Source of the DNA: Candidatus Omnitrophota bacterium
GTDB taxonomy: Bacteria > Omnitrophota > Gorgyraeia > Zapsychrales > Fredricksoniimonadaceae
Length of the DNA: 64,000 nt
Direction of reading: 5' to 3'
Assembly (NCBI GenBank): GCA_044225175.1
Contig: JBGAJA010000004.1
Location: forward strand, 145,631 to 209,630
The notes under the pieces were generated by a model. That model was given only the letters and a program-made list of their open reading frames with translations, was not told the DNA's origin and ran no database searches. This document shows, piece after piece, positions 1 to 64,000 of the stretch. Made by a program: the position numbers and the translations under genes. How positions within the stretch are numbered: position 1 is the first letter of the stretch; each line of letters begins with the position of its first letter.

Positions 1-593
1 TCATCTTTCTTAGAATTCTGAGCACCAGTAACTACGCCAGAATCATTTTTGAAGTAGATTAAATCTAATGTTAATGGCTTGTAATCAAAGATTGCCTTGA
101 CACCATCATAACTTGTTCTCTTGGTGAAATCAGCAGCCACACCAGCTAAAGGACCGGTAGCCACGTTATTAGCACCACCATCACCCATAACTAAACCATT
201 ACCATAAGCAAACACTTGACGACCAACACTGACTGTGAGTGGTGAATATAAAAACTCACGTAATGTAGCGTAAGCTAAGTAAAGGTTAACATCGGTATCA
301 TTACTACCTGCAAAGGTTTCTCCACCCCAAGCACGTTCGTTAATCAAACCAACGGTTGTTGACACATTGTCGCTTAAATCAGCATCAATGCGTAAACGGG
401 TTTGAGTAAGAAATGCGCTTTGAGCTGATAAACCAGCAGTTTCAATACCGCTTCCAGATTTTTGACCTAAGTTAAATTCATTACGATTAACATACCAAGA
501 ATCGATGTCGCCAGACACTTTTACGTTCTGGACAGCAGCGAAAGCCGGAGCAGCCATAAGGACAGCAGCGACTAAGACTAATAATTTTTTCAT
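1..593 (-). CDS. outer-membrane beta-barrel / porin-like protein, N-terminal ~197 aa; the gene runs off the window start
   Basis: A minus-strand ATG (plus-strand 'cat' at 591-593) opens a frame with no in-window stop. Translation begins MKKLLVLVAAVLMAAPAFAAVQNVKVSGDIDSWYVNRNEF, a Sec signal peptide (AFA|AV). It continues as Gly/Asn/Ser/Tyr-rich, beta-strand-like sequence. It is absent from the ORF track because it is incomplete. Confidence 0.45.
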   Translation of the reverse strand, partial: MKKLLVLVAAVLMAAPAFAAVQNVKVSGDIDSWYVNRNEFNLGQKSGSGIETAGLSAQSAFLTQTRLRIDADLSDNVSTTVGLINERAWGGETFAGSNDTDVNLYLAYATLREFLYSPLTVSVGRQVFAYGNGLVMGDGGANNVATGPLAGVAADFTKRTSYDGVKAIFDYKPLTLDLIYFKNDSGVVTGAQNSKKD

Positions 594-938
594 TTGTTTT
601 CTCCAAAAATTTAGTACCAGGTAACTTCTAAAGCACTTGGCACTAGGATTAAACTCTATATATACTAGGTGTCTATTGGCCTAGGAAAATGACAATCATA
701 GACCCCGTTTGATGATTCGACCGTTTCTATATCATCCCTCCTTTCTCAGTCACAATTAAATCACCAGGGTGGAAAAGTGAAACCATTCTGCCATCCTCAA
801 ATTATCATGTCAAGGATTTTCAGAAAAATTTTACTAGTTATTTTTTATTAATAGAATTTGAAAAGAATAATGAAAAACGAAAAGAATCTTAAAGGACTAC
901 AAGTTATTATATATCAATAACTTACGATCTTTATGATA

Positions 939-1598
939 TTATTCGGTCATCCCGTGGGTATGTTTAATATCGCGTCCTTCTACAATATAAATGACTTCTT
1001 CTGCAATATTTGTTGATAAATCTGCGATGCGTTCCAAGTTATGAGCAATGCGCATGACCTGTAAACAGCGCGGTATTGCCTCTTTTTGAGTCCTCATGAA
1101 TTCAGTCAAATCTTTAAGAATCTTGTCCCCTGCGTCATCTACTATATTATCCCTCTGGCACACCGCTTGAGCCTGGGCTACATCTTCATTAACAAAGGCA
1201 CTAATACTGTCTTTAAGCATAAGAACGGAGTTTTCAGCCATAATACGCAAATCATCACTGGAACCTGGAATAGGGTTTTTAAGCAAAAGATGGGCACTTT
1301 CGCAGATATTGACTGTATGATCGGCCATACGTTCTAAGTCTTTATTCATCTTAATGATCATAATAACTAAGCGTAAATCACGCGCTACAGGCTCAAATTG
1401 GGCAATAATCTCAACACACATCTTCTCTATAGAGCGATCATAATCATTCACCTTTGGCTCATTGGTGTTCATGACTTCCTCTAATAAGGCGAAATTCTTA
1501 TCCAAAAGCCCCCTAATGCTCTTATTAATCATATCTTCTACTAGAGAAGCATCTTCTAAAAGCTGCTGTTTAACCTCAATGATTTTTTCCTTTAGCAT
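939..1598 (-). CDS. phoU: phosphate signalling complex protein PhoU
   Basis: The 219-aa product has two PhoU repeats. It is the last gene of the pst operon. The track start at 1619 is TTG; the ATG at 1598 sits behind an AAGGA and is preferred. Confidence 0.85.
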   Translation of the reverse strand: MLKEKIIEVKQQLLEDASLVEDMINKSIRGLLDKNFALLEEVMNTNEPKVNDYDRSIEKMCVEIIAQFEPVARDLRLVIMIIKMNKDLERMADHTVNICESAHLLLKNPIPGSSDDLRIMAENSVLMLKDSISAFVNEDVAQAQAVCQRDNIVDDAGDKILKDLTEFMRTQKEAIPRCLQVMRIAHNLERIADLSTNIAEEVIYIVEGRDIKHTHGMTE

Positions 1599-1611
1599 AG
1601 TTCCTTTTCTT

Positions 1612-2376
1612 TTAACCAAATTTGCCGGTTAAATACTCTTCCGTACGTTTATTTTTAGGTACAGTGAACATTTTAGACGTATTATCATATTCAATCAAGT
1701 CTCCCATATATAGGAAGGCCGTGTAGTCTGAAACACGAGCTGCTTGAGCCGTATTATGGGTCACAATGACTAGTGTATACGTTTCCTTTAATTTATTAAT
1801 TAATTCTTCGATCTTTGATGTTGCAATAGGATCCAGAGCCGAACAAGGCTCATCAAACAAAATCACCTGAGGTTTCACAGCCAAAGTTCTAGCAATGCAT
1901 AAGCGCTGCTGCTGACCTCCTGAGAGAGAATAAGCAGATTCATTCAATCGATCTTTAACTTCATCCCACAAAGCAGATTTACGCAAACTATCTTCAACCA
2001 CCTCATTGATATAGTTATTATCCTTGATTCCCTGAATCTTTAGCCCATAGGCAATGTTCTCATAAATACTCTTGGGAAATGGATTAGGCCTTTGAAACAC
2101 CATTCCGATCTCACGCCTCAAATCAGTAACATCAACGGAAGACTCGTAAAGATCTTTGCCTTTATAGAGCATTTTCCCCTGATAATTAAAAGATAAAACC
2201 AGGTCATTCATACGGTTTAAACAACGCAGCAAAGTACTTTTTCCACATCCAGAAGGACCCATTAAAGCTGTCACACTTTTTGGATGAATGTCCATACTGA
2301 TCTTATTTAAAACCTGCTTTTTGCCATAACAGGATGTTAACTCTTGAATTTCGAAAATACCTTTTTTGTCAGACAT
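1612..2376 (-). CDS. pstB: phosphate ABC transporter ATP-binding protein PstB
   Basis: It has a Walker A motif (GPSGCGKST), the ABC signature LSGGQQQR and a Walker B motif ILFDEP. The likely start is [11 protein letters not shown] (ATG at 2376), directly after the pstA stop. The track's N-terminal extension is unlikely. Confidence 0.9.
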
Positions 2377-2378
2377 CT

Positions 2379-3266
2379 CTAATACCTTTTTTGATGTTTT
2401 TGGCGTAAGAATACGGCAAGCGCATTCATGCATAAAGTAATGAGCAACAATACCACAATGGCCGCAGCGGCACAAGCGATAAAGCCTTTTTGTGGACGAG
2501 AAACCCAGTTAAAAATTTGAATTGGCATAACAGTAAATGCTTCAAAAAATCCGTGAAAGGACAGATGAAGGTATGGAAATTGACCGTTGAAACTTACTGG
2601 CGAACTAGGCAGGAATGGAATATATGTGAGCGCACCAATCGTAATGAGCGGCGCTGTCTCTCCAATTGCCCGTGACAAAGCCAAAATAATTCCCGTCATA
2701 ATGTTCCCAAAGGCCATAGGAAGCACTTGAAAAAGAACAGTTTGCCATCTAGTTGCCCCCAAAGCATACGATGCTTCACGAATTGAAAAAGGAACTGCTC
2801 GCAAAGCCTCCCTGGTTGATAAAATGATGACCGGCAGAATCAAAAGAGCTAATGTCATACCACCCGCCATTACACTTCGATCCAAATGCATATAGCGAAC
2901 AAAAATTCCTAACCCTAATAAACCATAAATAATAGAAGGAACACCTGCTAAATTGGCAATGTTAATCTCAATAAAATCCGTGAACCAATTCTTTCTAGCA
3001 TACTCTTCAAGATAAATTCCTGAGGCAATTCCAATTGGAACGGCTAAAAGAGCAGTTGTAAACATAACCCATACTGTGCCCACCCAAGAGGATAAAATAC
3101 CTGCTTGTTCTGGCTTTCGAGATGGATAATGTGTCAAAAAATCCCAACTTAAGCGTGGCAAACCATCCGAACACACATCCCATAGTAAAACGGCTAGCAC
3201 GACTAAACCTAACATCGTACAGACAAATCCAACCGCATTAAACCACTTATCCCACATTTTAACCAT
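2379..3266 (-). CDS. pstA: phosphate ABC transporter permease PstA
   Basis: It is a polytopic permease with the EAA-like loop of the PstA/PstC family. It is translationally coupled to pstC and pstB. Confidence 0.85.
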
Positions 3267-4156
3267 TACTGGTACACCTCACGAAACTTCTTCTTCAAAT
3301 GAAAACTAATCATGTTTAAAAAGAAAGTGATCACGAATAAAGTCATGCCACAAACGAAGATAGTCTTATATTCCAAGCTGCCATAAGGAGTATCCCCTAA
3401 AGAAATTTGGACAATATAAGCTGTAATTGTCTCAACCGGAACCAGGGGATTTAAAGTCAGTGTAGCCTGTTGACCAGCCGCAATAGCCACAATCATGGTT
3501 TCTCCAACGGCTCGAGAAATAGCTAAAATAATAGCTGCCGTAATTCCTGATAACGCCGCTGGAAAAACAATACTAAAAGCCACTTGAATTTTTCTAGCTC
3601 CTAATGCATAAGCTCCCTCTCTCAAACTCATAGGAACAGCATTCATAGCATCTTCACTTAATGAAGCTACAAGAGGAATGATCATAATTCCCATGACTAA
3701 ACCAGCAGACAAGGCATTAAAGCCAGAAAGGCCAGGAATAAACGATCTTAATAATGGAGTGACAAAAAGTAAGGCAAAATAACCGTAGACCACGGTTGGA
3801 ACTGCAGCAAGAATTTCTAATAATGGTTTAACGGTATTGCGAAGACGTGAGGATGCATATTCACTTAAATAAATAGCACTAATTAAACCAATCGGTACCG
3901 CAACGATTAAAGCAATGACTGTTGTTAAAAATGTTCCACTTAACAATGGCCAAATGCCATAATGCTTTTGGGTGAACATTGGCGTCCATTGGGCATCAAA
4001 GATGAATTTTGTCCAAGGAACTGCTTGAAAAAAGCCAACCGTCTCAGACATCAAAACATAAATAATGCCAGCTGTAGTTAAAACAGATAAGAGGCTGCAT
4101 CCCATCAGCAGCCTCTCAATCATCCATTCTGTAATCTGTCGTGCTTGCTTATTCAT
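3266..4156 (-). CDS. pstC: phosphate ABC transporter permease PstC
   Basis: It is a 296-aa, 6-TM permease lying between pstS and pstA. Its start overlaps the pstS stop at 4154-4158. Confidence 0.85.
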
Positions 4157-5088
4157 TAACGAGTATGTGTTGATCCCATGGTTTTTGCTTGAAAACGTTC
4201 CTTAGTCTTTGCCAAATCACCTTCATGCAGCGGAACATACCCTACTTCTTTAGCTAATTCTGAAGCATTTGCCAAGTAAAATTCTACAAATTTTTGGACA
4301 GATGGTTTTTCTGCCAAAGATTTCTTGCTTACGTATATAAACAATGGCCGAGATAAAGGAGAATAAGAACCATCTTGGACAGTTTCAATCGACGGACTAA
4401 CAGGATTTCCTGATTTTCCAACAATTGGAACAATTTTTAACTTATTCATATTCTGTTCATAATAAGCAAGTCCAAAATATCCTAAACCAGCTGTTTCTGA
4501 AGAAACACCTTCAACTAAAACATTATCATCTTCACTTGCCGTATAATCCCCCCGGCTTGCGGAAGTCTTGCCATTAATGACTTCTGTAAAATAGTCAAAT
4601 GTTCCAGAATCAGTCCCAGCCCCAAACAATTTAATTTCTTGATCTGGAAATCCAGCTCGAACCTGACTCCATTTTGTAATCTTACCTTGAGCAGATGGCT
4701 GCCAAATGGTTTTTAATTCATCAACTGTTAAATAATCAACCCAAGTATTCCTAGGGTTAATAACAACAGCTAAACCATCATAAGCTATTTCAAGTTCAAT
4801 GTATTCAATTGCAGATTCTTTACATGCAGTGATTTCTGATGCTTTAATTGGACGAGAGGCATTACTAATATCGGTTTCTCCACGACAAAAACGTTTGAAT
4901 CCTCCACCTGTTCCCGAAATACCAACCATCACCTTATCTGAGGAAACCTTACCAAACTCTTCAGCAACTGCTTCTGTGATTGGAAAAACAGTAGATGATC
5001 CATCTGCTTTAATAATAGCTGCCCAAGCTCCTGAGGAAAGGCTGACACATAGCAAACCCGCCATTGTTAAACTTAAGAAATTTTTCAT
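4156..5088 (-). CDS. pstS: phosphate-binding protein PstS
   Basis: It has a signal peptide and the periplasmic Pi-binding fold motifs [13 protein letters not shown] and GTGGGF. Confidence 0.85.
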
Positions 5089-5114
5089 TTTCTAACCTTT
5101 CTTTATCTGTTTAT

Positions 5115-6386
5115 TTAAAATTTAAGATTAAGATCTGCTTGAAACACTGACTGTGGATTCTTGACTGCTTTGATACGCTGGTCCCTATAATAATCAAATC
5201 CTAAAGAAACATTCTTGGTTAAACCATACTGTAGTTCCCATTCATTTCCCTTAACATCTGTAGCACCTCCTAGGCGATCTGAATCGGGAAATGCATCAGG
5301 AAAAGCATCTTTTCCTAAATTAGTGTATTGATACTTAAGCTGCCATTGCTTAGGACCTGCAACTTTTTCATCACCAATTTTAACACCAGCAGCCCAACCA
5401 GTATCGTCATCTTCAACAGCATTGGTAATATTCTTAATATAATCACCAAAAATGGCAAAACGTTCAATAGGTAAAATTTCAATTGGCTTCTTAACACCCA
5501 TTTCTACGGTCAATCCCATGGAATCATAATCATACTTCAAAACAGAACCAGCTAAGGTGTTAGATGAAGAGGTTCCATCTAACGTAATTCCTTTAACACC
5601 ATTGAATCCATAATAATTCCCCGCTAATGTTGCATCAAAAATGCCTTCATTAACTTTAAAACCAGCTTGAGTATATATTAGAAAAGGATCTGTGCGATCA
5701 GATTTATTGTTTTCATCAATAACCCATGCGCCTACATTTCCAAATACTGAGACTAAATCATTGAATTTATGATCTAAATGAACTGCCGCACCTGCAGGAT
5801 TAATGTCCGTATCCCACAACATATCGGAAGTCGTCCATAAATAATCTGATTTAACAAATTTACCAGCAATAACCTTACCCCATGTAAAAGGCTGATATTG
5901 TCCATAAGCATAGTCAATACGGACATCCCCTCTACGGAACGAATCATTAAATGTCATATTAGTTGAACGAGCATCATCAGTTGCAGTTCCGGTGCTATCG
6001 ACTTCAGAACTAGATAAACCAGCTCCAACCTTCCATTGGGTGTTAATCTGATTCTCAAGGCCTAAACGAAGTCTTAAACGTCCCCGTGTGCGGCTTTCTG
6101 TATCATTAGAACGTCTTTCATATTGATATCGAACACGCGCATCACCTTTAAGTGTAGTCTTTTTGACCCAATCAGGAACAACTGCTTTTGCAGAGTCTTC
6201 ATTAATAATTTTTGCATCTTCCGCTATTTCTAGCTTTAATTCGCGGGCTTCATGTTTATCCAAAATACCTTTTTCAACCAATTTCTGGATCAAAGAATCC
6301 ACTTGGGTGGAAGCAGCCCAGGAATTAGCTGGAACAACACTAACCATTGCTACAATAATTGATAACAACATACAAAATCTCTTCAT
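5115..6386 (-). CDS. outer-membrane porin, probably phosphate-selective (OprO/OprP-like), first gene of the pst operon
   Basis: It has a signal peptide (ANSWA|AS) and is beta-rich with alternating hydrophobics. The C-terminus ends ...DLNLKF, the terminal Phe of an OMP. It sits immediately upstream of pstS on the same strand, behind an SD AAGGAGGA. Confidence 0.6.
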   Translation of the reverse strand: MKRFCMLLSIIVAMVSVVPANSWAASTQVDSLIQKLVEKGILDKHEARELKLEIAEDAKIINEDSAKAVVPDWVKKTTLKGDARVRYQYERRSNDTESRTRGRLRLRLGLENQINTQWKVGAGLSSSEVDSTGTATDDARSTNMTFNDSFRRGDVRIDYAYGQYQPFTWGKVIAGKFVKSDYLWTTSDMLWDTDINPAGAAVHLDHKFNDLVSVFGNVGAWVIDENNKSDRTDPFLIYTQAGFKVNEGIFDATLAGNYYGFNGVKGITLDGTSSSNTLAGSVLKYDYDSMGLTVEMGVKKPIEILPIERFAIFGDYIKNITNAVEDDDTGWAAGVKIGDEKVAGPKQWQLKYQYTNLGKDAFPDAFPDSDRLGGATDVKGNEWELQYGLTKNVSLGFDYYRDQRIKAVKNPQSVFQADLNLKF

Positions 6387-6647
6387 GCTTCCTCCTTACA
6401 CTTTGGGGTTAAAAAACTTAAACCTTTTTAGGGTGAATGAAAATCAAAATAAGTATAGGTCTCTTATGTTAAGGTTGTGTTAAGACAGGATAAAATCTTT
6501 GCGAAGACTAGACCGCTTCACTTTCTAAGGGAAGAACCAAATCCATAAGGAATTGCAGTATGCTTAATGTCATATTCACCTCACTTGTTATTTTCTATAA
6601 CAAGTTTAGATGGAATATATTAAGACAGGATAAAGAAGAAAAGATTA

Positions 6648-7079
6648 TTATGTTAAGAGAAATTTGAGAACATCGTCGCGGGTAATGATGCCTTTAACAA
6701 AGCCATGTTCATCTACGATGGGAATACACCCAAATTTATGACTGACCATGTACTCTACAGCAGGATACAAAGAATCCTCTACTTTAAGGGTAAATATATC
6801 TTTGAACATCACATTCTTTAAGATGAAACTATTAAGAAGGTCTTTATCGTAAAACCACCTGCCATCTTCTAGCTTTCGGGGAGAATGAATTTTAAACAAC
6901 TCTCGTTGCGTGATTAGCCCTACTAGAGCACCACCATCACGAACAACTGGCAAATGTCGTATGTCATACAACTCAAACTTCTCATGAACCTTACTGAAAT
7001 CATCATTTTCGTTGACTGTGATCGCAGGAGAAGCCATAACATCTTTGATTTTTGTTTTCTTTAAGAAATCCATATGCAC
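6648..7079 (-). CDS. CBS-domain pair protein
   Basis: The 143-aa product has two CBS motifs (…HLPVVRDGGALVGLITQREL… and …GCIPIVDEHGFVKGIITRDDV…). Confidence 0.7.
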   Translation of the reverse strand: MHMDFLKKTKIKDVMASPAITVNENDDFSKVHEKFELYDIRHLPVVRDGGALVGLITQRELFKIHSPRKLEDGRWFYDKDLLNSFILKNVMFKDIFTLKVEDSLYPAVEYMVSHKFGCIPIVDEHGFVKGIITRDDVLKFLLT

Positions 7080-7120
7080 AAATTAAACTAAACCCCTCCT
7101 ATATACAAGAAAAAATTCAA

Positions 7121-7558
7121 TTAATTGATTCTTTCCCAATCAGCAATGCCACCTTGTATCAATAAAAAAGAAGGATGAATCTTTAATACCTTAATGTCCT
7201 TCACAGTCTTTAATAAATCGGGTTTTCTGATTAAAAGTTTATTTTGAAGATGCTCACGTTCGTATTCCGCCTGACCCATAGTGACATTAATAAGTGATAA
7301 ATGTTCAGTAAACTTCAAACAAATTTTAGAACGATTGAAAGAATAGTTACGGCTAACCGCATCATCACATACCCCATGCAAATAATTAGCAATAGCTTTT
7401 AAAGGATGGGCATGAGATTTAAAACGAATTAGTTGAGGATGGTTTTTATACCCTTTGGTATCTCCCATCAAAACTTTCTGCGCCAATAATCCTTCCCTCC
7501 ATAAAGCAACTAGGCCCTGAGGATCTAAGTATTGAGGATGTAGCGACCAAAGCCTCAT
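7121..7558 (-). CDS. putative pyrimidine-dimer DNA glycosylase (Pyr_excise family)
   Basis: The N-terminus MRLWSLHPQYLDPQGLVALWREGLLAQKVL matches my recollection of bacterial endonuclease-V-like PDG proteins. The assignment is from memory only. Confidence 0.5.
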   Translation of the reverse strand: MRLWSLHPQYLDPQGLVALWREGLLAQKVLMGDTKGYKNHPQLIRFKSHAHPLKAIANYLHGVCDDAVSRNYSFNRSKICLKFTEHLSLINVTMGQAEYEREHLQNKLLIRKPDLLKTVKDIKVLKIHPSFLLIQGGIADWERIN

Positions 7559-8085
7559 TTTTTGACAGGCGTTTGAACAGTAGATGAAGCATCGCTAACA
7601 TCTAAAACTTTGATCTTAAAGGTCAATTGCTTGCCCGCTAAAGGATGATTAAAATCCAAGACAACTTTATTACCTTTAATTTCTGTCACAACAGCAGGAA
7701 AATTCTCCCCATCTGGAGCTTGGGCTTCCAAAACTGTCCCAATTTTCAAATCTGCATTCTTAGGCATTTGGTCTTTAGAAAATTCTTTTAAGGCCTTGGG
7801 GTCAACTTCTCCGTAAGCATCTTTGGCTTCTACAACAATGACCTTCTCTTCTCCAACCTTCATTCCGTCAATGCCTTTTTCCAAGCCAGGGATAATAGTT
7901 TGATCACCAAATACAAATTCTAAAGGTGTTTTTCCAACGGAAGTTTCCAGCTGTTCATTATTAACCGTTAGAGTGTAATCCATTTTTATCTTCTTGCCTT
8001 TCACAACAACCTCATCTTTAGCAAAAGCAAAGCTTGTTAAACCCATCATCAAAACACCTATAACTAATATACGTAAATATTTCAT
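7555..8085 (-). CDS. FKBP-type peptidyl-prolyl cis-trans isomerase (SlyD/FkpA-like, secreted)
   Basis: The FKBP core is present (FVFGDQTIIPGLEKGIDGMKVGEEKVIVVEAKDAYG…LDFNHPLAGKQLTFKIKV). The real start is MKYLRILVIGVLMMGLTSFAFA (signal peptide, ATG at 8083-8085). The track's 113-aa N-extension overlaps the neighbouring gene and is rejected. Confidence 0.75.
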   Translation of the reverse strand: MKYLRILVIGVLMMGLTSFAFAKDEVVVKGKKIKMDYTLTVNNEQLETSVGKTPLEFVFGDQTIIPGLEKGIDGMKVGEEKVIVVEAKDAYGEVDPKALKEFSKDQMPKNADLKIGTVLEAQAPDGENFPAVVTEIKGNKVVLDFNHPLAGKQLTFKIKVLDVSDASSTVQTPVKK

Positions 8086-8104
8086 ACAACTTCCTTTCTT
8101 TGAG

Positions 8105-9160
8105 TTACTGACAAATTCCTTTAGAGCAATGTTGATCTGAAGGGCAAACATTTCGACAGGTCCCGCAATTATTAGCATCAATTTGGGTATTAGTACAAAT
8201 ATCATCACAGATGTCAAAACGACATTGACAGGCTCCTTTGATGCAGGCCATATTAACCGCACATACATTTCCGCATTCACCGCAATTATAATTATCTGAG
8301 GTAGTATTAATACATTTTTCCCCACAGGCTTTATAACCAGCATCTTCACAAAGACAATCACCCTTAAAACATGTTGAATTTGAAGGACAAACAATCCCAC
8401 AGTTTCCACAATTTTTGCGATCATTCTGCGTATCTACACACGTACCCTGACACGTTTCATGTGGACAAGTACATCTTCCATTGGAACAAATAGCTTGAGA
8501 AGGACAAGAATTGTCGCAACCCCCGCAATTATTTGAATCTGATAAACTGTTGATACACTCTCCATAACAACTGATATTATAATCTGAAGAACAGCACACT
8601 CCCTGAACACAACTTTGATCCTTAGCACATCCACCCTGACAATTTAAACACCCCTTCATCTTATCTGAGGGCCCGCAAATACCATTGCAACAAATATACT
8701 CATCACAACCCTCACCATTAGTCACACACATATCATCTATATCCAAACCCGAGACCTTTCCTCGATCATCAATATCTAATTTCTCTCCCACAACTCCATT
8801 AAAGCCCTTGGAATACAAAACATAAAATTTACCGTTGGCACTTTTTAAATAACCATATTCAGAACGCTGCGAGGACAGCGGATCATATAAGGGCCTGTCA
8901 ATTTTAGGGGTCTTAACTTTTGTAAGATATTGAGAGCCTACCGTACTACTTTTAGGTGGGTATACATGAGGTTGGGAAAATATGTAATAAGACGTTACAG
9001 CGGATTCCATGGTCTTTAATTCTCTAATGACTTGAGTTTGCTTTAAAGAATGGACCATGTGAAATGAACCTATTGCCACAGTTAAGATGGCTATACTGAA
9101 GACTCCCAACAATAATAATAGTTGATTTGAAGTAAATGCAGTTCGACAGGATCGATTCAT
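8105..9160 (-). CDS. secreted or membrane-anchored cysteine-rich repeat protein (tandem NNCGxC knot modules)
   Basis: It has an N-terminal hydrophobic anchor. The C-terminal half holds at least 4 tandem ~37-aa repeats: C[IV][DN]x3Dx2NCGxCx2[VS]Cx5Cx2GxCxC. Confidence 0.6.
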   Translation of the reverse strand: MNRSCRTAFTSNQLLLLLGVFSIAILTVAIGSFHMVHSLKQTQVIRELKTMESAVTSYYIFSQPHVYPPKSSTVGSQYLTKVKTPKIDRPLYDPLSSQRSEYGYLKSANGKFYVLYSKGFNGVVGEKLDIDDRGKVSGLDIDDMCVTNGEGCDEYICCNGICGPSDKMKGCLNCQGGCAKDQSCVQGVCCSSDYNISCYGECINSLSDSNNCGGCDNSCPSQAICSNGRCTCPHETCQGTCVDTQNDRKNCGNCGIVCPSNSTCFKGDCLCEDAGYKACGEKCINTTSDNYNCGECGNVCAVNMACIKGACQCRFDICDDICTNTQIDANNCGTCRNVCPSDQHCSKGICQ

Positions 9161-9219
9161 GGATAGTATATTACCAACGTTATTGAAGCTTGCAATTGCT
9201 TAGAAAATTATTTTCAACT

Positions 9220-10032
9220 TTAACGCTTAATAAAAAACTTAACAACCCATGCAAAAATAAAACACAGGCCGCAAGCAATGACAATGCTGGCCCCGGAAGA
9301 AACTCCCAAGAAGTAAGAACAATAGACTCCAGCAATACAGCAGGCTACTGTCATAAGAACTGCAATAATCATAAGAGGCACTAAACGATCCGTTAAAAGT
9401 CTAGCAGCAGCGCTTGGCACAACCAAAAGCGCATTAGTCAAAATTGCCCCCGTTGCCTGGATGCCAGTGACTACACTTAAAGACAAGAGAATCAACAACA
9501 AAAGCCTCAAACTATCTACATTAATTCCAATAGTTTGAGCATAATCGCGATCCACACAAAATAATTTTAATTCTTTATGTAGCAATATGAGAGTCGTCAC
9601 AATCACAATTGTAAGAACAATGATTAGTCCTAAATCGCCATTAGTCACTCCAAGAATATTTCCAAAAAGCATCGATGACATGTCGCGATAAGATTTTGTG
9701 GAACTTATGATCAATACCCCAAGGGCAAACATCACCGTTGGGATCATGCCCGTTGCAGTATCTTCATAAATCTTGTCATCCTTAGACAAGAATCCAATTA
9801 ATAATGCCGTCGTAATCACAGCCACAAATGCGCCAAAGAATAAATTCAGACCCAACACAAAAGCAATGACAATACCGGGTAATGCACTATGAGTGAGGGC
9901 ATGTCCAATATTAGACATCCGTCGCAAGACCACATAAACACCAAGCAAAGAGCAACTAATCCCCACTAAGACTGAGGCCAGAAGCGCTCGTTGGATAAAA
10001 CCATATTGCAAAGGTTCTAACAGGCTGTGCAT
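9220..10032 (-). CDS. metal (Zn/Mn) ABC transporter permease (ZnuB/MntB/TroC family)
   Basis: It is a 270-aa 8-TM permease with the typical FecCD/ABC-3 fold. It is the last gene of the binding protein-ATPase-permease operon. Confidence 0.8.
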   Translation of the reverse strand: MHSLLEPLQYGFIQRALLASVLVGISCSLLGVYVVLRRMSNIGHALTHSALPGIVIAFVLGLNLFFGAFVAVITTALLIGFLSKDDKIYEDTATGMIPTVMFALGVLIISSTKSYRDMSSMLFGNILGVTNGDLGLIIVLTIVIVTTLILLHKELKLFCVDRDYAQTIGINVDSLRLLLLILLSLSVVTGIQATGAILTNALLVVPSAAARLLTDRLVPLMIIAVLMTVACCIAGVYCSYFLGVSSGASIVIACGLCFIFAWVVKFFIKR

Positions 10033-10736
10033 ATCTCTCCATCCTTAAGATAAATCGCTGAATCGTACAATCCTTCTTCTTGTTTAAAATAATGTGTGGC
10101 AACTAATGTGGTTTTACCTTGAGATTTTAATTGTGTGAGAACATTTTGTACAATCTGGCGGGTTTGAGAATCCACAGCATTCAACGGTTCATCCAGGAGC
10201 AATAGAGCTGCATCTTGAGCAATGGCCCTTGCAATCAACACCCTCTGCTGCTGACCTCCAGAAAGCTGAGCAATCTGACGATCGGCCAAATCTTCAATAC
10301 TTAAACTTTTTAAGGCGTCCCATGCTTTCTTATGATCATTTTTATTCACACGATTGATCCATCCTCGATAAACATATCTTCCCGTTAGGACTAAATCCAA
10401 AACACTCATAGGGAATTCCCAGTCTATGCTACTGCGCTGCGGCAGATAAACGACGTGTTGATGGCAGGAACCCAATGGCTGACCAAAAATCTCAACTTCT
10501 CCCGAAGATGGTTTGAGCAAATTACTGGCTACCTTAAACAAAGTCGACTTACCCGCCCCATTATGACCAACAACGGCAACCGATGAACCCCTTTGCACCG
10601 AAATCGAAACATCCTTCAAAGCTAGCCTATCATCTCCCGAATAATGAGCATTCACATGGATCATTGATAAAGCCGGCGCTTTGGCATCTGGACGTTTATG
10701 GGAATGACTGCAGTAAGAAATAAACAATCGACTCAT
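10017..10736 (-). CDS. metal ABC transporter ATP-binding protein (ZnuC/MntA-like)
   Basis: It has a Walker A motif (GHNGAGKST), the signature LSGGQQQR and a Walker B motif LLLLDEP. An ATGA overlap with the upstream binding-protein stop supports translational coupling. Confidence 0.85.
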   Translation of the reverse strand: MSRLFISYCSHSHKRPDAKAPALSMIHVNAHYSGDDRLALKDVSISVQRGSSVAVVGHNGAGKSTLFKVASNLLKPSSGEVEIFGQPLGSCHQHVVYLPQRSSIDWEFPMSVLDLVLTGRYVYRGWINRVNKNDHKKAWDALKSLSIEDLADRQIAQLSGGQQQRVLIARAIAQDAALLLLDEPLNAVDSQTRQIVQNVLTQLKSQGKTTLVATHYFKQEEGLYDSAIYLKDGEICTAC

Positions 10737-11668
10737 GATTGCATCTCTCCATTATCCTTAAGCATATTGACTATGACTTGAGCATTATATTTCATCATTT
10801 TAATGTATGTATCTGCCTGACTGCCCTGCGGTCCTAATGCATCCGTATACAAAGCTGGAGCGAGTTTGATATGAGCTTCATCTGCCAGTGAGGCAATCAT
10901 CTTTGAATTATGAATGTTTTCCGCAAATATAACTTTAACATTGGCTTTTTTGATTTTAAAAAGCAACTCTGCCATTTTTTTGGCTGAGGAGTCTTCAGCT
11001 TCCGTTGTCACAGAGTCAAATGCAGCACCCACAACTTCAAACTGATAACGCTCACAAAAATATCCAAGACTATTGTGGTTAGTGACAATCTTTCTTTGAG
11101 GTCTCGCAATGAAGGCCACTTTTTTCATGATCCAATTGTCTAATTCTTTGAGTTCAACAATATAAGCCATAGTACGACTCTCATATGCTTTGGCGTGATG
11201 AGGGTCCATGGACTTTAATGTGTTATTAATCATATTGACCATTCCAACGACATAACGTATGTTTCCCCAAACATGCGGATCAACATCTTCATAGCGATTA
11301 TCACCACTTTTAAATATGGTCAGAGGACTTTCAACAACTGATTTGGCCAGAACTATTCGACTAGCTTTGGAGTTTGCAGCAGTATAAAGTTTATTCATCC
11401 AATGTTCTAAACCAAAACCATTCTCAAAAATTACATCTGCATGGGCTAAAGCCACACTATCAGACGCTGAGGGTTCGAACGTATGAGCGTCACTATCTGG
11501 CCCCACTAGTGTTGTAAGCTCCACTTGATCGGAGGCGATATTTTTAATCCAATCAGCAATAATGCTGGTTGTCGCAACAACCTTAAGCTTCTTATCTGAC
11601 TCTGCCCGAGTCACAGATGGACATATCAAGCACAGACTAATGAGCAGAACAAACCAACACGTCTTCAT
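10733..11668 (-). CDS. metal-binding lipoprotein / substrate-binding protein, cluster A-I (TroA/ZnuA/MntC family)
   Basis: It has a signal peptide (VTRA|ES). Motifs DPHVWGNIRYV and HNSLGYF are typical of Zn/Mn binding proteins. Confidence 0.8.
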   Translation of the reverse strand: MKTCWFVLLISLCLICPSVTRAESDKKLKVVATTSIIADWIKNIASDQVELTTLVGPDSDAHTFEPSASDSVALAHADVIFENGFGLEHWMNKLYTAANSKASRIVLAKSVVESPLTIFKSGDNRYEDVDPHVWGNIRYVVGMVNMINNTLKSMDPHHAKAYESRTMAYIVELKELDNWIMKKVAFIARPQRKIVTNHNSLGYFCERYQFEVVGAAFDSVTTEAEDSSAKKMAELLFKIKKANVKVIFAENIHNSKMIASLADEAHIKLAPALYTDALGPQGSQADTYIKMMKYNAQVIVNMLKDNGEMQS

Positions 11669-11903
11669 GACACTCCTTGCATTCTTTAGTCGGATGATGC
11701 TTAGAAAGATCTTCCCAATGCTTTTTGCGATGCGGCGTTAAAAGCCCAGTCCCCTGACAAAATGGACAGGCATTATCTAAAGCTGCCAAAATAGCCCCTC
11801 TAATAAACTCAGAACGATTAGGGACCTTTTTTAACAACTTCACAAGCTCTTTATCTACTTTGAATGTTAAAACTTCAATATCTTTAGGCTTAGGTTTATT
11901 CAT
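11637..11903 (-). CDS. small ribbon-helix-helix (CopG-like) regulator with a C-terminal Cys/His-rich metal-binding tail
   Basis: The N-terminus is an RHH (NRSEFIRGAILAAL). The C-terminus reads CPFCQGTG…HRKKHWEDLSKHHPTKECKECHEDVLVCSAH. An SD AGGAG lies 7 nt before the ATG. The gene overlaps the binding-protein gene. Confidence 0.5.
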   Translation of the reverse strand: MNKPKPKDIEVLTFKVDKELVKLLKKVPNRSEFIRGAILAALDNACPFCQGTGLLTPHRKKHWEDLSKHHPTKECKECHEDVLVCSAH

Positions 11904-11925
11904 TTAGTCTCCTGATAGTCTAAAA

Positions 11926-11942
11926 GTAATACCAAGTATTAC
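11926..11942. promoter_or_regulatory. candidate operator, perfect inverted repeat GTAATAC-caa-GTATTAC
   Basis: The repeat lies 23-39 nt upstream of the RHH regulator's ATG, just downstream of a TATACT -10-like hexamer on the minus strand. Confidence 0.35.
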
Positions 11943-11980
11943 CGAAGTATAAAATAAAAAGAGGATTTGTCAATGAATGG

Positions 11981-13165
11981 TTAAAACCTAAGCTTGTATT
12001 GCAGGGTGAATTCGGTTTCGTTGTCTTTTTGCTGCTGGGTGTGGGTGTTTTCGGAGATCGCCTGATCGCGTGAGGTGGGAAGATATTTCTGAGCCACGTT
12101 AAATGAGAATTTATCGGTGACGTTCAGTTGACCTTCTATACTTTTGGAATAACCCAAACGCCTGGTCTGCCCCACCTGTTCATCTTTTTGATCAAATCTC
12201 ATACCTACATTAAAAGAATCCGTAAGGCTTTTCCTTAATCCAAAATCATGTCCTTGCATATTCGGGGTGCCTGACCACCCTTTGGTTATTAAAGCAGTCA
12301 GTATTTCTCTTTCACTCATAGGTGGATCAGAACTAAAAAGTAAAATGGGTTTTGATAACGTTCCTTTAATGGCCATATCAATATTAATGTCATCTACAGA
12401 TGTAGTTCCATGAATATCCAAAGAAGGATTAGACACATCTCCTTTAAGTTCAGCAACACTCTTAGTCAAATCAATATTGATTCGATCAACTTTAACTAAA
12501 GCTGATTCCATCGTTAAAGAACCCTTCATTTGAGGAAGCTTCCCCAGAGACATAATGGTCAAATCTAAATGACTAAACCCATCAATGACCTGAGTATTCT
12601 TATAAGCAAACTTATCTACCAAGAAATGACCGGTAAAGTGCGGCTCCTGCAGAGTCCCGTCCACATCTAAATCTATTCGACTAAAAAACCCATAAATATC
12701 TTTAGCAAGCATGTCATAGCCAAGAGCTGAGACAAATTCTTTTGTATCAATCGTATTGGCAAAACAATTGCCACGAATTTTATTATCAGTAATAGTTCCT
12801 TCAAAAATAATGGACTCTGAAGAAACATCTAGTTTGGCATGTGTAATCTTAACAAACAGGGTCTTCCAGAAAACGATCGGTAGTTGGAAATAAATATCTT
12901 GGGCTTGAATAACAGCGCCTTTAAAATCTGGAATATTGCTTATAGTCACGTTCTTAAGAGTTAAACCTTTTTCAATTGTTCCTGAATACTCCCCTATCTT
13001 TATATTAGTAAAAGGCATGTAGGCCTGAGCAAAACACGTCACGATGATTTTTGCCCCTTCAGTTGTTGTTAAGAAACCATAGGCTCCTACACATAATGCA
13101 ATAGCAATCCAACAAGGGATAACTAAAGAGGAAAAGAAACTTTGTACTAAATATCGTGTTTTCAT
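11981..13165 (-). CDS. mini TamB/AsmA-like protein (DUF490-type C-terminus)
   Basis: It has an N-terminal TM anchor and is beta-rich. The C-terminal motif KPILLFSSDPPMSEREILTALITKGW resembles the TamB C-terminal DUF490 consensus (P.i.L.S.Pplse.eILs.L..G). At 394 aa it is far shorter than canonical TamB. Confidence 0.45.
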   Translation of the reverse strand: MKTRYLVQSFFSSLVIPCWIAIALCVGAYGFLTTTEGAKIIVTCFAQAYMPFTNIKIGEYSGTIEKGLTLKNVTISNIPDFKGAVIQAQDIYFQLPIVFWKTLFVKITHAKLDVSSESIIFEGTITDNKIRGNCFANTIDTKEFVSALGYDMLAKDIYGFFSRIDLDVDGTLQEPHFTGHFLVDKFAYKNTQVIDGFSHLDLTIMSLGKLPQMKGSLTMESALVKVDRINIDLTKSVAELKGDVSNPSLDIHGTTSVDDINIDMAIKGTLSKPILLFSSDPPMSEREILTALITKGWSGTPNMQGHDFGLRKSLTDSFNVGMRFDQKDEQVGQTRRLGYSKSIEGQLNVTDKFSFNVAQKYLPTSRDQAISENTHTQQQKDNETEFTLQYKLRF

Positions 13166-13171
13166 GAAATA

Positions 13172-13759
13172 TTATTTTAAAGATGCCATGATTTCGATAA
13201 TACCTTTCCGGATCATCATGACACCGATTGCAGCGAGCAATAGTGACATCACTTTAGACAAAGCCTTTGAACCATTAGTTCCCAAAATTCTAATCAGCTT
13301 ATCCGATAAGAATAAAACAATTGCAACGATGAGAATATTAGAAAGGACTGCCGTTAAAGCAATTCCTGGACCATACTGATTCATCAACATCAAGGCCATG
13401 GTCAATACTGCAGGTCCAACAATTAACGGGGTCCCCAAAGGCACTGATCCTAGATCGGAAGATCTAGATTTGGACACTTCCCCTGGCTGGCTTAGCATAT
13501 CAACAATAGATAAGCAAAAGAGAATGAGCCCACCTGCAATCATGAAATCTCCCATGCTAATGCCTAAGAAATTAAAAATGGCTTTACCTAAAAAGATAAA
13601 GCCAAATGCTAACAGTGTTGCTGTCATCAAAGATTGCACAATGGTCTTATGTTTCTGCTCTGGAGTAAGAGAGCTAGTCAGTCCCACAAAAATAACAAGA
13701 ATCCCCAGAGGATCCATTGCAAAAAACATTGGAATAAAAGCTAATAGTAGATGATCCAT
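13172..13759 (-). CDS. MarC family (UPF0056) membrane protein
   Basis: Its start MDHLLLAFIPMFFAMDPLGILVIFVGL is a MarC N-terminal signature. The ATG at 13757-13759 follows a GGAG. The track start at 13816 is an extension. Confidence 0.75.
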   Translation of the reverse strand: MDHLLLAFIPMFFAMDPLGILVIFVGLTSSLTPEQKHKTIVQSLMTATLLAFGFIFLGKAIFNFLGISMGDFMIAGGLILFCLSIVDMLSQPGEVSKSRSSDLGSVPLGTPLIVGPAVLTMALMLMNQYGPGIALTAVLSNILIVAIVLFLSDKLIRILGTNGSKALSKVMSLLLAAIGVMMIRKGIIEIMASLK

Positions 13760-13874
13760 TTTTAACTCCTTTACTGCCTTCAGTATATCACACACCATAA
13801 TAGCGGCAGGCACCATTTTCTACTTTCTTGCAATAATCAACTCCTTTTAAGCAATATTGTGGTAGATTTTATTC

Positions 13875-15134
13875 ATGTCTTTCATGGAAAAAATCAAACA
13901 AAATCCTGCCCTTAAAAATATTGGCTTATTCCTTGCCATCTTTGGCCCAGGCTTTGTCACCGGCAGCGTTGACAATGATGCAGGGGGCATTACCACATAT
14001 TCCGTTGCTGGCGCTCATTATGGATACAGCCTCATTTGGACACTCATCCCTTCTTTTATTGCCTTAATTGTTGTGCAAGAAATGAATTTGCGCATGGGAG
14101 TTTATACCGGTAAAGGGTTAGCTGATCTCATCCGTGAAAACTTTGGCGTTAAAATTACTTTCTGGATATTCTTAGGCCTTCTCATTGCGGACTTGGGAAA
14201 TACCGCGACTGAATTTGCTGGGATTGCAGGTAGTTTAGACATATTTGGTGTCAGCAAATATATTTCTGTCCCTCTATCAGCCATAGCTGTCTGGATTTTA
14301 GTGACTAAAGGCAATTACTCTTTAGCCGAGAGAATCTTTATTCTCTTTAGCGTGTGCCTATTGTCCTATATTATTTCTGCTCTACAAGCCAAACCCGACT
14401 GGAACCAAGTTGCCGCATCAATCATCCATCCTCAAATTCAAATGAATAAAGACTATCTGACCATGGTGTTAGGAATTATAGGAACTACGATTGCCCCGTG
14501 GATGCAATTTTACATGCAAAGTGCTGTTATTGAAAAAGGCACACATATTGATAATTATAAAATGGCTTTTGTGGATGTCTTAATTGGCTGTATTGCAACT
14601 GTCACTGTAGCGTTCTTTATTATGGTAGCCTGTGCTGCGACGCTGCATCAAAACGGCATCGTGATTAATGAGGCCAAAGATGCCGCACTTGCCCTTAAAC
14701 CTTTTGCCGGAGCTTTTGCATCTCATGTGTTTGCTTTTGGGTTATTTGTGGCATCCATCTTCTCAGCAACAATCCTGCCTTTAGCGACTGCCTTTTATAT
14801 CTGTGAAGCTTTTGGATTTGAAGCAGGGATTGATAAGAAAGTCCATGAAGCTCCTCAATTCTATTCCCTCTTTGCCTTTATATTGATTGTTGGGGTCATT
14901 GTTATTCTTATTCCAAATGCCCCTCTCATTCAAATCACCCTATGGACACAGGTCATTAATGCCATGCTTCTTCCTGTCGTATTAGTCTCTATGATTCTTA
15001 TGGTCAATAACCCTGAGATTATGGGCGACAAGGTGAACAATAAATTCCAAAACATCGTTGGTTGGTCTACGACGATTATTCTCACAGTTTTAACTGTGAT
15101 TTTATTGTCTATGAATTTATTTAATCATTCCTAA
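13875..15134 (+). CDS. NRAMP-superfamily divalent metal transporter (MntH-like, divergent)
   Basis: It is a 419-aa, ~11-TM protein. The N-terminal motif GPGFVTGSVDNDAGG is a variant of the NRAMP 'DPGN' motif. Confidence 0.65.
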   Translation: MSFMEKIKQNPALKNIGLFLAIFGPGFVTGSVDNDAGGITTYSVAGAHYGYSLIWTLIPSFIALIVVQEMNLRMGVYTGKGLADLIRENFGVKITFWIFLGLLIADLGNTATEFAGIAGSLDIFGVSKYISVPLSAIAVWILVTKGNYSLAERIFILFSVCLLSYIISALQAKPDWNQVAASIIHPQIQMNKDYLTMVLGIIGTTIAPWMQFYMQSAVIEKGTHIDNYKMAFVDVLIGCIATVTVAFFIMVACAATLHQNGIVINEAKDAALALKPFAGAFASHVFAFGLFVASIFSATILPLATAFYICEAFGFEAGIDKKVHEAPQFYSLFAFILIVGVIVILIPNAPLIQITLWTQVINAMLLPVVLVSMILMVNNPEIMGDKVNNKFQNIVGWSTTIILTVLTVILLSMNLFNHS

Positions 15135-15144
15135 CCAAACCAGC

Positions 15145-15918
15145 CTACTCAGACAGTTTTTTAAAACGAGATCGATGAAAGAACAAGGCTGCTGCAAGAA
15201 GAGTTCCTACGACTACAAGAGAGTTAACAAACATTGCAGCCATAGACCTTAGATCGGAAGCAGACAAATTTTTAGCTTCCGTGGATTCTTTTAGCAAGAT
15301 TTGACTTCTAGCCCAGTCTGCCATTTGAGGATAAACGACAAGAACACCGACAACCAAAGTTAAAAAATATGCAATAGCACCATAGGCAGCCCATGCCCTA
15401 AGCCTTAGAATATCAATTCCAATTTTAATACAAAATACACCTAACAAAAAAGTGACAACCATACTCCAAGGTTCAGATAAATTCATACCAAATAAAGGTG
15501 GCACTTTGTGATGTAGCGTCCCTCGGATCACCTGATTACATCCATCATTAATTAATATAAATCCAATGGCCATGGTGATCCAATTTTCATTGATTTTGAT
15601 CTCTTTCTCGACTAAAAGCTTTTGGGGATCAGAGGGAGGCAGACCTTCCTTAGGATTTAGAAATATACTTAAAGCCATATGTCCAACACTTCGAATCTTA
15701 AAAACATGGATCAACAACATTTGCAGAGGAAACACTAAAAGAAGTAAAACTAAATAGATGAAAGAAAGATCATAATAACTACCCCACTTTCCTGCTGCAA
15801 GATAATGAACCCATCCCATAACCACACAAAGCAAATTAAAATCAATATAGGCAGCCCCTACTAGACGAAATTTTGAAGCGGGAAAATTTAGAGGAACTTC
15901 TGCTGGAGTTGTAGTCAT
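15145..15918 (-). CDS. polytopic membrane protein, unknown function
   Basis: The 257-aa product has ~6 hydrophobic helices. I recognise no motif. Confidence 0.4.
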   Translation of the reverse strand: MTTTPAEVPLNFPASKFRLVGAAYIDFNLLCVVMGWVHYLAAGKWGSYYDLSFIYLVLLLLVFPLQMLLIHVFKIRSVGHMALSIFLNPKEGLPPSDPQKLLVEKEIKINENWITMAIGFILINDGCNQVIRGTLHHKVPPLFGMNLSEPWSMVVTFLLGVFCIKIGIDILRLRAWAAYGAIAYFLTLVVGVLVVYPQMADWARSQILLKESTEAKNLSASDLRSMAAMFVNSLVVVGTLLAAALFFHRSRFKKLSE

Positions 15919-15927
15919 TGTTCTGTC

Positions 15928-16263
15928 CTATCCATTTTTTTCAAAATACGGTTCATATCTTTCTTTTTGAGAGCCTCTTAAAAGTTCCGGTGCTTTTCCT
16001 GATGTGGCTTGAACCCGAAGAATGTAATCAGAAGCTGGTGAACTTCCAGAAGAAGGATCATAAAACTTAACAATCCACGAATTTTCTTCAGGTAAATAAA
16101 TAGCCCGTGATTCGCTAAGACTTAAGCTAATCGGAGGATTACTGGATTCAGCCACCTGACGGGCGAGTCGAACAGCCTCTTCTTTTTGTATTCCCATGGA
16201 AGGCTGACAGTAAGCTATGGAAGCTAAAAATATTGTTAACATAAAAATCGTAATAGTTTTCAT
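15928..16263 (-). CDS. small secreted or lipoprotein (PepSY-like?)
   Basis: It has a signal peptide with a Cys (SIAYC|Q). The 111-aa product may contain a PepSY-like segment (EEAVRLARQVAES). Confidence 0.35.
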   Translation of the reverse strand: MKTITIFMLTIFLASIAYCQPSMGIQKEEAVRLARQVAESSNPPISLSLSESRAIYLPEENSWIVKFYDPSSGSSPASDYILRVQATSGKAPELLRGSQKERYEPYFEKNG

Positions 16264-16271
16264 AAGCCCTC

Positions 16272-17084
16272 CTATTGTTTCTGATAATATTTCATCGCTT
16301 CAGGAATTTCAGCCTGAATATTTTTAATGCGTGTCTGATCCGAAGGATGCGTACTTAAAAATTCTAACGGAGCTTTTCCATCTTTGGATCTTGCCATCCT
16401 TTCCCAGAAGGCTACTGCTGCATTTGGATCATACCCTGCCATCGACATAAAGATCAACCCCAAATGATCCGCTTCACTTTCTTGCATACGACTGTAAGGC
16501 AATAAAATTCCATATTGGCTGCCAGCATTAAAAGCGGTCATCCAAAGTTTTTTGGTTTCTTCGGGTTTATTTTGGAGGGCCGCTGACAACGTAAACTCTC
16601 CTAAAGAAGAAAGCAATCCCTGACTCATTCGCTCATTGCCATGTTGGGCAATGGCATGGGCAATCTCATGAGACATAACAACAGCAAGCCCCGAATCATC
16701 CTGGGCAACCGGTAGAATTCCAGTATACACAACAACCTTTCCTCCTGGCATGCACCATGCATTGACATCTTTACTTTCAACTAAATTAAACTCCCACTTA
16801 TAGTTCTTTATCTTGTCTGACAAATTATTCTGCTGCATATACTGTTCAACAGCCCTTTGAATTCGCCCCCCAACCCTCTTGACCATCTGAGCCTGTGTTT
16901 GATTTGTACTTAACTTATTTGATTTTAAAAACTCCCCGTATTCCTGAGCACTCATAGAAAGCATCACATCAGAGGGAATAAAATCCAACTGACGACGACC
17001 AGTTAACGGTACCGTTGAACATGAAGTAAAAATAAAACAAAAAATACAAAAGATCATAACAAGTTTTAACTGATTCTTCATCAT
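16272..17084 (-). CDS. M48-family zinc metalloprotease (BepA/YfgC/HtpX-like), lipoprotein
   Basis: It has the HEIAHAIAQH (HExxH) motif, a downstream E(SEAD) and a signal peptide with a lipobox-like FTSC. Confidence 0.75.
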   Translation of the reverse strand: MMKNQLKLVMIFCIFCFIFTSCSTVPLTGRRQLDFIPSDVMLSMSAQEYGEFLKSNKLSTNQTQAQMVKRVGGRIQRAVEQYMQQNNLSDKIKNYKWEFNLVESKDVNAWCMPGGKVVVYTGILPVAQDDSGLAVVMSHEIAHAIAQHGNERMSQGLLSSLGEFTLSAALQNKPEETKKLWMTAFNAGSQYGILLPYSRMQESEADHLGLIFMSMAGYDPNAAVAFWERMARSKDGKAPLEFLSTHPSDQTRIKNIQAEIPEAMKYYQKQ

Positions 17085-17095
17085 TCCTTCTCCTT

Positions 17096-20020
17096 TTACA
17101 ATATTGAGAAACTTTTGATTGCTTGGATCAAACTTGCCGTATCGTCACCTTTATTAAAATAACCAGAAGCTCCAGCATCTTTCATTGCCTGGGACATTTC
17201 ACTTTCAGCCTGCACGGAAAGCCCAATGATCTTACAACGTAGATGTCGTTTAGATAAAATCTTAGTCGCTTCAATGCCATTCATAATAGGCATATTAACA
17301 TCCATAAGAATGATATCAGGATCTGCTATTTCTGCTTTTTGGATGGCTTCCTCTCCATTTGCAGCCTCAATTACTTCCCTAATAAATGATTGTGACTTAA
17401 GAAGGCTTGCGATCGATTGACGGATGATAGGATGATCATCAACAACTAAGACAAGCATACCTTCTTTAGCCGATCGCTCTCTAGCAAATGATTTCTCATG
17501 AAAAATATCTATTTTCTTTTCTCCTGCACGAATTTCATCTGGAACCGTCAAGGTAAAAATGGATCCTTGAGAAAGAATGGATGATATCTTTAAATCACCC
17601 CCTAAAGCTTTAATTCTTTCTCTGATACTAAACAAACCAAAACCACCTTTATCATGCATACCAAGATTTGCCAAATTAAACCCAATACCTTTATCTTCAA
17701 CAATCACTTGAATAACACCATCTAATCGCTCGACAGTCACAAAGCATTCACTGACCTTCGCATACTTAACAGCATTGAATATTAGTTCCTGAACGCATTG
17801 ATAAATTAAAACTTTAATTAAATCACTTCCTGGTTCTATGTCGGATGAAATCAATAGATGGGTATATATTTTGTGCTGATCTTCCATCTTCTGGGCCAAA
17901 AAACGTAATCCCGCAGCTAAACCTCCCTCATAAAGGACAGGTGGTCGCAGGTCCGCTGTTAACTGTCGAGAAGAATCTGCCGCTTGTTCAATATAAGACC
18001 GGGCCTCATCCAATCCTTTTTTATCAAGACTCACAGCTTTCTTTTCAAGCAAATCCAATCGCATCTTAGCCGCAACAAGATATTGCTGAAGATGATCATG
18101 CAGAACCTCTGCAAGCCGGCGACGTTCTTTCTGTTCTACTTGAGTTAATTCAACAGCCAATTTTCTTAAACGTTCCGTTTGATCCTCTAAGGACTTGGTG
18201 CGATCTTTAACTCTTGCCTCAAGCGCTTCTGTCAGTAAACGAAGACTTTGCTCACTTTCTTCCAAACTTTGAATAGTACTTGCCCGCTCAAGGGATTCCC
18301 AACACCTACTCACAACTAAACTCACCAATTCAATTTCCTCAGGAGTCCATTGACGAGGAAATTTTTGATGAACAGCCATAGCCGCCGTAAATTTTCCTGC
18401 CTTGTGGAGAGGAACACAAATAACAGCTCGAATAGCGGTTGCCCTATAGGCCGCTAGATCTTTCTTTGTTATTCTAGGATCTTGATCCGTATCCGAAACA
18501 ATAAACGGTTGATTAGCAAGCATAATCCTTTGACATTCAGCGCCAAAAGCAGCAACAGGCCATCGCCCTTTAATTGTCGGCACACTCTTAGGATAATCCC
18601 CAGTAATTACAAAAATTTTTCCATTTTCTTCAATCTGTGCGTAAGCACATCGATTCACATTTAAATGTTCACCAAGCATACAGGCAGTTACAGCCATAAT
18701 CGCATCCGGATGAGTAAGACTTTGGGTAGCCGTGTTTAAATCCACGAGAAAACGCAGCGTTTCTTCATCTTTTTTTCTCTGTGTCACATCTTGAATTGTA
18801 CCGCGCAAGCCTATGATATTTCTTTGCTCATCATAAACAGCTTCTCCTCGATTAGTAATCCATTGGACTGTGCCATCAGCTTTCCTGGATTCTAAATCAA
18901 GCTCATAACTGACACCATTTTGAAGAGCATTTTCCACTGCTACTTTGACCTTCTCCCAACTCTGGTCGGTATAATGATAAAGCGCTTTGTTATCAGGAAG
19001 AAAAGATGGGTAAGAATCTTGCGCAGGCAGTCCCTTGATAAAGAAAACTTCTGGAGATACCGATACCTTTCTTGTTTTTGCATCCATATACCAACTTCCG
19101 ATATGAGCTAACTGTTGAGCTTCCTGTAATTCTTTTTCTTTTTGTTTAAGCGCATTCTGAGCGAGGTATTGGGAAGAAATGCGGGCATTTAGTTCTTTAG
19201 CATTCAAATAAAGAATGCCCCCAATGATAAGGATAAAAAACAAGGTCCTTAAAGCGGTCCCCGTTGCAAAATCATATAAACCTAAATGATCTCCTTGCAG
19301 CCTCAAAAACCCTGTTAAAATTGCGAAAAAAACAGCAGGAATAAAGAATTTTAAAATTAATTGCCGACCCGTATCTGTTGTAGTAAATTCCTTCATCATT
19401 CCTTCATAAGGTTTAATTAAGATGATCGAAATTCCCACGCAAATTAGCAAAATAGCACTTGGCAAAGCAATGGCAGTAAAAGATGCCATGCCAAACATAA
19501 CTTTTGCATTAAATAAATATCCTAAGAGTCCTGTCAAGCCAATCAAGACAACAATACTCCCCAAAATTTGTACATAAATAATCTTGAACCTTGATGAGGT
19601 TGAAAATAAAAGTGCAGTACCTGCTAATGTAAAGGACAATGAGGCTGGTATTCCCATTCGGTTGGGATGTATTACACCTAGAGCTCCTGGGGGTTCTCGA
19701 GCCAAAAGATTATCGATACCAAATTCAAATTTGAATATATTTTCCACTAGAGTTAAGAAACCAATCGCGAGAACAATTCCGGAAATCAACCTTACTACAT
19801 TCAAAACAATCGCCTTTCGAACCAAACTCACATGTAAGGCAATGGTGATTCCTAATAATAAGAAACAAAAAGCTGTGTTAGTTTTCATGGTAATTGCTGT
19901 CAATCCCTGCAAAGCAAAATCCCCAAAAAACCATTGCCATAGATGAAAACCGCCCATGAAGACAGTGAAACCAGAGAGAATTTGCACGGTCAAAATGTAT
20001 GAATCAAAAACCATTACCAT
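17096..20020 (-). CDS. hybrid sensor histidine kinase (multi-TM sensor, PAS, GAF, HisKA_3, HATPase, C-terminal REC)
   Basis: The 974-aa product has ~8 N-terminal TM helices. It has a PAS (…WYMDAKTRKVSVSPE…) and a GAF, and a NarL-type H-box (LHDHLQQYL). The ATP-lid has an N-box (LIFNAVKYA) and a G-box (DKGIGF). The receiver has DD…D (VLVVDDHP…ILMDVNMP). Confidence 0.85.
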   Translation of the reverse strand: MVMVFDSYILTVQILSGFTVFMGGFHLWQWFFGDFALQGLTAITMKTNTAFCFLLLGITIALHVSLVRKAIVLNVVRLISGIVLAIGFLTLVENIFKFEFGIDNLLAREPPGALGVIHPNRMGIPASLSFTLAGTALLFSTSSRFKIIYVQILGSIVVLIGLTGLLGYLFNAKVMFGMASFTAIALPSAILLICVGISIILIKPYEGMMKEFTTTDTGRQLILKFFIPAVFFAILTGFLRLQGDHLGLYDFATGTALRTLFFILIIGGILYLNAKELNARISSQYLAQNALKQKEKELQEAQQLAHIGSWYMDAKTRKVSVSPEVFFIKGLPAQDSYPSFLPDNKALYHYTDQSWEKVKVAVENALQNGVSYELDLESRKADGTVQWITNRGEAVYDEQRNIIGLRGTIQDVTQRKKDEETLRFLVDLNTATQSLTHPDAIMAVTACMLGEHLNVNRCAYAQIEENGKIFVITGDYPKSVPTIKGRWPVAAFGAECQRIMLANQPFIVSDTDQDPRITKKDLAAYRATAIRAVICVPLHKAGKFTAAMAVHQKFPRQWTPEEIELVSLVVSRCWESLERASTIQSLEESEQSLRLLTEALEARVKDRTKSLEDQTERLRKLAVELTQVEQKERRRLAEVLHDHLQQYLVAAKMRLDLLEKKAVSLDKKGLDEARSYIEQAADSSRQLTADLRPPVLYEGGLAAGLRFLAQKMEDQHKIYTHLLISSDIEPGSDLIKVLIYQCVQELIFNAVKYAKVSECFVTVERLDGVIQVIVEDKGIGFNLANLGMHDKGGFGLFSIRERIKALGGDLKISSILSQGSIFTLTVPDEIRAGEKKIDIFHEKSFARERSAKEGMLVLVVDDHPIIRQSIASLLKSQSFIREVIEAANGEEAIQKAEIADPDIILMDVNMPIMNGIEATKILSKRHLRCKIIGLSVQAESEMSQAMKDAGASGYFNKGDDTASLIQAIKSFSIL

Positions 20021-20150
20021 TCCTTCTAATGATTAAAAATGTTCTTCCAATACTGAACAATCTTACTGCGGATTATTAATTAAAGCAACTTACCAAGGAA
20101 AGAATTAAGCTGAGGTTAAAATAGGATGAACAATCATCGATCTCATTGTT

Positions 20151-20654
20151 TTACTGTGCTTTGTTCTTGAGCATATATCGCACCAATGCTTCATTGGATT
20201 GATGTAATCTTCGGGCTGTTTCTCTGGCTATATTAAGGATCAACATTCCAAAGAGTTCTTTATCAGTTTCGTAGATGTTAAGTAAGCAATGAGGTTCCAA
20301 GATAATTAACTGGGTGGGTTTGATAGCTAAAGCACTCGATGAATGCGATTGGATTCCGATGACAGAGGTTTCCCCAAAACAATCTCCATCTTTAAAAGAA
20401 ATCAATTCTAGACATATAGCCTCATTATCAATGAGCATTTTAACTTCGCCTTGTTTAATAATATAAATGTAACTGGACGCATCCCCTCTTTTATAGATGA
20501 ACTCTCCTTCATCATAGCTAACCGTCTTAAGCAATCGAAAGATCTCCTCTAATTGATGAGAGCTCAATCCCCCAAAGATAGAAATCTTCTTAATCATGGG
20601 AATAATGTCTTGGGGATTGGTCAGAGGAGAATATATCTTGGTCATAGCTGTCAT
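20151..20654 (-). CDS. cyclic-nucleotide-binding (CAP-family effector) domain protein without an HTH
   Basis: The 167-aa product has the cNMP-binding beta-roll motifs FIYKRGDASSYIYIIKQGEVKM…GDCFGE. Confidence 0.7.
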   Translation of the reverse strand: MTAMTKIYSPLTNPQDIIPMIKKISIFGGLSSHQLEEIFRLLKTVSYDEGEFIYKRGDASSYIYIIKQGEVKMLIDNEAICLELISFKDGDCFGETSVIGIQSHSSSALAIKPTQLIILEPHCLLNIYETDKELFGMLILNIARETARRLHQSNEALVRYMLKNKAQ

Positions 20655-20705
20655 TCTAACGCAGAAAATGTGAATTTATATCCATTAATCAAAAAACCTG
20701 CTCGG

Positions 20706-22469
20706 TTAAGGATTTGATCCATCTGCTTTCAATATTTGCTCAAGCTGAGCGTTAGCCTGGGTCGTATAACTAATAAACTTCTTCTCATTATGACGATGTT
20801 CAAATTGTTCTTTTAATATCTTCTCATCATGAAATTTAAAGATTTCAAGCCTGCGTTTCACATGCTCAGGATGCAACCCTTTCTTCACTAATACTTCTTT
20901 AGCCACCTCAAGGCTTGTTAAATATGTTTCACGATGAATACTTTGAATGCCAATTTCCATCAAAAAAATCGCATGCTGCCTGTTTCTGGCTCGGGCTACA
21001 ATTTCGACTTCAGGGAAATGTTTTTTGACCGTTCTAGCGATTTCAATGGATTTTTCCATATCATCAACTGCTAACACAAAAAACTTGGCTTTAGCAGTGC
21101 CGGCAGATTCAAGAATATCCATTCGACTGGCGTCACCATAATAAACTTTATTACCAAATTTTCTGGCAATCTCAACTTGAGAAGCATCATTATCAAGAAT
21201 AGTAAAAGCAGTGACCTCTGATCTGAGTAAACGAGCTACGATTTGTCCAAATCGACCAAACCCAGCAATAATGACCTCGGGAGACTTCTCATCAATGGCA
21301 TCATAAGGACGTTCGGAGAGTTCAGATGACTTTCTGAAGTATTTCTGGTTTGCAGCAAAAATAAACGGAGTCAGCATCATGCTCATGGTGACTGCGACAT
21401 TTAGGATAGAGGCATTTTCATGAGAGAGAATATTGTTAGAAAACGCCACACTAAAGAGCACAAAAGCAAATTCTCCGCCTTGAGGTATTGTAAAGGCCAT
21501 GTTCTTGGCTGCATCTTTATCAAACCGAAAGATTCGCCCTAACCCAAAAATAATTAAACCTTTTAAGATGATAAATCCAAGCGTGACTGCAAGAACAACC
21601 CAGGGTTTGGCTACGATGACGTGCAGATCAAGCGACATTCCAATAGCGATAAAAAATAATCCCAGAAGCAGGCCTTTAAAAGGCAAAAGACTTGCCACCA
21701 ATTCATGCCTATACTCCGAATTGGCTAAAAGTATGCCAGCCATAAACGCCCCCATACCCATGGATAATCCAATAGCCTCGAACAAGACTGCTGTGCCTAA
21801 AACAACCATGAGGGCCATGGCAATAAAAACTTCCTGGAGTTTAGTTTCTGCAATGATACGAAAAACATGTCGAATCACATAATTACCTAGCAAAACAACC
21901 ACCACAAGTACCCCTAATACTTTGACAATTCCCCCGATACTAAATGAATTACCTTCGCCACCTGAAAAGAATGATAAAAGCGCAAGAATAGGCACAACTG
22001 CAATGTCTTGAAACATCAACACCGCAAATGCACCTTGGCCATGTTTTGTGTTTAATTGTCTATGAGATTCGAGAAGCGGTACTGCAAAAGCGGTCGATGA
22101 TAAAGCTAATCCAAAACCTGCCACAAAAGCAGCCAGCTTTTCAAGCCCAAGAAAACATCCAATTTGCATGAACAATAAGCCAGTGACTAAAACCTGTAAG
22201 AGGCCAAAACCAAAAATAGAACTGCGAAGTTTCCATAACTTGGCTGGTGTTAGCTCAAGCCCAATAATGAATAAAAGAAAAACAACGCCAAGCTCAGAGA
22301 ACTGCAAAATGACAACGGGATCTTTAATCCATCCTAAAACCATTGGTCCAACTAGAACACCAGCAAAAAGATATGCCAAAATCGGCCCAAGTCCAAATCT
22401 TGTAAATAAAGGAACAAAAAGGATCGCAACCGCGCTAAAGATTAACAGTTCGATAAGTACACTATGCAT
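20706..22469 (-). CDS. kefC: glutathione-regulated K+-efflux / cation:proton antiporter (KefB/KefC, CPA2 plus TrkA-N)
   Basis: It has a 13-TM Na_H exchanger domain and a Rossmann RCK N-domain (EVIIAGFGRFGQIVARLL). A strong SD GGAGGTTTC precedes the ATG at 22467-22469. Confidence 0.85.
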   Translation of the reverse strand: MHSVLIELLIFSAVAILFVPLFTRFGLGPILAYLFAGVLVGPMVLGWIKDPVVILQFSELGVVFLLFIIGLELTPAKLWKLRSSIFGFGLLQVLVTGLLFMQIGCFLGLEKLAAFVAGFGLALSSTAFAVPLLESHRQLNTKHGQGAFAVLMFQDIAVVPILALLSFFSGGEGNSFSIGGIVKVLGVLVVVVLLGNYVIRHVFRIIAETKLQEVFIAMALMVVLGTAVLFEAIGLSMGMGAFMAGILLANSEYRHELVASLLPFKGLLLGLFFIAIGMSLDLHVIVAKPWVVLAVTLGFIILKGLIIFGLGRIFRFDKDAAKNMAFTIPQGGEFAFVLFSVAFSNNILSHENASILNVAVTMSMMLTPFIFAANQKYFRKSSELSERPYDAIDEKSPEVIIAGFGRFGQIVARLLRSEVTAFTILDNDASQVEIARKFGNKVYYGDASRMDILESAGTAKAKFFVLAVDDMEKSIEIARTVKKHFPEVEIVARARNRQHAIFLMEIGIQSIHRETYLTSLEVAKEVLVKKGLHPEHVKRRLEIFKFHDEKILKEQFEHRHNEKKFISYTTQANAQLEQILKADGSNP

Positions 22470-22480
22470 GAAACCTCCGA

Positions 22481-22726
22481 TTAATAAACCGCCGTGCCCT
22501 TTCGTAGGGGCTCAAGCAACCCTTCTAAACCATTGAGTTTAATCTCATACATACTTCTTAACATCGCTCCCAGTGACCCTGGAGGGAAACCTTTGCGTTC
22601 AAACCAGCAAAGATAAGTTTCTGGAAGATCCACTAGCAATCGTCCCTTATATTTCCCAAAAGGCATCTGTGTTTGAAGAAGTGTGAGTAAATATTCGGGG
22701 TCGGGTAATAAAGCTTGTTCAGTCAT
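22481..22726 (-). CDS. DUF3820-family small protein
   Basis: The motif MPFGKYKGRLLVDLPETYLCWF matches DUF3820 from memory. Confidence 0.55.
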   Translation of the reverse strand: MTEQALLPDPEYLLTLLQTQMPFGKYKGRLLVDLPETYLCWFERKGFPPGSLGAMLRSMYEIKLNGLEGLLEPLRKGTAVY

Positions 22727-22950
22727 TAGGAAATCTTCTTCTTATAGATAATAAATTGCGGATGTTTAGGTGTGTAGGCTTTCTGTACTTCTATTTGGCT
22801 GCGTAATACAGTTAATTTGACGGATGCCCTTTCGTCACCTTTTTCTAAATCAAAAAGTACGATACGATTCTCAGTCCGCACACCAACCACCCTATATGCT
22901 TGGCCATCATCCTTCAAGATAACCGTATCACCAACATCGTATTCAGCCAT
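22726..22950 (-). CDS. small hypothetical protein (74 aa)
   Basis: The product is MAEYDVGDTVILKDDGQAYRVVG…. The ATG is at 22948-22950. It is coupled to the downstream gene by an ATGA overlap. The track's longer start would overlap the upstream ORF. Confidence 0.4.
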   Translation of the reverse strand: MAEYDVGDTVILKDDGQAYRVVGVRTENRIVLFDLEKGDERASVKLTVLRSQIEVQKAYTPKHPQFIIYKKKIS

Positions 22951-22978
22951 ATTACTTTCCTTACTTATTCTTTGGATG

Positions 22979-23446
22979 CTATATTTTTTGAATGATACGC
23001 CTCCAAAGAAACATTTCATTCCCATGAGCATTTTGAGGGAGTTGATCTTTAGGCGGGGTATAAATCTTAGTTTGTTTGACAATAAACTCACTGGGAACTT
23101 TACTGATAATCACCATCAAATCCCTTTTTTTGACGCGTTGAATCTTTTCAATCACTTCTTTTTTATCAGCATTATCTGTAAAAACATAGGCTTGTTTTAG
23201 ATCAGCTGGCAATTGCTTATAAACGACTAAGAATTTTCCATAGTATTTCTGGAACTTATCCTCTCTCATGTTTGCAATTGTCTTAATATATTTGGCTTTT
23301 AATTTGGGCAGATTGGAAGTTTTAACATAAATCTTAGCCAAGTTCTTGATAGTCCCTCCAACCACCAAATCATATAACGAGGCTTTGGCATGGCTGGTCG
23401 ATGGAAAGATAAGAAGTAAAATAAAAATGATTAATTTGGGAAGCAT
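22979..23446 (-). CDS. secreted hypothetical protein
   Basis: It has a signal peptide (TSHA|KA). It is Lys-rich with no recognised motif. Confidence 0.4.
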   Translation of the reverse strand: MLPKLIIFILLLIFPSTSHAKASLYDLVVGGTIKNLAKIYVKTSNLPKLKAKYIKTIANMREDKFQKYYGKFLVVYKQLPADLKQAYVFTDNADKKEVIEKIQRVKKRDLMVIISKVPSEFIVKQTKIYTPPKDQLPQNAHGNEMFLWRRIIQKI

Positions 23447-23524
23447 AATGGGATTATTCTAGCAATAACCCCAAGACTCACACAAGCTAATTTACCGTAA
23501 ATGAAGCCAGCAGAAGATCAGATC

Positions 23525-24301
23525 TTATCCTAAAACTTCATTAACCGTTTTCAAAAGATCCGACGCATCTGTTGACTCAATAAAACGATCAATGCCTTCT
23601 TTATCCCCAATCTTTTGTGCAATGGTATTTCCTTCTGCTCCCTTGGCAGTATACAAAATATATTTGATATCCTGTGTTTTGGCCATCATCTTAAGTTTAA
23701 GGATCACCATGTCACCTGGTATATCTTCTAGGCCTAATTTAACTAGCACGACATCTGGGATGGTGTTAGAGGTTCGCTCGATACCTTCAGTACCATTCTG
23801 GGCTGGATTGACCATGTAACCAGCTGTTAAAAAGGCAGCACCGATTCTGTTTAATGTTTCAGGATCATTCTCAACAATACCAATTTTCCGAGGAACCCTG
23901 CTTCCGGTCGATAAAACCTTGGTAACAGTGTTTGACCTTTTAGAAATGATGGTAGCTACTTCAGATAAGAGATCATCGATTTCAAAGGGTTTGGCCATGA
24001 AACCATCAATATTCAATTGTTTAAACAACTGCTCCATGTTGGCACGAGCGGTCAAGACCAATACCGGATAACGTGGTTTATCTTGAACACAGATCTTTTG
24101 ATAAAATTCCAGCCCGCCCATTTTAGGCATATTCATATCAAGGATAATCAAATCGGGCTTCATGGTTTCTAATTTAGCTAAACCTTCAATCCCGTTACCG
24201 GCTGTTTCAACATGATAACCTTTAGACTTCAAGGCCATCTTGACTAATTGCTGCAAATCAATTTCATCATCAATTAAAAGAATCGTTTTAGGGGTACTCA
24301 T
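23525..24301 (-). CDS. response regulator, REC plus a degenerate second REC-like domain
   Basis: The N-terminal REC reads LLIDDE…DLIILDMNMPKMGG…LVLTA. The C-terminal half is REC-like but lacks the phospho-accepting Asp. It overlaps the histidine kinase gene at 24298-24301. Confidence 0.75.
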   Translation of the reverse strand: MSTPKTILLIDDEIDLQQLVKMALKSKGYHVETAGNGIEGLAKLETMKPDLIILDMNMPKMGGLEFYQKICVQDKPRYPVLVLTARANMEQLFKQLNIDGFMAKPFEIDDLLSEVATIISKRSNTVTKVLSTGSRVPRKIGIVENDPETLNRIGAAFLTAGYMVNPAQNGTEGIERTSNTIPDVVLVKLGLEDIPGDMVILKLKMMAKTQDIKYILYTAKGAEGNTIAQKIGDKEGIDRFIESTDASDLLKTVNEVLG

Positions 24302-25704
24302 AATTGTTCTCCATTCTTGTAGGGTAATATAAAGTTAAACGTCGTTCCTTGACTCAGCTTAGATTCCACCCAGATCTTCCCACCATGCAGGGTGATAATC
24401 TCCTTGGTGATTGCAAGCCCAAGCCCTGTACCACCTTCTTCAACATCTTGGGCTGATTCTAATTGTTGAAATTTTTGAAAAACTTTATCCAAATCCCCTT
24501 CAGCAATCCCTTTACCTGTATCTTGAACACTGACAAGAATGGCATTGTCTTGGGTTTTGGTTGCGATACTCACTCCACCTTTTTTGGTGAATTTAAGTGC
24601 ATTACTTAATAAATTATTTAAGACCTGAATGATACGGTCACTATCAAAAGCTAGGTGATGTATCTCGGCTTTCAAATCAGTTTTAATATATAACCCTCGC
24701 GTCTGAGAAACATCCTTTTGATTTTCCACAACCTCTTGAATCACCTTATGAAGGTCCTTAGAGATAAAATTCATCTTTAATTTTCCAGCTTCCATCTTGG
24801 TTAAATCCAAAATATCATCGATCAAGCGTTTCAAACGATCTACATTATTCTTAGCACGCCCCAATACCTCCTCCTGATCAGGATTGATATCACCGACCAT
24901 CCGTTTAATGACCAGATCAATAGCTGCTTTGATTGAGGCAAGCGGCGTACGAAGTTCATGTGAAACCGTTGAGGTAAATTCCTTTTGCATTTCATAAACT
25001 GCTTTCAACTTTTCTGATTGCATGAGCTTTATGTGGGTAACTTGCGCCTCATCCATAGCAGTCCTTAAATCTTGAGATGTGGCTTCCAGTTCCGATCGAT
25101 CTTGGGCTATTTTTTTCATTTCAAAAAATCCACGGATACAGGTTCTAATTAAAATAATATCTTCAAATACTACCCAACCCGCATGCTCCATCCAACGATA
25201 AGGACTGGCTGTCAAAACACCAAAAATTGATTGTGGCCAAAACACACTTCTAATCCAATGATCAAGGGCTGTCACGACGGTCGCTGTGATCAACACCTTC
25301 CAGTCTCTGTAAAATGAAAGAAAGGCTAGCGCCCCAAATATTTGGAAATGCGTTTCAATTCTTCCTCCCATTAAATGAATCAATAACCCACAATAGAGCA
25401 TCTGGGCCACAGCAATCACATGTCGGGTATAGATTTCCCCTGATTTAAAAAGTCCTAAAGCGATTGGCAAAAGTAGAATCCCACCTCCTAAAAATATGGC
25501 CGTCCATACATGGATATGGATCGAACTGATCGAGCCTTCCCACGCTTTAGGAGAAACAATCCAGGAGATCATGATGCCAAAGAGCCATTGGAAGATCATT
25601 AGCTTGACGAACATTCTATCCGTACTTTTATAAACCTCCTGCTGTGCGGATAAAAGAAGCTCTTCAGTTCTGCGTTCAATTTGAAATTTATTCTTTGATG
25701 GCAT
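24298..25704 (-). CDS. sensor histidine kinase (membrane-embedded sensor, HisKA, HATPase)
   Basis: It has 5-6 TM helices. The H-box is VSHELRTPLASIKAAIDL. The ATP-lid has an N-box NLLSNALKFT, a G1 box DTGKGI and a G2 box GGTGLGLAI. Confidence 0.85.
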   Translation of the reverse strand: MPSKNKFQIERRTEELLLSAQQEVYKSTDRMFVKLMIFQWLFGIMISWIVSPKAWEGSISSIHIHVWTAIFLGGGILLLPIALGLFKSGEIYTRHVIAVAQMLYCGLLIHLMGGRIETHFQIFGALAFLSFYRDWKVLITATVVTALDHWIRSVFWPQSIFGVLTASPYRWMEHAGWVVFEDIILIRTCIRGFFEMKKIAQDRSELEATSQDLRTAMDEAQVTHIKLMQSEKLKAVYEMQKEFTSTVSHELRTPLASIKAAIDLVIKRMVGDINPDQEEVLGRAKNNVDRLKRLIDDILDLTKMEAGKLKMNFISKDLHKVIQEVVENQKDVSQTRGLYIKTDLKAEIHHLAFDSDRIIQVLNNLLSNALKFTKKGGVSIATKTQDNAILVSVQDTGKGIAEGDLDKVFQKFQQLESAQDVEEGGTGLGLAITKEIITLHGGKIWVESKLSQGTTFNFILPYKNGEQL

Positions 25705-26314
25705 CGTCGGCTCCTTTTGGAGATTTTAAAAGACAACCAAAGGTAGGTGTGCTGTGCACACTGACTAGTCGGTCATGAACAATATCCTCAATACTACTGC
25801 GTCCAATATTATCTCCTGAATGCCCTCTAGAATCTGTAATTCCACCAGCGAAAACTAATTGCCCTTTACGGTTATACACAAGGGTCTGCCCTGAAACGTT
25901 ACCGCCAAAAATTTGAGCTTGCTTACCTTCATCATCAATGATGACTTCAACGCCAGGAATTTCACTGGCGGCTTTAAATAAATCTGACTTGACCCAAGTC
26001 TCATCCATTCCTTTAGGTTTTATAAAAAGTACATAGGCATGAAGCTTGCCTTGAGCCTTGGCCATGATCAAGGCCAATTCTCCAATGCTGGCTCTTGTGC
26101 AAGGGCATTTGGGATGGGCTACCATTACCAAGGTATATAGATCGGATGAAGGATGCACAAAAGATTCTGAAGGCCATTGCTTGGTTACGTGTTTTAAGAC
26201 AGCCGTTTTGTATTCATAGTTATAAAGCTTAGAGAAGCCGAAACCCAAGCCCGAAATCCATATCGTTCCAACTAAAATCAACAAAACTTTTTTACCTTGC
26301 GCGTTCATAATCAT
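25688..26314 (-). CDS. membrane-anchored protein with a CxC motif, possibly thioredoxin-fold (TlpA/Sco-like)
   Basis: It has an N-terminal anchor and HPKCPCTRASIGEL. It sits between the two kinase paralogs with 4-nt and 17-nt overlaps. Confidence 0.35.
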   Translation of the reverse strand: MIMNAQGKKVLLILVGTIWISGLGFGFSKLYNYEYKTAVLKHVTKQWPSESFVHPSSDLYTLVMVAHPKCPCTRASIGELALIMAKAQGKLHAYVLFIKPKGMDETWVKSDLFKAASEIPGVEVIIDDEGKQAQIFGGNVSGQTLVYNRKGQLVFAGGITDSRGHSGDNIGRSSIEDIVHDRLVSVHSTPTFGCLLKSPKGADDAIKE

Positions 26315-28563
26315 TGTCCATTCTTGTAAGGCAATATAAAGCTAAAAGTAGTGCCTTGACCTAGTTTAGATTCGACCCAAATCTTGCCGCCATGTAGATT
26401 GATAATCTCCTTGGTGATTGCAAGCCCTAGGCCCGTACCACCTTCTTCCACATCTTGAGAAGATTCCAATTGTTGAAACTTTTGAAATATCTTTGTCATA
26501 TCTGTCTTAGCAATACCCTTGCCAGTATCTTGAACACTAACAAGAATCGCATTCTCTTGAGGCTGATCAATTGTTGTGATTGTAACACCACCTTCTTTAG
26601 TAAATTTAAGGGCATTGCTTAATAAATTATTCAAAACCTGGATGATACGATCACTATCAAAGGCAAGTTGATGGTTCTTAGCCTTTAAATCAGTTTTGAC
26701 ATAAAGCTCACGTGTGTGTGCTACGTCCTTTTGATTTTCTACAACTTCTTCAATCACCGCATGGAGGTCTTTAGAAATAAAATTCATCTTTAATTTTCCA
26801 ATTTCCATCTTAGTCAAATCTAAAATGTCATCGATTAAACGTTTCAAGCGATCCACATTCTTCTTCGCCCGTCCCAACACTTCCTCTTGGTCTGGATTGA
26901 TATCTCCCACCATTCGTTTGATAACTAAATCAATCGCAGCCTTAATGGAAGCAAGTGGGGTGCGAAGTTCATGCGAAACCGTTGATGTAAAATCTTTTTG
27001 CATTTCATACATCAACGTTAATTTCTTGTTAACTGACTCAAGCTCCTCGGCCTCTTTTTGTTCGGTAATATCATTAAAAAGCACGACACAGCCATTGGGA
27101 GCCCCATTCTCATTTAAAAGAGGTGTGCATGTATATTCTACGGGAAAGCTGGTACCATCCTTACGCCAGAACACATCGCTTTTAATGCGGCGTCTTAACC
27201 CGTCTTTTAAAGATTTATAAATCGGACAGTCAGCTTGATCGTGAGGAGTTCCATCAGCGTGAGTGTGATGCATGGTTAGGTGTCCTGGCTTTCCAACCAG
27301 TTCAGTAGCACTATAGCCTAGCATTTGAGCCGCAGATGGATTTTCATATTTGATCTTGCCATTCACATCAAGCCAGTGAATCCCCTCCCCCATAGAATTT
27401 AAAACCAAGGCATGCTCATTGCGCAACTTCTCTATTTGTTCTATGGCGATATTCAACTGTTTATTCTTATACTCCATTTCTTGTTGAGACTTCATTAACT
27501 GATCACCATGTCTATTAAAGAAATAAACAGCCAGAGACAATAGAAAGACTAAGACAGCAACCATGCTGTAGGAAAATTTCGCAAAGTTTTGAATAAAGAC
27601 CACGTTATTACGCTGCCAAAATTCTTGATTGGATACCCCTGCCCATAACTCCCATTCTCCGTCTTTATCATTAAGACCCAAAGGAAGAACCTCAGAATAG
27701 ATAAGCTCAGGATTAGCGCGCCCAGCTTCTATCCATGTCTTGGAATGAGAAGCTTCTGTTTTTCCAGATTTAAAAATATTAAGACCCTGTTTAGCTTTTC
27801 TAATGGCATAATTTCCTGAAGGCAACCAGTCTCTCATAACGGATGTTAAAAATATTCCAGATATACTTCCCTTTAATTGATGGGCGTCATCAAAAAATGG
27901 AACTGAGTACAAAAGACCTGAACGATCCTCATCATTAGGTTTTAGAGGATTATATCGACTATTATCACATGTGATCACTTTAGGCCCGATCACAGCTGGA
28001 ACATCCAAGCCTTGAATTTTATCTTCCGATGGATAATGCTCTGCAAACCACTTAAGCTGCTTTTGAAGCACTTTATATTCATAGATTTCAATTTCTTCAA
28101 CTTTATGATCAGCTCCTGATCCACCTTTGTTTGATAATGCTGTCTTTCCCACAATCACCTCATCAAAAGCCAGAATAGGTTTTTCTAACTCAGAGGTTAC
28201 TGGATCTTTACGTTCTGGATTAAAATCTAGAGGAAGAATGTACACTTCTGATAGAGATATTTGATTAGCGATACTGTTATAAACTTCCTGAATGACCTTC
28301 TTATCGTTCTCACCAATGGTTTGGCCATATCGGTCAATTCTTTTAATACTAGGCAGACGTGAAATAGTCCTTAATCCTTCATAAATTCTTTTAAAATAAT
28401 CTTCCCTGATATCTCCAACGAGGGTTTTGGATTTGATATGTTCTTCTTCATGAAACGCTTCTTTGGCTGATTGAATATCTGAAGAATATTTCACATGAAT
28501 GGTCCCGCACAAAAGAAGTCCTAAGAAAAGAATGCTAATATATGGAAATTTTCTTCTAAGCAC
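26311..28563 (-). CDS. sensor histidine kinase with periplasmic domain, PAS, HisKA and HATPase
   Basis: The 750-aa product has a signal anchor and a ~300-aa periplasmic region. It has a TM helix and a PAS (…NSMGEGIHWLDVNGKIKYENPSAAQMLGY…). Its C-terminal 250 aa are ~85% identical at DNA level to the 24298..25704 kinase. Confidence 0.85.
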   Translation of the reverse strand: MLRRKFPYISILFLGLLLCGTIHVKYSSDIQSAKEAFHEEEHIKSKTLVGDIREDYFKRIYEGLRTISRLPSIKRIDRYGQTIGENDKKVIQEVYNSIANQISLSEVYILPLDFNPERKDPVTSELEKPILAFDEVIVGKTALSNKGGSGADHKVEEIEIYEYKVLQKQLKWFAEHYPSEDKIQGLDVPAVIGPKVITCDNSRYNPLKPNDEDRSGLLYSVPFFDDAHQLKGSISGIFLTSVMRDWLPSGNYAIRKAKQGLNIFKSGKTEASHSKTWIEAGRANPELIYSEVLPLGLNDKDGEWELWAGVSNQEFWQRNNVVFIQNFAKFSYSMVAVLVFLLSLAVYFFNRHGDQLMKSQQEMEYKNKQLNIAIEQIEKLRNEHALVLNSMGEGIHWLDVNGKIKYENPSAAQMLGYSATELVGKPGHLTMHHTHADGTPHDQADCPIYKSLKDGLRRRIKSDVFWRKDGTSFPVEYTCTPLLNENGAPNGCVVLFNDITEQKEAEELESVNKKLTLMYEMQKDFTSTVSHELRTPLASIKAAIDLVIKRMVGDINPDQEEVLGRAKKNVDRLKRLIDDILDLTKMEIGKLKMNFISKDLHAVIEEVVENQKDVAHTRELYVKTDLKAKNHQLAFDSDRIIQVLNNLLSNALKFTKEGGVTITTIDQPQENAILVSVQDTGKGIAKTDMTKIFQKFQQLESSQDVEEGGTGLGLAITKEIINLHGGKIWVESKLGQGTTFSFILPYKNGQ

Positions 28564-29152
28564 GACCGCCCCCTTTGATGCTTAATAATTCCTCAATTTT
28601 TTCTTTCAAACTGTCCATATCAAATGGTTTTGGTAAAAAGGCATCCGCTCCCACCTTCTTCATCTCGTTGATAGCCTCATCATCCGTGTTTCCTGAGATA
28701 AAAAGGATTTTGACATTCTTATTTTCTGGGTTGCTTCGAATTCTAGAACATACGCCATACCCATTCATACCTGGCATTTGAATATCTAAAAGGATCAAAT
28801 GAGGTTTAAAACTGACAAATTTCTCTCCTGCTTCAAATCCATCAAAGGCTACTTCAATCGCATAATTTTTTTGAAATAGTAAAAAACGTTTAGTTAAGGC
28901 AACTAAATCCTTGTCATCATCCACAATCAAGACCCGCTTTAAATCTACAACTGAGGCTGATTCAAATTCCTTAGGGATGGGCATATTGTATTTCTTAAGA
29001 AAGCTAACGAATTCTTCAATACTAACTCGGCTGTGATTGCCTGGAGTGCGGTAAGCTGTTAACTTACCTTCATTAATCCACTGAATCACAGTCCTTGGAG
29101 TGACTTGGCAGTGTTGGGCGATCTCATAGGTTGTTAAGGTGTTTTTATACAT
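28556..29152 (-). CDS. response regulator with an N-terminal excisionase/MerR-type HTH and a REC domain
   Basis: It has an HTH_17-like N-terminus (YEIAQHCQVTPRTVIQWINEGKL). The REC has LIVDDD…LILLDIQMPGMNG. Confidence 0.75.
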   Translation of the reverse strand: MYKNTLTTYEIAQHCQVTPRTVIQWINEGKLTAYRTPGNHSRVSIEEFVSFLKKYNMPIPKEFESASVVDLKRVLIVDDDKDLVALTKRFLLFQKNYAIEVAFDGFEAGEKFVSFKPHLILLDIQMPGMNGYGVCSRIRSNPENKNVKILFISGNTDDEAINEMKKVGADAFLPKPFDMDSLKEKIEELLSIKGGGRA

Positions 29153-29155
29153 ACT

Positions 29156-29542
29156 TTATTTTCCTGCCTGTTTTAAACCAAATTCCACCACTTGAAACAA
29201 ATGGTCAAGCTCAAAAGGTTTACCTAGAGACTGAAACTTCTCTCCTTCAATGTTGACTCCAACAGATCCAAAATCTTCATCCTCAGAAACAAGACCAGTT
29301 AAAAAAATAACTGGTATAGATTTTAGGTCTGGGTTCTTTCTTATAGATTTAACGACTTCACCCCCATTAATCTTGGGCATCATAATATCCATGAGGATTA
29401 AATCGGGCTTTTCCTTCTTAACTTCTTCCACCACACGAAGGCCATCATGAATGGTAGTAACCTCATATCCTTGGCTGACTAAGGCCATCTTTGTTAAGCT
29501 AGCTAGGTTACGATCATCATCTACTACCATTATTTTCCTCAT
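29156..29542 (-). CDS. single-domain response regulator (CheY-like REC)
   Basis: The likely start is MRKIMVVDDDRNL (ATG at 29540-29542) behind a GGAGGC SD. The track's 32-aa extension is unlikely. Confidence 0.75.
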   Translation of the reverse strand: MRKIMVVDDDRNLASLTKMALVSQGYEVTTIHDGLRVVEEVKKEKPDLILMDIMMPKINGGEVVKSIRKNPDLKSIPVIFLTGLVSEDEDFGSVGVNIEGEKFQSLGKPFELDHLFQVVEFGLKQAGK

Positions 29543-29660
29543 ATAGCCTCCTGTACCTGCCTTGAAGAGCATCCTGTATATCCCGCTCTTCCTGTTTCTC
29601 CTGTTTAAAGGATACCCGGCCAAAACCCTCTTTGTCAACCTAAGCCAGGATTAAAAACAA

Positions 29661-29697
29661 ATAAACCTATGTAAATTGTTTATTTACATAGGTTTAT
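29661..29697 (-). terminator. rho-independent terminator candidate (16-bp perfect inverted repeat)
   Basis: The repeat is ATAAACCTATGTAAAT-tgttt-ATTTACATAGGTTTAT, followed on the minus strand by TTGTTTTTAA. It lies downstream of the methyltransferase stop. Confidence 0.5.
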
Positions 29698-29770
29698 GGT
29701 ATTAATGAGTTACAAAATTAATTTTAGGAAGGCTAAATTTGGCTCATGGGTACTGCCTTTTTCTATAAAG

Positions 29771-30568
29771 CTAGTTGCAGCAGCTTATCCCATAATTGGT
29801 TGGAGCTTGTTTTTGACCTGCCATGATGACGATGGGAAATGAAAAATGGAGTTTATCATCCTTGATATTGGCTTCAATCCCCAATTTGTTGATACCCACA
29901 TCTGCTTGAACGATTTTTTTGAATTCTTGGGCTTCTTTTGGCGGTGTTAATGTAGCCTTCAATAGTTCATCTACCTCTACAGGTAGGCGGTAAAATTGTT
30001 TTTCAATAACAGTTAATTCTGATTTTTCAAACATTTGATCTAGTTCTTCAAGCTCTAAGGCATGGGTATGTGATGGATCGCGCAGTTTTTCCATAGCATC
30101 ATAAAGTTGTGCTTGGGATTGGTTGTTCATAAATACATCAATAACCACCACACGTCCCTCCCATTTGGCAACTCGTGCCATTTCTTCAAGAACAGCTTGA
30201 GGGTCCGTAAAGTGATGAAAGGCAAAACGGCTGACAACAATGGAATAGGAACAATGTTCATACGGCAGCGGTTGAACTGAGCCAATATCCCAGCTCATAT
30301 TATTTAAACCTTGTGTCTTTTGTGCATCTTTAGCTTTTTCAATCATAGCGGGCACAAGATCAATACCTTTGACATGAGCGGCTGTTTTAGCAAACGCACA
30401 AGCCACAATCCCAGGACCACAGGCAACATCTAAGACGGTATCTTTACTTGTAGTTTGACTTAAACGCACAATCAAATCCAAAGCATCATAATGCCCAGCC
30501 ACACTTGAGAAGGTTGCGGATTGTTTTTCAAATTGTTCTTTAATTAAGTCGTTATGATCCATCTTCAA
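29771..30568 (-). CDS. class I SAM-dependent methyltransferase (UbiE/COQ5-like)
   Basis: It has motif I VLDVACGPGIVA and the post-I acidic GIDLVPAMIEKA. Confidence 0.75.
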   Translation of the reverse strand: MKMDHNDLIKEQFEKQSATFSSVAGHYDALDLIVRLSQTTSKDTVLDVACGPGIVACAFAKTAAHVKGIDLVPAMIEKAKDAQKTQGLNNMSWDIGSVQPLPYEHCSYSIVVSRFAFHHFTDPQAVLEEMARVAKWEGRVVVIDVFMNNQSQAQLYDAMEKLRDPSHTHALELEELDQMFEKSELTVIEKQFYRLPVEVDELLKATLTPPKEAQEFKKIVQADVGINKLGIEANIKDDKLHFSFPIVIMAGQKQAPTNYGISCCN

Positions 30569-30586
30569 TTCTATTCTTTCTTAAAA

Positions 30587-31633
30587 CTAATTACCTAAAC
30601 TCGCCATATCAATCACAAACCTATACTTCACATCTGCCTTCAAGACGCGTTCATAGGCTTCGTTGACCTTGGTGATTGGAATTAATTCAATATCTGAGGT
30701 TATATTGTGTTTGCCGCAGAAGTCCAGCATCTCTTGGGTTTCTTTGATACCGCCGATTAAGGAGCCGGCTAAACTTCGTCGTCCCATGATTAATGGAAAA
30801 GCGTGCAGTTGTGGGGCGTCGCTTGGAACACCCAAGAGCACCATGGTGCCATCGCGTTTGACTAAGCCTAAATATGCGCCCCAATCAAGTTTGACAGAGA
30901 CGGTGTTAATGATTAGATCAAAGTAGCGATCAAGTTTCTTGAAGGTTTCAGGATCATTGGTGGCATAGACGTGGGTTGCGCCTAGACGTTTGGCATCATC
31001 TTTTTTATCCAAGGTGCGTGAGAGCACAGTTACCTCTGCCCCCATGGCTTTGGCGATTTTAACTGCCATATGCCCCAGACCTCCCAAACCAATGATAGCC
31101 ACCTTCTTGCCAGGACCCACCTTCCAATGACGCAGTGGTGAATAGGTTGTGATGCCAGCGCACAACAAAGGTGCTGTTTTATCTAAGGGCAGATTGGCGG
31201 GGATTTTAAGCACGTAATTCTCATCCACAACAATAGCTGATGAATACCCCCCTTGTGCAGGCGCCTTGTTGTCCTTCTCCATGCAGTTATAGGTGAAGAT
31301 GGGGCGCACGCAAAATTGCTCCAAGCCTTCCTTGCAATCCGCACATTCACGGCAAGAATCAACCATACACCCAACCCCAACCTTGTCCCCCACCTTGAAT
31401 TTTTTAACATGAGGACCAACAGCTGTGACGGTACCAACTATTTCATGACCAGGCACCATGGGATAAATCGAATTGCCCCATTCATTGCGTGCTTGATGAA
31501 TATCCGAGTGACATATCCCGCAATGAGAAATTTTAATTGCCACATCACAAGGCCCAGCCTCACGACGGGTGATTTGCATAGGACTCAAAGGAGTAGTTGC
31601 GCTTGTAACACCATACGCTTTGACGTTAGACAT
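30587..31633 (-). CDS. Zn-dependent NAD(P)-dependent alcohol dehydrogenase (cinnamyl-ADH/YahK-like)
   Basis: It has catalytic Zn ligands (CGICHSD, GHEIVG), structural Zn Cys ([15 protein letters not shown]) and a Rossmann [15 protein letters not shown]. Confidence 0.85.
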
Positions 31634-31849
31634 AGATTGATCCTTTCTTGAAACGCTAAATTAAATATAAAGGGATGTTAAAACAAAAACACCAATAAGC
31701 AAAATGATTCCGGAGACAGTTTTCTTAAACGGCTAAAATACTTACTAGAATTAACAAGAAGTTATAAATAATCATTAGCCCTTATATTTTGGCTGTGAAC
31801 TACTTCGTTTGATGTCCATATTTTATTCTCCACTTGTGTTACTGGAACT

Positions 31850-33106
31850 CTATATTTTAATCTCCAGAAGCTCATCCCACCTGCTTGTAAATCGTTTGGA
31901 TTTATATGCTTCATTGTACCAATCTTGCCTGACTCCTTCGGCTGCCATAAAAACCTTAGACGTATTTTGTCTATTATTCCATTCATCCATCACATCCATT
32001 AATCGTTGCTTACGGCTGTGATGATACGAGTCATCGAAAAGAAATTCTTGAGTTTTAGATTGGGCTTGAAGATTAGAAAAAATTACTCCCGCTTTCTTAT
32101 AACTATATCCGGGTTTATACAAAGATTTCAAAAGCTTATGAGCGGATGATATCAAATCAGGAGTATACGCTGTTGGTGGTGTCAAAACGGTTCCTGCGCA
32201 ATTGGCATAATATCGGTCTTTGAAGCGATTCGTCATCACGTAAACTTGAAGATAGCCGCATACAGATTGCTGAGAACGTAGCTTCTCACTAGCATTCGCT
32301 ATATAAGAGGCAATAGGCTCGTTTAATTCTTCTAGGCTTGTTACTTCTTTGGCAAAAGTCCGTGAGGTTGTGATGGTTTTTTTCTCATCGCGATTGTCTT
32401 GAGAATCAAAACAAGGAATACCTCTTAACTCCCAAACGGTTTTTAAAGAGATAACCGTCAAATTTTTCGTAATCCAGCTATCTGGCATTCCCTTGAGCTC
32501 TAAGGCGGTGTGAATGCCATGTTTTTTAAGAAAATCAGCTTTGTTGCGTCCTATGCCCCAGAGATCTTCCACGGGCGTTTTCTCTAACCAATGATCAATG
32601 TCTTTCACCTCCGATAGACAAAAAACACCTTCGATCGTTTTCTTTTTGGCCACATGATTAGCGACTTTGGCCAAGGTTTTTGTGGGAGCAACACCGACTG
32701 ATACAGGCATGCCTACTTCCTTTTTAAGCTTCCCTTTTAATTCTTTGGCATGCTCATAAGGATTGGTTATTCCCTCTAAGTGCAGAAAGGCTTCATCGAT
32801 GGAATAGATTTCTAATTCGGGCGTAAATTCTGCAGCAGTTTGCATGACTCTTGAGGAAAGATCGCCATATAAAGCAAAGTTGGCTGAATAAACAGCCACC
32901 TTTTCTTTTTTAAAAAGTTCACTGCATTTAAAGTAAGGCGCTCCCATAGGAACGCCCAGAGCTTTGGCTTCATTGGAACGAGAAACCACACAACCATCAT
33001 TATTAGACAGCACCACAACAGGTCTGTTACGCAAGGAAGGATTAAACACCCGCTCGCAAGAAACAAAGAAATTATTGCAATCAATCAGACAAAATAGTTT
33101 ATTCAT
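31850..33106 (-). CDS. umuC: Y-family translesion DNA polymerase, UmuC subunit (Pol V)
   Basis: The start is [44 protein letters not shown], with canonical UmuC/DinB N-terminal motifs. The ATG is at 33104-33106. The track's 13-aa extension is unlikely. Confidence 0.85.
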
Positions 33107-33108
33107 AA

Positions 33109-33537
33109 TCAAACCGAATGGATGACATGCAAAACCACACCCCAAATTTCAAAATCCATCCCTTTGACTACTTCGATGGGTTTATAATTTGGGTTTTCAG
33201 GCAGCAGATACACGGTCTCTTTTTTCTTTTGAAGGCGTTTAACGGTAAATTCACCGTTGATGATAGCAACCACAATCTTACCGTGTTTGGCCTCTTGTGA
33301 GCGATCAACAATAAGCATATCCCCTGAATGGATGCCTGCCCCAATCATTGAATCTCCTTTAACCTTAACAAAAAAGGTTGAGGCGGGATGCTTGATCAGA
33401 TGTTCATTCAAGTCCAAATTCTTATCTAGATAATCATCCGCAGCCGAGGGAAAACCAGCCTTGATCTGAGAAAGATAAAGTGGCAGTTCTTGGTGATGGG
33501 TGATGTCAGCTTGAAAAATTTCAATGACCTTTGTCAT
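33109..33537 (-). CDS. umuD: UmuD/LexA-like S24 peptidase (Pol V accessory subunit)
   Basis: It has the Ser-Lys dyad context (…[18 protein letters not shown]…KHGKIVVA…FTVKRL). It lies 2 nt upstream of umuC. Confidence 0.8.
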
Positions 33538-33545
33538 GGGTAATT

Positions 33546-33920
33546 CTACTCCTCAACAGCCTCTACCACAGGCAACTCTTCCAATGGAACACGTTTAAGC
33601 TTCATATGACGCGTCTTTTGCTTATGCGCTAAATCCAAACCCACTTTAAAAACTTTCGAAATCGCCCTTCTAAGCGACGTAGGATCTTCTAAGCAATTTT
33701 CTTTCACCACAATATCGTCAAAATGGGAAATTTTTAAATCTAGACGGACACAGACCATATTTGATTTTTGATGATGCTTGCTTTGTTTTTCGATCACAAC
33801 ATGACATTTAGTTACATCAATGTCTTCAGCCTTAATTTTTTCATACTTTTCAACAATTACTGCATCAAGACCTGGATTATGTGGCATATCGTGAAAAGTA
33901 ATTTGGAGTGGATTTTGCAT
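33546..33920 (-). CDS. hpf: ribosome hibernation-promoting factor / RaiA-family (sigma54-modulation protein S30EA)
   Basis: The 124-aa product has the HPF-like pattern MQ.NI.GHH…, here MQNPLQITFHDMPHNPGLDAVIVEKYEKI. It has short-form length and a charged C-terminus. Confidence 0.65.
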   Translation of the reverse strand: MQNPLQITFHDMPHNPGLDAVIVEKYEKIKAEDIDVTKCHVVIEKQSKHHQKSNMVCVRLDLKISHFDDIVVKENCLEDPTSLRRAISKVFKVGLDLAHKQKTRHMKLKRVPLEELPVVEAVEE

Positions 33921-33938
33921 AAGACCTCTTTCGTTAGA

Positions 33939-34289
33939 TTACATCGCTCTGACTGCCATGACCTCAATATAAGATTGTGGAATTTGTAAGTGAGGATGTT
34001 TTTCAAAAGCTTTAGCTGCAGCCTCATGAGATTCAGCTTCGATAAAAGAATACAAACAAATATCGTTTTTAGTGTCTGATACACCTTGCGCCGTAACCTT
34101 CTTAGTCTTCCCACACGCTTCAGTCACTTTAATCATACTAGCATGCTCACTCATCCACTTCCCCCACTCCGCCTTCATCTTATCCTCAGCCTCTTTACGA
34201 ACATCCGGATCAGTCTTAGCCCAATCAGCGATCACTGCAACGGGTATGCTGTAAAAAACAATGAACTTAGTTAATTTGGAATCACTCAT
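33939..34289 (-). CDS. hypothetical protein (possible dimeric alpha/beta-barrel)
   Basis: The 116-aa product has no diagnostic motif. It lies 18 nt upstream of hpf. Confidence 0.35.
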   Translation of the reverse strand: MSDSKLTKFIVFYSIPVAVIADWAKTDPDVRKEAEDKMKAEWGKWMSEHASMIKVTEACGKTKKVTAQGVSDTKNDICLYSFIEAESHEAAAKAFEKHPHLQIPQSYIEVMAVRAM

Positions 34290-34349
34290 AAAATTTCCTT
34301 TCGTTATTATTAAAAACCTTATGTAAAATTAAGTATTGTGTCCCCAGAA

Positions 34350-34919
34350 CTAATTATGTGCGGACTGAATTAAGGATGGTGTCCCTTGAACTTTCTGAAT
34401 TTGAACATCTTTAGGCAAAGACAAAAGAATTCCAACTCCTAAAAGAAGCAAGAATGTCATCGCAGTTTCTAAAATTATCCAGTGCCAACCCGTAAGATTA
34501 AATTTCTTTAATTGCCCTATTATAAATTTAAAACTTTCTCTTGGCTGAGGTTCGTTAACTGAAATTCCAGTCAATTCATCAATTATTCTTCTGTATTCAT
34601 TCATATAATCATGATCTAAACTCTGAGAATTTTGAATTAAAATCATCCAAACCACATGGAAAATAAAAATTATGAAAATAATAAAGGCAACTATAATGTA
34701 ACCAACTATATTTGATATATAAATCTTTTCATAAAGGTAAGAACCTCCCACAACAATCAACGTCCAAATGGCTATGTTTACCTGAAACTCAATAGCGCGT
34801 GTTTGCATAAAATGATCTAATTTTGCCTTATTGAGTCCTAACAAACAATCCACTTTTTCTTTATCATTCATTGCATCCTTCTCCTCATTTGTACACCTAA
34901 AGATATAATTGGATGCCAT
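34350..34919 (-). CDS. hypothetical membrane protein (2-3 TM) in the AT-rich islet
   Basis: The 189-aa product is very Ile/Asn/Lys-rich, and local GC is well below the flanks. Confidence 0.35.
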   Translation of the reverse strand: MASNYIFRCTNEEKDAMNDKEKVDCLLGLNKAKLDHFMQTRAIEFQVNIAIWTLIVVGGSYLYEKIYISNIVGYIIVAFIIFIIFIFHVVWMILIQNSQSLDHDYMNEYRRIIDELTGISVNEPQPRESFKFIIGQLKKFNLTGWHWIILETAMTFLLLLGVGILLSLPKDVQIQKVQGTPSLIQSAHN

Positions 34920-34940
34920 ACGACTGAACTTAATCCTTTA

Positions 34941-35204
34941 TTACCTATTGGTGAATTGATATAAATTACTAAAAAATTGATTATTCTCCTGCTGCAATTT
35001 TATTCTTAAATCCAAGTATTCATATTTACTAATTTCTTTTTTATTATAAGCATCTTCTATTTCATTTAATGTCTTTGAATACCAATCGTTATTATTCTTT
35101 TGCTGTGCGTAAACTAGCTTTGAAGCATCTGGCATAGTCTGTGCTAACAAAATTGTTGGTATACATAAAATTATCAATGACAAAATTAATTGTGCCATCT
35201 TCAT
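34941..35204 (-). CDS. small secreted hypothetical protein
   Basis: It has a signal peptide (ILLAQT) and a coiled-coil-like tail. It lies in the AT-rich islet. Confidence 0.3.
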   Translation of the reverse strand: MKMAQLILSLIILCIPTILLAQTMPDASKLVYAQQKNNNDWYSKTLNEIEDAYNKKEISKYEYLDLRIKLQQENNQFFSNLYQFTNR

Positions 35205-35256
35205 CTCCTTATTTTTATTCTTGTTTTAATTTATTTAGAATAGAAACTACACCTAA

Positions 35257-35625
35257 TCACTTAGTTTTTTTATCCAATGAGGTTCCTTTTTCTTCGAACC
35301 CCAACATTAACAATGTCTCATATAAATCATAAACCTGTCGGGCAATTTTTGTTCCCGTCTTATTATAAATATGATCCATAGTATTTTCTACCGACCCAAT
35401 CCACAATTCTCCATTCCATTCTTTACATACTGGACCAGATTTAGTTAAATTCTTTTCAATAAATCTCCATTTTTTCTTTAATTTGCTGGGGAAGTGACTT
35501 TCATCCAGAGTATGACATTGTAAATATGCTTTTATTAATCTATTTCTCACATCACCTGGAGCAACAGCTAAGGTTCTAACTGCGTTTCTTAGTTTTTCTA
35601 AAGCATAATGATAACTTTTAGCCAT
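35257..35625 (-). CDS. hypothetical cytoplasmic protein
   Basis: The 122-aa product has no recognised motif. It lies in the AT-rich islet. Confidence 0.3.
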   Translation of the reverse strand: MAKSYHYALEKLRNAVRTLAVAPGDVRNRLIKAYLQCHTLDESHFPSKLKKKWRFIEKNLTKSGPVCKEWNGELWIGSVENTMDHIYNKTGTKIARQVYDLYETLLMLGFEEKGTSLDKKTK

Positions 35626-35749
35626 ACAACCTCCATTTTCTAACGCCGAGTAATTCTACCCCCATCCCCTACGAGATCAAGAATTTAATTTCCCCACAAA
35701 CAAAAAACCCTGCACCATATGGTACAGGGTTTTGGTTAAAATGTCTTCT

Positions 35750-36217
35750 TTATGCCTTCGCTTGATCACAAGGCGCTTTCCAGGCCCAGAGGTTGAAGGT
35801 TTTGTTGGTTTCGAGGTAGGTTTTCATGTTGGAAAGGACTAGTGGCCAGCCTACTGAGATTTTGGAGGCCATATCTGAGCCTTCAACTAGCTTATCGTGA
35901 GTGACGACTAGGCGGACCATGTCTTCTAGGCTGTCGATTTCAAATGTGACGCGGGATTGATCAGATTTGTTGGAAGGTTCGACCCAGGTTATGACTAAGC
36001 GTTTTGGAGGGTTTACTTCAATGACTTCCCCGCATACTCTGGCTTCATTGTTGCTCTTGCCCTTTTCTACGTGATACCAGGGAGAGCCTTTCTTCCAATC
36101 GGAAACATTGCCATGTCCCCAATATTGACGTGCGAATTCTGGATTGGTGATGGCTTGCCAGACTTTCTCTGGGGTAGTTTTCATGTAGGTGGTGTAGACA
36201 AATTGGGTACTTTTCAT
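35750..36217 (-). CDS. SRPBCC-superfamily protein (AHSA1 / activator-of-Hsp90-ATPase-like)
   Basis: The 155-aa product has W/Y-rich motifs (TPEKVWQAITNPEFARQYWG) typical of AHSA1-like SRPBCC proteins. It is paired with ArsR, a common arrangement. Confidence 0.65.
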   Translation of the reverse strand: MKSTQFVYTTYMKTTPEKVWQAITNPEFARQYWGHGNVSDWKKGSPWYHVEKGKSNNEARVCGEVIEVNPPKRLVITWVEPSNKSDQSRVTFEIDSLEDMVRLVVTHDKLVEGSDMASKISVGWPLVLSNMKTYLETNKTFNLWAWKAPCDQAKA

Positions 36218-36546
36218 TTCTTTTCTCCTTGTGTTAGTGCTGCTTTTAAATTATGTAAAGCCTTAAGATGGCCTCGTTCAAATTTTCCAATCCATCGCAT
36301 GTAGATTTCCTGAACAGGAACTGGATTAAGATAATGTTTCTTATGGCGCCCTTCCTTCCTTGTAGTGACCAAATTAGCTTTCTCCAAAATAAGAAGATGC
36401 TTGCTGACCGCCTGACGGCTCATATCATGATATTCGCAAAGCTCATTTAAAGTCTGACCATTCTTGGCGTGAAGATGATCTAAGATCTTTCTTCTACTGC
36501 TATCGGCTAAGGCTTTGAAGACTTTATCCATGCGCCAATTATGCAA
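36214..36546 (-). CDS. ArsR/SmtB-family transcriptional regulator
   Basis: It has a winged HTH with LNELCEYHDMSRQAVSKHLLILEKANLV. It overlaps the SRPBCC gene by 4 nt. Confidence 0.75.
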   Translation of the reverse strand: MHNWRMDKVFKALADSSRRKILDHLHAKNGQTLNELCEYHDMSRQAVSKHLLILEKANLVTTRKEGRHKKHYLNPVPVQEIYMRWIGKFERGHLKALHNLKAALTQGEKK

Positions 36547-36601
36547 CTATTTGGTTGCATGTCAAGGAAAATTATATCCTCTCTTTGGCATCTAAAATAA
36601 T

Positions 36602-36629
36602 TTGACAGCGCCTAGGACAATTGTATACT
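36602..36629 (+). promoter_or_regulatory. sigma70-type promoter TTGACA-N16-TATACT
   Basis: TTGACA is at 36602-36607 and TATACT at 36624-36629. The predicted transcription start near 36637 is just upstream of the riboswitch aptamer. Confidence 0.5.
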
Positions 36630-36659
36630 TTTTGGATAACTTAATTTCCTGTTTCAATA

Positions 36660-36800
36660 AGCTGTTTAATCAGCTTACAGGAAAGCGGGGGACCCAAAAG
36701 GCCAATTGTGGCCTGGGGGCTAATGCTCAATACCTCACAAGGTAGGAGCAAGGACCACTCAATCCTAGCCCGACAGCTAACCTCGTCTGCTAATCAAATG
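36660..36800 (+). promoter_or_regulatory. c-di-AMP riboswitch (ydaO/kimA class) in the 5' leader of the KimA-like transporter
   Basis: The leader carries blocks that match my recollection of the B. subtilis ydaO leader: AAGCGGGGGACCCAA (cf. CACGGGGAGCCA); GGGGGCUAAUGC (cf. GGGGUGAAUC); AGGUAGGAGCAAGG (cf. AGGUAGGCGAAC); AGCCCGACAGCUAACCUCGUCUGC (cf. AGCCCGAAUCCGUCAGCUAACCUCGUAAGC). The downstream gene is the same family (KimA) that this riboswitch controls in Bacillus. Confidence 0.65.
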
Positions 36801-36811
36801 AGGGAAACTAT

Positions 36812-36841
36812 CCAGAGAGAGTCTCCTCTGGATTTTCGTTT
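36812..36841 (+). terminator. candidate attenuator/terminator of the riboswitch expression platform
   Basis: CCAGAG(agagtctc)CTCTGG is followed by ATTTTCGTTT. The short 6-bp stem gives only weak to moderate support. Confidence 0.35.
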
Positions 36842-36862
36842 GCCTCAGGGAGGTAGTTGCGT

Positions 36863-38821
36863 ATGTTTGCACGTTTAAAGCAGTTGTTTATTGGTAAACC
36901 GAAGAATCCCCATGACCTAAACATCTTTCATCGGATGTCATTGATCGCCGTTCTAGCCTGGGTCGGTTTAGGCGCAGATGGTCTGTCCTCTTCCTGTTAT
37001 GGGCCCGAGGCAGCTTATCTAGCTCTTGGTGAACACAAGTATTTGGCTATTTTTGTGGCCATTCTATCTGCAGTCACCATCTTTCTCATTAGCGCCAGCT
37101 ATTCACAAATCATTGAATTATTCCCAAGCGGTGGTGGTGGCTATCTGGTTGCAAGTCGTTTGATTAATCCAACGGTTGGCATGATCTCCGGCTGTGCCTT
37201 GCTAATCGATTATGTTTTAACGATTGCCATCTCAATTGCAAGCGGTGCCGATGCTTTATTTAGCTTTCTCCCCGTCGGTATATTGCCTTATAAATTGCCA
37301 TTTGAAATAGCAGGCGTGTTTCTCTTGATGGTCATGAATATGCGTGGGGTTAAAGAATCTGTTGTCCCTTTAACTCCCATTTTTATGACCTTCATCGTCA
37401 CCCATGCCTTTGCCATTGGCTATGCCATCTATCTTCATTCCTCTCAATTACCCAATATCGTGAGCGCCACAAGCCAGGAAGTCTCCTCCCTTCATGCATC
37501 TATCGGCGCATTTGGGATTTTGTTTATTATTCTTAAAGCGTTCAGTTTAGGTGCTGGAACCTTTACAGGAATTGAAGCCGTCAGTAATGGTTTGCCTGCA
37601 TTAAGAGAGCCCAAGGTTCAAACGGGTAAGAAAACCATGATGTATATGGCCCTCTCCTTGGCCATCACCGTCGTAGGGTTAATCATTGGGTATTTACTCT
37701 TTGATGTGCAAAAGATGGGCGATAAAACCCTGAATGCCTCTTTGTTTGAGCAATTAACTCGTACCTGGACATCTCCCTGGGGGTATACCTTTGTGATGGT
37801 CGCTTTGATTTCTGAAACCATGCTGTTATTTGTAGCGGCCCAAGCAGGTTACTTGGATGGCCCTCGTGTTCTAGCTAGCATGGCTGTTGATCGCTGGGCA
37901 CCTTCCAGATTTTCAAGCTTCAGTGATCGCTTGGTCACTCAAAACGGTATTATCCTCATGGGGATATCCTCTTTGATTATTCTAGTTGTGACGCAGGGCT
38001 CTGTGGCTGCGCTCGTGATTCTTTACAGTATCAATGTATTTATCACCTTCTGCCTCTCCCAATGGGGCATGGTTGTGCATTGGTGGCAAGTGCGCAACGA
38101 AGAACGCGCTTGGATTAAAAAAATCATCGTCAACGGCAGCGGCTTATTGTTGACGGGATTTATTCTGGTTTCCATGGTCATTCTCAAATTCCATGAAGGC
38201 GGCTGGGTAACGCTCGCCATGACAGCAGCCTTGGCTTGTGGCGCGTGGGGCATTCGCAAGCATTATCGAAACACCTTAAACAAACTGCGCAGCTTATCTC
38301 CTTTAACTGAGGCTGTTGAAAAGGATATTCCTCAAGGCGCTGGGCCCATTGATAAGCCTTCCATCGAAGGTAAAACGGTGATTATCCTAGTCAATGGCTA
38401 TAACGCTTTAGGACTGCATACCCTTTTTAATGCCGTACGCATCTTTAAAAGCGATGTAAAAAACTTTGTCTTTATCCAAATCGGCGTCATTGATGCTGAG
38501 ACGTTTAAAGGCAAGGAAGAAATGAGCAAGCTAAAAGTCAGTGTGGAAGCTGACTTAAAAAAGTACGAACAGTTAATGCAGTCCCACGGCTACTTCGCCA
38601 AAGGCCATTATGCCTTAGGCACAGACATCACTCTTGAAATCGAAGAACTCGTGGTCCGCTTGCGTCGGGTCTATGACAATTGCATTGTCTTTGGCGGGCA
38701 GGTGGTCTTTGAGAAGGAGTCCCTCCTTACCAGGTTCCTGCATAACCATACGGTTTTTGCCGTACACAAACGTCTGTACTATCAAGGCATTCCTATGATG
38801 ATCTTGCCTGTGAGGTTGTAA
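36863..38821 (+). CDS. APC-superfamily K+ transporter, KimA-like (membrane domain plus ~200-aa cytoplasmic C-terminal domain)
   Basis: The 652-aa product has an ~12-TM APC fold (…LIAVLAWVGLGADGLSSSCYGPEAAY…) and a soluble C-terminal domain. It sits behind a c-di-AMP riboswitch. The ATG at 36863 follows an SD GGGAGG at 36848-36853; the track start at 36857 is TTG. Confidence 0.65.
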   Translation: MFARLKQLFIGKPKNPHDLNIFHRMSLIAVLAWVGLGADGLSSSCYGPEAAYLALGEHKYLAIFVAILSAVTIFLISASYSQIIELFPSGGGGYLVASRLINPTVGMISGCALLIDYVLTIAISIASGADALFSFLPVGILPYKLPFEIAGVFLLMVMNMRGVKESVVPLTPIFMTFIVTHAFAIGYAIYLHSSQLPNIVSATSQEVSSLHASIGAFGILFIILKAFSLGAGTFTGIEAVSNGLPALREPKVQTGKKTMMYMALSLAITVVGLIIGYLLFDVQKMGDKTLNASLFEQLTRTWTSPWGYTFVMVALISETMLLFVAAQAGYLDGPRVLASMAVDRWAPSRFSSFSDRLVTQNGIILMGISSLIILVVTQGSVAALVILYSINVFITFCLSQWGMVVHWWQVRNEERAWIKKIIVNGSGLLLTGFILVSMVILKFHEGGWVTLAMTAALACGAWGIRKHYRNTLNKLRSLSPLTEAVEKDIPQGAGPIDKPSIEGKTVIILVNGYNALGLHTLFNAVRIFKSDVKNFVFIQIGVIDAETFKGKEEMSKLKVSVEADLKKYEQLMQSHGYFAKGHYALGTDITLEIEELVVRLRRVYDNCIVFGGQVVFEKESLLTRFLHNHTVFAVHKRLYYQGIPMMILPVRL

Positions 38822-38825
38822 AAAT

Positions 38826-38860
38826 AAGACAGCCCCGATGGATACCCTCGGGGCTGTCTT
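38826..38860. terminator. bidirectional intrinsic terminator (13-bp perfect stem)
   Basis: AAGACAGCCCCGA-tggataccc-TCGGGGCTGTCTT lies 5 nt after the transporter stop. On the minus strand it is followed by ATTTTTA, so it also terminates the small minus-strand genes. Confidence 0.6.
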
Positions 38861-38876
38861 ATAAAGAAACGATCTT

Positions 38877-39047
38877 CTAACTCTTTTGACCAATTAAGAA
38901 ATAAAGAATCATCCCAAGGACCGGTAAAATCAATATTAAAATGACCCATAGGGCTTTTTTACCTGAATCCATGGAACTTTGTACTACATGAGCAATAGCA
39001 ACAATATCTAAAACAAAGATAAGAAATCCAACAAGACTTAAACTCAT
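38877..39047 (-). CDS. small membrane protein of the PLD-nuclease N-terminal domain (PLDc_N) family; not in the ORF track
   Basis: I translated MSLSLVGFLIFVLDIVAIAHVVQSSMDSGKKALWVILILILPVLGMILYFLIGQKS (56 aa). Its two TM helices and the AIxHV…GKKALW core are typical of this family. Confidence 0.55.
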   Translation of the reverse strand: MSLSLVGFLIFVLDIVAIAHVVQSSMDSGKKALWVILILILPVLGMILYFLIGQKS

Positions 39048-39079
39048 ACTTATATTCCTTTCCGTGAAAATACTGGAAT

Positions 39080-39241
39080 TTAAACCTTCCTTTTTAATTC
39101 ACTGGCGGCACGATCGATCTTATTTTTGACATTGCCACGAAACTCATCTGCCTTACCCTCTGCTTTTAAACGCTTATTATTGGTCAAGTCCCCTGCAGCT
39201 TGTTTCACTCGGCCTTTAATCTTATCCATTTGTCCATCCAT
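39080..39241 (-). CDS. CsbD-family general stress protein; not in the ORF track
   Basis: I translated MDGQMDKIKGRVKQAAGDLTNNKRLKAEGKADEFRGNVKNKIDRAASELKRKV (53 aa). An SD GGAGG lies 5 nt upstream. It has the CsbD pattern K.KG..K…G….L.A.GK. Confidence 0.6.
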   Translation of the reverse strand: MDGQMDKIKGRVKQAAGDLTNNKRLKAEGKADEFRGNVKNKIDRAASELKRKV

Positions 39242-39335
39242 ATGAACCTCCTTTTAATAGGTTAATCCATCTAGGAGTATTTAAACAAAATGAAGGTTAA
39301 GATAGGATGAAACCATTAAGACTATAAGGAATTTC

Positions 39336-39893
39336 TTATTGTGCTTCAGATTTCCATCTATAGCCACGTTCGTCTAAAATGAACTTGGTTTCTTCAAACA
39401 GTTTGAGTACGGCAGGATAATTTTCAGCTTCTTTGAAGTTTTCGATCAGCCAATCCACATCACTTCCCCATTGCTTCAAAGAATTCATATTTCTTAAGAC
39501 TCTAAGCTTATTTCCCGTTCGGTTAAACATGGTGCTTTTAAGCAAAAAGGAGACGACTTTGTAGAGATTATATTCTTCAACAACACTTGTTAGGATTTCG
39601 CGGCGTTTATTGGCGTTTAATTGCAGATGATATCCAGCTTCCCTTAAGAAGCTTTGTTCTTTGAATTTAACAGCTGGATCATAGGGCTGGGCGGTTTTTA
39701 TGGGTTTGTAATCGATTGCCTCTAAATCTTCTTCAGGAGCAATACGGATTTGGCTGGAATTCACTTCCCTGATTCTGTATTGGGATGCAACTTCCTTATT
39801 TCCAGTAAAGAATTCTTTAAGAGAGGTTTGACCATCAACTAACCCAATAAACCCTTCGGTTTTGTGTTTCACATAGATGCCGTCTTCGAACAT
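39336..39893 (-). CDS. hypothetical protein (185 aa)
   Basis: It has no recognised motif. It lies 3 nt downstream of the Zn-ribbon protein gene. Confidence 0.35.
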   Translation of the reverse strand: MFEDGIYVKHKTEGFIGLVDGQTSLKEFFTGNKEVASQYRIREVNSSQIRIAPEEDLEAIDYKPIKTAQPYDPAVKFKEQSFLREAGYHLQLNANKRREILTSVVEEYNLYKVVSFLLKSTMFNRTGNKLRVLRNMNSLKQWGSDVDWLIENFKEAENYPAVLKLFEETKFILDERGYRWKSEAQ

Positions 39894-39896
39894 AAT

Positions 39897-40367
39897 TTAC
39901 TTTTTCTTAGAAACAACTTTCTTTTTAACAACCTTCTTGACCGCAACAGCCTTCTTTGTGGTTTTGGCTTTGGGTTTTTGAGTCTCAGGAGCTTTAGGGA
40001 TGGGTGTTTGAGCTATCGGCGTTTCTTTAGGTTGATCGTTCATGCCTATCTTAGATAAGCTGATGACTTTGCGGCGTGAGAAGCAGTCTTTGCAATAGAC
40101 GGGGCGATCTCCAGTTGGTTTAAAGGGAATCGAACATTCTTTTTTGCAGTCTGCACAAATCGCGCTATACATCATCCTTGCCTTGTGTTGATCATTTCCC
40201 TTTGCTTCCACACGGGGTTTATCCACAGGTGGTTTTGGAGGGGAAACCATTCCTGGCATAGATCGATTAATTAAAATGTTCACCTTCTTATCGAGCTCAA
40301 TCAATTGCGCTTGCATTTTGGTCATGACATCTAGCATCTCTGTTTCATTCTTCGAAGTTTTTTTCAT
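39897..40367 (-). CDS. Zn-ribbon protein with a Lys/Ala/Val-rich histone-H1-like C-terminal tail
   Basis: It has a coiled-coil N-terminus, then CADCKKECSIPFKPTGDRPVYCKDCF (CxxC…C-x2-C). The tail is KPKAKTTKKAVAVKKVVKKKVVSKKK. Confidence 0.4.
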   Translation of the reverse strand: MKKTSKNETEMLDVMTKMQAQLIELDKKVNILINRSMPGMVSPPKPPVDKPRVEAKGNDQHKARMMYSAICADCKKECSIPFKPTGDRPVYCKDCFSRRKVISLSKIGMNDQPKETPIAQTPIPKAPETQKPKAKTTKKAVAVKKVVKKKVVSKKK

Positions 40368-40388
40368 ACCACCCCCCCCAAATTAAAA

Positions 40389-40718
40389 TTAAAACTTCTT
40401 AAACACAAAAAACACAGCCGCAGCCATCAAAGCAAAACCAACCACGTAATTCCACTTTAATGGTTCCTTCAAATAGACAACTGAAAATATGGCAAAAACA
40501 ATTAGAGTGATCACTTCCTGAATAGTCTTTAGTTGGGCACCGTCAAATTGGCCGTAACCTATGCGGTTAGCAGGCACTTGAAAACAATATTCAAAGAAAG
40601 CAATCCCCCAGCTGATAAGAATCACAATCCATAAAGGAGAACCTTTATACTTTAAATGGCCATACCAGGCGATCGTCATAAAAATGTTGGATATGATTAA
40701 TAAAATGATGGTTGTCAT
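40389..40718 (-). CDS. small 4-TM DMT-superfamily protein (DUF486-like)
   Basis: The 109-aa product has four hydrophobic helices. It resembles DUF486/DMT small transporters from memory. Confidence 0.45.
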   Translation of the reverse strand: MTTIILLIISNIFMTIAWYGHLKYKGSPLWIVILISWGIAFFEYCFQVPANRIGYGQFDGAQLKTIQEVITLIVFAIFSVVYLKEPLKWNYVVGFALMAAAVFFVFKKF

Positions 40719-40735
40719 CCCAATCCTCCATTTAT

Positions 40736-41986
40736 TTAAATAAGTCCTTTTTTCACATACACTGGCCTAACAAGTTCCCTTAGACGCGGTAATTGAAAAG
40801 AAAATAATATTCCACCTAATATCAGACAGCTGCCTCCGGCAATGAATACAACCGTTACATTAAAATGATGCACAATAGTTCCTGCAAGTAGACTTCCAAA
40901 AGGCGCCATTCCCATGAAAGCCATGGTATAAAAACTCATGACCCTTCCTCTTTTGTTTTCCTCAACCATATTTTGCAAAAGAGTGTTGGAAGAGGCCATC
41001 TGAACAATCATTCCAAATCCGCATAAGACTAACATGAACAGTGAAAAAATGAAAGATGGGGAAAGGATAAATCCAATCATGCCTATTCCAAATAAAAAAC
41101 ATGCCCTCACCATAATTTTACCCAAACCTTTAACAGTTTTGCGGCTTGCTAAGAAAATTGCCCCTAGCAAAGAACCTAAACCGGAAGCACCCATTAAAAG
41201 ACCTAAGGTGGTTGCTCCCCCATGAAAAATATCTTTGGCAAAAACTGGCATCAAAATCTGCACACCGCCTGCAATGAGACTTACCATACTTAACAATATA
41301 AGAATGGTTCTAATGGGCATAAATCCAAAGGCATAATCGAATCCTTCTTTTAAATCGTCCCATAAAGGTTTAGGAACACCCTTTTCCTTCTTAGGAACAT
41401 GCATGATTATAAGAGAGGCAATGACGCCTATGTAACTTAATGCGTTGATTAAAAAGCAAGGGCCTTCACCGAAACTGGCAATTAAAAAACCGCCAATGGA
41501 TGGTCCTAACAGACGAGCAGCGTTGACGGTCGATGAATTAAGAGCGATGGCATTGCTCAAATCTTTATTATCATTAATGAGTTCTGATGTGAAGGACTGG
41601 CGCACAGGGATATCAAAAGCATTGATCGCACCCAGCAAAGCACTTAATACAAGAATCTCCCAAACTTGAATGGTGTTGGTCAGCACCAAGAAAGCTAACA
41701 CACATGCCTGAATCATCGCGGCACTTTGGGTCAGCAATAACAACCTATGACGATGATGGCGATCAGCTATGACTCCCGCTAAAGGAGCTAAGACAAAGGC
41801 AGCTATTTGACTGCTAAAGCCTACTACTCCTAACAATAAAGCAGACTCTGTAAGTCGATAGACTAACCAGCCTAAGGCAATTTGCTGAATCCAGGTTCCT
41901 AACAATGAAATGCTTTGACCGAAGAAGAAAATGCGATAATTGCGATGACGCAACGCTCGGAATATTTCAAGTTTTCCTAAACTCAT
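40736..41986 (-). CDS. MFS transporter
   Basis: It is a 12-TM protein with an MFS signature-like G(x)3D(R/K)xGRR region (GVIADRHHRHRL). Confidence 0.8.
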   Translation of the reverse strand: MSLGKLEIFRALRHRNYRIFFFGQSISLLGTWIQQIALGWLVYRLTESALLLGVVGFSSQIAAFVLAPLAGVIADRHHRHRLLLLTQSAAMIQACVLAFLVLTNTIQVWEILVLSALLGAINAFDIPVRQSFTSELINDNKDLSNAIALNSSTVNAARLLGPSIGGFLIASFGEGPCFLINALSYIGVIASLIIMHVPKKEKGVPKPLWDDLKEGFDYAFGFMPIRTILILLSMVSLIAGGVQILMPVFAKDIFHGGATTLGLLMGASGLGSLLGAIFLASRKTVKGLGKIMVRACFLFGIGMIGFILSPSFIFSLFMLVLCGFGMIVQMASSNTLLQNMVEENKRGRVMSFYTMAFMGMAPFGSLLAGTIVHHFNVTVVFIAGGSCLILGGILFSFQLPRLRELVRPVYVKKGLI

Positions 41987-41991
41987 TTAAA

Positions 41992-42585
41992 TTATTTAAG
42001 TAATCCTTCGTGCTGTAAAGTTTTTTGAATAGAAGCTCGCGGCATCAGCCGTTTTAAATAGTCATTGATATTGTTATATGGTCTTAAATCAACATTTAGC
42101 ATAGGACACCAGATAAGAATAACGACTAAATAGGCATCTGCTGCACTAAACGCATTGCTGAAGACAAATTCTTTTCCTGCTAAATGATCATCTATCAGTT
42201 TAAGACGTTTGGCTGCTTTGTCTTTAATATTTTTAATTACTTCCTCTGGTCCTCCTGCCTTATAAGCGAATAGGGAACCAATGCCTTTGTGCAATTCCGT
42301 TGATATAAACGCAAGCCATTCCAGAAATTGATAACGGTCCCCTTTCACATTTCCTTTTAAATCACTGAGATAGGACAAAATCGCAATGTTCTCAGTCAAA
42401 ACCTGTCCATTATCCAAAATAAGAACTGGCACATAACCTTTGGGATTAATTTGATAAAAATCCTTACCATCTTGCGTTTGATGTGTTTTTAAATCAACTT
42501 TTTCAGTACTGTGAGAAATATTCCATTCATGAAGAAGAATGTGGGATGCCATAGAACAAGCACCGGGAGAATAATATAATTTCAT
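41992..42585 (-). CDS. glutathione S-transferase
   Basis: It has the N-terminal thioredoxin-like GST motif (MKLYYSPGACSMASHI) and a C-terminal helical domain. Confidence 0.8.
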   Translation of the reverse strand: MKLYYSPGACSMASHILLHEWNISHSTEKVDLKTHQTQDGKDFYQINPKGYVPVLILDNGQVLTENIAILSYLSDLKGNVKGDRYQFLEWLAFISTELHKGIGSLFAYKAGGPEEVIKNIKDKAAKRLKLIDDHLAGKEFVFSNAFSAADAYLVVILIWCPMLNVDLRPYNNINDYLKRLMPRASIQKTLQHEGLLK

Positions 42586-42770
42586 AGCAACCTCCTTATA
42601 TTAGGAAACAAGAACCAAAGATCATTAGATCCCATATTGAGTGAGATTGTTGTGGTTGTTTCTTTGAAAATTTTAACTTTTGAGCCACCATAATACACCT
42701 TCCTTTCTTTAAGCTACAACTTGATTGTAGCAAAACAAAATGAAGAGGAGATTAAGGAAAACGCTGTATT

Positions 42771-44963
42771 TCAATTCAAGCTATTACGTCTCAATCTCAG
42801 GGCATTTCCTATCACGGAAACTGAGCTTACGCTCATGGCTGCCCCTGCGATCATAGGGCTTAGGAGGATTCCGATGAAGGGGTATAGGATTCCGGCGGCG
42901 ATGGGGACGCCTAGGATATTGTAGATAAAGGCGAAAAATAAATTTTGTTTGATATTGGTCATAACGGCTCTTGAGAGTTTTAGAGCTTTGACGATTCCAT
43001 TAAGATCGCCTTTGACTAAGGTGATTCCTGCACTTTCAATTGCCACATCTGTTCCTGTTCCCATAGCAACCCCTACATCCGCTTGCGCAAGTGCTGGGGC
43101 ATCATTAATGCCGTCGCCTGCCATTAACACAATTGCACCCTTCGCTTTAAATTCTTTAACAATCTCCTGTTTGGCTTGGGGTTCTAACCCGCCACGTACA
43201 TCATCGATGTTCAATTCCCTTGCAATAACCTCAGCGGTCTTTTGATTGTCCCCGGTTAGCATCACAACCTTGATTCCCATTTCATGAAGAGCCTTGATTG
43301 CTTCTGGCGTTGATTTCTTAATTGGATCTGAAATCCCAAGAATACCCATTACCTTTTGATCAGCGGCTAACCAAATCACCGTCTGTGCCTTCTCCTGCAA
43401 GCCTTCAGCTTTGATTCTTAAATCTTCTGGAATTCCAATCTTTTGATCTTCAATAAATTTCTTCTTGCCTACGATGATTGTTTGCCCGTTGATCCTGCCC
43501 TTGATGCCACCACCGGTGATTGATTCAAAATTCTCTACCTTCTGTAAATTGATGTTTCTTGTCTTTGCATAATCAATGAGCGCACGAGCTAGCGGATGTT
43601 CACTGCTTTGCTCAAGCGATGCAGCCATAAAAATGAGCTTGCCTTCATCTTCACCGAAATTTGAAATACACGCCGTTACCTTAGGTCTTCCTTCAGTCAA
43701 TGTTCCCGTTTTATCAGTAAGAACATACGTCACCTTCTGAGCTTTCTCAATCGCCTGTGCATTCTTAATCAAAATCCCTGCTTGCGCGCCACGGCCAACA
43801 CCAACCATGATCGACATGGGTGTAGCTAGCCCCAAGGCACATGGGCAGGCGATGATGAGAACAGCAATGGCATTCACAATCGCATACGCCAATCTTGGCT
43901 CTGGCCCGATAGATGACCAAACAAAAAATGTCAGAACAGAAATCAACATGACAATGGGAACAAAATAACCTGACACTTGATCTGCAAGCTTTTGAATAGG
44001 TGCTTGGCTGCGCTGAGCATCAGACACCATATGCACAATTTGAGACAGAAGAGTTTCTGCTCCCACCTTTTCTGTTTTCATCACAAAACTACCGGTTTGA
44101 TTGACGGTTGCCCCAATCACACGATCCCCCGCATATTTCTCAACAGGGATAGGTTCACCTGAAATCATAGATTCATCAATACTGCTATGCCCCTCTGTAA
44201 TAATCCCATCTAACGGAACTTTTTCTCCTGGACGAACACGAAGCAAATCTCCTTTTTGAACAAGCTCGATTGCCACTTCTTCTTCAACACCATTGACAAT
44301 ACGATGCGCATTCTTAGCCGCCAATCCCAACAGAGCTTTAATCGCTTCTCCTGTTTGAGCACGAGCCTTAGCTTCTAATAATTGCCCCAAAAGAATGAGT
44401 ACGGTAATCACCGCAGCAGCTTCAAAATATAGATCAATAGCGCCCATTTTCTTCAATGATTCAGGAAAGATGCCCGGCAGCAAGGTAGCAACCGTGCTGT
44501 AGCCGTAGGCTGCTCCTACACCAAGCGCTATCAAGGTGAACATATTTAAAGATTTATTAATGACTGATTTGTAACCCTTAACAAAAAATATGCCGCCTGC
44601 CCACAGAACAACAGGTGTGGCTAGAATCAATTGGATGATTGCTAATACGTCATGAGAGATGAATGATTGAAGATTGATTGCTGGAATCATATCAGCCACC
44701 ACTAACAACACCAGAGGTGTTGTTAGTGATAGGCCAATCCAAAACTTCAACGATAGAGAATCAATTTCATGTTTGTCGTCATTACTTTCAGCTGTTGGAC
44801 TCACAGGTTCCAGATGCATGCCGCATTTAGGGCAATCTCCCGGGTGATCCTGACGAATCTCTGGATGCATGGGGCAGGTATAGATAGCGCCTGCAGCTGC
44901 AACAGCTTTAACTTGAGGCTTTTCATGCCCATGCGAGCAGCACGAATGTTGATGTTCTTCCAT
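42771..44963 (-). CDS. copA: Cu(I)-translocating P1B-type ATPase with an N-terminal HMBD (CPMHP…CPxCGM) metal-binding domain
   Basis: It has TM CPC ([13 protein letters not shown]), DKTGTLT, a TGD hinge and GDGINDAP. The N-terminus has CCSHGHE and [26 protein letters not shown]. Confidence 0.9.
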
Positions 44964-44982
44964 GCTGAGCCTCCTTTAAAGA

Positions 44983-45426
44983 TTAATGATGTGCTGAGTG
45001 ATCAACAGTTGGCTTATCTGCTGCTGGAGCTTTATCATCGTCGTCATTATCCATATCAGGCTTACCCATTCCTTTGCTCATTTTTTGACACATGGCACAC
45101 ATCTTGCTTTCTTCTGCTTTAATTTCTACTTCCTTAACCAAATTAAGATTGGCATCATACTTAGACAATTTATGACCACTCAAAACGATAACACCACCAT
45201 CGTTGGAAGCAACCATAGAAGTCTTATTCATCATTGCATTCATCATCATACCCTTGGACATCATGCCACCTTTGTCACCCATCATGCCCATCATCCCACC
45301 TTTACCCTCCATCATTCCTGCCTTGTCTTGCATCATTTCCTTACCCTTATCCTCCATCTGAGCTAATGCGAATCCCGAAACAATTAAAACAACAACTGCT
45401 GCCATTATTGCGATACTGTTTTTCAT
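44983..45426 (-). CDS. periplasmic methionine-rich Cu-binding protein
   Basis: It has a signal peptide (ALA|QM), Met-rich MxxM/GMM repeats, then CAMC and a C-terminal HSAHH. Confidence 0.55.
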   Translation of the reverse strand: MKNSIAIMAAVVVLIVSGFALAQMEDKGKEMMQDKAGMMEGKGGMMGMMGDKGGMMSKGMMMNAMMNKTSMVASNDGGVIVLSGHKLSKYDANLNLVKEVEIKAEESKMCAMCQKMSKGMGKPDMDNDDDDKAPAADKPTVDHSAHH

Positions 45427-45480
45427 AGACTTCTCCTTTTTTGTTACTAGAATTTATCGATATAACCCTGCAACTAACTT

Positions 45481-45497
45481 ATTTTGTACGGGCGGGG
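45481..45497. other. GC-rich hairpin GGCGGGG-taa-CCCCGCC between the YHS and Met-rich genes
   Basis: It is a perfect 7-bp GC stem with a U-tract only on the plus strand. It may be an antisense terminator or an RNA processing site. Confidence 0.3.
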
Positions 45498-45514
45498 TAA
45501 CCCCGCCCCTACGA

Positions 45515-45793
45515 TTATTTTTTCTCTGCTGCTACTTCATCTTCAGCGATCTTGCTGAATTTCTCTGGGCTATTCTTGAAATCTTTCTTACACATGGGGC
45601 AGCAAAGATTATAAATCTTGCCATTATATTCATACTGCACACCCTTGCCCATTGTACCAACCTTCTCCCCACTGACTGGGCATAATTTATTTCCTACCTC
45701 AACTAACTTCGCTGCCTGTGGCGCTGACTGAGCGAAAGATACCCCTGATACCAATAAAAGAACCCCTAGTGTTAATGCTGTGATCGTTTTCAT
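45515..45793 (-). CDS. periplasmic YHS-domain protein
   Basis: It has a signal peptide (SFA|QS) and CPVSGEKV…YEYNGKIYNLCCPMCKKDFKNSPEKF. Confidence 0.6.
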   Translation of the reverse strand: MKTITALTLGVLLLVSGVSFAQSAPQAAKLVEVGNKLCPVSGEKVGTMGKGVQYEYNGKIYNLCCPMCKKDFKNSPEKFSKIAEDEVAAEKK

Positions 45794-45809
45794 TTTGATT
45801 CTCCTTTGT

Positions 45810-48800
45810 TTATTGTTTTCCGCCCGAGGCGGATCCGCCTAAGGCGGAAGATTTCCACATAAAATAAATCGCTGGATAAACCAGAAGCTCCAGGATAAAT
45901 GAGGTTCCAAGCCCTCCTACCATCGGCGCAGCAATACGTTTCATGACGTCCGAACCTGAACCTACAGCAAACATGATAGGCAAAAGCCCAATCATCGCAG
46001 CCATCACCGTCATCATCTTAGGACGAATACGACGAACAGCACCGTGAAGAATTGCTTCTCTTAAGTCTTCCTTGTTGTTCATCTTGCCCTTTGCTACAGC
46101 ATCATTATACGCCATATCCAGGAACAATAACATTAAGACGCCTGTCTCAGCATCTAAGCCCATGAGCGCAATCATTCCCACCCACACAGCAATCGATACA
46201 TTGTATCCAAGTGCCCACAAGAACCAGACAGCACCAATCAATGAGAATGGTACCGCTAAAAGCACGATCGATGTTTTAACAATTGAACGCGTACTGAAAT
46301 ACAAGAGCAAGGCGATTAGAAACAACGTCAAAGGAAGAACAATCTTCAATCGATCCTGCACCCTTAACATATTTTCATACTGACCGCTAAACAATAAACT
46401 GTAGCCTTGAGGTGTCTTATAGTTAGTGCTGATAGCTTCCTTGGCATGCTTCACATAGGAACCAATATCAACACCTGCTACATCGACGTAGACATAGCCG
46501 GCCAGCATTCCATTTTCATTACGAAGCATGGCTGGACCTGTGCGAAGCACTAGATCAGCAACTTGCCCTAAAGCTACCTGCGCCCCAGAAGGCGTTGCAA
46601 TCAATACATGCTCCAACTGAGATAAATCACTTCGAAGTTCTCTTGGGTAACGAACGCTCACTCCAAAGCGTGCACGCCCCTCCACCGTTGTTGTGATATT
46701 CTCTCCTCCAACGGCAGCTAAGATGGTTTCTTGAGCTTGCGCGACTGTTAATCCATAACGAGCTAATGCCTCTCGCTTTAGATCAAAATCAACATAGTAT
46801 CCGCCTGCTGTTCGTTCAGCGAAGACACTGCGGGTTCCTGGAATATCCTTAAGAATCCCTTCAAGATGCAAACCTATCTCTTCGATTCTTTTGATATCTT
46901 CTCCCAAAATCTTAATTCCAACGGGAGTTCTGATTCCCGTTGAAAGCATATCAATACGATTCTTAATGGGCATGGTCCACGCATTGGTTGTTCCTGGAAT
47001 CTTGAGCGCCTCATCCATCTCTTGAATCAAAGCCTCATGGGAAATGGTCTTACCATTAATCTTTCGCCATTGAGAGGCAGGTTTAAGCATCACTGTTGTT
47101 TCCATCATAGAAAACGGCGCTGGGTCTGTGGAAGACTCCATTCGTCCAGCCTTTCCCCAGACACGCTCAACTTCAGGAAAACTTTTTAAGATATGATCCT
47201 GTGTCTGTAGCAGCTTGGTTGCCTCAGTCACTGAGATACCAGGCATGGTCGTTGGCATATAGAGGATATCCCCTTCCCACAATGGCGGCATAAACTCACT
47301 ACCTAATTTCAGATACACCGGCACCGTCGTAGCCACCAGTAAGATAGCCGTGATAATGGTTGCCTTGCTATGCTTTAAGACAAACTTGCAAGCAGGTTCA
47401 TAAACGGCAAACATCAGTTTACTGACCGGATGTTTCTCTTCTGGGTAATATTTACCAACCAGCAAAGTGTTAACGATCTTTGACTTATAGGGCTTAACCC
47501 TTAAGAACAACATGCGAAGCGCAGGGTTAAAGGTGACCACCAAAAACGCAGCGAAGATCATGGCAAACGTCTTCGACCATGCGAGTGGTTTAAACAAACG
47601 TCCTTCTTGATCGATCAGAGTAAAGATTGGCAAGAATGAAACAGCGATCACCAGAAGTGAGAAGAATACCGAAGGGCCAACTTCTTTAAGCGCGCGGATA
47701 CACACTGCCTGATAATTTTCCTTCCTCCCTGAACTCTCCCATTCCTCCAAACGCTTATAGACGTTCTCCATCTGAACGATGGCGCCATCGACCAAAACCC
47801 CAATAGAAATAGCAATCCCTGCTAGCGACATAATATTGGATGTTAATTTCAAACCAAGCAATGGAATGAATGCTAGAAGCACAGCAATTGGAATCGTAAT
47901 GATTGGAATAAAGGCTGATGGGAAATGCCAGAGAAACAACATGATAACTAGAGAAACAACAATCATTTCTTCAATCAGCTGTTTCTTGAGATGATTGATG
48001 GAGTTTAGAATCAGCTGTGAACGATCATAGGTGGTGACAACCTCGACCCCTTCAGGAAGTGATGATTTAATCTCCTGGAGTCTTGCCTTCACGCGATCAA
48101 TCACCTGCAGGGCATTTTCACCAAATCGCATAACGATTGTGCCGCCTACCGCATCGCCCTGGCCATCTAGATCAGCAATTCCACGGCGAATATCTGGCCC
48201 TGTGGCCACATGGGCCACAGCCTTAAGCAAGACCGGCGTCCCATTCACTGCAGTACCAACAACTGTATTCTCAATGTCTTCAATGGACTTTAAATACCCG
48301 TGAGAGCGCACCATGTATTCAGCACCGCTAAATTCAAGCAACCTTCCACCAGCTTCCTGATTGCTTTCACGTACGGCATTGATCACATTGTTAATGGGAA
48401 GCTTAAAACCTATCAATTTCTGAGGATCAACCGTGATCTGATACTGCTTGGTAAATCCTCCAATGGAAGCAACCTCAGCTACCCCTGGCACACTTTGCAA
48501 TTGATACTTCAAATTCCAATCTTGAAATGTACGAAGCTCCTCTAAGGAATGCTTGCCTGAATGATCAACCAATGCATATTGATACACCCACCCTACTCCT
48601 GTGGCATCGGGCCCCAGCTCAGTCCTCACCCCCTCAGGCAGACGAGCTGTAATTTTGTTTAAATATTCCAGCACCCGGCTTCTGGCCCAATACATATCTG
48701 TGCCATCTTTAAAAATGACATAAACATAGGAAAATCCAAAGTCAGAGAACCCGCGAATCGCTTTTACTCCTGGGGCGCCTAGTAATGATGAAACAATCGG

Positions 48801-49022
48801 ATAGGTTACCTGATCTTCAATCACATCCGGACTTCTGTCCCAACGGGAATAGATGATCACCTGTGTATCTGAAAGGTCAGGAATGGCATCCAAGGAAATG
48901 TTCTTCATGGACCAAATGGCCCACACTAATGAACAGGCGACCAAAAGAATAACCAAGAATTTATTAGCCACTGAAAAGCCAATCAACTTCTCAATCCAAG
49001 TTTCTCTAACTTGATTATTCAT
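45810..49022 (-). CDS. cusA: heavy-metal efflux RND transporter, CusA/CzcA family
   Basis: The 1070-aa product has 12 TM helices and two large periplasmic loops. The N-terminus is typical HME-RND (IEKLIGFSVANKFLVILLVAC). It overlaps cusB by 8 nt. Confidence 0.9.
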   Translation of the reverse strand: MNNQVRETWIEKLIGFSVANKFLVILLVACSLVWAIWSMKNISLDAIPDLSDTQVIIYSRWDRSPDVIEDQVTYPIVSSLLGAPGVKAIRGFSDFGFSYVYVIFKDGTDMYWARSRVLEYLNKITARLPEGVRTELGPDATGVGWVYQYALVDHSGKHSLEELRTFQDWNLKYQLQSVPGVAEVASIGGFTKQYQITVDPQKLIGFKLPINNVINAVRESNQEAGGRLLEFSGAEYMVRSHGYLKSIEDIENTVVGTAVNGTPVLLKAVAHVATGPDIRRGIADLDGQGDAVGGTIVMRFGENALQVIDRVKARLQEIKSSLPEGVEVVTTYDRSQLILNSINHLKKQLIEEMIVVSLVIMLFLWHFPSAFIPIITIPIAVLLAFIPLLGLKLTSNIMSLAGIAISIGVLVDGAIVQMENVYKRLEEWESSGRKENYQAVCIRALKEVGPSVFFSLLVIAVSFLPIFTLIDQEGRLFKPLAWSKTFAMIFAAFLVVTFNPALRMLFLRVKPYKSKIVNTLLVGKYYPEEKHPVSKLMFAVYEPACKFVLKHSKATIITAILLVATTVPVYLKLGSEFMPPLWEGDILYMPTTMPGISVTEATKLLQTQDHILKSFPEVERVWGKAGRMESSTDPAPFSMMETTVMLKPASQWRKINGKTISHEALIQEMDEALKIPGTTNAWTMPIKNRIDMLSTGIRTPVGIKILGEDIKRIEEIGLHLEGILKDIPGTRSVFAERTAGGYYVDFDLKREALARYGLTVAQAQETILAAVGGENITTTVEGRARFGVSVRYPRELRSDLSQLEHVLIATPSGAQVALGQVADLVLRTGPAMLRNENGMLAGYVYVDVAGVDIGSYVKHAKEAISTNYKTPQGYSLLFSGQYENMLRVQDRLKIVLPLTLFLIALLLYFSTRSIVKTSIVLLAVPFSLIGAVWFLWALGYNVSIAVWVGMIALMGLDAETGVLMLLFLDMAYNDAVAKGKMNNKEDLREAILHGAVRRIRPKMMTVMAAMIGLLPIMFAVGSGSDVMKRIAAPMVGGLGTSFILELLVYPAIYFMWKSSALGGSASGGKQ

Positions 49023-49841
49023 GTGAAGTCTCCCCAGCTAACGCTGCTTGAAGACGGCTTTCGGAATCTAGTAAGAAGTTGGCTCCTGTAGCTATTTTCT
49101 GTCCTTCTTGTAAGCCTTCTTTAATTTGAATCCAGCCTTGGGATTCTAAGCCAGTCTTGACCTGTTGAGGATGAAAGTTATTGTCTTTTTCTACTATAAA
49201 AACAACAGCCCTTGTTCCTGTCATCATGACGCTATCTCGAGGGACAACTAGTGTGGGTGATGACTCAACAGGAATGGTGACATGGACATACATATTACCT
49301 CGTAATTTCATGTCTACCCCCCTGACATCAATACGGACATTGACCGTACGTGTTATAGAATCCACCTTCCAATCTATATAACGAACAATGCCGTGAATCG
49401 ATTCTCCAAAAGTTGGAATCTCAATAGTGGCCTTTTGCCCCAACTGAATCAATGGTATATCGATCTCAGAAATTTGAGCATAAATGGGAAATGTTCTAGC
49501 TGATTTGGAAGCTTGAAAATTAGGATCCACAATTCCAGGAGCACGGATTGTTTTAACTAAGGCTTTCTTTTCTACCATCAGAGATTTTAATCCCATCAAT
49601 TGTTGCTTCGGCTCTTTGATTGTCACCGGCACATAACCATCAACCTTCTGAGCCAATTGATCTCGATGGGCTGCCTCTGACTTTTCTTCCTTCTTAACTA
49701 AATTCATCCCACAAATAGGACATTGCCCTGGCCTATCTGAAGTGTAAGTCGGATGCATGGGACAATACCAAATTTCTTTGGCATATACAGATACGCTTGT
49801 GAAGATTACGGCTAATACAACTAATATGATTTCTTTCATAA
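49015..49841 (-). CDS. cusB: efflux RND periplasmic adaptor (CusB-like) with an N-terminal HMBD (CPMHP…CPICGM)
   Basis: The true start is MKEIILVVLAVIFTSVSVYA (ATG at 49839-49841). It has YCPMHPTYTSDRPGQCPICGMNL, then a membrane-fusion beta-barrel/lipoyl fold. The track's 52-aa extension is rejected. Confidence 0.8.
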
Positions 49842-49930
49842 TGATCCCCTTATATTGATGATTTGAACTTCCCCTAACCCCCACTTTGAAAAAAGAGGGG
49901 TTAGGAGAGTTCCTAATATTTTTATTGAAA

Positions 49931-50302
49931 TTAAATACGAATGGAACGGGCTTTGATGTACAGCGGAATAAGCGTATAAGGCCCAGGAGGACCATTGATG
50001 TAGAGACTTTTTAAAGTCAAACGATTTGCAGGTAAAAGTTGAATTAAAGCAAATGCAATAAAAGCTAATCCAATAGGCCCTATCCAATGAAAGATTTGAT
50101 TCTTAGCCAATTCCATTGGACTTGCTTTACTAAAACAGCATTCTTTGATGGGGGAAGCTTTTCCATCTTTAGAGGCGCAATGAGAACATATTGGTTTAGA
50201 GGCTTGAATTTGGTTCTTAATTACACAACAGCACAATACATTGGCGATGATAAAAATCAAGCCGGTTAGAACCAAAAATGAGTTTTTTAAAGGTTGCTTC
50301 AT
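49931..50302 (-). CDS. small 2-TM membrane protein with a Cys-rich loop (CCC…CSHC…ECC), putative metal-binding
   Basis: It reads MKQPLKNSFLVLTGLIFIIANVLCCCVIKNQIQASKPICSHCASKDGKASPIKECCF, then a second TM helix. It lies directly upstream of cusBA on the same strand. Confidence 0.35.
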   Translation of the reverse strand: MKQPLKNSFLVLTGLIFIIANVLCCCVIKNQIQASKPICSHCASKDGKASPIKECCFSKASPMELAKNQIFHWIGPIGLAFIAFALIQLLPANRLTLKSLYINGPPGPYTLIPLYIKARSIRI

Positions 50303-50349
50303 ATATCAATTATACCATTCAAATTATCTATTGTCAGACTGGCTTTAGC

Positions 50350-52947
50350 TTAGAAATTCGCATCATTCGAATAATTATCATAATCCGATGCTCTACACAT
50401 TCCATCACTATCACCTGAAGACATATCCGTACACATACCCCCCTCTTTCACTGGAGGGCCTGGATCATAGATACAAGTCAAGCATTTCCAATCAGTCCAA
50501 TGGTCACCAGCCCATGTATTCTCAGGGCATGCATTCATACAATGATTATCATCCACAACTGGATCATAATCACATTTTTCACACTTGGCTTGTTGACAAA
50601 AATCAGCCCTAGTCCCATCTAAAGTTCTACAGCAAGAGTATTTTTCAGGATCTTGGGCAAAATATTGTATACAGTGATTATCATGGCATTCATATATATA
50701 ACAAGGATCCGCAGGGCAATCGGTAGCGACATTACATGTATCTCCAGTATCAGACCCCGTTCCTGTACCTGTTCCTGATCCAGTGGCACTTCCTGTAGAG
50801 GAACCTGTGGAACTACCGGTGGATGAACCTGTCGAACTTCCCGTCGAAGAACCAGTTGAGCTTCCGGTCGATGATCCAGTTGAACTTCCCGTAGATGAGC
50901 CTGTTGAGCTTCCCGTAGATGATCCAGTTGAACTTCCGGTAGATGATCCTGTTGAACTTCCCGTAGATGAGCCTGTTGAACTTCCGGTAGATGATCCAGT
51001 TGAACTTCCCGTAGATGAGCCTGTTGAACTTCCGGTAGATGATCCAGTTGAACTTCCCGTAGATGAGCCTGTTGAGCTTCCAGTAGATGAGCCAGTTGAA
51101 CTTCCCGTAGATGAGCCTGTTGAGCTTCCGGTCGATGATCCAGTTGAACTTCCCGTAGATGAGCCTGTTGAGCTTCCTGTAGATGATCCAGTTGAGCTTC
51201 CAGTAGATGAGCCAGTTGAACTTCCCGTAGATGAGCCTGTTGAGCTTCCTGTAGATGATCCAGTTGAGCTTCCCGTAGATGATCCAGTTGAACTTCCGGT
51301 AGATGATCCAGTCGAGCTTCCCGTAGATGATCCAGTCGAACTTCCAGTCGATGATCCAGTTGAACTTCCGGTAGATGATCCAGTTGAACTTCCGGTAGAT
51401 GATCCAGTTGAACTTCCGGTAGATGATCCAGTTGAACTTCCAGTCGAGGAACCAGTCGAACTTCCAGTCGATGATCCTGTCGCAGTTCCTGAACCACAAG
51501 GTGTGCATTGATGAAGAACACAGCAGAAGTCATCTGCACAGTCTCCTTCATCTATACAAGATTCCTCACCATCACCAGTTGAGCCGCTGTCAGACATATT
51601 TCCCGTGGAACTACCGGTAGATGATCCTGTCGAACTTCCCGTCGAGGAACCAGTTGAGCTGCCTGTAGAGGAACCCGTCGAACTTCCCGTTGAAGAGCCG
51701 GTTGAGCTACCCGTAGATGATCCGGTAGAACTTCCTGTCGAAGATCCAGTTGAACTTCCGGTGGATGATCCTGTCGAACTACCAGTCGATGATCCTGTTG
51801 AACTACCAGTCGATGATCCTGTCGAACTTCCCGTCGAGGAACCAGTTGAACTACCTGTAGAAGAACCGGTTGAACTTCCTGTTGAGGAACCGGTTGAGCT
51901 TCCAGTGGCTGAACCGTCTGAATCATCCGTAGAACTGCCCGTTGATGATCCCGTTGAATCCCCCGTAGACGTACCCGTTGATGATCCCGTCGAACTTCCC
52001 GTCGAGGAACCAGTTGAACTGCCAGTAGATGAACCAGTTGAACTTCCCGTAGATGATCCTGTTGAGCTACCCGTAGATGATCCCGTTGAACTTCCCGTGG
52101 ATGATCCGGTTGAACTTCCCGTAGATGATCCCGTTGAACTTCCCGTAGATGAACCTGTTGAACTTCCTGTGGGTGAACCTGTTGAACTTCCTGTGGAGGA
52201 ACCTGTTGATGTACCAGTCGAACTTCCCGTAGATGATCCCGTTGAACTTCCGGTCGATGATCCTGTTGAACTTCCGGTCGATGATCCTGTCGAACTACCT
52301 GTCGATGAACCTGTTGAGCTACCCGTAGATGATCCCGTTGAACTTCCAGTTGATGAACCAGTCGAACTTCCCGTCGAGGAACCAGTCGAACTTCCAGTTC
52401 CTGTTCCAGTACCGGTTCCAGTTCCCCCTCCACTATCAGCTGGCATTCCACACGTATAAAGAAGTGAGGTAAACGATCCTGGGCAAGTCGCACCAGGCAC
52501 CCCTCCTCGACAATAAGGATTGGGCGGGATAGCAGCATCATTCGTATAATAGATTGGGATATTTCCAGGATTAAGCGGTTTATCCAAATCCACAATCATG
52601 GTAAAGCCTCCACCACCCTGTCTTTGAGCAAAACAAACATTGCTATTGGAACTGTTGGTTGGACAGCATCTATAAACCAAACCATTATTTGGCGTAATAT
52701 TTAAATTAAGGCTCTTGTTAATGCCCACAACATCTGCCCCACCTCCGGAAAAAGGATAATATTTTCCATGGGCCTGTTTATAGTTAAGCTGTGAGTTTTT
52801 AATGGCAATCAGATTACGCAGGGCATCTGTAGAAACGGATCGTTCATAAGTTTTGGTGAAATTGACTAAAGCGGAAGAAGCTAAAATACCTAAAACCAAC
52901 ATTGAAACAAGGACTTCAATTGTAGTAAAGGAAGGTGATTTTCTCAT
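50350..52947 (-). CDS. giant type IV pilin/pseudopilin-like protein with two (SSTG)n mucin-like repeat blocks and Cys-knot modules (865 aa)
   Basis: The N-terminus is MRKSPS|FTTIEVLVSMLVLGILASSALVNF, a prepilin-type methylation motif with Glu at +5. An ~140-aa Cys-containing head follows (YRCCPTNSS, VCFAQRQGGGG, PYCRGG…CPG…YTCGMPA). Next come (SSTG)n, the CIDEGDCADDFCCVLHQCTPCGSG knot, a second (SSTG)n and a Cys-rich C-terminal domain. Confidence 0.6.
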   Translation of the reverse strand: MRKSPSFTTIEVLVSMLVLGILASSALVNFTKTYERSVSTDALRNLIAIKNSQLNYKQAHGKYYPFSGGGADVVGINKSLNLNITPNNGLVYRCCPTNSSNSNVCFAQRQGGGGFTMIVDLDKPLNPGNIPIYYTNDAAIPPNPYCRGGVPGATCPGSFTSLLYTCGMPADSGGGTGTGTGTGTGSSTGSSTGSSTGSSTGSSTGSSTGSSTGSSTGSSTGSSTGSSTGSSTGSSTGSSTGSSTGTSTGSSTGSSTGSPTGSSTGSSTGSSTGSSTGSSTGSSTGSSTGSSTGSSTGSSTGSSTGSSTGSSTGSSTGSSTGSSTGTSTGDSTGSSTGSSTDDSDGSATGSSTGSSTGSSTGSSTGSSTGSSTGSSTGSSTGSSTGSSTGSSTGSSTGSSTGSSTGSSTGSSTGSSTGSSTGSSTGSSTGSSTGSSTGSSTGSSTGSSTGNMSDSGSTGDGEESCIDEGDCADDFCCVLHQCTPCGSGTATGSSTGSSTGSSTGSSTGSSTGSSTGSSTGSSTGSSTGSSTGSSTGSSTGSSTGSSTGSSTGSSTGSSTGSSTGSSTGSSTGSSTGSSTGSSTGSSTGSSTGSSTGSSTGSSTGSSTGSSTGSSTGSSTGSSTGSSTGSSTGSSTGSSTGSSTGSSTGSSTGSSTGSSTGSSTGSSTGSSTGSSTGSSTGSSTGSSTGSSTGSSTGSSTGSSTGSSTGSSTGSSTGSSTGSATGSGTGTGTGSDTGDTCNVATDCPADPCYIYECHDNHCIQYFAQDPEKYSCCRTLDGTRADFCQQAKCEKCDYDPVVDDNHCMNACPENTWAGDHWTDWKCLTCIYDPGPPVKEGGMCTDMSSGDSDGMCRASDYDNYSNDANF
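50765..51490. repeat. imperfect 24-nt tandem repeat array encoding (SSTG)n, block 2 of the 865-aa gene
   Basis: The unit is agtagatgagcctgttgaacttcc / ggtagatgatccagttgaacttcc, alternating about 30 times. Confidence 0.8.
51600..52428. repeat. imperfect 12/24-nt tandem repeat array encoding (SSTG)n, block 1 of the 865-aa gene
   Basis: The plus strand reads gatgatcc[ag]gttgaacttcc[cg]gta… with periodicity. Several frames on both strands stay open across it. Confidence 0.8.
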
Positions 52948-52955
52948 GTTTTAAA

Positions 52956-55316
52956 TTATAAACAATAGTTACAACCACTTACACTTGGACAAGAGGGAGC
53001 AGGATCATCCCCCCCTTCAATTAACGTACAGTCACCCCAACCAGCTGCACCAGAGCAACATTTATACACACCTTCATCAACATCAATACACGTAGTTACA
53101 GGTAAATCGCAATTAGGGTCTGCAGTATGTACACAAGATGTTATACAGCATAACTCTGATATGTGAGGAATAATAGCAAAAAAGGCACAATCTCCGGATC
53201 CGCTTCCAGTCCCAGTCCCCGTTCCCGAACCACTTCCGGTCCCTGTACCTGTTCCCGTACCACTACCTGATCCTGTGCCAGTGCCTGTCCCATCTCCTAC
53301 GTTTTGGCACTTGCCTGCATTGCAATACTGAGTTGCTGCATCACAACAGAAATCTGACGTGGTCGCACAACTGTTCGTAGAGCAGCCTCCACAATTATTT
53401 ATGTCTGTATCAGGATTAATATACATACACGTCTGATCAGGCTGACAACAGCCACCTGAACATTCATAACCAGGGTCTCCACAAACTGCTGGATCATCAC
53501 CGGTCCCCGTTCCTGAGCCTGTTCCCGTCCCGCTTCCTCCATCCCAAGGATCATTTTTACAGTGTCCTGTAATAGCCATATTTTTATTAATTTCAATAAA
53601 TATCAAAGGACTTGTGCTTACGTAATCCCCCGTCCATGTAACGAACCTAGCCCATGGTTTAGCCAGGACTGCAATAATATCTCCAAAATTATAGGATGAC
53701 TGTCCATGACTACTATTGCCATTGACAGCTATAACAGAAGCAAAATCACAATTATCATTATTGACAATCAAAGAATAATTGCTTCCAGTAGCAGTACCTG
53801 TCGAACTCCCCGTCGAGGAACCAGTCGAACTGCCTGTAGATGAGCCCGTTGAACTGCCTGTCGATGATCCTGTTGAACTGCCAGTAGATGATCCTGTTGA
53901 GCTTCCGGTAGATGAACCTGTTGAGCTTCCCGTAGATGACCCAGTTGAACTACCTGTCGATGATCCTGTTGAACTGCCAGTAGATGATCCTGTTGAGCTT
54001 CCGGTAGATGACCCAGTTGAACTACCTGTCGATGATCCTGTCGAACTTCCTGTAGAAGATCCGGTGGCGCTGCCTGTGGATGAACCTGTACCTGATCCGC
54101 AAACAGGGGTACAGAAATGCATGTTACAACAATAATCGTCGTCACAATCATCATCGTCTTCGCAAAACAAATTAGTGTTTGTGGAACCACTTTCATTGTG
54201 ATTTCCAGTTGCTGATCCTGTAGAACTTCCAGTCGAAGACCCTGTTGAACTGCCTGTAGATGACCCGGTTGAGCTTCCCGTAGATGACCCAGTTGAACTG
54301 CCTGTAGATGACCCGGTTGAGCTTCCCGTAGATGACCCAGTTGAACTGCCTGTAGATGACCCGGTTGAGCTTCCCGTAGATGACCCAGTCGAACTGCCTG
54401 TAGATGACCCGGTTGAGCTTCCCGTAGATGACCCAGTTGAACTGCCTGTAGATGACCCGGTTGAGCTTCCCGTAGATGACCCGGTTGAGCTTCCCGTAGA
54501 TGACCCGGTTGAGCTCCCCGTAGATGACCCAGTCGAACTGCCTGTAGATGACCCAGTTGAACTGCCTGTAGATGACCCAGTTGAACTGCCTGTAGATGAC
54601 CCGGTTGAGCTTCCCGTAGATGACCCAGTTGAACTGCCTGTAGATGAGCCGGTGGAACTTCCAGTGGATGAGCCTGTAGAACTTCCGGTTGATGACCCTG
54701 TCGAACTACCCGTCGAAGATCCTGTTGAACTGCCTGTGGATGAACCAGTCGAACTACCTGTAGATGACCCGGTTGAACTTCCCGTTCCAGTTCCAGTCCC
54801 TGTTCCACCCCCTCCAGCAGGCATTCCACAAGTATAGACAGAGGTAATATAATTCCCAGGACAAACCGCCCCACTCTGTCCCCCTCGGCAATAGGGATTA
54901 TGAGTCCCATCAAAATACACAGGCACATTTCCAGGATTAAGAGGAGCATCCAGGTCCAAAATCATACTAAAAGCCCCAACTCCTTGCCTCTGGGCGTAAC
55001 ACACATTATTATTAGCACTGTTCGAGGGACAACATTTATATTTTAATCCATTACTGGGTGTAATGTTTAATCCAAGGTTTTTATTAATATCCGCGATACT
55101 CGCATCTGCTGATCCAGAAGAAGAATAATATTTTCCATGAGACTGCAAATAGCTAAGCTGAGCGCTCTTAATGGCCATTAAATTATGCATAGCATCACGG
55201 CCAACAGTTTTTTCAAATGTTCTTAGGAAGTTAGGAAGGGCAATAGAGACCAAAATCCCTAAAATAAGGATTGTTATGAGGATTTCAATGATGGTAAAAG
55301 AAGGTGTTCTTTTCAT
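52956..55316 (-). CDS. giant type IV pilin/pseudopilin-like protein with (SSTG)n repeats, a Cys knot and an NNCGxC-type Cys-rich C-terminus (786 aa)
   Basis: The N-terminus is MKRTPS|FTIIEILITILILGILVSIALPNF. The head has YKCCPSNS, VCYAQRQG and PYCRGG…CPG…YTCGMPA, paralogous to the downstream gene. It continues with (SSTG)n, CEDDDDCDDDYCCNMHFCTPVCGSG, (SSTG)n and a ~110-aa domain. The tail is CGDPGYECSGGCCQPDQTCMYINPDTDINNCGGCSTNSC…GKCQ, then a Gly/Thr linker and a final Cys-rich segment. Confidence 0.6.
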   Translation of the reverse strand: MKRTPSFTIIEILITILILGILVSIALPNFLRTFEKTVGRDAMHNLMAIKSAQLSYLQSHGKYYSSSGSADASIADINKNLGLNITPSNGLKYKCCPSNSANNNVCYAQRQGVGAFSMILDLDAPLNPGNVPVYFDGTHNPYCRGGQSGAVCPGNYITSVYTCGMPAGGGGTGTGTGTGSSTGSSTGSSTGSSTGSSTGSSTGSSTGSSTGSSTGSSTGSSTGSSTGSSTGSSTGSSTGSSTGSSTGSSTGSSTGSSTGSSTGSSTGSSTGSSTGSSTGSSTGSSTGSSTGSSTGSSTGSSTGSSTGSSTGSSTGSSTGSSTGSSTGSSTGSSTGSSTGSSTGSSTGSSTGSSTGSSTGSSTGSSTGSATGNHNESGSTNTNLFCEDDDDCDDDYCCNMHFCTPVCGSGTGSSTGSATGSSTGSSTGSSTGSSTGSSTGSSTGSSTGSSTGSSTGSSTGSSTGSSTGSSTGSSTGSSTGSSTGSSTGSSTGSSTGSSTGSSTGSSTGTATGSNYSLIVNNDNCDFASVIAVNGNSSHGQSSYNFGDIIAVLAKPWARFVTWTGDYVSTSPLIFIEINKNMAITGHCKNDPWDGGSGTGTGSGTGTGDDPAVCGDPGYECSGGCCQPDQTCMYINPDTDINNCGGCSTNSCATTSDFCCDAATQYCNAGKCQNVGDGTGTGTGSGSGTGTGTGTGSGSGTGTGTGSGSGDCAFFAIIPHISELCCITSCVHTADPNCDLPVTTCIDVDEGVYKCCSGAAGWGDCTLIEGGDDPAPSCPSVSGCNYCL
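53785..54097. repeat. 24-nt tandem repeat array encoding (SSTG)n, block 2 of the 786-aa gene
   Basis: It has the same periodicity and about 13 units. Confidence 0.75.
54205..54815. repeat. 24-nt tandem repeat array encoding (SSTG)n, block 1 of the 786-aa gene
   Basis: The unit is cgtagatgacccagttgaactgcc / tgtagatgacccggttgagcttcc. Codon choice differs from the repeats of the neighbouring gene. Confidence 0.8.
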
Positions 55317-55437
55317 AATTCTTATTTAAAGTATACCCTAAATTTTCAAATTAGACATATAAAATACTGCCTTGCTTGGGGATTTAATTTTCTTTTCTTG
55401 TTTTTTGAAATTAAGTTTTTATAATTAAAATCACTCT

Positions 55438-56589
55438 ATGTTTAATGAGAATGATCCCCTTAATTTTTCCCAAAAATCCCCTGAAAATACAGGCCATGGC
55501 CTTCCCAATATCCTTGTTCCTAAGCAAATTACAACCGCAACTCCTTTAGAAGAAATCCTGGCTTTTGCACGAAAAGAAAATGCCAGCGATGTCCATATAG
55601 TCCCTAATAACCCCGTTATTTTTAGAAAATTTGGCCATCTTGTCAATATGACAACTGATGTCCTGTCAGACAAACAAATCCGTTATATGTTAATTAAATG
55701 CCTGCCTACCAAAGTTATCGAAACATTTGATACAACAGGCGACATAGAATATGTTCATACAATTACAGGATACGGTCGTTTTCGCATGACCATTGTAAAA
55801 CAGCGCTTAGGATGGGAGTTAACGGCCCGTTTAATCGTATTGGAGATTCCTAGATTCGCCGCTTCTGGAATGCCCACCCCTTGTACAAGCTTAATCAAAT
55901 GGAGCCAAGGTATTGTATTAATTACAGGACCTGCAGGGGCTGGTAAAACTACGACCTTGGCAACATTGGTTGAAATGATTAACCAGCGTCGCTATGACCA
56001 TATTATTACCCTTGAACAACCCATTGAAATTCTCTATGAACCTGAAAATTGTCAGATTTCCCAAAGGGAGATTTTTCTTCATACGGCCTCACAGGAAAGC
56101 GCCTTGCGCTCTGCCCTACGCGAAGATCCTGATGTCATTGTCGTTGGGGAATTGAAAGACTTAGTTACCACTCAACTTGCTATTATGGCTGCAGAAACCG
56201 GCCACCTAGTATTAGCTACCATGAATACGGTCAATGCTGTCCAAACTATTTCGAGACTTGTAGAGTCCTTCCCTTCCGACGAACAATCAGTTATTCGTAA
56301 TTTAGTATCGGAATCACTGCGAGGGGTTATCTGCCAGCAGTTAGTCCCTAAGAAAAATGGCACCGGTGTCGTTTGTGCTTATGAAATATTATTTAATACA
56401 GTTTCCGTGGCCAATCATATTCGGAAAGGTACAATTGGACAAATTGAGAATGTTATCATAACTAGCAAGGGACTAGGGATGTCTTTGATGAGCCACTCTC
56501 TGCAAAATCTTGTTGCAACGGGAGTTATTGCCGCAGATGAAGCTCGAGAGAGAATCGCTGAAATTGAATCACAAACTAATAAGAATTAA
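55438..56589 (+). CDS. PilT-family type IV pilus retraction-type ATPase, divergent paralog with a degenerate His-box
   Basis: It has a Walker A motif GPAGAGKTTTLA and an Asp-box ITLEQPIEILYE. The Walker B is DVIVVGELKD. The His-box is GHLVLATMNT, where the second His is replaced by Asn. It has AIRNLIRE-like VANHIRKG and an N-terminal ~35-aa extension. Confidence 0.75.
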   Translation: MFNENDPLNFSQKSPENTGHGLPNILVPKQITTATPLEEILAFARKENASDVHIVPNNPVIFRKFGHLVNMTTDVLSDKQIRYMLIKCLPTKVIETFDTTGDIEYVHTITGYGRFRMTIVKQRLGWELTARLIVLEIPRFAASGMPTPCTSLIKWSQGIVLITGPAGAGKTTTLATLVEMINQRRYDHIITLEQPIEILYEPENCQISQREIFLHTASQESALRSALREDPDVIVVGELKDLVTTQLAIMAAETGHLVLATMNTVNAVQTISRLVESFPSDEQSVIRNLVSESLRGVICQQLVPKKNGTGVVCAYEILFNTVSVANHIRKGTIGQIENVIITSKGLGMSLMSHSLQNLVATGVIAADEARERIAEIESQTNKN

Positions 56590-56591
56590 TT

Positions 56592-57635
56592 ATGGCTGGA
56601 ATAGACTACTTTTTTAATATTTTAATTAATAAAAATGGCTCGGATTTGCACCTGGAAGAGGGACAAAAGCCCAAAATCCGTCTTCACGGTCAAATGACTG
56701 AAATCGACAATCAGATTCTAACTAGACAGAATATGATTGAATTGATTGCTAATATTGTCACTAGGAAAGACTGGAGTCATTTTGAAAATAAAGGTGACCT
56801 GGACTTTGCTTATGCTTTTGGAAACCAAGCCCGTTTCAGAGGAAATTTTTATCGACATGTGAAAGGTCTAGGAGCAGTTTTCCGCCTAGTCCCTTCTCGC
56901 ATATTTTCCATGGAAGAACTTGGTCTTCCTGAATGTGTAATTCAATTTCCAAAATGGCGCTCAGGCTTAATTCTTATTACAGGATCAACCGGAAGTGGTA
57001 AATCCACGACATTAGCAACAATCATTGATTATATTAATCAAAATTATGCTTATAAAATCGTAACTATTGAAGATCCTATTGAATTTACTCATCCTAGAAA
57101 AAAATCCATTATATCTCATCGTGAGGTAGGCCATGATACAGCATCCTTCGCCAGTGGTTTACGTGCTGCCATTAAAAGCGATGCAAATATCATTATGGTT
57201 GGTGAAATGCGTGACATAGAAACCATGGAACTAGCATTGAATGCCAGTGAAATGGGTATTTTAGTATTTAGCACTCTGCATACGAGTTCAGCGACTAAGA
57301 CTATTGATCGCATTCTGGATACTTTTCCTAATAATCGAAAAAATCAAATCCGATCCATCTTGGCTAATAATCTTAAAGCAATTCTCACTCAGCAGTTAAT
57401 TCCAAGCATCGACTTAAGCTGCCGATATGCTGCGTTTGAGATTCTCCTTAGAACTCAAGGACTAGCTCATATTATCCAGTCTGGGGAGACCTTCCGTTTA
57501 AACAGCGAAATTCAAACCAATCGCTTTCAAGGAATGGTCCTTATGGATGACTCATTATTAGATTTAGTTCGATCTGGAAAGATCAGCAAAGAAATGGCTC
57601 ATTTAAGAGCAGTTGATAAACAGAAATTTATGTGA
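56592..57635 (+). CDS. pilT: twitching-motility ATPase PilT
   Basis: It has [22 protein letters not shown] and [17 protein letters not shown]. The His-box is [10 protein letters not shown], and the AIRNLIRE equivalent is LAHIIQSGE. The 347-aa length is typical. It starts 3 nt after the upstream paralog. Confidence 0.85.
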
Positions 57636-59244
57636 GACTTGGACCCGCCTTAACCAAATCTTTTCCCTGTGGTGTATCTGTAAAAATCTCAAAGTTCTCA
57701 ATAAACATTGCCCCTAATTTTCGAGCAGCAGCATCATAATCATTTTTGTCAGACCACAGATGACGAGGATTAAGAATATTAGAGTCCATCCCATTAACCT
57801 TCTTTGGAATTTGAAGGTTAAAAATGGGCAATGTTTCAAACTCAGCTTTGTCCAGAGAACCATCTAGAATAGCGTCGATAGCTAAACGATTGTCTTTTAA
57901 AGCAATGCGATGCCCCACGCCATATGGTCCTGCAATCCAGCCCGTATTCAATAAATATGCAGACGCTTGATGCTCTTGCATCTTTCGGGCCAAGATTTGA
58001 GCATATTGGGTCGGATGAACTAATAAAAAAGCTTTTCCAAAACATGCGGAGAACGTTGCTGTTGGTTCTTTGACTCCTAATTCTGTGCCAGCAACCTTGG
58101 CTGTATAACCACTTAAGTAATGATACATAGCCTGTTCTTTTGATAATTTAGAAACAGGCGGCAAAACACCATAAGCATCACAGGCTAAAAAAATAATCTT
58201 GGAAGGATGCCCCCCCTTAGAAATAGGCTTTACTATGTTTTCAATATGATTAATAGCATAAGAAACACGGGTATTCTCAGTCTTTTGCTTGGATGAGAAA
58301 TCTACATTTCCTTCTTTATCTACAACACAATTCTCTAATAAAGCATTTCGACGGATCGCTTGATAAATCTCCGGTTCACGCTCTTTGGTAAGGTCTATAC
58401 ATTTGGCATAACAGCCGCCTTCAAAATTAAAAACACCTTGCTCATCCCATCCATGTTCATCATCACCAATCAATGCACGCTTGGGGTCCGTCGATAAAGT
58501 TGTCTTTCCTGTTCCAGATAATCCAAAGAATAAAGCTGTATCTCCATTTTGACCTTGATTTGCAGAACAATGAAAAGCACCAATCCCCTTTAATGGAAGG
58601 AAATAATTCATGATCGAGAAAATACCTTTTTTGATTTCCCCCCCATACCAAGTGCCTCCAATAACCGTCATTCTCTGGGTCATATTAAATGCAATGTAAA
58701 CTTCTGAATGAAGATTCCACTTTTGATAATCTTTACAACTTGTCTTGCAGGCATTAAGAATGGTCCAGTCTGGCTTAAAATTTTTGATCTCTTCCTCGCT
58801 TGGAACGATAAACATATTCTTAAAAAAATGGGCCATCCACGCAACCTCAGTCACCAAACGGACCGATATTCGCGTATCCTTATTTGCACCGCAAAAACCA
58901 TCCATCACATAAAGTTTTTTACCATTAAGCTGTTCAATGGATATATTTTTTAAGTGGTCCCACGTCTGAGAAGAAATGGGTTTATTATCAGAACCACTGG
59001 CTAAACCATTGGCCCACCAGACTGTATTTTTAGTCTGCTCATCTTCGACGATGTATTTATCTTTAGGAGATCGCCCCGTAAACTTTCCCGTATCCACATT
59101 GACTGCTCCCAATGTAGTAAGGACAGCTTTTTCATACCCCACTAAATTAGGGTTAGTTTCATGCACAAAAAGATCTTCAAATGAAAGGTTATAAAATACT
59201 TGGTCAGGCTGTATAGACAAATCTTTTAGAGCTAGATTTTCCAT
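57628..59244 (-). CDS. pckA: phosphoenolpyruvate carboxykinase (ATP)
   Basis: It has a kinase-1a motif [11 protein letters not shown] and the 538-aa length and motifs of ATP-type PckA. Confidence 0.9.
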
Positions 59245-59251
59245 TGGGCTT

Positions 59252-59629
59252 TTAGGAGGATTTCTTAGGAGAATTAATGTGCTTATTGATTGCTGCTAAC
59301 AATATTTCCGGCTTGAAAGGTTTAACAATATATTCCTTAACGCCTTCTACTTTAAAAATTTCAGCCATTCCTTCTTTTGAAGTTAAAACAATGATGGGTA
59401 TAGAAGAACCTTGAGGGACTTTTTTTAATTCAAAAACAAATGTATACCCATTCATTTTTGGCATTTGCACATCTAATACAATCAAATCGGGCGATTGTTT
59501 CTTTATTTCATCTATGCCTTCTTGGCCATCAACAGCTACATGGACTTCATAATCTTGGGATTCTAGAAATGGTTTAACAACTTTTATCAACGTTGGGTCA
59601 TCATCAATCACTAAAATTTTCTTAGACAT
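59252..59629 (-). CDS. single-domain response regulator (CheY-like)
   Basis: The 125-aa product has ILVIDDDP…[14 protein letters not shown]…LTSK. Confidence 0.75.
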
Positions 59630-59649
59630 AATAAACTCTCCTTGATCTA

Positions 59650-60309
59650 TTATTCGTCTTCAGAGACCTTAGGCAAAGGACTCATCAGCATTTCAACAAC
59701 CATTCTCTTCTTGTCATCAATCTCAAAACTAATTTCAAATTTATCAGTCTGATCTTTACTATATTCCACCCCATCTAATACCGAATTGATAGCCGTTCTA
59801 AAATGAGACATTTCTAAATCAGCGTAACCTAAGCGTGCTAATTCTTTTTTGAAATATCCTGCAATTAAATTAGATATCGCTCCGATCCCATCTAATACCT
59901 CATCATCATCGTCGTAATCAATATAAGGATATTTAAAAAGCCTGAGCATTTCCGGCACAAAAGTTCTTTCAATGTAAACAATGATCAAACCGATTGGCTC
60001 ATTATTCTTTAAAGCAGCATTGTCTTTATAATAATGAATGACTGATAGGAAGGTTGTGGTATTAAATTTCTCCATCGCATCAATGCGCATGCGATTGACA
60101 AATTGAATGATAGCCCGTTTTTCAATGGTTGGTTCTGAAGAAAACTTTTGCTCAGATTTTTCATAAAAAACTTTTTTAACAGCAGCAGCTAAAGCAAGGG
60201 CCATTGTAAAAAGTGGTTCACTATAATCCCCCCTGACCTTTGGCCGATTGCTTAAGTTCTCATGGGCAATTTGTCTAAATTGTGGAAGTTCGGGAACAGG
60301 TTGTGCCAT
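59650..60309 (-). CDS. hypothetical protein flanked by two CheY-like genes, possibly a CheX/CheC-like phosphatase
   Basis: The 219-aa product has the segment DGIGAISNLIAGYF, which weakly resembles the CheC/CheX E-x2-N-x3-G active-site motif. Support is otherwise limited to gene context. Confidence 0.3.
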   Translation of the reverse strand: MAQPVPELPQFRQIAHENLSNRPKVRGDYSEPLFTMALALAAAVKKVFYEKSEQKFSSEPTIEKRAIIQFVNRMRIDAMEKFNTTTFLSVIHYYKDNAALKNNEPIGLIIVYIERTFVPEMLRLFKYPYIDYDDDDEVLDGIGAISNLIAGYFKKELARLGYADLEMSHFRTAINSVLDGVEYSKDQTDKFEISFEIDDKKRMVVEMLMSPLPKVSEDE

Positions 60310-60319
60310 TAATAAATGA

Positions 60320-60697
60320 TTACTTTAAAAAAGGTCTAACTGCTTGAATTAATTCTTCAGCCTTATAAGGTTTAACAATATAACCAGCTAAAGCAGGATT
60401 AATGTCTTTAGCTAATTTTCTATTTTCTTCTGAACCTGAAGCTGTAACCATAATGATGGGAATGTTTGACAAGACAGGAATTTTCATCATCCCAGCCATT
60501 AATTCAATGCCCGTCATTTTAGGCATTTGCCAGTCTAGCAATACGAGACTGATATCTTGATAATTACTGGCAAGAATTTCAAGAGCCTGTTCACCATCTT
60601 CGGCTTGCAGTATCTCTTGATTAACCTCCGACTTAACTAAAAGACGGATCAAAAGCTTTCGATCTAGGGTTGAATCATCGACAATTAAAATTTTCAT
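60320..60697 (-). CDS. single-domain response regulator (CheY-like)
   Basis: The 125-aa product has ILIVDDS…LVLLDWQMPKMTG…VTAS. Confidence 0.75.
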   Translation of the reverse strand: MKILIVDDSTLDRKLLIRLLVKSEVNQEILQAEDGEQALEILASNYQDISLVLLDWQMPKMTGIELMAGMMKIPVLSNIPIIMVTASGSEENRKLAKDINPALAGYIVKPYKAEELIQAVRPFLK

Positions 60698-60766
60698 AAT
60701 GGCCTATTCTAACGAAATTGATATATGCTAGCAATCTATTTTAATATGAAATTCTCAACAAAATCT

Positions 60767-61216
60767 TTATTGCTTTACCTTTACTATGATTCCGCTATGG
60801 AAATCCTCTTTAATTTTACTTAATAGTTCCTTAGCTGCAGTTTCATCTTTCAAATTACCTATACGAACTCTATACCATGTTCCCTTTGGGCCTAGATCAC
60901 TAATCTCTATATAAGAGTTCTCATACCCTTGTTTCTTTAAGGTTTCTAAAGCAAGATTTGCTCTTTTTTGATCTTTAAAAGAATAGACTTGAACACTAAA
61001 ACCAGCTTCTTTTCCATGCTCTGGACTAGTGACAATCGCGGGAGAAGGAACAGGATCTTTTTCTGTAGAAGCAGCTTGTGAAACAACAGGGGCCTGAGCA
61101 ACCACATTATCCATTGTTACTTTATCAGTGGGCATCTTTTTTGCAGATAATAATAAAACAACTCCTGCGACAACACCAACTCCAACAATCCACAACCTAT
61201 TATTTTTATTTACCAT
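60767..61216 (-). CDS. SPOR-domain (septal peptidoglycan-binding) membrane-anchored protein
   Basis: It has an N-terminal TM anchor, a linker and a C-terminal SPOR-like fold (FSVQVYSFKDQKRANLALETLKKQGYENSYIEISDLGPKGTWYRVRIGNL). Confidence 0.65.
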   Translation of the reverse strand: MVNKNNRLWIVGVGVVAGVVLLLSAKKMPTDKVTMDNVVAQAPVVSQAASTEKDPVPSPAIVTSPEHGKEAGFSVQVYSFKDQKRANLALETLKKQGYENSYIEISDLGPKGTWYRVRIGNLKDETAAKELLSKIKEDFHSGIIVKVKQ

Positions 61217-61300
61217 AAATCCTCCAGTTAAGAACTCTTTGTTGTCACAAGCTTAAAAACATTTTAGATTTTTTCTATTTTAATTAAACTTTCTATAATC

Positions 61301-62080
61301 TCAAGCGGCTTCTTGTTTTGGGTATTGACCATTTAATACGCCTTGAATCATAGCTTTCACTTCATCAGAAAAATCTTTTTCTAAAACCCAATGCAAATAC
61401 GCTGGGTCTTTTTTAGCAATCACCTTTAAAGGTTCTTTACGGGCATATTTCCCGAAAGTCATATATAAATCACCATTCCACCAACGAAATTTACGATCAC
61501 TATCGAAATACTCGCTATGAGGCTCATAAGCAAACACCTTAAGATGTTCAATTTCAAGTTTCCCTTCACAATAACGCTTGATCTGTTCAGCAAGGATTTG
61601 TAAAGAAGCTTGAGCATCTGCCAAAGCTGTGTGAGCATCTTTGAGATCTTCATTGCAATAAAAAGTAAGAGCTGTGGTTAAATCACGTTTATGATTCAAG
61701 TGATAAATCTTCTGGGCATCATAGATAGAACGCTGGCTATAATCAAACTGAAGACCTGCATCTGCCATTTCTCTTGCCAGCAAAGGCAAATCGAAACGCT
61801 CAACGTTAAAACCGCCAATGTCTGCGTCCCCAATAAACTCAAGGACTTTTTTGGCAATACTTGCAAATGTCGGGGCATCCTTCACATCCTCTTGGGTAAT
61901 ACCTGTAATCTCAGTCACTCGAGGAGGAATGGCCATCCCTGGATTGACCTTTGTCTCGTATTCTTCCCTCTGACCATCGGGGGAGAGTTTAATAAGCGCG
62001 ATCTCAATAATACGGTCCTTTTCAATCCATGTACCGGTTGTTTCTAAATCAAAAACAACTAAAGACTTAGTTAGTTTCAT
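61301..62080 (-). CDS. DEDDh 3'-5' exonuclease (DnaQ/RNase T-like) with a C-terminal extension
   Basis: It has an Exo I motif LVVFDLETTG, Exo II NVERFDLPLL and an Exo III H…D (HTALADAQ). Confidence 0.7.
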   Translation of the reverse strand: MKLTKSLVVFDLETTGTWIEKDRIIEIALIKLSPDGQREEYETKVNPGMAIPPRVTEITGITQEDVKDAPTFASIAKKVLEFIGDADIGGFNVERFDLPLLAREMADAGLQFDYSQRSIYDAQKIYHLNHKRDLTTALTFYCNEDLKDAHTALADAQASLQILAEQIKRYCEGKLEIEHLKVFAYEPHSEYFDSDRKFRWWNGDLYMTFGKYARKEPLKVIAKKDPAYLHWVLEKDFSDEVKAMIQGVLNGQYPKQEAA

Positions 62081-63126
62081 CTTTTTACTTTCTTTTTTAA
62101 GCGGGCCTGGGCGTTTAACGTGATGGCTTGTTCTAGAACATACTGAATAAGATCTTGGTAACTCATCCCTGCATGTTTTGCAGCTTGGGCCATTTCATCA
62201 ATATTCGCAATACAAGGATTCGCATTGGGCTCAATAATATAAACTTCACCATCCTGGGTTAAACGTAAATCAAATCTTAAATAGCTTCTTGCATCTAGAG
62301 CTCGATAAGCACGGCGACATAAATCATTGATCTTTTTGATAGTAGATTTATCTAGGTCTTTAGCAGGAACGCTATCGATCCCCCATCGTTTACGATACTT
62401 ATCATCCCACTTCGCTTTATAGGTCGCAATACGAGGCTGTTCATCAGACATCTTCTTAAAGACCATTTCTCGCGGAGGAAGAATAGTTAGTTGACGATAC
62501 CCCATGACCGTTACATAAAGCTCACGGCCATTAATATATTCTTCGGCAATTGCATCCATAGACATATTCTGATGAATAAATTTCACCCGTTCTATGAAAG
62601 CTTGAGGAGTTTCAACCATGGAAGCCATGGAAATCCCTCGGGAAGCTTCCTCACACAATGGTTTGATAAAAGCCGGAAGTTGAAATTTAGAAGGAAGAAA
62701 AACCCTGCTTCCCTTTGAAAATTCATAAAATTTAGGAACTTTAATACGATGATAACTAAATATTTTTTTATGCAGAGCTTTGTTATTACATAAATACAAC
62801 ACCCCTGACGAAGCCCCTGTAAAAGGAATACCAACAATCTCCAGTAAAGAAGCTAGATTCTTCTCAAGATGGGTCTGATCATTAAAGACTTCCATCATAT
62901 TAAAGATAACATCCGGTGGATTTTCTTTGATTTCTTCAAATAGAGGCGAGATATCGTTATAAACACCTAACAGACTGACTTCATGGCCTAAATCTTTGAT
63001 GGCCTTAAAAACATCTTTCTCCGTATACATATTATCCGGATCAGCAAACTCTTCCTTGTAATCATAACCACGAGGTTTCTGATAAGGACTAAAGAAAAAC
63101 ATTAAAACTTTTAATTTCTTTCTCAT
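62077..63126 (-). CDS. ATP-grasp ligase (D-Ala-D-Ala ligase / RimK-like fold)
   Basis: The 349-aa product has a pre-ATP-grasp N-domain (KVLMFFFSP…), a central lysine (AFIKP) and the C-terminal E/N metal ligands IIEPNANP. It overlaps both neighbouring genes by 4 nt. Confidence 0.6.
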   Translation of the reverse strand: MRKKLKVLMFFFSPYQKPRGYDYKEEFADPDNMYTEKDVFKAIKDLGHEVSLLGVYNDISPLFEEIKENPPDVIFNMMEVFNDQTHLEKNLASLLEIVGIPFTGASSGVLYLCNNKALHKKIFSYHRIKVPKFYEFSKGSRVFLPSKFQLPAFIKPLCEEASRGISMASMVETPQAFIERVKFIHQNMSMDAIAEEYINGRELYVTVMGYRQLTILPPREMVFKKMSDEQPRIATYKAKWDDKYRKRWGIDSVPAKDLDKSTIKKINDLCRRAYRALDARSYLRFDLRLTQDGEVYIIEPNANPCIANIDEMAQAAKHAGMSYQDLIQYVLEQAITLNAQARLKKKVKR

Positions 63127-64000
63127 GTTCTTTTGGGATCACCTTTGTACCAGCCGGTATGGACATAATTCAAGACCAGGCTCGTTACATATACAGATAA
63201 TTGCATCAAACTCGTTGAGGGGTCAGTGCTTACAATCATATTAAGTTGCTTGGCCCTTAAACTGATGTTCTTAAGCAAATCATTAATCATATATTTGCGC
63301 TCACCCGTACATCGGTCAACACTATTTAAAAGATTTTTGCTGTGAGTGCGAATCAAAGATTCTGCTGTTAACAAATTCTTGTTCTTTCGTCGTTCTTTAT
63401 TAAAAGCTAACCATTCTTCATAAGTTAAACTTTTAAAGATCTTATGTAACTGCACATCGTGAAAATCAGGCTGCTCTTCCTGCTCATCGACTTTTTTACG
63501 TCGATAATATTTATCCAAGGTAATAGAAACCTTTTTTTGATTCCAAAGCTTCTTTCCCCTTTTCTTTAAAGGAGTCTTGCCTTTAATTTCGTTCATTAAA
63601 GTATCTACGAAATTTAACTTCTCAAGTGCTTTCCAACCCTGATACTTCTCTTTCCAGTTTGAATCTGGCGTCAACCAGACAGCAAATGTCTCTACAAAAT
63701 CCTCGTCCGGATGATATTGAGCATAAAATCCATCTAGATGACGGACAAAACTTTTACTGTAAGGTTTAAATTTATATGTATCTCCATATGTTTCTGCAGA
63801 AGACCCAAAAACTATTTTCCAATCTTTGCGTTCATGCAAACCATACGCATAAGAATAGGCATGACCAGCCTCATGGCGAAGCAATTGCATACACCAAGCT
63901 TTGCCTTCACCTTCTGCTTCCAGCATCATTTTATGTTCTAATTTTATTAAGGCAGGATGGGCTAAATAAAAAGGAATGCCTATGACTGTTTCTCCCTCGG
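63123..64000 (-). CDS. HExxH-motif protein, putative zinc metallopeptidase/amidase; the gene's 5' end lies beyond the window end
   Basis: The frame is open from 64000 (…GETVIGIPFYLAHPALIKLEHKMMLEAEGEGKAWCMQLLRHEAGHAYSYAYGL…), so the track ATG at 63929 is internal. It contains HEAGH. Confidence 0.4.
   Translation of the reverse strand, partial: EGETVIGIPFYLAHPALIKLEHKMMLEAEGEGKAWCMQLLRHEAGHAYSYAYGLHERKDWKIVFGSSAETYGDTYKFKPYSKSFVRHLDGFYAQYHPDEDFVETFAVWLTPDSNWKEKYQGWKALEKLNFVDTLMNEIKGKTPLKKRGKKLWNQKKVSITLDKYYRRKKVDEQEEQPDFHDVQLHKIFKSLTYEEWLAFNKERRKNKNLLTAESLIRTHSKNLLNSVDRCTGERKYMINDLLKNISLRAKQLNMIVSTDPSTSLMQLSVYVTSLVLNYVHTGWYKGDPKRT

Follow-up and report, generated by a model that had tools for sequence, protein, structure and literature searches.

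A survey of modular pilins counted over 1,200 proteins, spread over 264 architectures, and predicted that they are exposed at the tip of the filament (Raynaud et al. 2021, PMC8179133). Those of Streptococcus sanguinis, PilB with a vWA module and PilC with a lectin module, have a small pilin module at the N-terminus and an effector module at the C-terminus, and their predicted place is the filament tip, where they would bind ligands (PMC8179133). Prepilin leaders end in Gly or Ala, as a recent review sets out, and Glu5, which is present "often, but not always" in pilins, forms a salt bridge with the N-terminal amine of the subunit above, while the tip complex is capped by a subunit without Glu5 (PMC10191384). 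Cap minor pilins of the GspK/PilK type, which lack Glu5 and carry an extra domain, have been proposed as the first-assembled tip subunit (PMC8179133, PMC10191384). Type IVa pili are common across Omnitrophota and have been suggested to attach these bacteria to host cells (PMC10066038). Far from these systems, the stigma-specific protein STIG1 of tomato and tobacco is a small, soluble, single-domain secreted peptide with a cysteine-rich domain that binds ligands outside the cell, its partners being the LePRK1/2 ectodomains and PI(3)P (PMC6275014 and its reference 72).

Elements of both kinds of system meet in one gene of the window, by which we mean the whole 64-kb stretch (64,000 nt) of DNA that was analysed. 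The product of the PEPCK gene in the window shares 73-79% identity with proteins that all bear the name Candidatus Omnitrophica, which makes an Omnitrophota genome the most likely source. A single intact open reading frame on the minus strand (8105..9160, with the stop codon at 8105-8107) encodes a protein of 351 aa containing 43 Cys, 42 of them beyond residue 144. Taken purely as a domain assignment, its division into a pilin-like module (residues 1-152) and an array of Stig1 repeats (residues 198-351) is one that we hold with high confidence. Modular pilins are defined by an N-terminal pilin module and a C-terminal domain that is not pilus-specific, and the 351-aa protein has both; it is a modular pilin-like protein, an ordinary though tidy case, and no new kind of bacterial cysteine knot. 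The order of its parts is that of the S. sanguinis proteins, a small pilin module followed by a C-terminal effector module. It differs from the set of Raynaud and colleagues in that the grafted module consists of Stig1-type repeats, in that Glu5 is lacking, and in that it fails motif models of the PF07963 type, and probably also IPR012902, by which that set was defined. A literature search found no paper joining Stig1 with pilins, and Stig1 was not found in the portion of the PMC8179133 supplementary files that was available. The AlphaFold2 (AF2) model of the full protein has a mean pLDDT of 88.4 and a pTM of 0.47, leaving the mutual placement of the domains undefined by the model, and its confidence is lowest at residues 150-180 (pLDDT 49-64). 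A viral fold library returned no significant match.

The N-terminal half is covered by only three database proteins, namely an identical entry, an orthologue (P0002, 51% identity to the target) and a more distant relative (P0097). A profile made from the N-terminal halves of the target and P0002 only was run exhaustively against 1.84 billion representatives, returning 142 relatives, 47 of them at E<=1e-10, with matches reaching E ~1e-31. A word-indexed search with an alignment of the N-domain gave no match. Most of these relatives are ~150 aa long and have canonical prepilin starts such as KGFTILELLVVL, the recurring motif at the N-terminus being (G/A)FTxxE; Pfam N_methyl was matched by 69 of the 81 relatives scanned and T2SSG by 52. 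Against the PDB, the family profile matched GspG, geopilin and PilA/PilE chains. In the AF2 model residues 11-61 form one unbroken helix, accompanied by a small sheet, at pLDDT >90, and the best PDB matches found by Foldseek, over residues ~30-150, were EpsG (4lw9) and PulG (5o2y/1t92), with probabilities of 0.85-1.0 and target TM-scores of 0.52-0.55 at E-values of only 0.02-0.2. Within the module, the hydrophobic alpha1-N segment (residues 9-33, FTSNQLLLLLGVFSIAILTVAIGSF; 9062..9136, minus strand) is helical in the model and aligns with the GFTxxE pilins of the family, and the globular part (residues 34-152; 8705..9061, minus strand), supported by the profile search, the PDB profile and Foldseek, ends in the family motif DDMCVTNGEGC. 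Judged by sequence, residues 1-152 are homologous to ~150-aa GspG-like pseudopilins and type IV pilins.

Among the closest described systems is GspG, which provides the best structural likeness and whose sequences are matched by the family profile over positions 7-123, relatives in turn matching TIGR01710 and PF08334. The GspG equivalog cut-off of 88.85 lies far above the scores obtained (45 for the relative P0134, no match for the target), and unlike GspG the target has Gln at position 5, a C-terminal extension of 200 residues and no surrounding secretion operon. The N-terminal half of the target itself gave no match to PF07963 N_methyl, TIGR02532 or PF08334 T2SSG even at E<=0.1. Since no curated pilin model is matched, we file the target as a pilin homologue and not as a demonstrated pilin.

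The features of the extreme N-terminus are those of a class III (prepilin) leader with one exception. The putative leader peptide (residues 1-8, MNRSCRTA; 9137..9160, minus strand) is short and basic, ends in Ala and is followed by the hydrophobic alpha1-N segment, which places Phe at +1, Thr at +2 and Gln13 at +5. Among 114 family members, the -1 residue is Gly in 61, Ala in 46 and Ser in 7, so that the Ala of the target is common, and the +5 residue is Glu in 111, Asp in one and Gln in two, these two being the target and P0002. The target therefore lacks the Glu+5 expected of type IV pilins. A member of the 90% cluster of P0002, P0121, keeps KAFTLVEL, and because so near a relative retains it the Gln is not an old or fixed feature. 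Gln at +5 fits a filament-capping subunit and could equally reflect a loss of assembly competence. Cap minor pilins of the GspK/PilK type resemble the target in having no Glu5 and an extra domain; in GspK, however, that domain is inserted within the pilin fold and the partners are GspI and GspJ, whereas no sequence similarity between the target and GspK was found and no I or J partner genes adjoin it. The first-pass annotation had described the protein as secreted: an extracytoplasmic location is a reasonable reading, but the N-terminus is a pilin-type helix and no plain signal peptide. The pilin-like nature of the 351-aa protein itself went unrecognised there.

In the C-terminal half, four tandem repeats begin at residues 198, 237, 279 and 318, at a period of 39-42 aa where ~37 aa had been given before, and share the cysteine spacing C-x3-C-x9-C-G-x-C-x3-C-x5-C-x4-C-x-C around an NCGxC core. 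To score them independently, a repeat profile was seeded with the target repeats and rebuilt from 745 units of 118 other proteins, and i-E values were computed over the 913 stop-to-stop open reading frames of >=30 aa in the window. All four repeats quoted in the first-pass annotation are present and real, each scoring 38-43 bits against this profile (i-E 7e-11 to 2e-12), which places the periodicity far beyond chance; pairwise identities between the repeats are 44-50%. On the minus strand these are repeat 1 (residues 198-236; 8453..8569; 41.5 bits, i-E 5e-12), repeat 2 (residues 237-278; 8327..8452; 42.9 bits), repeat 3 (residues 279-317; 8210..8326; 43.1 bits) and repeat 4 (residues 318-351; 8108..8209; 38.0 bits), from which the eighth Cys is missing. 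They are preceded by residues 153-197 (8570..8704, minus strand), which hold 9 Cys and read GCLNC where NCGxC would be expected, and which may be a Cys-rich linker or a degenerate fifth Stig1-like unit; this segment was not significant against the repeat HMMs. Tandem Repeats Finder detected no DNA-level tandem repeat under the Stig1 repeats, which excludes a recent tandem duplication at the DNA level and indicates that the duplication of the repeats is old. In the AF2 model each repeat is built of small beta-hairpins at pLDDT 93-97, and the number of Cys after the leader is even (42).

The repeats belong, on their sequence, to a catalogued family and are not novel. Pfam Stig1 (PF04885) scored 62.6 bits against a gathering score of 24.1, in 4 stretches with the best at residues 311-351, in agreement with the Stig1 resemblance noticed earlier, and NCBIfam NF041328, "MXAN_6577-like cysteine-rich protein", scored 112.8 against a cut-off of 100. 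The cysteine spacing had been put forward as novel; its assignment to a family with a bacterial model is the very outcome on which that annotation had itself proposed to withdraw the idea. A search of a collection of 5.8 billion proteins returned 457 homologues, nearly all bacterial and nearly all with PF04885, so the module, which had been called uncommon in bacteria, is not so. Named homologues are mostly from Myxococcota/"Deltaproteobacteria" (Polyangiaceae, Myxococcales, Vulgatibacter), and a scan of genome contigs added four further unrelated Stig1 loci, including ones in Nannocystaceae and a Dadabacteria MAG. The other resemblance that had been suggested, to Dickkopf, was discarded, since a Pfam scan of the 351-aa protein at E<=10 gave only Stig1 and a sub-threshold Fer4_3, with no match to Dickkopf_N. 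When the Cys-rich half was compared with PDB sequences, nothing but matches to RnfC and nanobodies came up, all under threshold, and hence no solved Stig1 structure was found by sequence; Foldseek gave the Cys-rich repeats only a low-probability resemblance to TNFR-CRD and integrin-EGF repeats. A literature search found no paper mentioning MXAN_6577.

With hundreds of the bacterial PF04885/NF041328 proteins the target has in common the unit CxxxC...(N)NCGxC...C...C...CxC, which spans only model positions ~43-83 of the 85-position, plant-derived PF04885. Most of these bacterial carriers differ from the target in their N-termini, which include signal peptides and cytochrome-like, lectin, pectate lyase and kinase domains. 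Plant STIG1 has a homologous Cys-rich domain with an extracellular, ligand-binding role like that proposed for the repeats of the target, and it is a single soluble peptide where the target is a bacterial protein with a tandem array on a pilin module; carrying the binding specificity of plant STIG1 over to the target is not justified. It is reasonable to predict that the repeats form a binding module outside the cytoplasm, held together by disulfides.

The joining of a pilin module to Stig1 repeats extends beyond the target. Of the 144 family members, 34 are longer than 200 aa, and 18 carry at least one Stig1-type repeat right after the DDxCVTNGxGC motif of the pilin module; Pfam Stig1 lies above its cut-off in P0137, P0142 and P0247 and just under it in P0171 (20.3 bits against 24.1), and other members have fn3 arrays. 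Seen from the side of the repeats, the only pilin-like N-termini among the 120 Stig1 matches listed are those of P0002 and P0097. Going by these sequences, the pilin-Stig1 architecture is recurrent in the family. P0097 is a GFTLLELL pilin with about seven Stig1 repeats, and its gene lies between a Peptidase_A24 prepilin peptidase (PilD) gene and a block of small pilin-like genes (minor pilins), upstream of PilM. The stand-alone relative P0134 belongs to a cluster that reads secretin, response regulator, MshEN-T2SSE, T2SSF, P0134, three small genes, a Laminin_G_3 protein and a PilM-like protein, so that it fills the pseudopilin ("G") slot after the E and F genes. Downstream of P0132 are genes with GFTLIE and AFTILE N-termini, one of them fused to Laminin_G_3, whereas the Stig1-bearing relatives P0123 and P0247 are orphan genes. 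The neighbourhoods of P0097, P0134 and P0132 support a filament role for the family.

The neighbourhood of the target is of another character. Upstream on the same strand are a set of ZnuA, ABC ATPase and ABC-3 permease genes, a TamB-like gene and MarC, the ABC-3 permease gene ending 59 nt upstream of the target gene. Past its stop codon, at a distance of 19 nt, lies a gene for an FKBP-type peptidyl-prolyl isomerase with a signal peptide (7555..8085, minus strand), which has its own AAGGAAG ribosome-binding site, and beyond it come genes for a pyrimidine-dimer glycosylase, a CBS protein and a porin. An overlapping reading frame of 289 aa (7555..8424) was dismissed as a mechanical extension of the FKBP gene. 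The orthologous locus (L001) reads MarC, TamB, orthologue, FKBP, CBS, Porin_5 and Pst; the adjacency to FKBP is kept there, whereas the Znu genes are absent and TamB stands directly before the orthologue. Because that adjacency is kept, the target and FKBP genes are possibly co-transcribed, and the gap between them has no terminator-like site; a functional link between the two products is something that we infer only. No prepilin peptidase, platform protein or assembly ATPase gene adjoins the target, no filament machinery genes adjoin its orthologue, and the 64-kb window has no prepilin peptidase gene. Pilus-related genes in the window are limited to two for PilT-like ATPases (55438-57635) and two large pilin-like ones, 42-47 kb away.

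These observations can be assembled into a mechanism in which the target acts as a filament-displayed modular pilin bearing a Stig1 rod, a reading to which, taken in full, we give an even chance. The basic leader and the hydrophobic helix would insert the protein in the inner membrane with its C-terminal part in the periplasm, where the 42 extracytoplasmic Cys could form about 21 disulfides and so stiffen the chain of small beta-hairpin knots into a rod. A prepilin peptidase would cut after Ala8, and the pilin module would dock into a type IV filament, either a pilus or a pseudopilus of the type II secretion (T2SS-like) kind, with the Stig1 rod as its ligand-binding tip. With Gln in place of Glu5, no salt bridge to the N-terminal amine of the subunit above would be made, and for that reason the most likely place of the target would be the cap, assembled before all other subunits. 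For Omnitrophota, a plausible role would be to fasten the cell to a surface or to a partner. The wider proposal that pilin-Stig1 fusions form a specific, hitherto undescribed class of filament-cap adhesins, in which a pilin module without Glu5 would set a rigid disulfide rod at the filament tip and the rod would recognise a host or partner cell in the ultra-small Omnitrophota, is a speculation that we consider rather unlikely to hold as stated; were it true, the Stig1 fold, a receptor ligand in plants, would serve partner recognition at a filament tip.

The strongest competitor to a filament-displayed pilin accepts the same domain assignment and places the protein outside filaments, as a degenerate pilin that has become a bitopic inner-membrane protein, held by its alpha1-N anchor (cleaved or uncleaved) and projecting a periplasmic Stig1 rod, for example as a scaffold or as a binding partner of envelope proteins. 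We regard this as less probable than not, and as a serious candidate. It would account for the Gln at +5 and the failure to match any curated prepilin model, for the orphan position of the gene away from pilus operons, a position that the Stig1-bearing relatives P0123 and P0247 have too, and for the conserved neighbours, which in both genomes are envelope genes, TamB upstream and the periplasmic FKBP downstream. Orphan pilin genes are common, however, and cap subunits are naturally without Glu5; the rest of the pilin module is, moreover, well conserved (52% identity to the orthologue, family E-values to ~1e-31), and the relative P0097 is encoded within a pilus operon. A soluble secreted protein, from which a Sec signal peptide is removed and whose repeats act as a free extracellular ligand in the manner of plant STIG1, is improbable. 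Basic residues followed by a hydrophobic stretch are compatible with a signal peptide, and plant STIG1 is indeed secreted and acts as a ligand for LePRK receptor kinases (PMC6275014); yet here the hydrophobic stretch opens a continuous 50-residue helix that aligns position for position with pilin alpha1, residues 34-152 are a conserved pilin domain and no mere spacer, and in a diderm cell such a protein would still require an export route across the outer membrane.

Least probable of all, and in our estimate very improbable, is a metal-binding protein, its Cys holding zinc or an iron-sulfur centre in partnership with the adjacent ZnuABC-type transporter. The suggestion comes from the ABC-3 permease gene 59 nt upstream on the same strand and from weak matches to Fer4_3 (E 0.18) and to a ferredoxin-like motif of RnfC (E 0.08). 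Both matches are far under threshold, the cysteines follow the Stig1 family pattern, the repeats are modelled with high confidence as compact beta-hairpins, and the repeat domain, since it follows the pilin module, would be extracytoplasmic. An iron-sulfur or ferredoxin identity was ruled out on the Fer4_3 value. A role as an accessory to zinc uptake was discarded too, since the orthologue has TamB, and no Znu genes, as its immediate upstream neighbour.

The finding brings no new fold, system or principle. It supplies a concrete annotation for a gene that pipelines would probably call only "MXAN_6577-like cysteine-rich protein", and Stig1 repeats now join the modules known to be grafted onto pilins. 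It also makes the target a candidate for an attachment factor in Omnitrophota, a phylum without cultured members in which type IV pili have been proposed to serve host contact.

A further copy of the module had been reported to close the 786-aa pilin-like protein encoded elsewhere in the window (52956..55316, minus strand). The NNCGGC segment in question occupies residues 624-671 (53304..53447, minus strand); with 115 residues still to come it is not C-terminal, and its significance is marginal. It was missed by Pfam Stig1 and, in the full-length 786-aa protein, by both repeat HMMs. Scored as an isolated segment without composition correction it reached 28.1 bits, against a maximum of 24.5 in 2000 shuffles; with the correction the score was 8.9 bits and that of the best domain 5.6 bits, a value matched by 41 of the 2000 shuffles. 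Its Cys spacing also deviates, by an extra CC and a 9-residue insertion, and no such Stig1-like unit is present in the 865-aa paralogue encoded next to it (50350..52947). Although the segment may be a degenerate unit of the Stig1 type, it gives no sound basis for supposing a module common to several surface proteins, a proposal that had depended on this one marginal and mis-located segment. Both neighbours are themselves pilin-like, matching N-terminal parts of the PilA and GspG models with N_methyl sub-threshold, and both contain very long (GSST)n linkers.

Two giant pilin-like genes lie as tandem paralogues on the minus strand, encoding proteins of 865 aa (50350–52947) and 786 aa (52956–55316). 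Both products open with an N-terminal pilin module of ~170 aa and continue as (GSST)n over hundreds of residues, broken up by small Cys-rich knots. At the DNA level, the (GSST)n regions are coded by tandem arrays of a 24-nt unit (50776–52395 and 53797–54782; TRF scores up to 1308), and arrays of this type are liable to assembly collapse and length variation. One short acidic Cys knot, set between GSST linkers, is common to the two proteins (CEDDDDCDDDYCCNMHFCTPVC at residues ~389–410 of the 786-aa protein; CIDEGDCADDFCCVLHQCTPC at residues ~463–484 of the 865-aa protein) and differs from the Stig1 unit. The leaders of both giants end in Ser (PS|FTIIE and PS|FTTIE), whereas described prepilin leaders end in Gly or Ala, a feature said to be invariable (PMC10191384).

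Divergent from the giant genes are two neighbouring plus-strand genes for T2SSE-family ATPases of PilT/PilU-like size (383 aa, 55438–56589; 347 aa, 56592–57635). L001, the contig carrying the locus orthologous to the gene for the 351-aa Stig1-repeat pilin-like protein (window 8105–9160, minus strand), has an equivalent ATPase pair ~8 kb away from that orthologue. Relative to this contig the window has two insertions, the remaining gene order being collinear: a ZnuABC-type transporter between TamB and the Stig1-repeat gene (window ~9220–11668), and a stretch of ~30 kb that separates Nramp from the CusA-like efflux pump (window ~15100–45800), whose contents include sensor kinases, a Na/H exchanger, a UmuC-like polymerase and a copper P-type ATPase. 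GC content is 0.43–0.46 at 44000–56000, compared to 0.35–0.41 over most of the window, and this high-GC stretch spans the copper/heavy-metal efflux genes together with both giant pilin-like genes. The stretch may have been acquired horizontally, and part of the rise is due to the GSST-coding arrays.

Modular architectures also occur among the relatives of the 351-aa protein. In two pilus-like operons of these relatives (at L010 10932–13260 and L011 9809–10966), small minor-pilin-like genes are followed by a gene for a Laminin_G_3-domain protein; the L010 product (373 aa) has a clear prepilin motif at its start, and we regard these Laminin_G_3 proteins as further modular pilins bearing a lectin-type module. 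Among the 142 relatives recovered by profile search, P0133 (1327 aa) joins a pilin module to three Stig1-type repeats and to fn3 repeats, and it also scores just under the threshold for a Hint (intein/Hedgehog-type) domain (31.2 bits vs. 32.1); such a combination is unusual among pilin-like proteins.

Downstream of the 351-aa protein's gene is an FKBP-type isomerase gene encoding a signal peptide (7555–8085, minus strand), which starts 19 nt past the preceding stop codon with an AAGGAAG ribosome-binding site ahead of it; this adjacency is kept in the orthologous locus. We accept this as the real gene, and a 289-aa open reading frame (7555–8424, minus strand) overlapping the 351-aa protein's gene in another frame was rejected as a mechanical artefact.

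Follow-up and report, generated by a model that had tools for sequence, protein, structure and literature searches.

The segment at 36602-36862 on the forward strand of the window (the whole stretch of 64,000 nucleotides that was analyzed) is very probably the promoter and leader of a kimA-type importer gene, in which c-di-AMP would act as an OFF switch, probably on transcription and translation together. By its covariance-model match, the leader belongs to the c-di-AMP (ydaO/yuaA) riboswitch class. This riboswitch call is correct but unsurprising; a few features of the wiring are lineage-specific.

Riboswitch family, promoter, and distribution

The only Rfam match within the 64 kb is to RF00379, the c-di-AMP riboswitch. 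It covers positions 36650-36807 (+) and the full model (1-134), with a score of 51.9 bits against a curated threshold (GA) of 38 and an E-value of 3.7e-9. The four sequence blocks on which the original prediction relied are all in place, with conserved blocks located at 36685-96 (GCGGGGGACCCA), 36715-26 (GGGGGCUAAUGC), 36740-53 (AGGUAGGAGCAAGG), and 36767-90 (AGCCCGACAGCUAACCUCGUCUGC). The covariance-model search suggested along with that prediction thus gave a score above GA, and the assignment to the ydaO class is further borne out by the pairing of P2 to P7 and of the pseudoknot, with compensatory changes. The core blocks CGGGGGA-CC, GGGGC, and AGCCCG-CAGCUAACCUCG are unchanged across 22 aligned members, the window among them. 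Chance resemblance to RF00379 is effectively refuted by an E-value of this size at a score above the curated threshold, by compensatory conservation in same-clade relatives, and by the presence of the expected kind of gene downstream. From homology, we infer that the leader binds c-di-AMP.

A promoter-like site (TTGACA-16-TATACT, 36602-36629) precedes the aptamer and scores 11/12.

36602..36607 (+), -35 hexamer TTGACA, the same in leader L003 and present in 9/9 clade leaders
36624..36629 (+), -10 hexamer TATACT, kept in the clade and ending 9 nt upstream of the first element of the aptamer

Promoter-like matches are frequent enough in the 700-nt region (2 found, 1.2 expected) that a single one is no better than chance. 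We take the promoter as real because it is conserved in nine clade leaders and not because of the match alone: all nine have [T/G]TGACA-16/17-TAnnnT ending 8 to 16 nt upstream of the aptamer, and between the window and L003 the -35 hexamer is identical while the spacer is identical at just 7 of 16 positions. Transcription most likely starts near 36636, right at the aptamer. This conserved -35/-10 pattern agrees with the proposal that the riboswitch and kimA form a unit with a promoter of their own.

Among 79 genome loci, 20 have RF00379 before a KimA homologue. The unit of promoter, riboswitch, and gene is present in 8/8 same-clade loci (7-8 distinct sequences), and the flanking genes differ. 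Nineteen more distant loci have RF00379 before a KimA homologue, either directly (17) or about 2 kb away (2); their labels are mostly Verrucomicrobiota or Planctomycetota, with three discordant (L035, L036, and L042). They have the same core and pseudoknot topology as the window. The nearest relatives of the host are MAGs labelled Planctomycetales; this label is provisional, since the G+C content of the window, 39%, is low for that group. It is reasonable to infer c-di-AMP signalling in the host organism; a scan of 46 open reading frames, which include nearly every frame of at least 130 amino acids in the window, gave no match to the diadenylate cyclase domain DisA_N.

The kimA-like gene

36863..38821 (+), kimA-like gene, 652 amino acids, KUP/KimA-type K+/H+ symporter whose C-terminal domain has a USP/HUP fold

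Judged by homology, the gene product is a KimA-type K+/H+ symporter. The protein aligns with Bacillus subtilis KimA (6S3K) at an E-value of 9.6e-59 (residues 1-483 to residues 1-469, 145 of 463 identical), and it contains a Pfam AA_permease_2 match and a 12-TM LeuT-fold domain homologous to that of KimA. Residues with roles in the K+ site and in H+ coupling have been described in KimA (PMC6994465, PMC10284832). KimA residues D36, Y43, T121, and S125 are kept as D39, Y46, T120, and S124 in the window protein, and T230, E233, Y377, and D117 as T235, E238, Y388, and D116. The predicted KimA-like target is confirmed by the alignment from residue 1 and by these conserved sites. The original prediction had also placed the start at ATG 36863 instead of TTG, and the spacing of the ribosome-binding site agrees, with GGAGG lying 9 nt before the ATG and only 3 nt before TTG 36857. 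Public records label the gene just "amino acid transporter" or "APC family permease".

When the PDB was searched with the C-terminal domain, neither the sequence nor a profile returned a match, and a first database search with this domain recovered just seven fragments. An AF2 model of the domain (pLDDT 87, pTM 0.83) matches the KimA:c-di-AMP structure 8B70_A (E 1.7e-4, TM 0.49) and also USP domains, including that of KdpD-USP:c-di-AMP (7JI4), suggesting that the domain has the KimA/USP fold. In a sequence alignment over the c-di-AMP pocket of KimA (R337; H579-N580-Q581-S582), Y118 and N237 are kept and R337 aligns with S348, with R349 adjacent. An invariant H-N lies in an LHNxT motif about 26 residues from the C-terminus and resembles, by sequence likeness, the HNQS of KimA.

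Structure and conservation of the aptamer

36650..36807 (+), aptamer, extent of the RF00379 match (51.9 bits, E 3.7e-9)
36639..36642 (+), ACUU where the 5' strand of P1 would lie, with junction AA (36643-44) after it; partner CUGC 36787-90, 1/4 pairs
36645..36684 (+), P2, a long irregular hairpin, UUUCCUGU 36645-52 with ACAGGAAA 36677-84, 8/8 pairs here
36659-64 and 36671-76 (+), inner stem of P2, AAGCUG with CAGCUU, two compensatory pairs relative to L003
36685..36690 (+), P3 5' strand GCGGGG, partner CCUCGU 36781-86, 6/6 pairs in 9/9 leaders
36700..36713 (+), P4 insert hairpin GGCC-AAUUGU-GGCC
36717..36771 (+), P5, GGGC 36717-20 with GCCC 36768-71, enclosing P6 and P7; compensatory change in L081
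36725-28 and 36746-49, 36731-35 and 36740-44 (+), P6, GCUC with GAGC and UACCU with AGGUA; compensatory in L003 and others
36752-54 and 36763-65 (+), P7, GGA with UCC; compensatory change in L087
36756..36761 (+), CACUCA in the loop of P7, 5' strand of the pseudoknot, placed by reference to the sequence of the 4QLM construct (PMC5393176)
36774..36786 (+), invariant core CAGCUAACCUCGU, containing the P3 3' strand 36781-86 (RF00379 match and 22-sequence alignment)
36799..36808 (+), tail UGAGGGAAAC, which supplies the 3' strand of the pseudoknot (36799-804) and, in the tail/anti-tail helix, the 5' strand

MAFFT and a purpose-built covariance model misaligned the window and L003 relative to the Verrucomicrobiota-type sequences at P5/P6, and the strands were therefore parsed by hand for the table of clade helices and for the duplex and accessibility analyses of the expression platform. 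Helices P2, P3, P5, P6, and P7 are paired in all nine clade leaders; the exceptions are a single cell in P2 of L083 and another in P6 of L087, each mismatched or gapped. Across these leaders P2 keeps 7-8 of its 8 pairs with changes on both sides, and between the window and L003 there are four compensatory pairs and no disruptive changes. RNAalifold recovers P2 to P7, with compensatory changes in 16 of 28 pairs. A formal count over the 22-sequence alignment found 93.3% of cells paired, compared with 79.3% in shuffles, and 21 pairs changed on both sides, compared with 14.4 in shuffles, a level reached by 0 of 500 shuffles; when the pairing partners were slid as a control, only 37-50% were paired. 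In the same alignment P3 is 99.2% paired. The pseudoknot between CACUCA (36756-61) and UGAGGG (36799-804) forms 5/6 pairs with an A.G mismatch. The helix is short, and its duplex energy barely beats shuffles (fraction 0.058); in the 22-sequence alignment, pairing in the homologous helix reaches 91.5%, with three pairs changed on both sides.

The closing helix P1 (ACUU 36639-42 with CUGC 36787-90), which belongs to the consensus of the family, is not formed in the window. It pairs and covaries in five of nine clade members (L082, L088, L086, L087, and L085) and has 1/4 pairs in the window, L003, L081, and L083. The P1 of the Rfam alignment (AGCU 36660-63 with UGCU 36788-91) was rejected, as it falls inside P2b, where there are two compensatory changes relative to L003, and is broken in L003. 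Other pairings that CUGC(UAAU) could make within the 5' leader (GGAUA/UAUCC, UUUCC/GGAAA, and CAG/CUG), judged partly by eye, were either not shared by the window and L003 or in competition with the much stronger P2. Such a loss, set against the retention of P1 in five sisters, could mean that the aptamer is degenerate, with c-di-AMP binding weakened or abolished and the leader acting as a constitutive attenuator or responding to another ligand. We consider this very unlikely, since the P1-less leaders retain all invariant core nucleotides and the other helices with compensatory changes, and all four score above GA (49-67 bits). CUGC, at the P1 3' position, is also kept in all four, a sign that the segment is under constraint and not decaying.

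The AAUYGU loop of P4 is common only to these same four leaders. They may form a P1-less sub-lineage in which this loop perhaps supplies a replacement tertiary contact and the terminator is nested in the tail/anti-SD helix, a tentative reading that we regard as improbable. If true, it would describe a structurally distinct form of the riboswitch that exerts control at two levels, in a phylum for which the class is unstudied, and a single ligand-captured strand would set both termination and ribosome access.

Expression platform

36810..36841 (+), intrinsic-terminator-like hairpin, AUCCAGAG 36810-17 with CUCUGGAU 36826-33, then a U-rich run, -11 kcal/mol
36838..36847 (+), anti-tail/anti-SD segment GUUUGCCUCA, 9/10 pairs with the tail, or CCUC paired with the Shine-Dalgarno (SD) sequence
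36848..36853 (+), Shine-Dalgarno GGGAGG, with GGAGG 9 nt upstream of ATG 36863

In B. subtilis, c-di-AMP bound to the ydaO/kimA riboswitch suppresses kimA expression (PMC10284832, PMC6488665). In the mechanism that we favor for the window, bound c-di-AMP would lock the aptamer, including the pseudoknot between the P7 loop (36756-61) and the tail (36799-804). With the tail captured, the terminator hairpin (36810-33) and U run would be free to act, and in any read-through transcript CCUC of the anti-tail (36838-47) would pair with the SD (36848-53). At low c-di-AMP the free tail would pair with the anti-tail, possibly after first engaging the terminator's 3' strand, which is rich in pyrimidines; occupation of the anti-tail by the tail would leave the SD open, so that KimA is made and K+ imported.

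The terminator-like hairpin (36810-36833) is followed by TTTCGTTTGC. One such match in the 700-nt region, with 0.7 expected, is no better than chance alone, and we take the terminator as real because the hairpin and U run are conserved in the clade: 8/9 leaders have a hairpin with 5-7 U within the next 8 nt, and covariation of the stem is seen in L081, L083, L085, and L086. This conservation could be accounted for by a purely transcriptional attenuator as in Bacillus, in which stabilization of the aptamer by c-di-AMP leads to termination and nothing more. Termination is used by B. subtilis kimA and Bacillus thuringiensis kdp (PMC10284832, PMC6488665), the tail can pair with the terminator 3' strand in 8/8 leaders, and in L085 this pairing beats the terminator (-10.2 versus -8.7 kcal/mol). 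However, the tail pairing with the terminator 3' strand is within the expectation from base composition (the window has a shuffle fraction of 0.29, and the median is 0.14), and in the window this antiterminator is 5 kcal/mol weaker than the terminator. When all segments of the aptamer were searched for duplexes with either strand of the terminator, no convincing pairing of a classical antiterminator emerged; the best candidate, P3 5' strand with terminator 3' strand (-14.7 kcal/mol), was rejected as long-range and absent from all folds. Control by termination alone would also leave unexplained the tail/anti-tail helix 3' of the U run and its effect on the SD, as well as L087, which lacks a terminator, and it is in our judgment unlikely.

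The tail/anti-tail duplex has an energy of -11.8 kcal/mol in the window, compared with a shuffle mean of -5.7 (fraction 0.013; the median of eight leaders is also 0.013). Its strands appear to change in concert across leaders (AAAC/GUUU to AAUA/UAUU to AUAA/UUAU; GAGGG/CCUC to GGGGG/CCCC), as judged by eye, and in 6/8 leaders the read-through form has this helix in its minimum-free-energy fold. Blocking the first 6 nt of the tail lowered the predicted accessibility of the SD in 8/8 leaders (from 0.71 to 0.20 in the window), an effect that is context-dependent and vanishes for L003 once coding sequence is added. In L087, the SD doubles as the 3' strand of the pseudoknot. This best-supported alternative pairing, of tail with anti-SD, points to translational control too, and the platform appears to be more than an attenuator.

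These same observations could fit purely translational control through tail, anti-SD, and SD, with L087 acting by direct overlap of pseudoknot and SD, and with the hairpin and U run serving as a ligand-independent spacer or a constitutive partial terminator. The terminator does form in thermodynamic folds both with and without the aptamer enforced, as that arrangement would allow. The U run just after the stem is nevertheless conserved in 8/8 leaders and is unneeded for the tail/anti-tail helix (in L003 it is an unpaired UUUUUUA); a conserved U run in this position is the hallmark of a functional intrinsic terminator, and we find translation as the sole level of control rather unlikely. Regulation at both levels, with ligand-dependent termination as one part, is the reading that we prefer. 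The attenuator of the original prediction stands as a terminator-like hairpin conserved in 8/9 leaders, but it makes up only part of the platform, since the tail/anti-SD pairing is supported as well.

Implications and comparison with known systems

The analysis improves the annotation of the gene to a KimA-type K+ importer under predicted c-di-AMP control. The pairing of this riboswitch with kimA, which has been studied in Firmicutes, is thereby extended to uncultured lineages of Planctomycetota/Verrucomicrobiota type, in which promoter, riboswitch, and gene travel together as a cassette. The retention of a KimA-like C-terminal domain suggests that the double control known from Bacillus, at the RNA and protein levels, may be ancient. 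The P1-less variants and the predicted relay from tail to anti-SD add small details to the wiring of the class and do not overturn current understanding.

c-di-AMP riboswitches before K+ transporters have been predicted in other phyla, including Verrucomicrobia, by earlier surveys cited in PMC6488665. The 19 Verrucomicrobiota/Planctomycetota-labelled loci have a GCC/GGC P1, a CCUUCCU loop in P2, and a GGAAGGG tail; none of these three features is shared by the window clade, whose alignment with those loci is poor around P5/P6. The c-di-AMP riboswitch of B. thuringiensis kdpFABC, which uses a terminator to control high-affinity K+ uptake, has been validated experimentally (PMC6488665), whereas that of the window is identified from sequence and precedes a transporter of a different family.

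The B. subtilis ydaO/kimA riboswitch shares with the window its RNA family, a KimA K+/H+ symporter gene downstream, and a terminator-like hairpin after the aptamer, and by analogy the OFF direction would be expected here as well (PMC10284832). In contrast to that system, the host here is an uncultured non-Firmicute, P1 is unformed, P2 is a long irregular hairpin, and the platform adds the putative tail/anti-SD/SD relay. The crystallized construct of the ydaO aptamer from Thermoanaerobacter tengcongensis (4QLM/4QLN) has a P1 (CGCU/AGCG in 4QLM), no P2 hairpin, and an 8-bp pseudoknot, while the aptamer of the window lacks P1, its P2 is large, and its pseudoknot has 5 bp and an A.G mismatch. The two aptamers are identical in GCGGGGGACCCA (PMC5393176), near-identical in GGGGGC-AAU and AGCCCG-CAGCUAACCUCG, and alike in pseudoknot topology, in which the loop of the last hairpin pairs with the 3' tail.

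Class assignment of the leader

The leader of the kimA-like gene is a member of the c-di-AMP riboswitch family (Rfam RF00379, ydaO/yuaA leader). The match spans the whole model and scores 51.9 bits (gathering score 38, E 3.7e-9), and RF00379 is the sole Rfam family above threshold across the 64-kb window. Since the curated threshold is passed, standard annotation pipelines would find this riboswitch. The original prediction of a riboswitch and a KimA-like transporter was correct in its main points, and the promoter, conserved blocks, hairpin with U-tract, and Shine-Dalgarno (SD) sequence that it had named are all present.

Elements of the leader and the downstream gene
36602-36629: promoter, TTGACA-16-TATACT
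36650-36807 (+): RF00379 match
36685-36696: conserved block GCGGGGGACCCA
36715-36726: conserved block GGGGGCUAAUGC
36740-36753: conserved block AGGUAGGAGCAAGG
36767-36790: conserved block AGCCCGACAGCUAACCUCGUCUGC
36799-36808: aptamer 3' tail, UGAGGGAAAC
36810-36833: 8-bp hairpin, then TTTCGTTTGC
36838-36847: anti-tail segment, GUUUGCCUCA
36848-36853: SD, GGGAGG
36863-38821 (+): kimA-like gene, starting with ATG

Distribution among relatives

Scanning one genome from each species yielded 79 loci with KimA homologues, the nearest of which (91, 80, 59, 56, and 55% identical) lie in MAGs labelled "uncultured Planctomycetales bacterium". RF00379 was found by Rfam upstream of the homologue in 20 loci, comprising the nearest relative (L003) and 19 others labelled mostly Verrucomicrobiota or Planctomycetota. 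Loci from Chlorobiaceae, Omnitrophota, Elusimicrobiota, Methanosarcinaceae, Binataceae, and Burkholderiales had no RF00379 upstream in the Rfam search, and a covariance model derived from those hits detected no weaker copies there. A further eight loci (seven distinct) came from the clade of the window (KimA 65-83% identical). All eight carry RF00379 directly upstream of kimA (49-67 bits), and the genes flanking kimA differ in every one. A [T/G]TGACA-16/17-TAnnnT promoter is present in all nine clade leaders (the window, L003, and seven others), its -10 element ending 8-16 nt before the aptamer. The window and L003 agree at 6/6 positions in each hexamer and at just 7/16 in the spacer. This conservation is important, since on its own a promoter-like match in the leader region does not exceed chance. 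Since they are kept together across the clade amid differing flanking genes, promoter, riboswitch, and gene travel as one unit.

Other arrangements occur among the homologues. The MAG nearest the window encodes a second KimA paralogue (L004, 56% identical) without a riboswitch. A Desulfobacula locus (L014) has a strong RF00379 copy (5082-5215, 86.5 bits) downstream of kimA, which presumably serves the next gene. Two Verrucomicrobiota-type loci (L025, 722-893; L037, 348-512) place the riboswitch about 2 kb ahead of kimA and have an intervening gene.

Structure of the aptamer

The aptamer helices are supported by covariation. RNAalifold applied to 22 aptamers recovered P2, P3, the base of P4, P5, P6, and P7, with compensatory change in 16 of 28 pairs. 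With P1 and the pseudoknot added, in a model-guided alignment that was fitted to the structure and so leans towards it, 93.3% of cells are paired versus 79.3% in column shuffles, 21 pairs have changed on both sides versus 14.4 expected, no shuffle out of 500 does as well, and sliding the 3' partners by 1-3 columns lowers pairing to 37-50%. Window and L003 differ on both sides of four pairs that remain paired (36661/74, 36663/72, 36726/48, and 36727/47), and no disruptive substitutions were found between their aptamers. The pseudoknot was placed from the sequence of the T. tengcongensis crystal construct (PMC5393176), whose final hairpin loop base-pairs to the 3' tail. In the window it joins CACUCA (36756-36761) to UGAGGG (36799-36804) by five pairs around an A.G mismatch.

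P1, a consensus feature, fails in the window, where ACUU (36639-36642) faces CUGC (36787-36790, the four bases that follow P3) and forms one of four pairs. The same non-pairing CUGC occurs in L003 and two other clade leaders (L081 and L083); in the five remaining sister leaders P1 pairs properly and covaries (ACUU/AAGU twice, GCUU/AAGC, GCUU/AGGC, and GUU/AAC). A P4 loop of AAUYGU (window P4, 36700-36713) is found in exactly the four P1-less leaders, and the five P1-bearing leaders have other P4 loops. A search for a substitute P1 partner found none, nor was pairing found between CUGC and the P4 loop element. The P1 of the Rfam alignment itself falls within the P2b stem, and L003 contradicts it.

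Probable terminator and alternative helix

The hairpin and U run are kept in eight of nine clade leaders, and the stem covaries (CCAAAAG/CUUUUGG, CCAGAA/UUCUGG, CCAGGGAA/UUCUCUGG, and CCAGAGA/UCUUUGG), with U at 5-7 of the next 8 bases. Because of this conservation and covariation, it is very likely a working intrinsic terminator. No convincing ligand-sensitive antiterminator was found: testing every aptamer segment for duplexes turned up no compelling partner, and in thermodynamic folds the terminator forms with or without the aptamer enforced. One candidate antiterminator recurs, formed by the tail and the pyrimidine-rich terminator 3' strand. This pairing is possible in 8/8 leaders and in one clade leader (L085) it beats the terminator (-10.2 vs -8.7 kcal/mol); for the window sequence the terminator is favoured by 5 kcal/mol, and the pairing is no better than with shuffled tails (fraction 0.29 in the window; median 0.14).

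The tail has a well-supported alternative partner in the anti-tail segment just past the U run. This duplex reaches -11.8 kcal/mol, with shuffles averaging -5.7 (fraction 0.013; median over eight leaders 0.013), and 6/8 read-through leaders contain it in their minimum-energy fold. Judged by eye only, the two strands change in step from leader to leader (AAAC/GUUU, AAUA/UAUU, AUAA/UUAU; GAGGG/CCUC, GGGGG/CCCC). The anti-tail strand ends in CCUC(A), which could pair with the SD as an alternative. When the first six tail bases are blocked, as in the pseudoknot, predicted SD accessibility drops in 8/8 leaders (0.71 to 0.20 in the window), an effect that depends on the length of coding sequence included and is gone for L003 in a longer construct. 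The riboswitch of the clade locus L087 (1356-1503) has no terminator; there the 3' strand of the pseudoknot, GGGAGUG, doubles as the SD and lies 5 nt from the AUG, and an A-U pair replaces the usual A.G mismatch.

The kimA-like gene

The predicted start at ATG 36863 rather than at a TTG is borne out by alignment, SD spacing, relatives, and an independent gene call. The 652-aa product and B. subtilis KimA align from the first residue of both (PDB 6S3K, E 9.6e-59), and GGAGG lies 9 nt from the ATG and just 3 nt from the TTG. In L003 the two codons upstream of the ATG hold no in-frame start codon, all seven relatives looked up are called as 650-652-aa products, and in an independent assembly the gene caller gave the identical 652-aa product.

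Pfam assigns AA_permease_2 only. The residues D36, Y43, T121, S125, T230, Y377, and E233 (KimA numbering), to which structural papers attribute K+ binding and proton coupling (PMC6994465, PMC10284832), are all kept, as are D117, Y118, and N237. R337, a c-di-AMP contact of KimA, aligns to Ser348, with Arg349 adjacent. In sequence, the C-terminal 183 aa do not match the KimA cytosolic domain, even when a 25-sequence profile is used. The KimA architecture originally proposed holds, for this domain at the level of fold, because its AlphaFold2 model (44 homologues; pLDDT 87, pTM 0.83) matches universal-stress-protein/HUP folds despite the missing sequence match. An invariant His-Asn within an LHNxT motif, about 26 residues before the C-terminus, may resemble the KimA pocket H579-N580-Q581-S582. 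Thousands of close homologues in public records (P0008-P0127) are named merely "APC family permease" or "amino acid transporter"; none of these records is named KimA or potassium transporter.

Proposed regulation and c-di-AMP signalling

The analysis shows to which family the leader belongs, its helices, the tail/anti-tail helix, and what the gene encodes; c-di-AMP binding, the sign of regulation, and ligand control of termination we infer. The leader is most likely a two-level OFF switch. When c-di-AMP binds, the pseudoknot would hold the tail and the terminator would act, and in read-through transcripts the anti-tail segment would cover the ribosome-binding site. Without ligand, the tail, possibly after pairing transiently with the terminator 3' strand, would pair with the anti-tail segment, and KimA would be translated. 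The OFF direction fits the physiology, since high c-di-AMP signals K+ sufficiency. It also has precedent in Bacillus (PMC10284832, PMC6488665).

A Pfam scan of 46 window ORFs (nearly all of those 130 aa or longer) found no DisA_N/DAC domain. The window encodes a stand-alone CBS-pair protein (6648-7079, -) and a Na+/H+-exchanger-family protein with a TrkA_N (RCK) domain (20706-22469, -), the latter adjoined by a cNMP-binding protein gene (20151-20654, -). Both the CBS-pair and RCK-exchanger types are c-di-AMP receptors in Firmicutes, and their genes are a suggestive hint of c-di-AMP signalling. In the clade loci L081 and L087 a similar exchanger gene lies divergently beside kimA.

Other features of the window

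A perfect inverted repeat, ATGCAAC-N6-GTTGCAT (36541-36560), lies inside the spacer of a minus-strand promoter-like TTGACA-16-CATAAT (36538-36565), 7 nt upstream of the ATG (36531) of an ArsR-family gene (-) that is followed by an AHSA1/SRPBCC gene (36217..35750). It is probably an autoregulatory operator, and is absent from L003 and therefore unrelated to kimA. Directly downstream of kimA are two small stress-type genes, PLDc_N (56 aa) and CsbD (53 aa) (about 38877-39241, -), called from an identical Logan contig. The stretch 50350-55316 (-) holds two long ORFs (865 and 786 aa) with no Pfam match; its G+C is 0.45 versus about 0.39, and many long ORFs overlap the two on both strands. The C-terminus of ORF 8105-9160 (-), which overlaps a neighbouring FKBP-type isomerase ORF (7555-8424), matches the plant "Stigma-specific STIG1-like" cysteine-rich Pfam family (E 5e-17).

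Comparison with known c-di-AMP riboswitches

Earlier work predicts riboswitches of this class before K+ transporters in several phyla, Verrucomicrobia among them (PMC6488665); our literature search found no paper on the class in Planctomycetes. Compared with the known design, the window leader lacks P1, has a larger P2, and nests its terminator and SD-covering segment in a relay, all of which are variations on that design.

Follow-up and report, generated by a model that had tools for sequence, protein, structure and literature searches.

The window analysed here is a stretch of 64,000 nucleotides from a Candidatus Omnitrophota bacterium, and all positions are counted from its first letter. 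ORF calling recovered the two minus-strand ORFs of 786 and 865 aa exactly where the preliminary description had placed them, with a gap of 8 nt between them, as well as the pair of PilT-type genes that diverges from P786 across 55317-55437. The genes and the region between them are as follows.

52956-55316 (stop included), minus strand: P786, putative modular type IV pilin gene, 786 aa; ORF, with a head homologous to stand-alone pilins
50350-52947 (stop included), minus strand: P865, putative paralogous modular type IV pilin gene, 865 aa; ORF, with head homology
55317-55437: AT-rich divergent intergenic region, 121 bp, between P786 and the first PilT paralog (PilT')
55438-56589, plus strand: PilT', PilT-family paralog, 383 aa; TIGR01420 score of 339.6 bits, alignment to 3jvu
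56592-57635, plus strand: PilT, PilT-family ATPase, 347 aa; TIGR01420 score of 389.6 bits, alignment to 3jvu

A simple scan of 55317-55437 gave no sigma-70-like site scoring 9/12 or better. In agreement with the preliminary description, no pilB, pilC, pilD, pilM-Q or gsp genes were seen in the 64-kb window by Pfam scans (several ORFs were judged by N-terminal sequence and size), nor was a prepilin peptidase (Peptidase_A24) gene or a secretin. The two long ORFs, both on the minus strand, were divided into the following segments.

55299-55316: P786 leader peptide MKRTPS; prepilin-peptidase cut predicted after Ser6, before Phe7, from the family-profile alignment
54858-55298: P786 pilin module, aa 7-153; alpha1 helix, beta-sheet, conserved Cys 95/106 and 143/152; stops at the family C-terminal 'CP'
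54210-54821: P786 STG block 1, aa 166-369; (TG)4, then 47 SSTG units; TRF periods of 24/48/96 nt with 74-83% matches
54099-54209: P786 acidic six-Cys knot, aa 370-406; C-x5-C-x4-CC-x4-C-x3-C; paralog of the P865 knot
53787-54098: P786 STG block 2, aa 407-510; 23 SSTG units
53529-53786: P786 module free of repeats, 2 Cys, aa 511-596; no Pfam match, and no homolog at E<=0.01; AF2 pLDDT <50, predicted without an alignment there
53298-53489: P786 Cys-rich module A, 12 Cys, aa 610-673; 'INxxxDxNNCGGC' motif
53190-53297: P786 (GT/GS)n linker, aa 674-709
52959-53189: P786 Cys-rich C-terminal module B, 12 Cys, aa 710-786
52480-52947: P865 leader MRKSPS and pilin module, aa 1-156; from head alignment and profile
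51604-52443: P865 STG block 1, aa 169-448; 58 SSTG units and a few variant ones (TSTG, SPTG, DSTG)
51496-51603: P865 acidic six-Cys knot, aa 449-484
50740-51495: P865 STG block 2, aa 485-736; 57 SSTG units
50353-50739: P865 Cys-rich C-terminal module, 16 Cys, aa 737-865; unrelated to the P786 end modules

Both proteins begin in the manner of prepilins, as had been proposed. The leaders are basic, six residues long and end in Ser at -1, and MKRTPS is followed by FTIIEIL and MRKSPS by FTTIEVL; Phe+1, Glu+5 and the about 20 hydrophobic residues of alpha1N are present in both (FTIIEILITILILGILVSIALP and FTTIEVLVSMLVLGILASSALV). When the family profile (A2) was compared with PDB sequences, position 7 fell on residue 1 of the mature solved pilins. 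A recent review gives Gly or Ala as the last residue of such leaders (PMC10191384); among 251 family members the -1 residue was G in 129, A in 87 and S in 34. The scores for PF07963 (N_methyl) were 15.0 and 19.3 bits, under the curated cut-off of 21.2, and that for TIGR02532 was 14 bits, under the cut-off of 16.3. The members of the small-pilin family located in bona fide T4P operons likewise score 'weak' on the N-terminal methylation HMM.

The two heads, correctly described as paralogous, are 61% identical to each other. A profile made from both (A1) gave 165 matches at E<1e-10 among 1.84 billion proteins, with the lowest E of 9e-29; the best 150 of these 165 were stand-alone pilins, 86-203 aa long, with the top matches covering head positions 1-157. 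The named homologs were Candidatus Omnitrophota proteins annotated as 'type II secretion system protein' or 'prepilin-type'. In the alignment A2, in which the window heads share about 30-45% identity with the family, E11 is invariant, P28 and the Cys pairs 95/106 and 143/152 are conserved, and the family members stop at 'CP' (residue 153). Among PDB sequences, profile A2 matched M. xanthus PilA (8tj2, 1e-17), GspG, N. gonorrhoeae pilin and Geobacter PilA-N, and Thermus PilA4 was aligned over 7-130. The AF2 model of the P786 head (61-sequence alignment) had pLDDT of 74-96 for residues 1-150 and the shape of a lollipop, with a long alpha1 and a beta-sheet (H9-60, H74-81, E91-96, E105-110, E116-121, E142-144) combined with the conserved Cys 143/152. 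The top Foldseek matches of the head in the PDB were pilins, with weak E-values. In the structure prediction that had been suggested, the head took a pilin-like form, and the end modules yielded no confident structure. By homology, which extends beyond the N-terminal helix, the heads are complete pilin modules.

The stand-alone relatives are small. The median length of the 251 family members with a recognisable motif is 144 aa, only 2 of the 251 exceed 200 aa, and no STG repeats were found among the members retrieved. Wherever a locus was looked up, the family member stood third in a cluster of five pilin genes. The operons of two members, P0154 and P0017, encode PilM_2, a secretin, MshEN+T2SSE, T2SSF and the five pilins; in two loci (L003/L004) the cluster lies downstream of pilM, secretin, pilB and pilC, and the five-pilin arrangement was seen again in L014 and L015. 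The window heads matched the third pilin of the cluster with 52-70 bits and the other pilins with at most 37 bits. The Omnitrophota small pilins (P0017, P0154, P0002 and P0003) resemble the heads of P786 and P865 in homology along the whole head, in Glu5 and in both Cys pairs, and their -1 residue is A, S or G (Ser in the two window proteins). P0003 shares with the window heads Ser at -1, additional CC...C cysteines and a '...CG(A/M)P' tail; it ends at 'CGAP'. Grafting onto this family recurs: P0047, a member of 182 aa, has a Cys-rich 'NCGACG...C' module at its C-terminus. In contrast to these small pilins, P786 and P865 are 5-6 times longer and contain STG repeats.

Beyond the head, the order of STG block, knot, STG block and Cys-rich module is common to both genes, as the preliminary description had it, and the acidic six-Cys knots are themselves paralogous (56% identity, E 2e-11). 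There are 115 exact SSTG units in P865 and 70 in P786, and S, T and G together make up 58-69% of residues. The C-terminal Cys-rich parts do differ between the genes and show no similarity to each other. The acidic knot has no Pfam family, the best being Conotoxin_I2 at E 0.18; the C-terminal modules fit no family in Pfam or NCBIfam, and the homolog search gave nothing at E<=0.01. Stig1 (PF04885) was not matched by the C-terminal regions even at E<=1; module A of P786 showed a weak, short-motif similarity (E 0.004) to a Stig1-repeat protein encoded at 8105-9160. The number of Cys is even in every module, as is expected of disulfide-bonded domains outside the cytoplasm, and the extension of both proteins looks extracytoplasmic and under selection. 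No glycosyltransferase or O-oligosaccharyltransferase was identified among the window ORFs scanned.

Long low-complexity repeats raise the question of whether the genes are mis-joined or collapsed assembly products, or unexpressed, decaying genes. Short-read Logan assemblies do stop inside the repeats at both ends, and P786 is absent from the recorded called proteins. However, the longest exact repeat within 50350-55316 is 98 nt, and any k-mer or read above that length is unique in the region. SSTG is kept in 115 of the 126 in-register units of P865 and in 70 of the 71 of P786 (185/197 together), with about 3.4 nucleotide differences per 12-nt unit; when the same number of random changes was simulated, at most 8 units remained SSTG. 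Ser codons of both types, AGY and TCN, occur at the same repeat position. Such synonymous scrambling of codons, together with the 98-nt limit, argues against a collapse or a wrong frame, and the almost wholly synonymous variation between units fits long-term purifying selection and not a pseudogene. The same order of modules is present in each gene independently, in a single frame with no stops. Independent assemblies match both flanking ends at 100% identity or contain them: L001 has 0 mismatches to the flanking sequence over 9383 nt, L012 and L013, from two runs, contain the flanking ends, and in two independent short-read assemblies the P865 C-terminal module is in frame with the repeat. 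An artefact or decay is therefore very improbable in our judgement. As assembled, the giant, modular, STG-rich architecture is real; the repeat lengths, and the joins across the repeats, are those of this assembly.

Both PilT paralogs score above the curated TIGR01420 cut-off for PilT/PilU of 319.1 bits; an HMM comparison, as suggested in the preliminary description, bore out the ATPases and left the two pilins below threshold for PF07963 and TIGR02532. PilT' and PilT align end to end with P. aeruginosa PilT 3jvu (E 2e-73 and 1.6e-81, respectively). Like PilT/PilU, they have an intact Walker A (GPAGAGKTT in PilT', GSTGSGKST in PilT) and Walker B Glu (VGELKD, VGEMRD), whereas the Asp box, His box and AIRNLIRE deviate. 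In PilT', the second His of the His box GHLVLATMNT is replaced by Asn, and the Asp box LEQPIE has EQ in place of ED. In PilT, the first His of the His box is replaced by Ile, hence neither paralog is the canonical one that had been reported. AIRNLIRE is degenerate in both (VANHIRKG in PilT', LAHIIQSG in PilT). The orthologs of L007 and L011 share the His-box changes of both paralogs. PilT' orthologs were found in seven metagenomic loci (56-61% identity), with the tandem second gene in both loci examined in detail. The search for homologous loci that had been proposed did not support a dedicated module of giant pilins and PilT pair: no pilin-like or STG-rich ORF occurred in any of the seven pilT loci, in fetched sequence of up to 10 kb per side. 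Adjacency in the present genome is all that ties the giant pilins to PilT.

[quoted passage not shown] In S. sanguinis, the modular pilins PilB and PilC have adhesive C-terminal modules, vWA in PilB and a lectin in PilC (Raynaud et al. 2021, PMC8179133; PMC10191384). P786 and P865 have in common with them a class III signal, a complete small pilin module and non-pilin C-terminal modules: they run 620-700 residues past the family end and have discrete Cys-rich modules there. In the known modular pilins a short linker leads to a domain with a recognisable signature, and adhesion by the pilus-displayed module has been demonstrated; P786 and P865, known from sequence alone, instead have near-perfect SSTG arrays of 104-280 residues, two per protein, Ser at -1, and small, orphan, Cys-rich modules with no Pfam family or homolog. 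What is unusual here is these spacers and orphan Cys modules, and we found no precedent in the literature for low-complexity spacers of 100-280 residues in a pilin. The large tip minor pilins CofB/TcpB (T4bP) and GspK (T2SS) also join extra domains to a pilin module, which in CofB, as summarised in PMC8179133, are beta-domains behind a flexible linker. They differ from P786 and P865 in belonging to other pilin families, in forming tip trimers or, for GspK, lacking Glu5, and in having neither low-complexity repeats nor Cys-knot modules. In the Gram-positive serine-rich repeat adhesins Fap1, GspB and SraP, a long Ser-rich, heavily O-glycosylated stalk projects the binding region; these proteins have an LPXTG sortase anchor, accessory SecA2/Y2 export and SAS(T/E)-type dipeptide repeats, and no pilin module. 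The resemblance is a functional analogy only; LPXTG, SecA2/Y2 export and SAS(T/E) repeats are absent here.

Judged by its sequence, each protein is a normal-sized pilin lengthened five- to six-fold by SSTG repeats with small, predicted disulfide-rich modules. The reading that we consider reasonably probable is that the pair are modular type IV pilins with a putative role as adhesins displayed on a pilus. The prepilins would enter the inner membrane, and a prepilin peptidase encoded elsewhere would cut them between Ser6 and Phe7. Polymerisation into a type IVa pilus would proceed through alpha1, as proposed from the retained Glu5, with the two proteins being of low abundance, at the tip or sparse along the shaft. 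The SSTG spacers would be flexible, probably disordered and possibly O-glycosylated, and may keep the end modules, with their predicted disulfide bonds, at a distance of tens of nanometres from the filament, where their ligands could lie on surfaces or on partner or prey cells; the two paralogs would then offer different binding heads on like stalks. That the end modules bind ligands we purely infer, since they have no homolog or confident structure. The cell's PilB and the PilT pair would drive extension and retraction, and the adjacency of P786 to the PilT pair, not conserved in relatives, may permit co-regulation.

Several observations count against display on a pilus: the sub-threshold N_methyl and TIGR02532 scores, the non-canonical Ser at -1, the absence of assembly genes from the window, the PilT link that relatives do not conserve, and the need for an appendage of about 600-700 residues to traverse the secretin with the filament, which is difficult to envisage. 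Most of them would suit a cell-anchored protein. Its pilin module would then only hold it in the inner membrane or join a short T2SS-type pseudopilus; the stalk of STG repeats would run through the periplasm or envelope, with the Cys-rich modules working at the cell surface or within the periplasm. Such an arrangement would recall archaeal binding proteins with class III signals, or the many non-filament 'prepilin-type' proteins of PVC-group bacteria. The NCBI label of family members, 'type II secretion system protein', and GspG among the top PDB sequence matches point the same way. However, the family operons with secretin, PilM and MshEN-domain PilB indicate a filament machine crossing the outer membrane; Glu5, the complete head and both Cys pairs are kept, although a plain anchor would not need them; and the only T4P machinery of the window is a pair of retraction-type ATPases, which T2SS lack. 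We regard cell-anchored display as unlikely, yet worth keeping in view.

The pilin heads could also belong to major subunits, so that a stalk on every subunit would give a 'hairy', bottle-brush pilus coated with mucin-like chains. The best PDB matches of the family profile are indeed major pilins (M. xanthus PilA, Geobacter PilA-N, GspG and N. gonorrhoeae pilin), Glu5 is present, and the two tandem paralogs may be likened to the major pilins of S. sanguinis, which are reportedly heteropolymeric. Against this, T4P geometry suggests that about 600-700 extra residues per subunit, at an axial rise of roughly 1 nm, would be sterically extreme and would not pass the secretin. The family occupies the third gene of the five-pilin cluster and is not obviously the major pilin, and the divergence of the window heads from it is what would be expected of accessory paralogs. 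Such a filament seems quite improbable to us.

The two giant pilin-headed ORFs claimed in the preliminary description, divergent from a pair of PilT-family ATPase genes, were found in the window with a spacer of 121 bp between the two pairs. The layout of this region was as follows.

50350-52947, minus strand: P865, ORF of 865 aa, with a gap of 8 nt to P786
52956-55316, minus strand: P786, ORF of 786 aa
55317-55437: AT-rich spacer of 121 bp between P786 and PilT'
55438-56589, plus strand: PilT', ATPase gene of 383 aa
56592-57635, plus strand: PilT, ATPase gene of 347 aa

Both P786 and P865 start with a basic leader of six residues, followed by F-T-x-I-E and a hydrophobic helix, and their heads (the ~170 N-terminal residues) are 61% identical. 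Behind the head, both proteins carry a first block of Ser-Ser-Thr-Gly (SSTG) units (47 in P786, 58 in P865), an acidic knot of six cysteines with the pattern C-x5-C-x4-CC-x4-C-x2/3-C, a second SSTG block (23 and 57 units, respectively) and a Cys-rich C-terminal region, which is different in the two proteins; the module order proposed earlier was thereby borne out. Whole-protein BLASTP between P786 and P865 was uninformative due to composition masking, and the heads and knots were aligned separately instead, with 56% identity for the knots (E 2e-11). Ser, Thr and Gly together account for 58% of the residues in P786 and 69% in P865, and the number of cysteines is even in every module (6+6+2+12+12 in P786; 6+6+16 in P865). 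No further stretch rich in these three residues was found elsewhere in the 64-kb window.

Each head amounts to an entire pilin module and begins with an N-terminus of class III type. The family escaped a word-indexed search using one head; the sole match was an unrelated PilA-like protein aligned to the N-terminal third of the head, and a full HMMER scan was needed. The profile of the two heads gave 5,781 matches at E<=1e-3, including 165 at E<=1e-10, among 1.84 billion representative proteins. The best matches (E 9e-29 to 1e-22) aligned over head positions 1-157, and the best 150 matches listed were all 86-203 aa long. Named homologs were mostly from 'Candidatus Omnitrophota' and annotated as proteins of a type II secretion system or with prepilin-type N-terminal cleavage, which suggests that the window derives from an Omnitrophota-like bacterium. 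In the family alignment Glu5 was invariant, and the Cys pairs 95/106 and 143/152 were conserved. Searching genome contigs with the alignment of the two heads returned only an Acinetobacter pilin N-terminus, and the heads had no match among metagenome contigs.

The N_methyl-type signal attributed to the heads missed the curated motif cut-offs, being just under the threshold for both PF07963 (15.0 and 19.3 bits, threshold 21.2) and TIGR02532 (14, threshold 16.3), whereas the pilin fold was predicted and Glu5 and the alpha1 helix were present. In the comparison of the family profile with PDB sequences, the matches began at mature residue 1 of solved pilins (M. xanthus PilA, 1e-17; also Geobacter PilA-N, GspG and the N. 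gonorrhoeae pilin, with Thermus PilA4 matched over 7-130), thus predicting cleavage between Ser6 and Phe7. The AlphaFold2 model, based on a 61-sequence alignment, had pLDDT of 74-96 for residues 1-150, with a helix at 9-60, a short helix at 74-81 and a beta-sheet; beyond residue 155 pLDDT was below 50 and nothing was usable. Foldseek ranked pilins first in the PDB, with E-values of 0.01-1, and since these are weak, we did not rely on this ranking. The heads have an unusual Ser at -1; a recent review gives Gly or Ala as the last leader residue (PMC10191384). Among 251 family members, the residue at -1 was Gly in 129 (51%), Ala in 87 (35%) and Ser in 34 (14%), which indicates that Ser at this position is characteristic of the family and does not mark an ordinary signal anchor. 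Specificity may be relaxed in the cognate prepilin peptidases, and the frequent Ala and Ser at -1 would bear on how the specificity of these enzymes is understood.

The family members end at a 'CP' that corresponds to P786 residues 152-153. In P0003 (182 aa, with Ser at -1), the nearest stand-alone relative that shares the extra cysteines of the heads, the C-terminus '...SCGAPFTG' coincides exactly with the start point of the repeats in the window proteins ('...TCGMPAGGGG'), which pins down the fusion point. The median length of the 251 family members in which the motif was recognisable was 144 aa; only two exceeded 200 aa, and none contained the repeats. One protein of 274 aa (P0193), in which the motif was not recognisable, looks like an upstream fusion or a miscalled start. 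Another member of the same family, P0047 (182 aa, from a metagenome), has a C-terminal Cys-rich 'CGGTCADLNTDNSNCGACGMPCGAGKTCQSGVC' module; Cys-rich modules have thus been grafted onto this head family more than once.

For the modules beyond the head, neither Pfam nor NCBIfam provided a fitting family when each was searched; the knot had only weak Pfam suggestions (Conotoxin_I2 and Dickkopf, E 0.18-0.6), and NCBIfam FliH matches on P786 and P865, located inside the repeats, were treated as low-complexity artefacts. Among 5.8 billion proteins, none was homologous to the concatenated non-repeat modules at E<=0.01. As modules lacking detectable relatives, the ends of the two proteins are candidates for new small binding folds. 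Module A of P786 has an 'INxxxDxNNCGGC' motif in common with the Stig1-repeat protein encoded at 8105-9160 (E 0.004), and the Stig1 Pfam model did not match this module.

The repeat blocks were imperfect at the DNA level, with TRF periods of 24, 48, 72 and 96 nt and 74-84% matches, and the longest exact DNA repeat within 50350-55316 was 98 nt. SSTG was encoded by 52 distinct 12-mers in P865 and 31 in P786, with mean pairwise identity of ~70%, and the first Ser codon was AGY as well as TCN. The deviations from the unit consensus fell on third codon positions and, in a coupled manner, on the first and second positions of the first Ser codon. As many as 115 of 126 in-register units in P865, and 70 of 71 in P786, still read SSTG, compared with at most eight under an equal number of random changes. 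This retention far beyond the random expectation indicates that purifying selection acts on the peptide repeat in the SSTG frame. ORFs of 118-393 aa with 'ELPVDDPV'-type repeats occur in other frames or on the other strand wholly inside the arrays (e.g. 50783-51511, 51605-52459 and 53779-54135, all on the plus strand). We rejected them as genes, because they are open only inside the repeat and the variation fits the SSTG frame; they are by-products of the repeat that could be miscalled as genes.

One Logan short-read contig was 100% identical to window 54618-64000 over 9383 nt and stopped 165 nt into the first P786 repeat, and contigs from two runs covered the final 182 codons of P865, stopping inside its second repeat. 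These matches independently confirm the reading frames and the outer flank on either side of the pair, with array lengths and joins across the repeats lying outside that confirmation. An assembly artefact or a dead gene appears highly improbable. In both proteins, the pilin module runs on, from the point where it would naturally end, into long SSTG arrays under selection and Cys-rich modules with even numbers of cysteines.

On two MAG contigs, a member of the head family was found in an operon with PilM_2, two small genes, a secretin, PilB (MshEN+T2SSE), PilC (T2SSF) and five pilins. The window heads specifically matched the third of these pilins (52-70 bits, versus <=37 bits for the others). 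The five-pilin arrangement was also found around the best match, P0002, with tandem family paralogs in second and third place. On its contig (ENA ERZ27296333), P0003 is located two genes downstream of a gene for a DsbD-type thiol-disulfide transporter. At one of the five-pilin loci (L014, 1944-5900), the ~4 kb directly upstream of the cluster have no long ORFs and two short called genes, and are probably an rRNA operon.

The products of both ATPase genes were over the PilT/PilU family cut-off and aligned end to end with P. aeruginosa PilT, with 32% identity to each other. They had been described as one with a canonical and one with a degenerate His box; degeneracy was confirmed, but the canonical box was not, as both are altered. 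PilT' keeps the first His of the box, whereas the second is replaced by Asn (TMNT), and its Asp box reads EQ instead of ED; in PilT the first His is replaced by Ile and the second is kept. The AIRNLIRE motif is degenerate in both. PilT' orthologs were present in seven metagenomic loci (56-61% identity), and in the two examined in detail (L007 9989-12403 and L011 9956-12177) the tandem pair and both His-box changes were conserved, with ~59% identity to window 55438-57635 (plus strand). The complementary and conserved changes hint at a heteromeric or specialised retraction motor.

The link of this pair to the pilins is weaker than the dedicated module with neighbouring ATPases envisaged in the preliminary description, as no pilin-like or STG-rich ORF was found in the fetched flanks (up to 10 kb per side) of the seven PilT' loci. 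A block of PEPCK, CheX-like, response regulator, SPOR, RNase T and Ddl-like genes at window 57628-64000 is syntenic with L007 2951-9917 and L011 2402-9841. It lies upstream and divergent of the pilT pair in these loci, but downstream and convergent in the window, and in comparison with them only this genome has the upstream position taken by pilin and copper-efflux genes. The lack of flanking pilins in relatives and the swapped position of the block indicate that the pilins and the pilT pair were brought together by a rearrangement peculiar to this genome; their proximity may allow co-regulation but does not in itself argue for a dedicated module. GC content is 0.43-0.46 across 44-56 kb, compared with ~0.37-0.40 for most of the window.

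Modular pilins are known from S. sanguinis, in which adhesive modules are grafted onto PilB and PilC; a survey of databases counted >1,200 such proteins in 264 architectures, with lengths up to 860 aa (PMC8179133). P786 and P865 resemble them in having a pilin module with grafted C-terminal modules, so their architecture is not entirely outside described families, as had been thought; it departs from described examples in spacers of extreme low complexity and in modules with no known signature. In the literature we found nothing relevant on stalked pilins of a mucin-like or Ser-rich kind, and this striking architecture, seen in one genome, is apparently unique.

In the most likely reading, which agrees with the way modular pilins are known to work, a prepilin peptidase would cleave both proteins at Ser6|Phe7, and they would join a type IVa pilus via alpha1 as low-abundance subunits; since Glu5 is retained, they need not be the tip cap. 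The SSTG spacers would be flexible and possibly O-glycosylated, and the end modules could be disulfide-bonded ligand-binding units, different between the two paralogs. We tentatively suggest, as a doubtful possibility, that P786 and P865 are the first examples of a distinct 'stalked' class of type IV pilus subunits. Their near-perfect SSTG arrays, 300-530 residues long and probably glycosylated, would hold knottin-like and orphan disulfide-rich heads as far as ~100 nm away from the filament, and with this long-reach, retractable 'fishing line' a bacterium that is ultra-small and probably epibiotic could capture partner or prey cells. As stated earlier, no further type IV pilus or type II secretion genes were identified within the 64 kb, and the proteins might instead be displayed from an envelope anchor or a pseudopilus, with no extended pilus; set beside the pilus-type operons of their relatives, this seems unlikely. 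Major subunits of a 'hairy' filament are a further reading, which we hold to be quite improbable for these two proteins.

If P786 and P865 are really built into a pilus, the principle of modular pilins would no longer be limited to compact grafted domains but would include mucin-like stalks of great length with several small disulfide-rich modules. The 'stalked' subunits would then imply a pilus machine and secretin able to export very long disordered appendages, and how they do so becomes the mechanistic question. Almost all Omnitrophota have type IVa pili, to which a role in attaching to hosts or prey is ascribed, and members of the phylum are regarded as host-dependent or predatory (PMC10066038); pilus-borne P786 and P865, from this one genome, would be candidate attachment factors.

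Directly after the P865 stop, a near-consensus sigma-70-like promoter site is present at 50309-50337 (CTGACA, 17 nt, TG-n-TATAAT; 11/12, extended -10). It is followed by a hydrophobic Cys-rich ORF of 123 aa (49931-50302, minus strand; CCC..., CSHC and CC motifs), with no Pfam family, located before cusB/cusA. We rejected this ORF and cusBA as a part of the pilin unit because of their own strong promoter-like site; the 123-aa product is probably a small membrane protein that binds metal and belongs to the copper-efflux operon. The sole other pilin-like N-terminus in the window, MNRSCRTA|FTSNQLLLLLGV..., belongs to a 351-aa protein (8105-9160, minus strand) and has Gln instead of Glu at +5. Its match to the pilin profile was in register but weak (hhalign probability 5%), and four Stig1-type Cys-rich repeats follow (PF04885, E 5e-17). 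Judged from its sequence, this protein may be a further modular pilin, perhaps one that caps the tip and lacks Glu5.

Follow-up and report, generated by a model that had tools for sequence, protein, structure and literature searches.

Long SSTG-repeat arrays as probable stalk-coding sequences of two tandem modular type IV pilins in an Omnitrophota bacterium

The 64-kb stretch of DNA analysed in the current work (referred to here as the window) contains four long repeat arrays, which we regard, with a probability of roughly 0.6, as the coding sequence of long SSTG stalks in two modular type IV pilins, here designated A and B, whose genes are paralogous and lie in tandem. Both genes specify the same order of modules, being (from N- to C-terminus) a pilin head, a first array, an acidic six-Cys knot, a second array and a Cys-rich C-terminal payload. 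The stop codon of gene B is separated by 8 nt from the start of gene A, and the two genes are probably transcribed together. The SSTG stretches amount to 304 aa in B and 520 aa in A, the repeat thus making up 39-60% of each protein, and the four arrays encode about 200 SSTG copies in total. The features of the locus are as follows.

52956..55316, minus strand: gene B, 786 aa, one continuous open reading frame, recognised by N-terminal matches to N_methyl, PilA and GspG and by its head family in an exhaustive HMMER search
54807..55316, minus strand: pilin module of B (aa 1-170), with class III signal MKRTPS/FTIIE, alpha-1 helix, four-stranded sheet and C143-C152 loop
54204..54803, minus strand: array B1, 50 units, being a (TG)n lead-in and 47 SSTG, the 3' half of which is a near-identical 48-nt higher-order core
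54096..54203, minus strand: acidic six-Cys knot between the arrays of B (C-x5-C-x4-CC-x4-C-x3-C), homologous to the knot of A
53784..54095, minus strand: array B2, 26 units, synonymously saturated, with third-position identity at baseline
52956..53783, minus strand: payload of B, with a beta-rich module of about 80 aa, linkers of GT/GS, a Cys motif resembling STIG1 (INPDTDINNCGGC...) and, at the C-terminus, a Cys-rich module
50350..52947, minus strand: gene A, 865 aa, tandem paralog of B, from the open reading frame scan
52429..52947, minus strand: pilin module of A (aa 1-173), with MRKSPS/FTTIE
51601..52428, minus strand: array A1, (TG)n followed by 42+26 units, with a degenerate interruption at 51913-51924, synonymously saturated
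51487..51600, minus strand: acidic six-Cys knot between the arrays of A, with homology to the knot of B
50743..51486, minus strand: array A2, 62 units, the most homogeneous array, with a 48-nt higher-order repeat
50350..50742, minus strand: payload of A, a 130-aa Cys-rich C-terminal domain unrelated to the payload of B

An earlier note on this DNA had delimited four blocks of tandem repeats and assigned them to coding sequence within genes of the minus strand; both the block boundaries (with offsets within about 20 nt) and this assignment were borne out. Tandem Repeats Finder returned arrays of 24, 48, 72 and 96 nt over positions 50776-52395 and 53797-54782, and a codon-degenerate pattern spanning three units was encountered 76 times in the window as compared to 0 times in 100 shuffles. 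The proposed 24-nt unit encoding SSTGSSTG is correct as a DNA period, but the period of the peptide is four amino acids (SSTG); it is a strict alternation of the first Ser codon between AGY and TCN that gives the DNA its longer period. Similarly, the description of the repeats as near-perfect applies to the peptide (with a mismatch of 0.010-0.065 per site) but not to the DNA (75-84% matches), where near-identity is confined to the cores of A2 and B1. Different codon sets had been ascribed to the two genes, and this is strongly the case for Gly, for which wobble usage in A and B differs with p = 5e-10 and 1e-5 at the two Gly slots, GGG occupying one of these slots in 21/33 cases in B and 0/55 in A. 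The difference is weak for Thr (p = 0.06 and 0.01), while all four Ser slots are used alike (p = 0.2-0.9).

The alternation between AGY and TCN is kept in all four arrays, which points to a single ancestral 24-nt unit and hence to descent from a shared repeat. Independent expansion or concerted evolution, which had been favoured over duplication of a shared repeat, is consequently at odds with this common unit and with the absence of homogenisation in A1 and B2. Local expansion is seen in A2 and B1. The cores of the latter two arrays are 48-nt higher-order repeats at 0.95-0.99 identity, with longest exact repeats of 77 nt in A2 and 98 nt in B1 (the longest overall), as compared to 38-59 nt in A1 and B2. 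Four-fold sites show an identity of 0.40-0.43 among the units of A1 and B2, the saturation baseline being 0.38-0.43, as compared to 0.61 in A2 and 0.35 between the paralogous heads of A and B. Since the units of A1 and B2 are at synonymous saturation and nonetheless specify a uniform peptide, purifying selection maintains the SSTG sequence, while synonymous drift has gone to saturation in these two arrays. The view that the arrays are prone to slippage is therefore weakened for A1 and B2, whose saturated units and short exact repeats make them poor substrates. All repeat units (12, 24 and 48 nt, and 6 nt in the (TG)n segments) are multiples of 3 nt, so that slippage may alter the length of the product but cannot switch the gene off; the arrays possess neither an in-frame-disrupting unit, i.e. 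one within an open reading frame and not divisible by three, nor a promoter repeat, as would be expected for phase-variable ON/OFF expression.

The N-terminal part of each of the two proteins is a small pilin module that is complete in itself. The leader peptides MKRTPS (B) and MRKSPS (A) are short and basic, with Ser at position -1 where Gly is canonical, and are followed by Phe+1, Glu+5 and a hydrophobic stretch (FTIIEILITILILGILVSIAL and FTTIEVLVSMLVLGILASSAL in B and A, respectively); no other protein of the window has a class III signal. In matches obtained with the single sequences, the N-termini resemble N_methyl, PilA, GspG and ComGC, with Pfam and NCBIfam scores below the curated cutoffs (for Pfam N_methyl, 19.3 against 21.2 bits). 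An exhaustive HMMER search with the head retrieved 165 relatives at E<=1e-10, the best 150 of which are stand-alone pilins of 86-203 aa, and relatives of this family occur as tandem pairs within pilin gene clusters. In a 31-sequence family alignment E11 (Glu5), C143 and C152 are invariant, the two Cys residues being predicted from sequence to close a C-terminal disulfide loop, and position -1 of the aligned relatives is G, A or S. The alignment closes at a conserved NPCC..G..CP, which indicates that A and B consist of an entire pilin plus an extension. When the family profile was compared with the PDB, Myxococcus PilA (8tj2, 3.6e-16) was retrieved, together with Thermus PilA4 (6xxd, positions 7-113) and Neisseria PilE (5kua, positions 7-111). 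AlphaFold2, supplied with the 31-sequence alignment, modelled the head of B with a pLDDT of 86.6 and a pTM of 0.78 as a 52-residue helix (9-60) and four strands; a Foldseek search with this model gave no significant match, the sole low-rmsd matches being the pilins 4d40 and 6t8s. The heads of A and B are 61% identical to each other. The head by itself yielded no match in a word-indexed homology search, a scan of genome contigs retrieved only an unrelated Acinetobacter N-terminal helix, and no head relatives were found in a metagenome scan.

The knots between the arrays are likewise related, those of A and B being 56% identical (E 2e-11), while the payloads of A and B show no similarity to each other. 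Comparison of knots and payloads with Pfam and NCBIfam gave nothing significant, a PDB sequence search with the B payload returned no match, and the concatenated non-repeat modules retrieved no homolog in a word-indexed homology search. The AlphaFold2 single-sequence model of the B payload is uninformative (pLDDT 36). One module of this payload contains a D..NCGGC motif and, while reaching no family threshold, weakly matches (E 0.004) the MXAN_6577-like protein that the same genome encodes at 8105-9160 (itself recognised with 112.8 bits against a cutoff of 100). As the payloads belong to no recognisable family and have no confident model, their binding function is an assumption in what follows.

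Adjacent to gene B, upstream of it and in divergent orientation, lies a pair of genes for retraction ATPases, the other neighbours of A and B being copper-efflux genes.

55317..55437, no strand: divergent intergenic region between gene B and pilT, with presumed promoters as judged by the gene layout
55438..56589, plus strand: PilT/PilU-family retraction ATPase (TIGR01420, 339.6 bits, cutoff 319.1)
56592..57635, plus strand: second PilT/PilU-family retraction ATPase (TIGR01420, 389.6 bits)

A search of 55317..55437 for a strong sigma-70 consensus site found none. Marker genes identify the organism as a diderm, and genes for a prepilin peptidase, assembly ATPase, platform protein or secretin are absent from the 64-kb window. 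The open reading frames that were scanned include no glycosyltransferase or O-oligosaccharyltransferase, so that any glycosylation of the SSTG stretches is suggested by their composition alone.

On the reading of A and B as modular pilins, cleavage of the prepilin would follow Ser-6 and the pilin module would enter a type IV pilus, in all likelihood at its tip or at scattered positions along the fibre, to be retracted by the adjoining PilT/PilU ATPases. The SSTG stretches would then represent disordered, hydrophilic and probably O-glycosylated mucin-like spacers, which may allow the disulfide-bonded modules to reach ligands tens of nanometres off the fibre, and in-frame gain or loss of 24- or 48-nt units in the cores of A2 and B1 could tune the length of the stalk rather than switch the genes off. 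Weighing against this reading are Ser in place of Gly at position -1, the lack of assembly genes in the window, the Foldseek result, the short linkers of known modular pilins and the passage through a secretin that a subunit with a tail of 600-700 aa would require. A more specific and only tentative extension of this reading is that A and B are undescribed "tethered" pilus adhesins, in which disulfide-knot modules are held on mucin-like SSTG lines of up to about 100 nm by a retractile pilus, the exact tetrapeptide being strongly selected, for example as a glycosylation sequon, and the scrambled synonymous DNA stabilising an otherwise hyper-recombinogenic repeat.

Alternatives to this reading concern the product and the length of the arrays on the one hand and the role of the heads on the other. 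A real or additional product from another open frame (PVELPVDD... on the plus strand, or the shifted minus-strand frames) is highly improbable. In every array stops are wholly absent from three frames, namely that of SSTG, the one following it on the same strand and a single frame of the plus strand, while a fourth contains 2-5 stops per array, so that the four to five open frames previously reported are slightly too many; the open reading frames that had been singled out do exist (50783-51511, plus strand; 50619-51551 and 50813-51508, minus strand) and are, as had been suspected, by-products of the repeat. The plus frame is fairly uniform (mismatch of 0.03-0.26 per site) because its wobble positions coincide with those of the SSTG frame, for which reason third-position variation was dropped as proof of the latter. 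However, the alternative frames are open inside the arrays only, plus-strand stop-free spans ending <=90 nt from the array edges, and they have no homologous flanks. The SSTG frame alone runs on into the pilin head and the conserved knot and has the lowest amino-acid mismatch in 5/5 sub-arrays; Ser TCN codons employ all four bases at the wobble position, which in the plus frame would swap Asp and Glu freely, and in the shifted minus-strand frames 30-60% of sites vary from unit to unit. It is more conceivable, but still rather doubtful, that the array lengths are assembly artefacts, collapsed or inflated, and that the copy numbers as assembled in the window (68+62 units in A and 50+26 in B) are unreliable. 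The arrays do break assembly, as the earlier note anticipated: a Logan contig, identical to the window over 900/900 positions, ends at 54618, which is 186 nt into B1 and coincides with the start of its near-identical core, and at a second locus of about 99% identity the contig breaks at codon 53 of gene B, ahead of the array. The near-identity of the A2 and B1 cores at a 48-nt lag is in keeping with such an artefact, as is the fact that the exact A and B products are missing from a protein collection that includes their neighbours from the same 214-kb contig; seven open reading frames in alternative frames likewise had no exact match there. On the other hand, the reading frame of both genes is kept through every array and on into the conserved modules beyond, the longest exact repeat lies within the span of 150-nt reads or large k-mers, A1 and B2 contain enough diversity for unique assembly, and an independent assembly bears out the first 186 nt of B1.

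As regards the heads, A and B might instead be major fibre-forming pilins, each subunit carrying an SSTG tail to give a "hairy", mucin-coated filament, which we judge improbable. It would agree with the best matches of the head family being major pilins (those of Myxococcus, Thermus and Neisseria given above), with a relative in which a tandem pair of the family leads a pilin cluster, followed by minor-pilin-like genes, and with A and B being the sole class III signal proteins of the window, located beside pilT/pilU. Against it, the 600-700 aa that follow the head would need passage through the secretin alongside the fibre for every subunit, modular pilins described so far are predicted to occur at the tip or in low abundance (PMC8179133), the lack of extensions in the best 150 relatives suggests plain pilins for the structural role, and a conventional major pilin may lie in the genome outside the window. 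Equally improbable is that A and B are not pilus subunits but envelope-anchored mucin-like glycoproteins, whose N-terminal helix would stay uncleaved as a membrane anchor or belong to a pseudopilin stub of the kind known from type II secretion. Ser rather than Gly at position -1, the N_methyl score below its curated cutoff and the window's lack of assembly machinery would speak for such an anchor. Set against these are the presence of Phe+1, Glu+5 and the hydrophobic stretch, the membership of relatives with G, A or S at position -1 in one family, the conservation of the invariant Cys pair and the pilin-like fold, and the linkage to pilT/pilU; moreover, a disordered chain of about 600 aa with many disulfide modules would make little sense inside the periplasm.

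If A and B are modular pilins, the principle of grafting modules onto type IV pilins would here be taken to an extreme, with a subunit that is for the most part a repetitive, probably glycosylated stalk and a retractable fibre that gains a long and flexible reach. The arrays are also a clear natural case of a perfectly repetitive peptide specified by non-repetitive DNA, with saturated synonymous sites and the AGY/TCN alternation as a codon "fossil", thereby separating selection on the peptide from homogenisation of the repeat and bearing on the genetic stability of long bacterial repeats. The architecture of A and B was found in no other protein by protein, contig and metagenome searches: the degenerate three-unit DNA pattern gave 0 matches in JGI metagenomes and 0 in viral contigs, full-length B retrieved only low-complexity look-alikes and no pilin in a word-indexed homology search, and a literature search for pilins with Ser/Thr repeats or disordered tails uncovered nothing relevant. 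Considering the assembly breaks, and the absence of A and B from a large protein collection that includes their neighbours, comparable proteins may be systematically under-sampled.

Among known systems, the yeast Flo/Als adhesins contain Ser/Thr-rich tandem-repeat spacers, and eukaryotic mucins resemble A and B in having Ser/Thr-rich coding tandem repeats as extended spacers, although these domains are eukaryotic and their repeat units are unlike SSTG. In mucin MUC7 the repeats vary in copy number (PMC4997351). The Ser-rich repeat (SRR) adhesins of Gram-positives (Fap1, GspB and SraP) share with A and B long Ser-rich repeats of short period in two blocks around a non-repeat region, and these repeats are presented in PMC7661464 and PMC7948813 as heavily O-glycosylated stalks that project the binding region. 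SRR proteins, however, belong to monoderms and depend on an accessory-Sec signal, on anchorage by LPXTG and on a locus dedicated to their glycosylation and export, whereas A and B have a class III signal in a diderm; LPXTG is absent from their C-termini, and no linked secA2/secY2/gtf locus is present in the window. MXAN_6577-like and STIG1-like Cys-rich proteins share the D..NCGGC motif with one B module, which remains under every threshold of these families, with a weak pairwise match.

The closest parallels are found among the pilins themselves. Grafting of C-terminal modules onto a pilin is a known and widespread design, with multi-module pilins of up to 860 aa on record (PMC8179133), and Streptococcus sanguinis PilB and PilC, ETEC CofB and Vibrio cholerae TcpB resemble A and B in combining an N-terminal pilin with C-terminal modules for presentation on the filament. 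A and B conform to the definition of a modular pilin, i.e. a pilin with at least one extra C-terminal module, their extra modules being without a database signature. They depart from it in their linkers, which are not short: SSTG arrays of 104-272 aa take the place of the short loop or linker of the modular pilins described by Raynaud et al. 2021 (PMC8179133), and unclassified cysteine knots that of the mostly recognisable domains, such as vWA and lectin. The heads, finally, find their counterparts in an uncharacterised family of small NPCC..G..CP pilins uncovered in the current work (P0008-P0014 and others, 140-180 aa), the best 150 matches of which, unlike A and B, have no long C-terminal extension, relative P0053 carrying a short Cys-rich tail. 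P0008-P0014 and the heads of A and B can be aligned over their full lengths at 37-45% identity, with the invariant Glu5 and Cys pair included.

In the current work, the four tandem arrays were assigned to two paralogous minus-strand genes, A and B, the start of A being located 8 nt past the B stop codon, and their in-frame reading gave the features listed here, where A1, A2, B1 and B2 denote the first and second array of each gene.

Genes and arrays (window coordinates)
50350-52947, minus: gene A, long ORF over arrays, 865 aa
51601-52428, minus: array A1, A residues 174-341 and 346-449, 42 + 26 tetrapeptide units
50743-51486, minus: array A2, A residues 488-735, 62 tetrapeptide units
52956-55316, minus: gene B, long ORF over arrays, 786 aa
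54204-54803, minus: array B1, B residues 172-371, 50 tetrapeptide units
53784-54095, minus: array B2, B residues 408-511, 26 tetrapeptide units

The array boundaries of the earlier note agree with this reading to ~20 nt. Tandem Repeats Finder reported arrays covering 50776-52395 and 53797-54782 (periods 24, 48, 72 and 96 nt; matches 74-84%), exact SSTG makes up the majority of units, and a codon-degenerate three-unit pattern matched 76 times in the window versus 0 in 100 shuffles. The repeat period is 4 aa in the peptide and 24 nt in the DNA, because the first serine is encoded in strict alternation by AGY and TCN in all arrays of both genes, with 0 exceptions among SSTG units. Since a change between AGY and TCN requires two substitutions via a non-serine codon, this alternation is the fossil of one ancestral unit, AGY-TCN-ACN-GGN-TCN-TCN-ACN-GGN, common to the arrays. 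The proposal that the arrays did not arise from a shared repeat is thus contradicted by the alternation seen in every array. The different codon sets ascribed to the two genes hold sharply for the Gly wobble (GGG at 21/33 of one Gly slot in B versus 0/55 in A, p = 5e-10; second Gly slot, p = 1e-5) and weakly for Thr, but the four Ser slots are indistinguishable (p = 0.2-0.9). No 24-mer is common to genes A and B.

As regards the translated frame, three frames are stop-free in every array, whereas the fourth contains 2-5 stops per array, so that the claim of four to five open frames stands in part; the alternative ORFs named in that claim are present. Most variation between units falls at the third codon position of the SSTG frame, a criterion rejected as sole proof because the open plus-strand frame (PVELPVDD) has the same wobble positions and is consequently also fairly uniform. 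The plus-frame stop-free spans terminate ≤90 nt from each array edge, and at their GAN slots Asp and Glu interchange freely, as they would if these slots merely complemented Ser codons with four-fold wobble. The SSTG frame has the lowest amino-acid mismatch in 5/5 sub-arrays and alone connects the N-terminal module (the head), which has homologs, with a conserved knot and downstream modules. Span ends, Asp/Glu mixing, mismatch and continuity together identify the minus-strand SSTG frame as the one predicted to be translated, the alternative-frame ORFs being by-products.

Four-fold synonymous-site identity is 0.35 between the A and B heads, and 0.40, 0.43, 0.61 and 0.54 between units within A1, B2, A2 and B1, respectively. 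The values for A1 and B2 are at the saturation baseline of 0.38-0.43 expected from slot-specific base frequencies, which indicates that these arrays are old and without current homogenisation. The peptide of A1 and B2 is almost invariant all the same (0.01-0.065 mismatches per site); given their synonymous saturation, this requires that the SSTG sequence itself be under purifying selection, the stalks being selected at the peptide level. Slippage-prone arrays had been suggested throughout; only the A2 and B1 cores look slippage-prone and recently expanded, with 48-nt higher-order units (identity 0.95-0.99) and exact repeats up to 77 nt (A2) and 98 nt (B1), as against longest exact repeats of 38-59 nt in A1 and B2. 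Every unit length is a multiple of 3 nt, and slippage would therefore alter length and not reading frame.

A and B are modular pilin-type proteins. Single-sequence family matches (N_methyl, PilA_Myxo, GspG, ComGC, ComGE) covered the N-terminal helix only and were below curated cutoffs. An exhaustive HMMER search with a two-paralog head profile retrieved 5781 proteins at E≤1e-3, of which 165 reached E≤1e-10 and the best 150 were all 86-203 aa. In the alignment, the relatives prove to be full-length small pilins that have a conserved NPCC..G..CP at the C-terminus and in which Glu5 and two cysteines are invariant; residues 1-153 of A and B therefore represent a whole pilin. The head-family profile matched Myxococcus PilA (3.6e-16), and also Thermus PilA4 and Neisseria PilE over ~105 residues. 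An AlphaFold2 head model with the family alignment (pLDDT 86.6) comprises a helix (residues 9-60) and a four-stranded sheet; Foldseek returned no significant match for it, and its low-rmsd matches were only the pilin structures 4d40 and 6t8s. The nearest relative, P0009 (182 aa; ENA ERZ27296333 contig), is a complete stand-alone gene; two genes upstream of it, beyond a 73-aa gene, lies one for a DsbD-type disulfide-reductase membrane protein, an arrangement that fits disulfide-dependent folding of these Cys-containing pilins. The closest head-module relatives are a tandem pair (151 + 162 aa, each with a C-terminal NPCCQGGTAG..CP) within a cluster of five pilin-like genes (GCA_027356455.1, DAIEEH010000016.1; L005 5892-8520), mirroring the A/B arrangement.

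In both proteins the head is followed by (TG)n, array 1, an acidic six-Cys knot and array 2. The A and B knots are homologs at 56% identity (E 2e-11), and the C-terminal region of A is unrelated to that of B. That of A is a 130-aa Cys-rich domain, and that of B comprises a ~80-aa beta-rich module, GT/GS linkers, a STIG1/MXAN_6577-like motif (E 0.004 versus the protein at 8105-9160) and a further Cys-rich module. No matching family, homolog or usable structure model was obtained for the knots and C-terminal modules. Ser, Thr and Gly account for 69% of A and 58% of B, with 28 and 38 cysteines, respectively. In the 351-aa protein at 8105-9160 (minus), a hydrophobic N-terminal helix (RTAFTSNQLLLLLGVFSIAIL) and a segment resembling GspG ('YVLYSKGFNGVVG..DIDD') precede ~five STIG1-like Cys-rich repeats. 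At 112.8 bits the protein clears the NCBIfam cutoff (100 bits) for MXAN_6577-like cysteine-rich protein, and it may represent another pseudopilin-like protein with Cys-rich modules in this genome.

A copper/silver efflux (resistance) cluster is located directly downstream of A (42771-50302, minus), and porin and TamB genes in the window indicate a diderm organism.

Copper/silver efflux cluster
42771-44963, minus: CopA-type P-type ATPase
45810-49022, minus: large ORF, candidate CusA by position alone
49015-49995, minus: CusB-like protein with heavy-metal-binding domain
49931-50302, minus: 123-aa Cys-rich membrane ORF without family

At 59252-60697 (minus), adjoining pckA and near pilT/pilU, a CheX-like phosphatase gene lies between two single-domain response regulators; the three may form a small chemosensory module regulating motility. 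A 654-aa amino-acid-permease-like gene (36857-38821) closely follows a c-di-AMP riboswitch (RF00379, 51.9 bits, E 3.7e-09; 36650-36807, plus).

The pilin module would allow A and B to insert into a retractile type IV pilus, with the SSTG arrays as disordered, probably O-glycosylated spacers and the disulfide-rich modules as functional tips, and stalk length may vary in frame via the A2 and B1 cores. Two divergent PilT/PilU-family ATPase genes, both above the TIGR01420 cutoff, lie upstream of B, and among the window ORFs scanned, none for pilus assembly, a prepilin peptidase or glycosylation was recognised. That A and B, with their whole-pilin heads, are instead major pilins building a brush-coated fibre is improbable. 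An N-terminal helix retained as an uncleaved membrane anchor is equally improbable. The two N-termini carry the sole class III (prepilin) signals within the window (B MKRTPS|FTIIE..., A MRKSPS|FTTIE...). Prepilin peptidases strongly, near-universally, prefer Gly before the cleavage site; A and B have Ser there, and the aligned relatives (P0008-P0157) have G, A or S, which hints at a lineage with a more permissive prepilin peptidase.

Array copy numbers that are assembly artefacts are somewhat easier to entertain, though still doubtful. The Logan assembly of SRR28480385 is identical to the window at 900/900 positions and ends at window 54618, 186 nt into B1 at the start of its homogeneous core, and metagenome assembly GCA_020049755.1 has the same junction at ~99% identity, ending at gene B codon 53. 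A 15-billion-protein collection lacks the exact A and B products and seven alternative-frame ORFs, the A and B products being missing from its 50% representatives too (best representative match 9e-29), and it includes six of their neighbours on the 214,223-bp NCBI contig to which the window belongs; this is compatible with, and no proof of, a gene-calling or filtering problem; repeat-rich pilins of this kind may be systematically lost from protein databases. Exhaustive HMMER and full-length B homology searches found no protein combining a pilin head with SSTG arrays, and the DNA signature of the repeat occurred 0 times in 241 million JGI metagenome records and in a viral collection; these absences may partly reflect under-sampling because short-read assemblies break at arrays.

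Returning to the pilus-inserted, SSTG-stalked reading, A and B are classified as modular pilins of a form not found elsewhere in these searches. Their resemblance to serine-rich repeat adhesins and mucins is a functional analogy without membership. The modular pilin concept has a pilin carry a grafted functional module, which is probably displayed at the tip (PMC8179133); A and B follow this concept, but with linkers far longer than the short ones described there.
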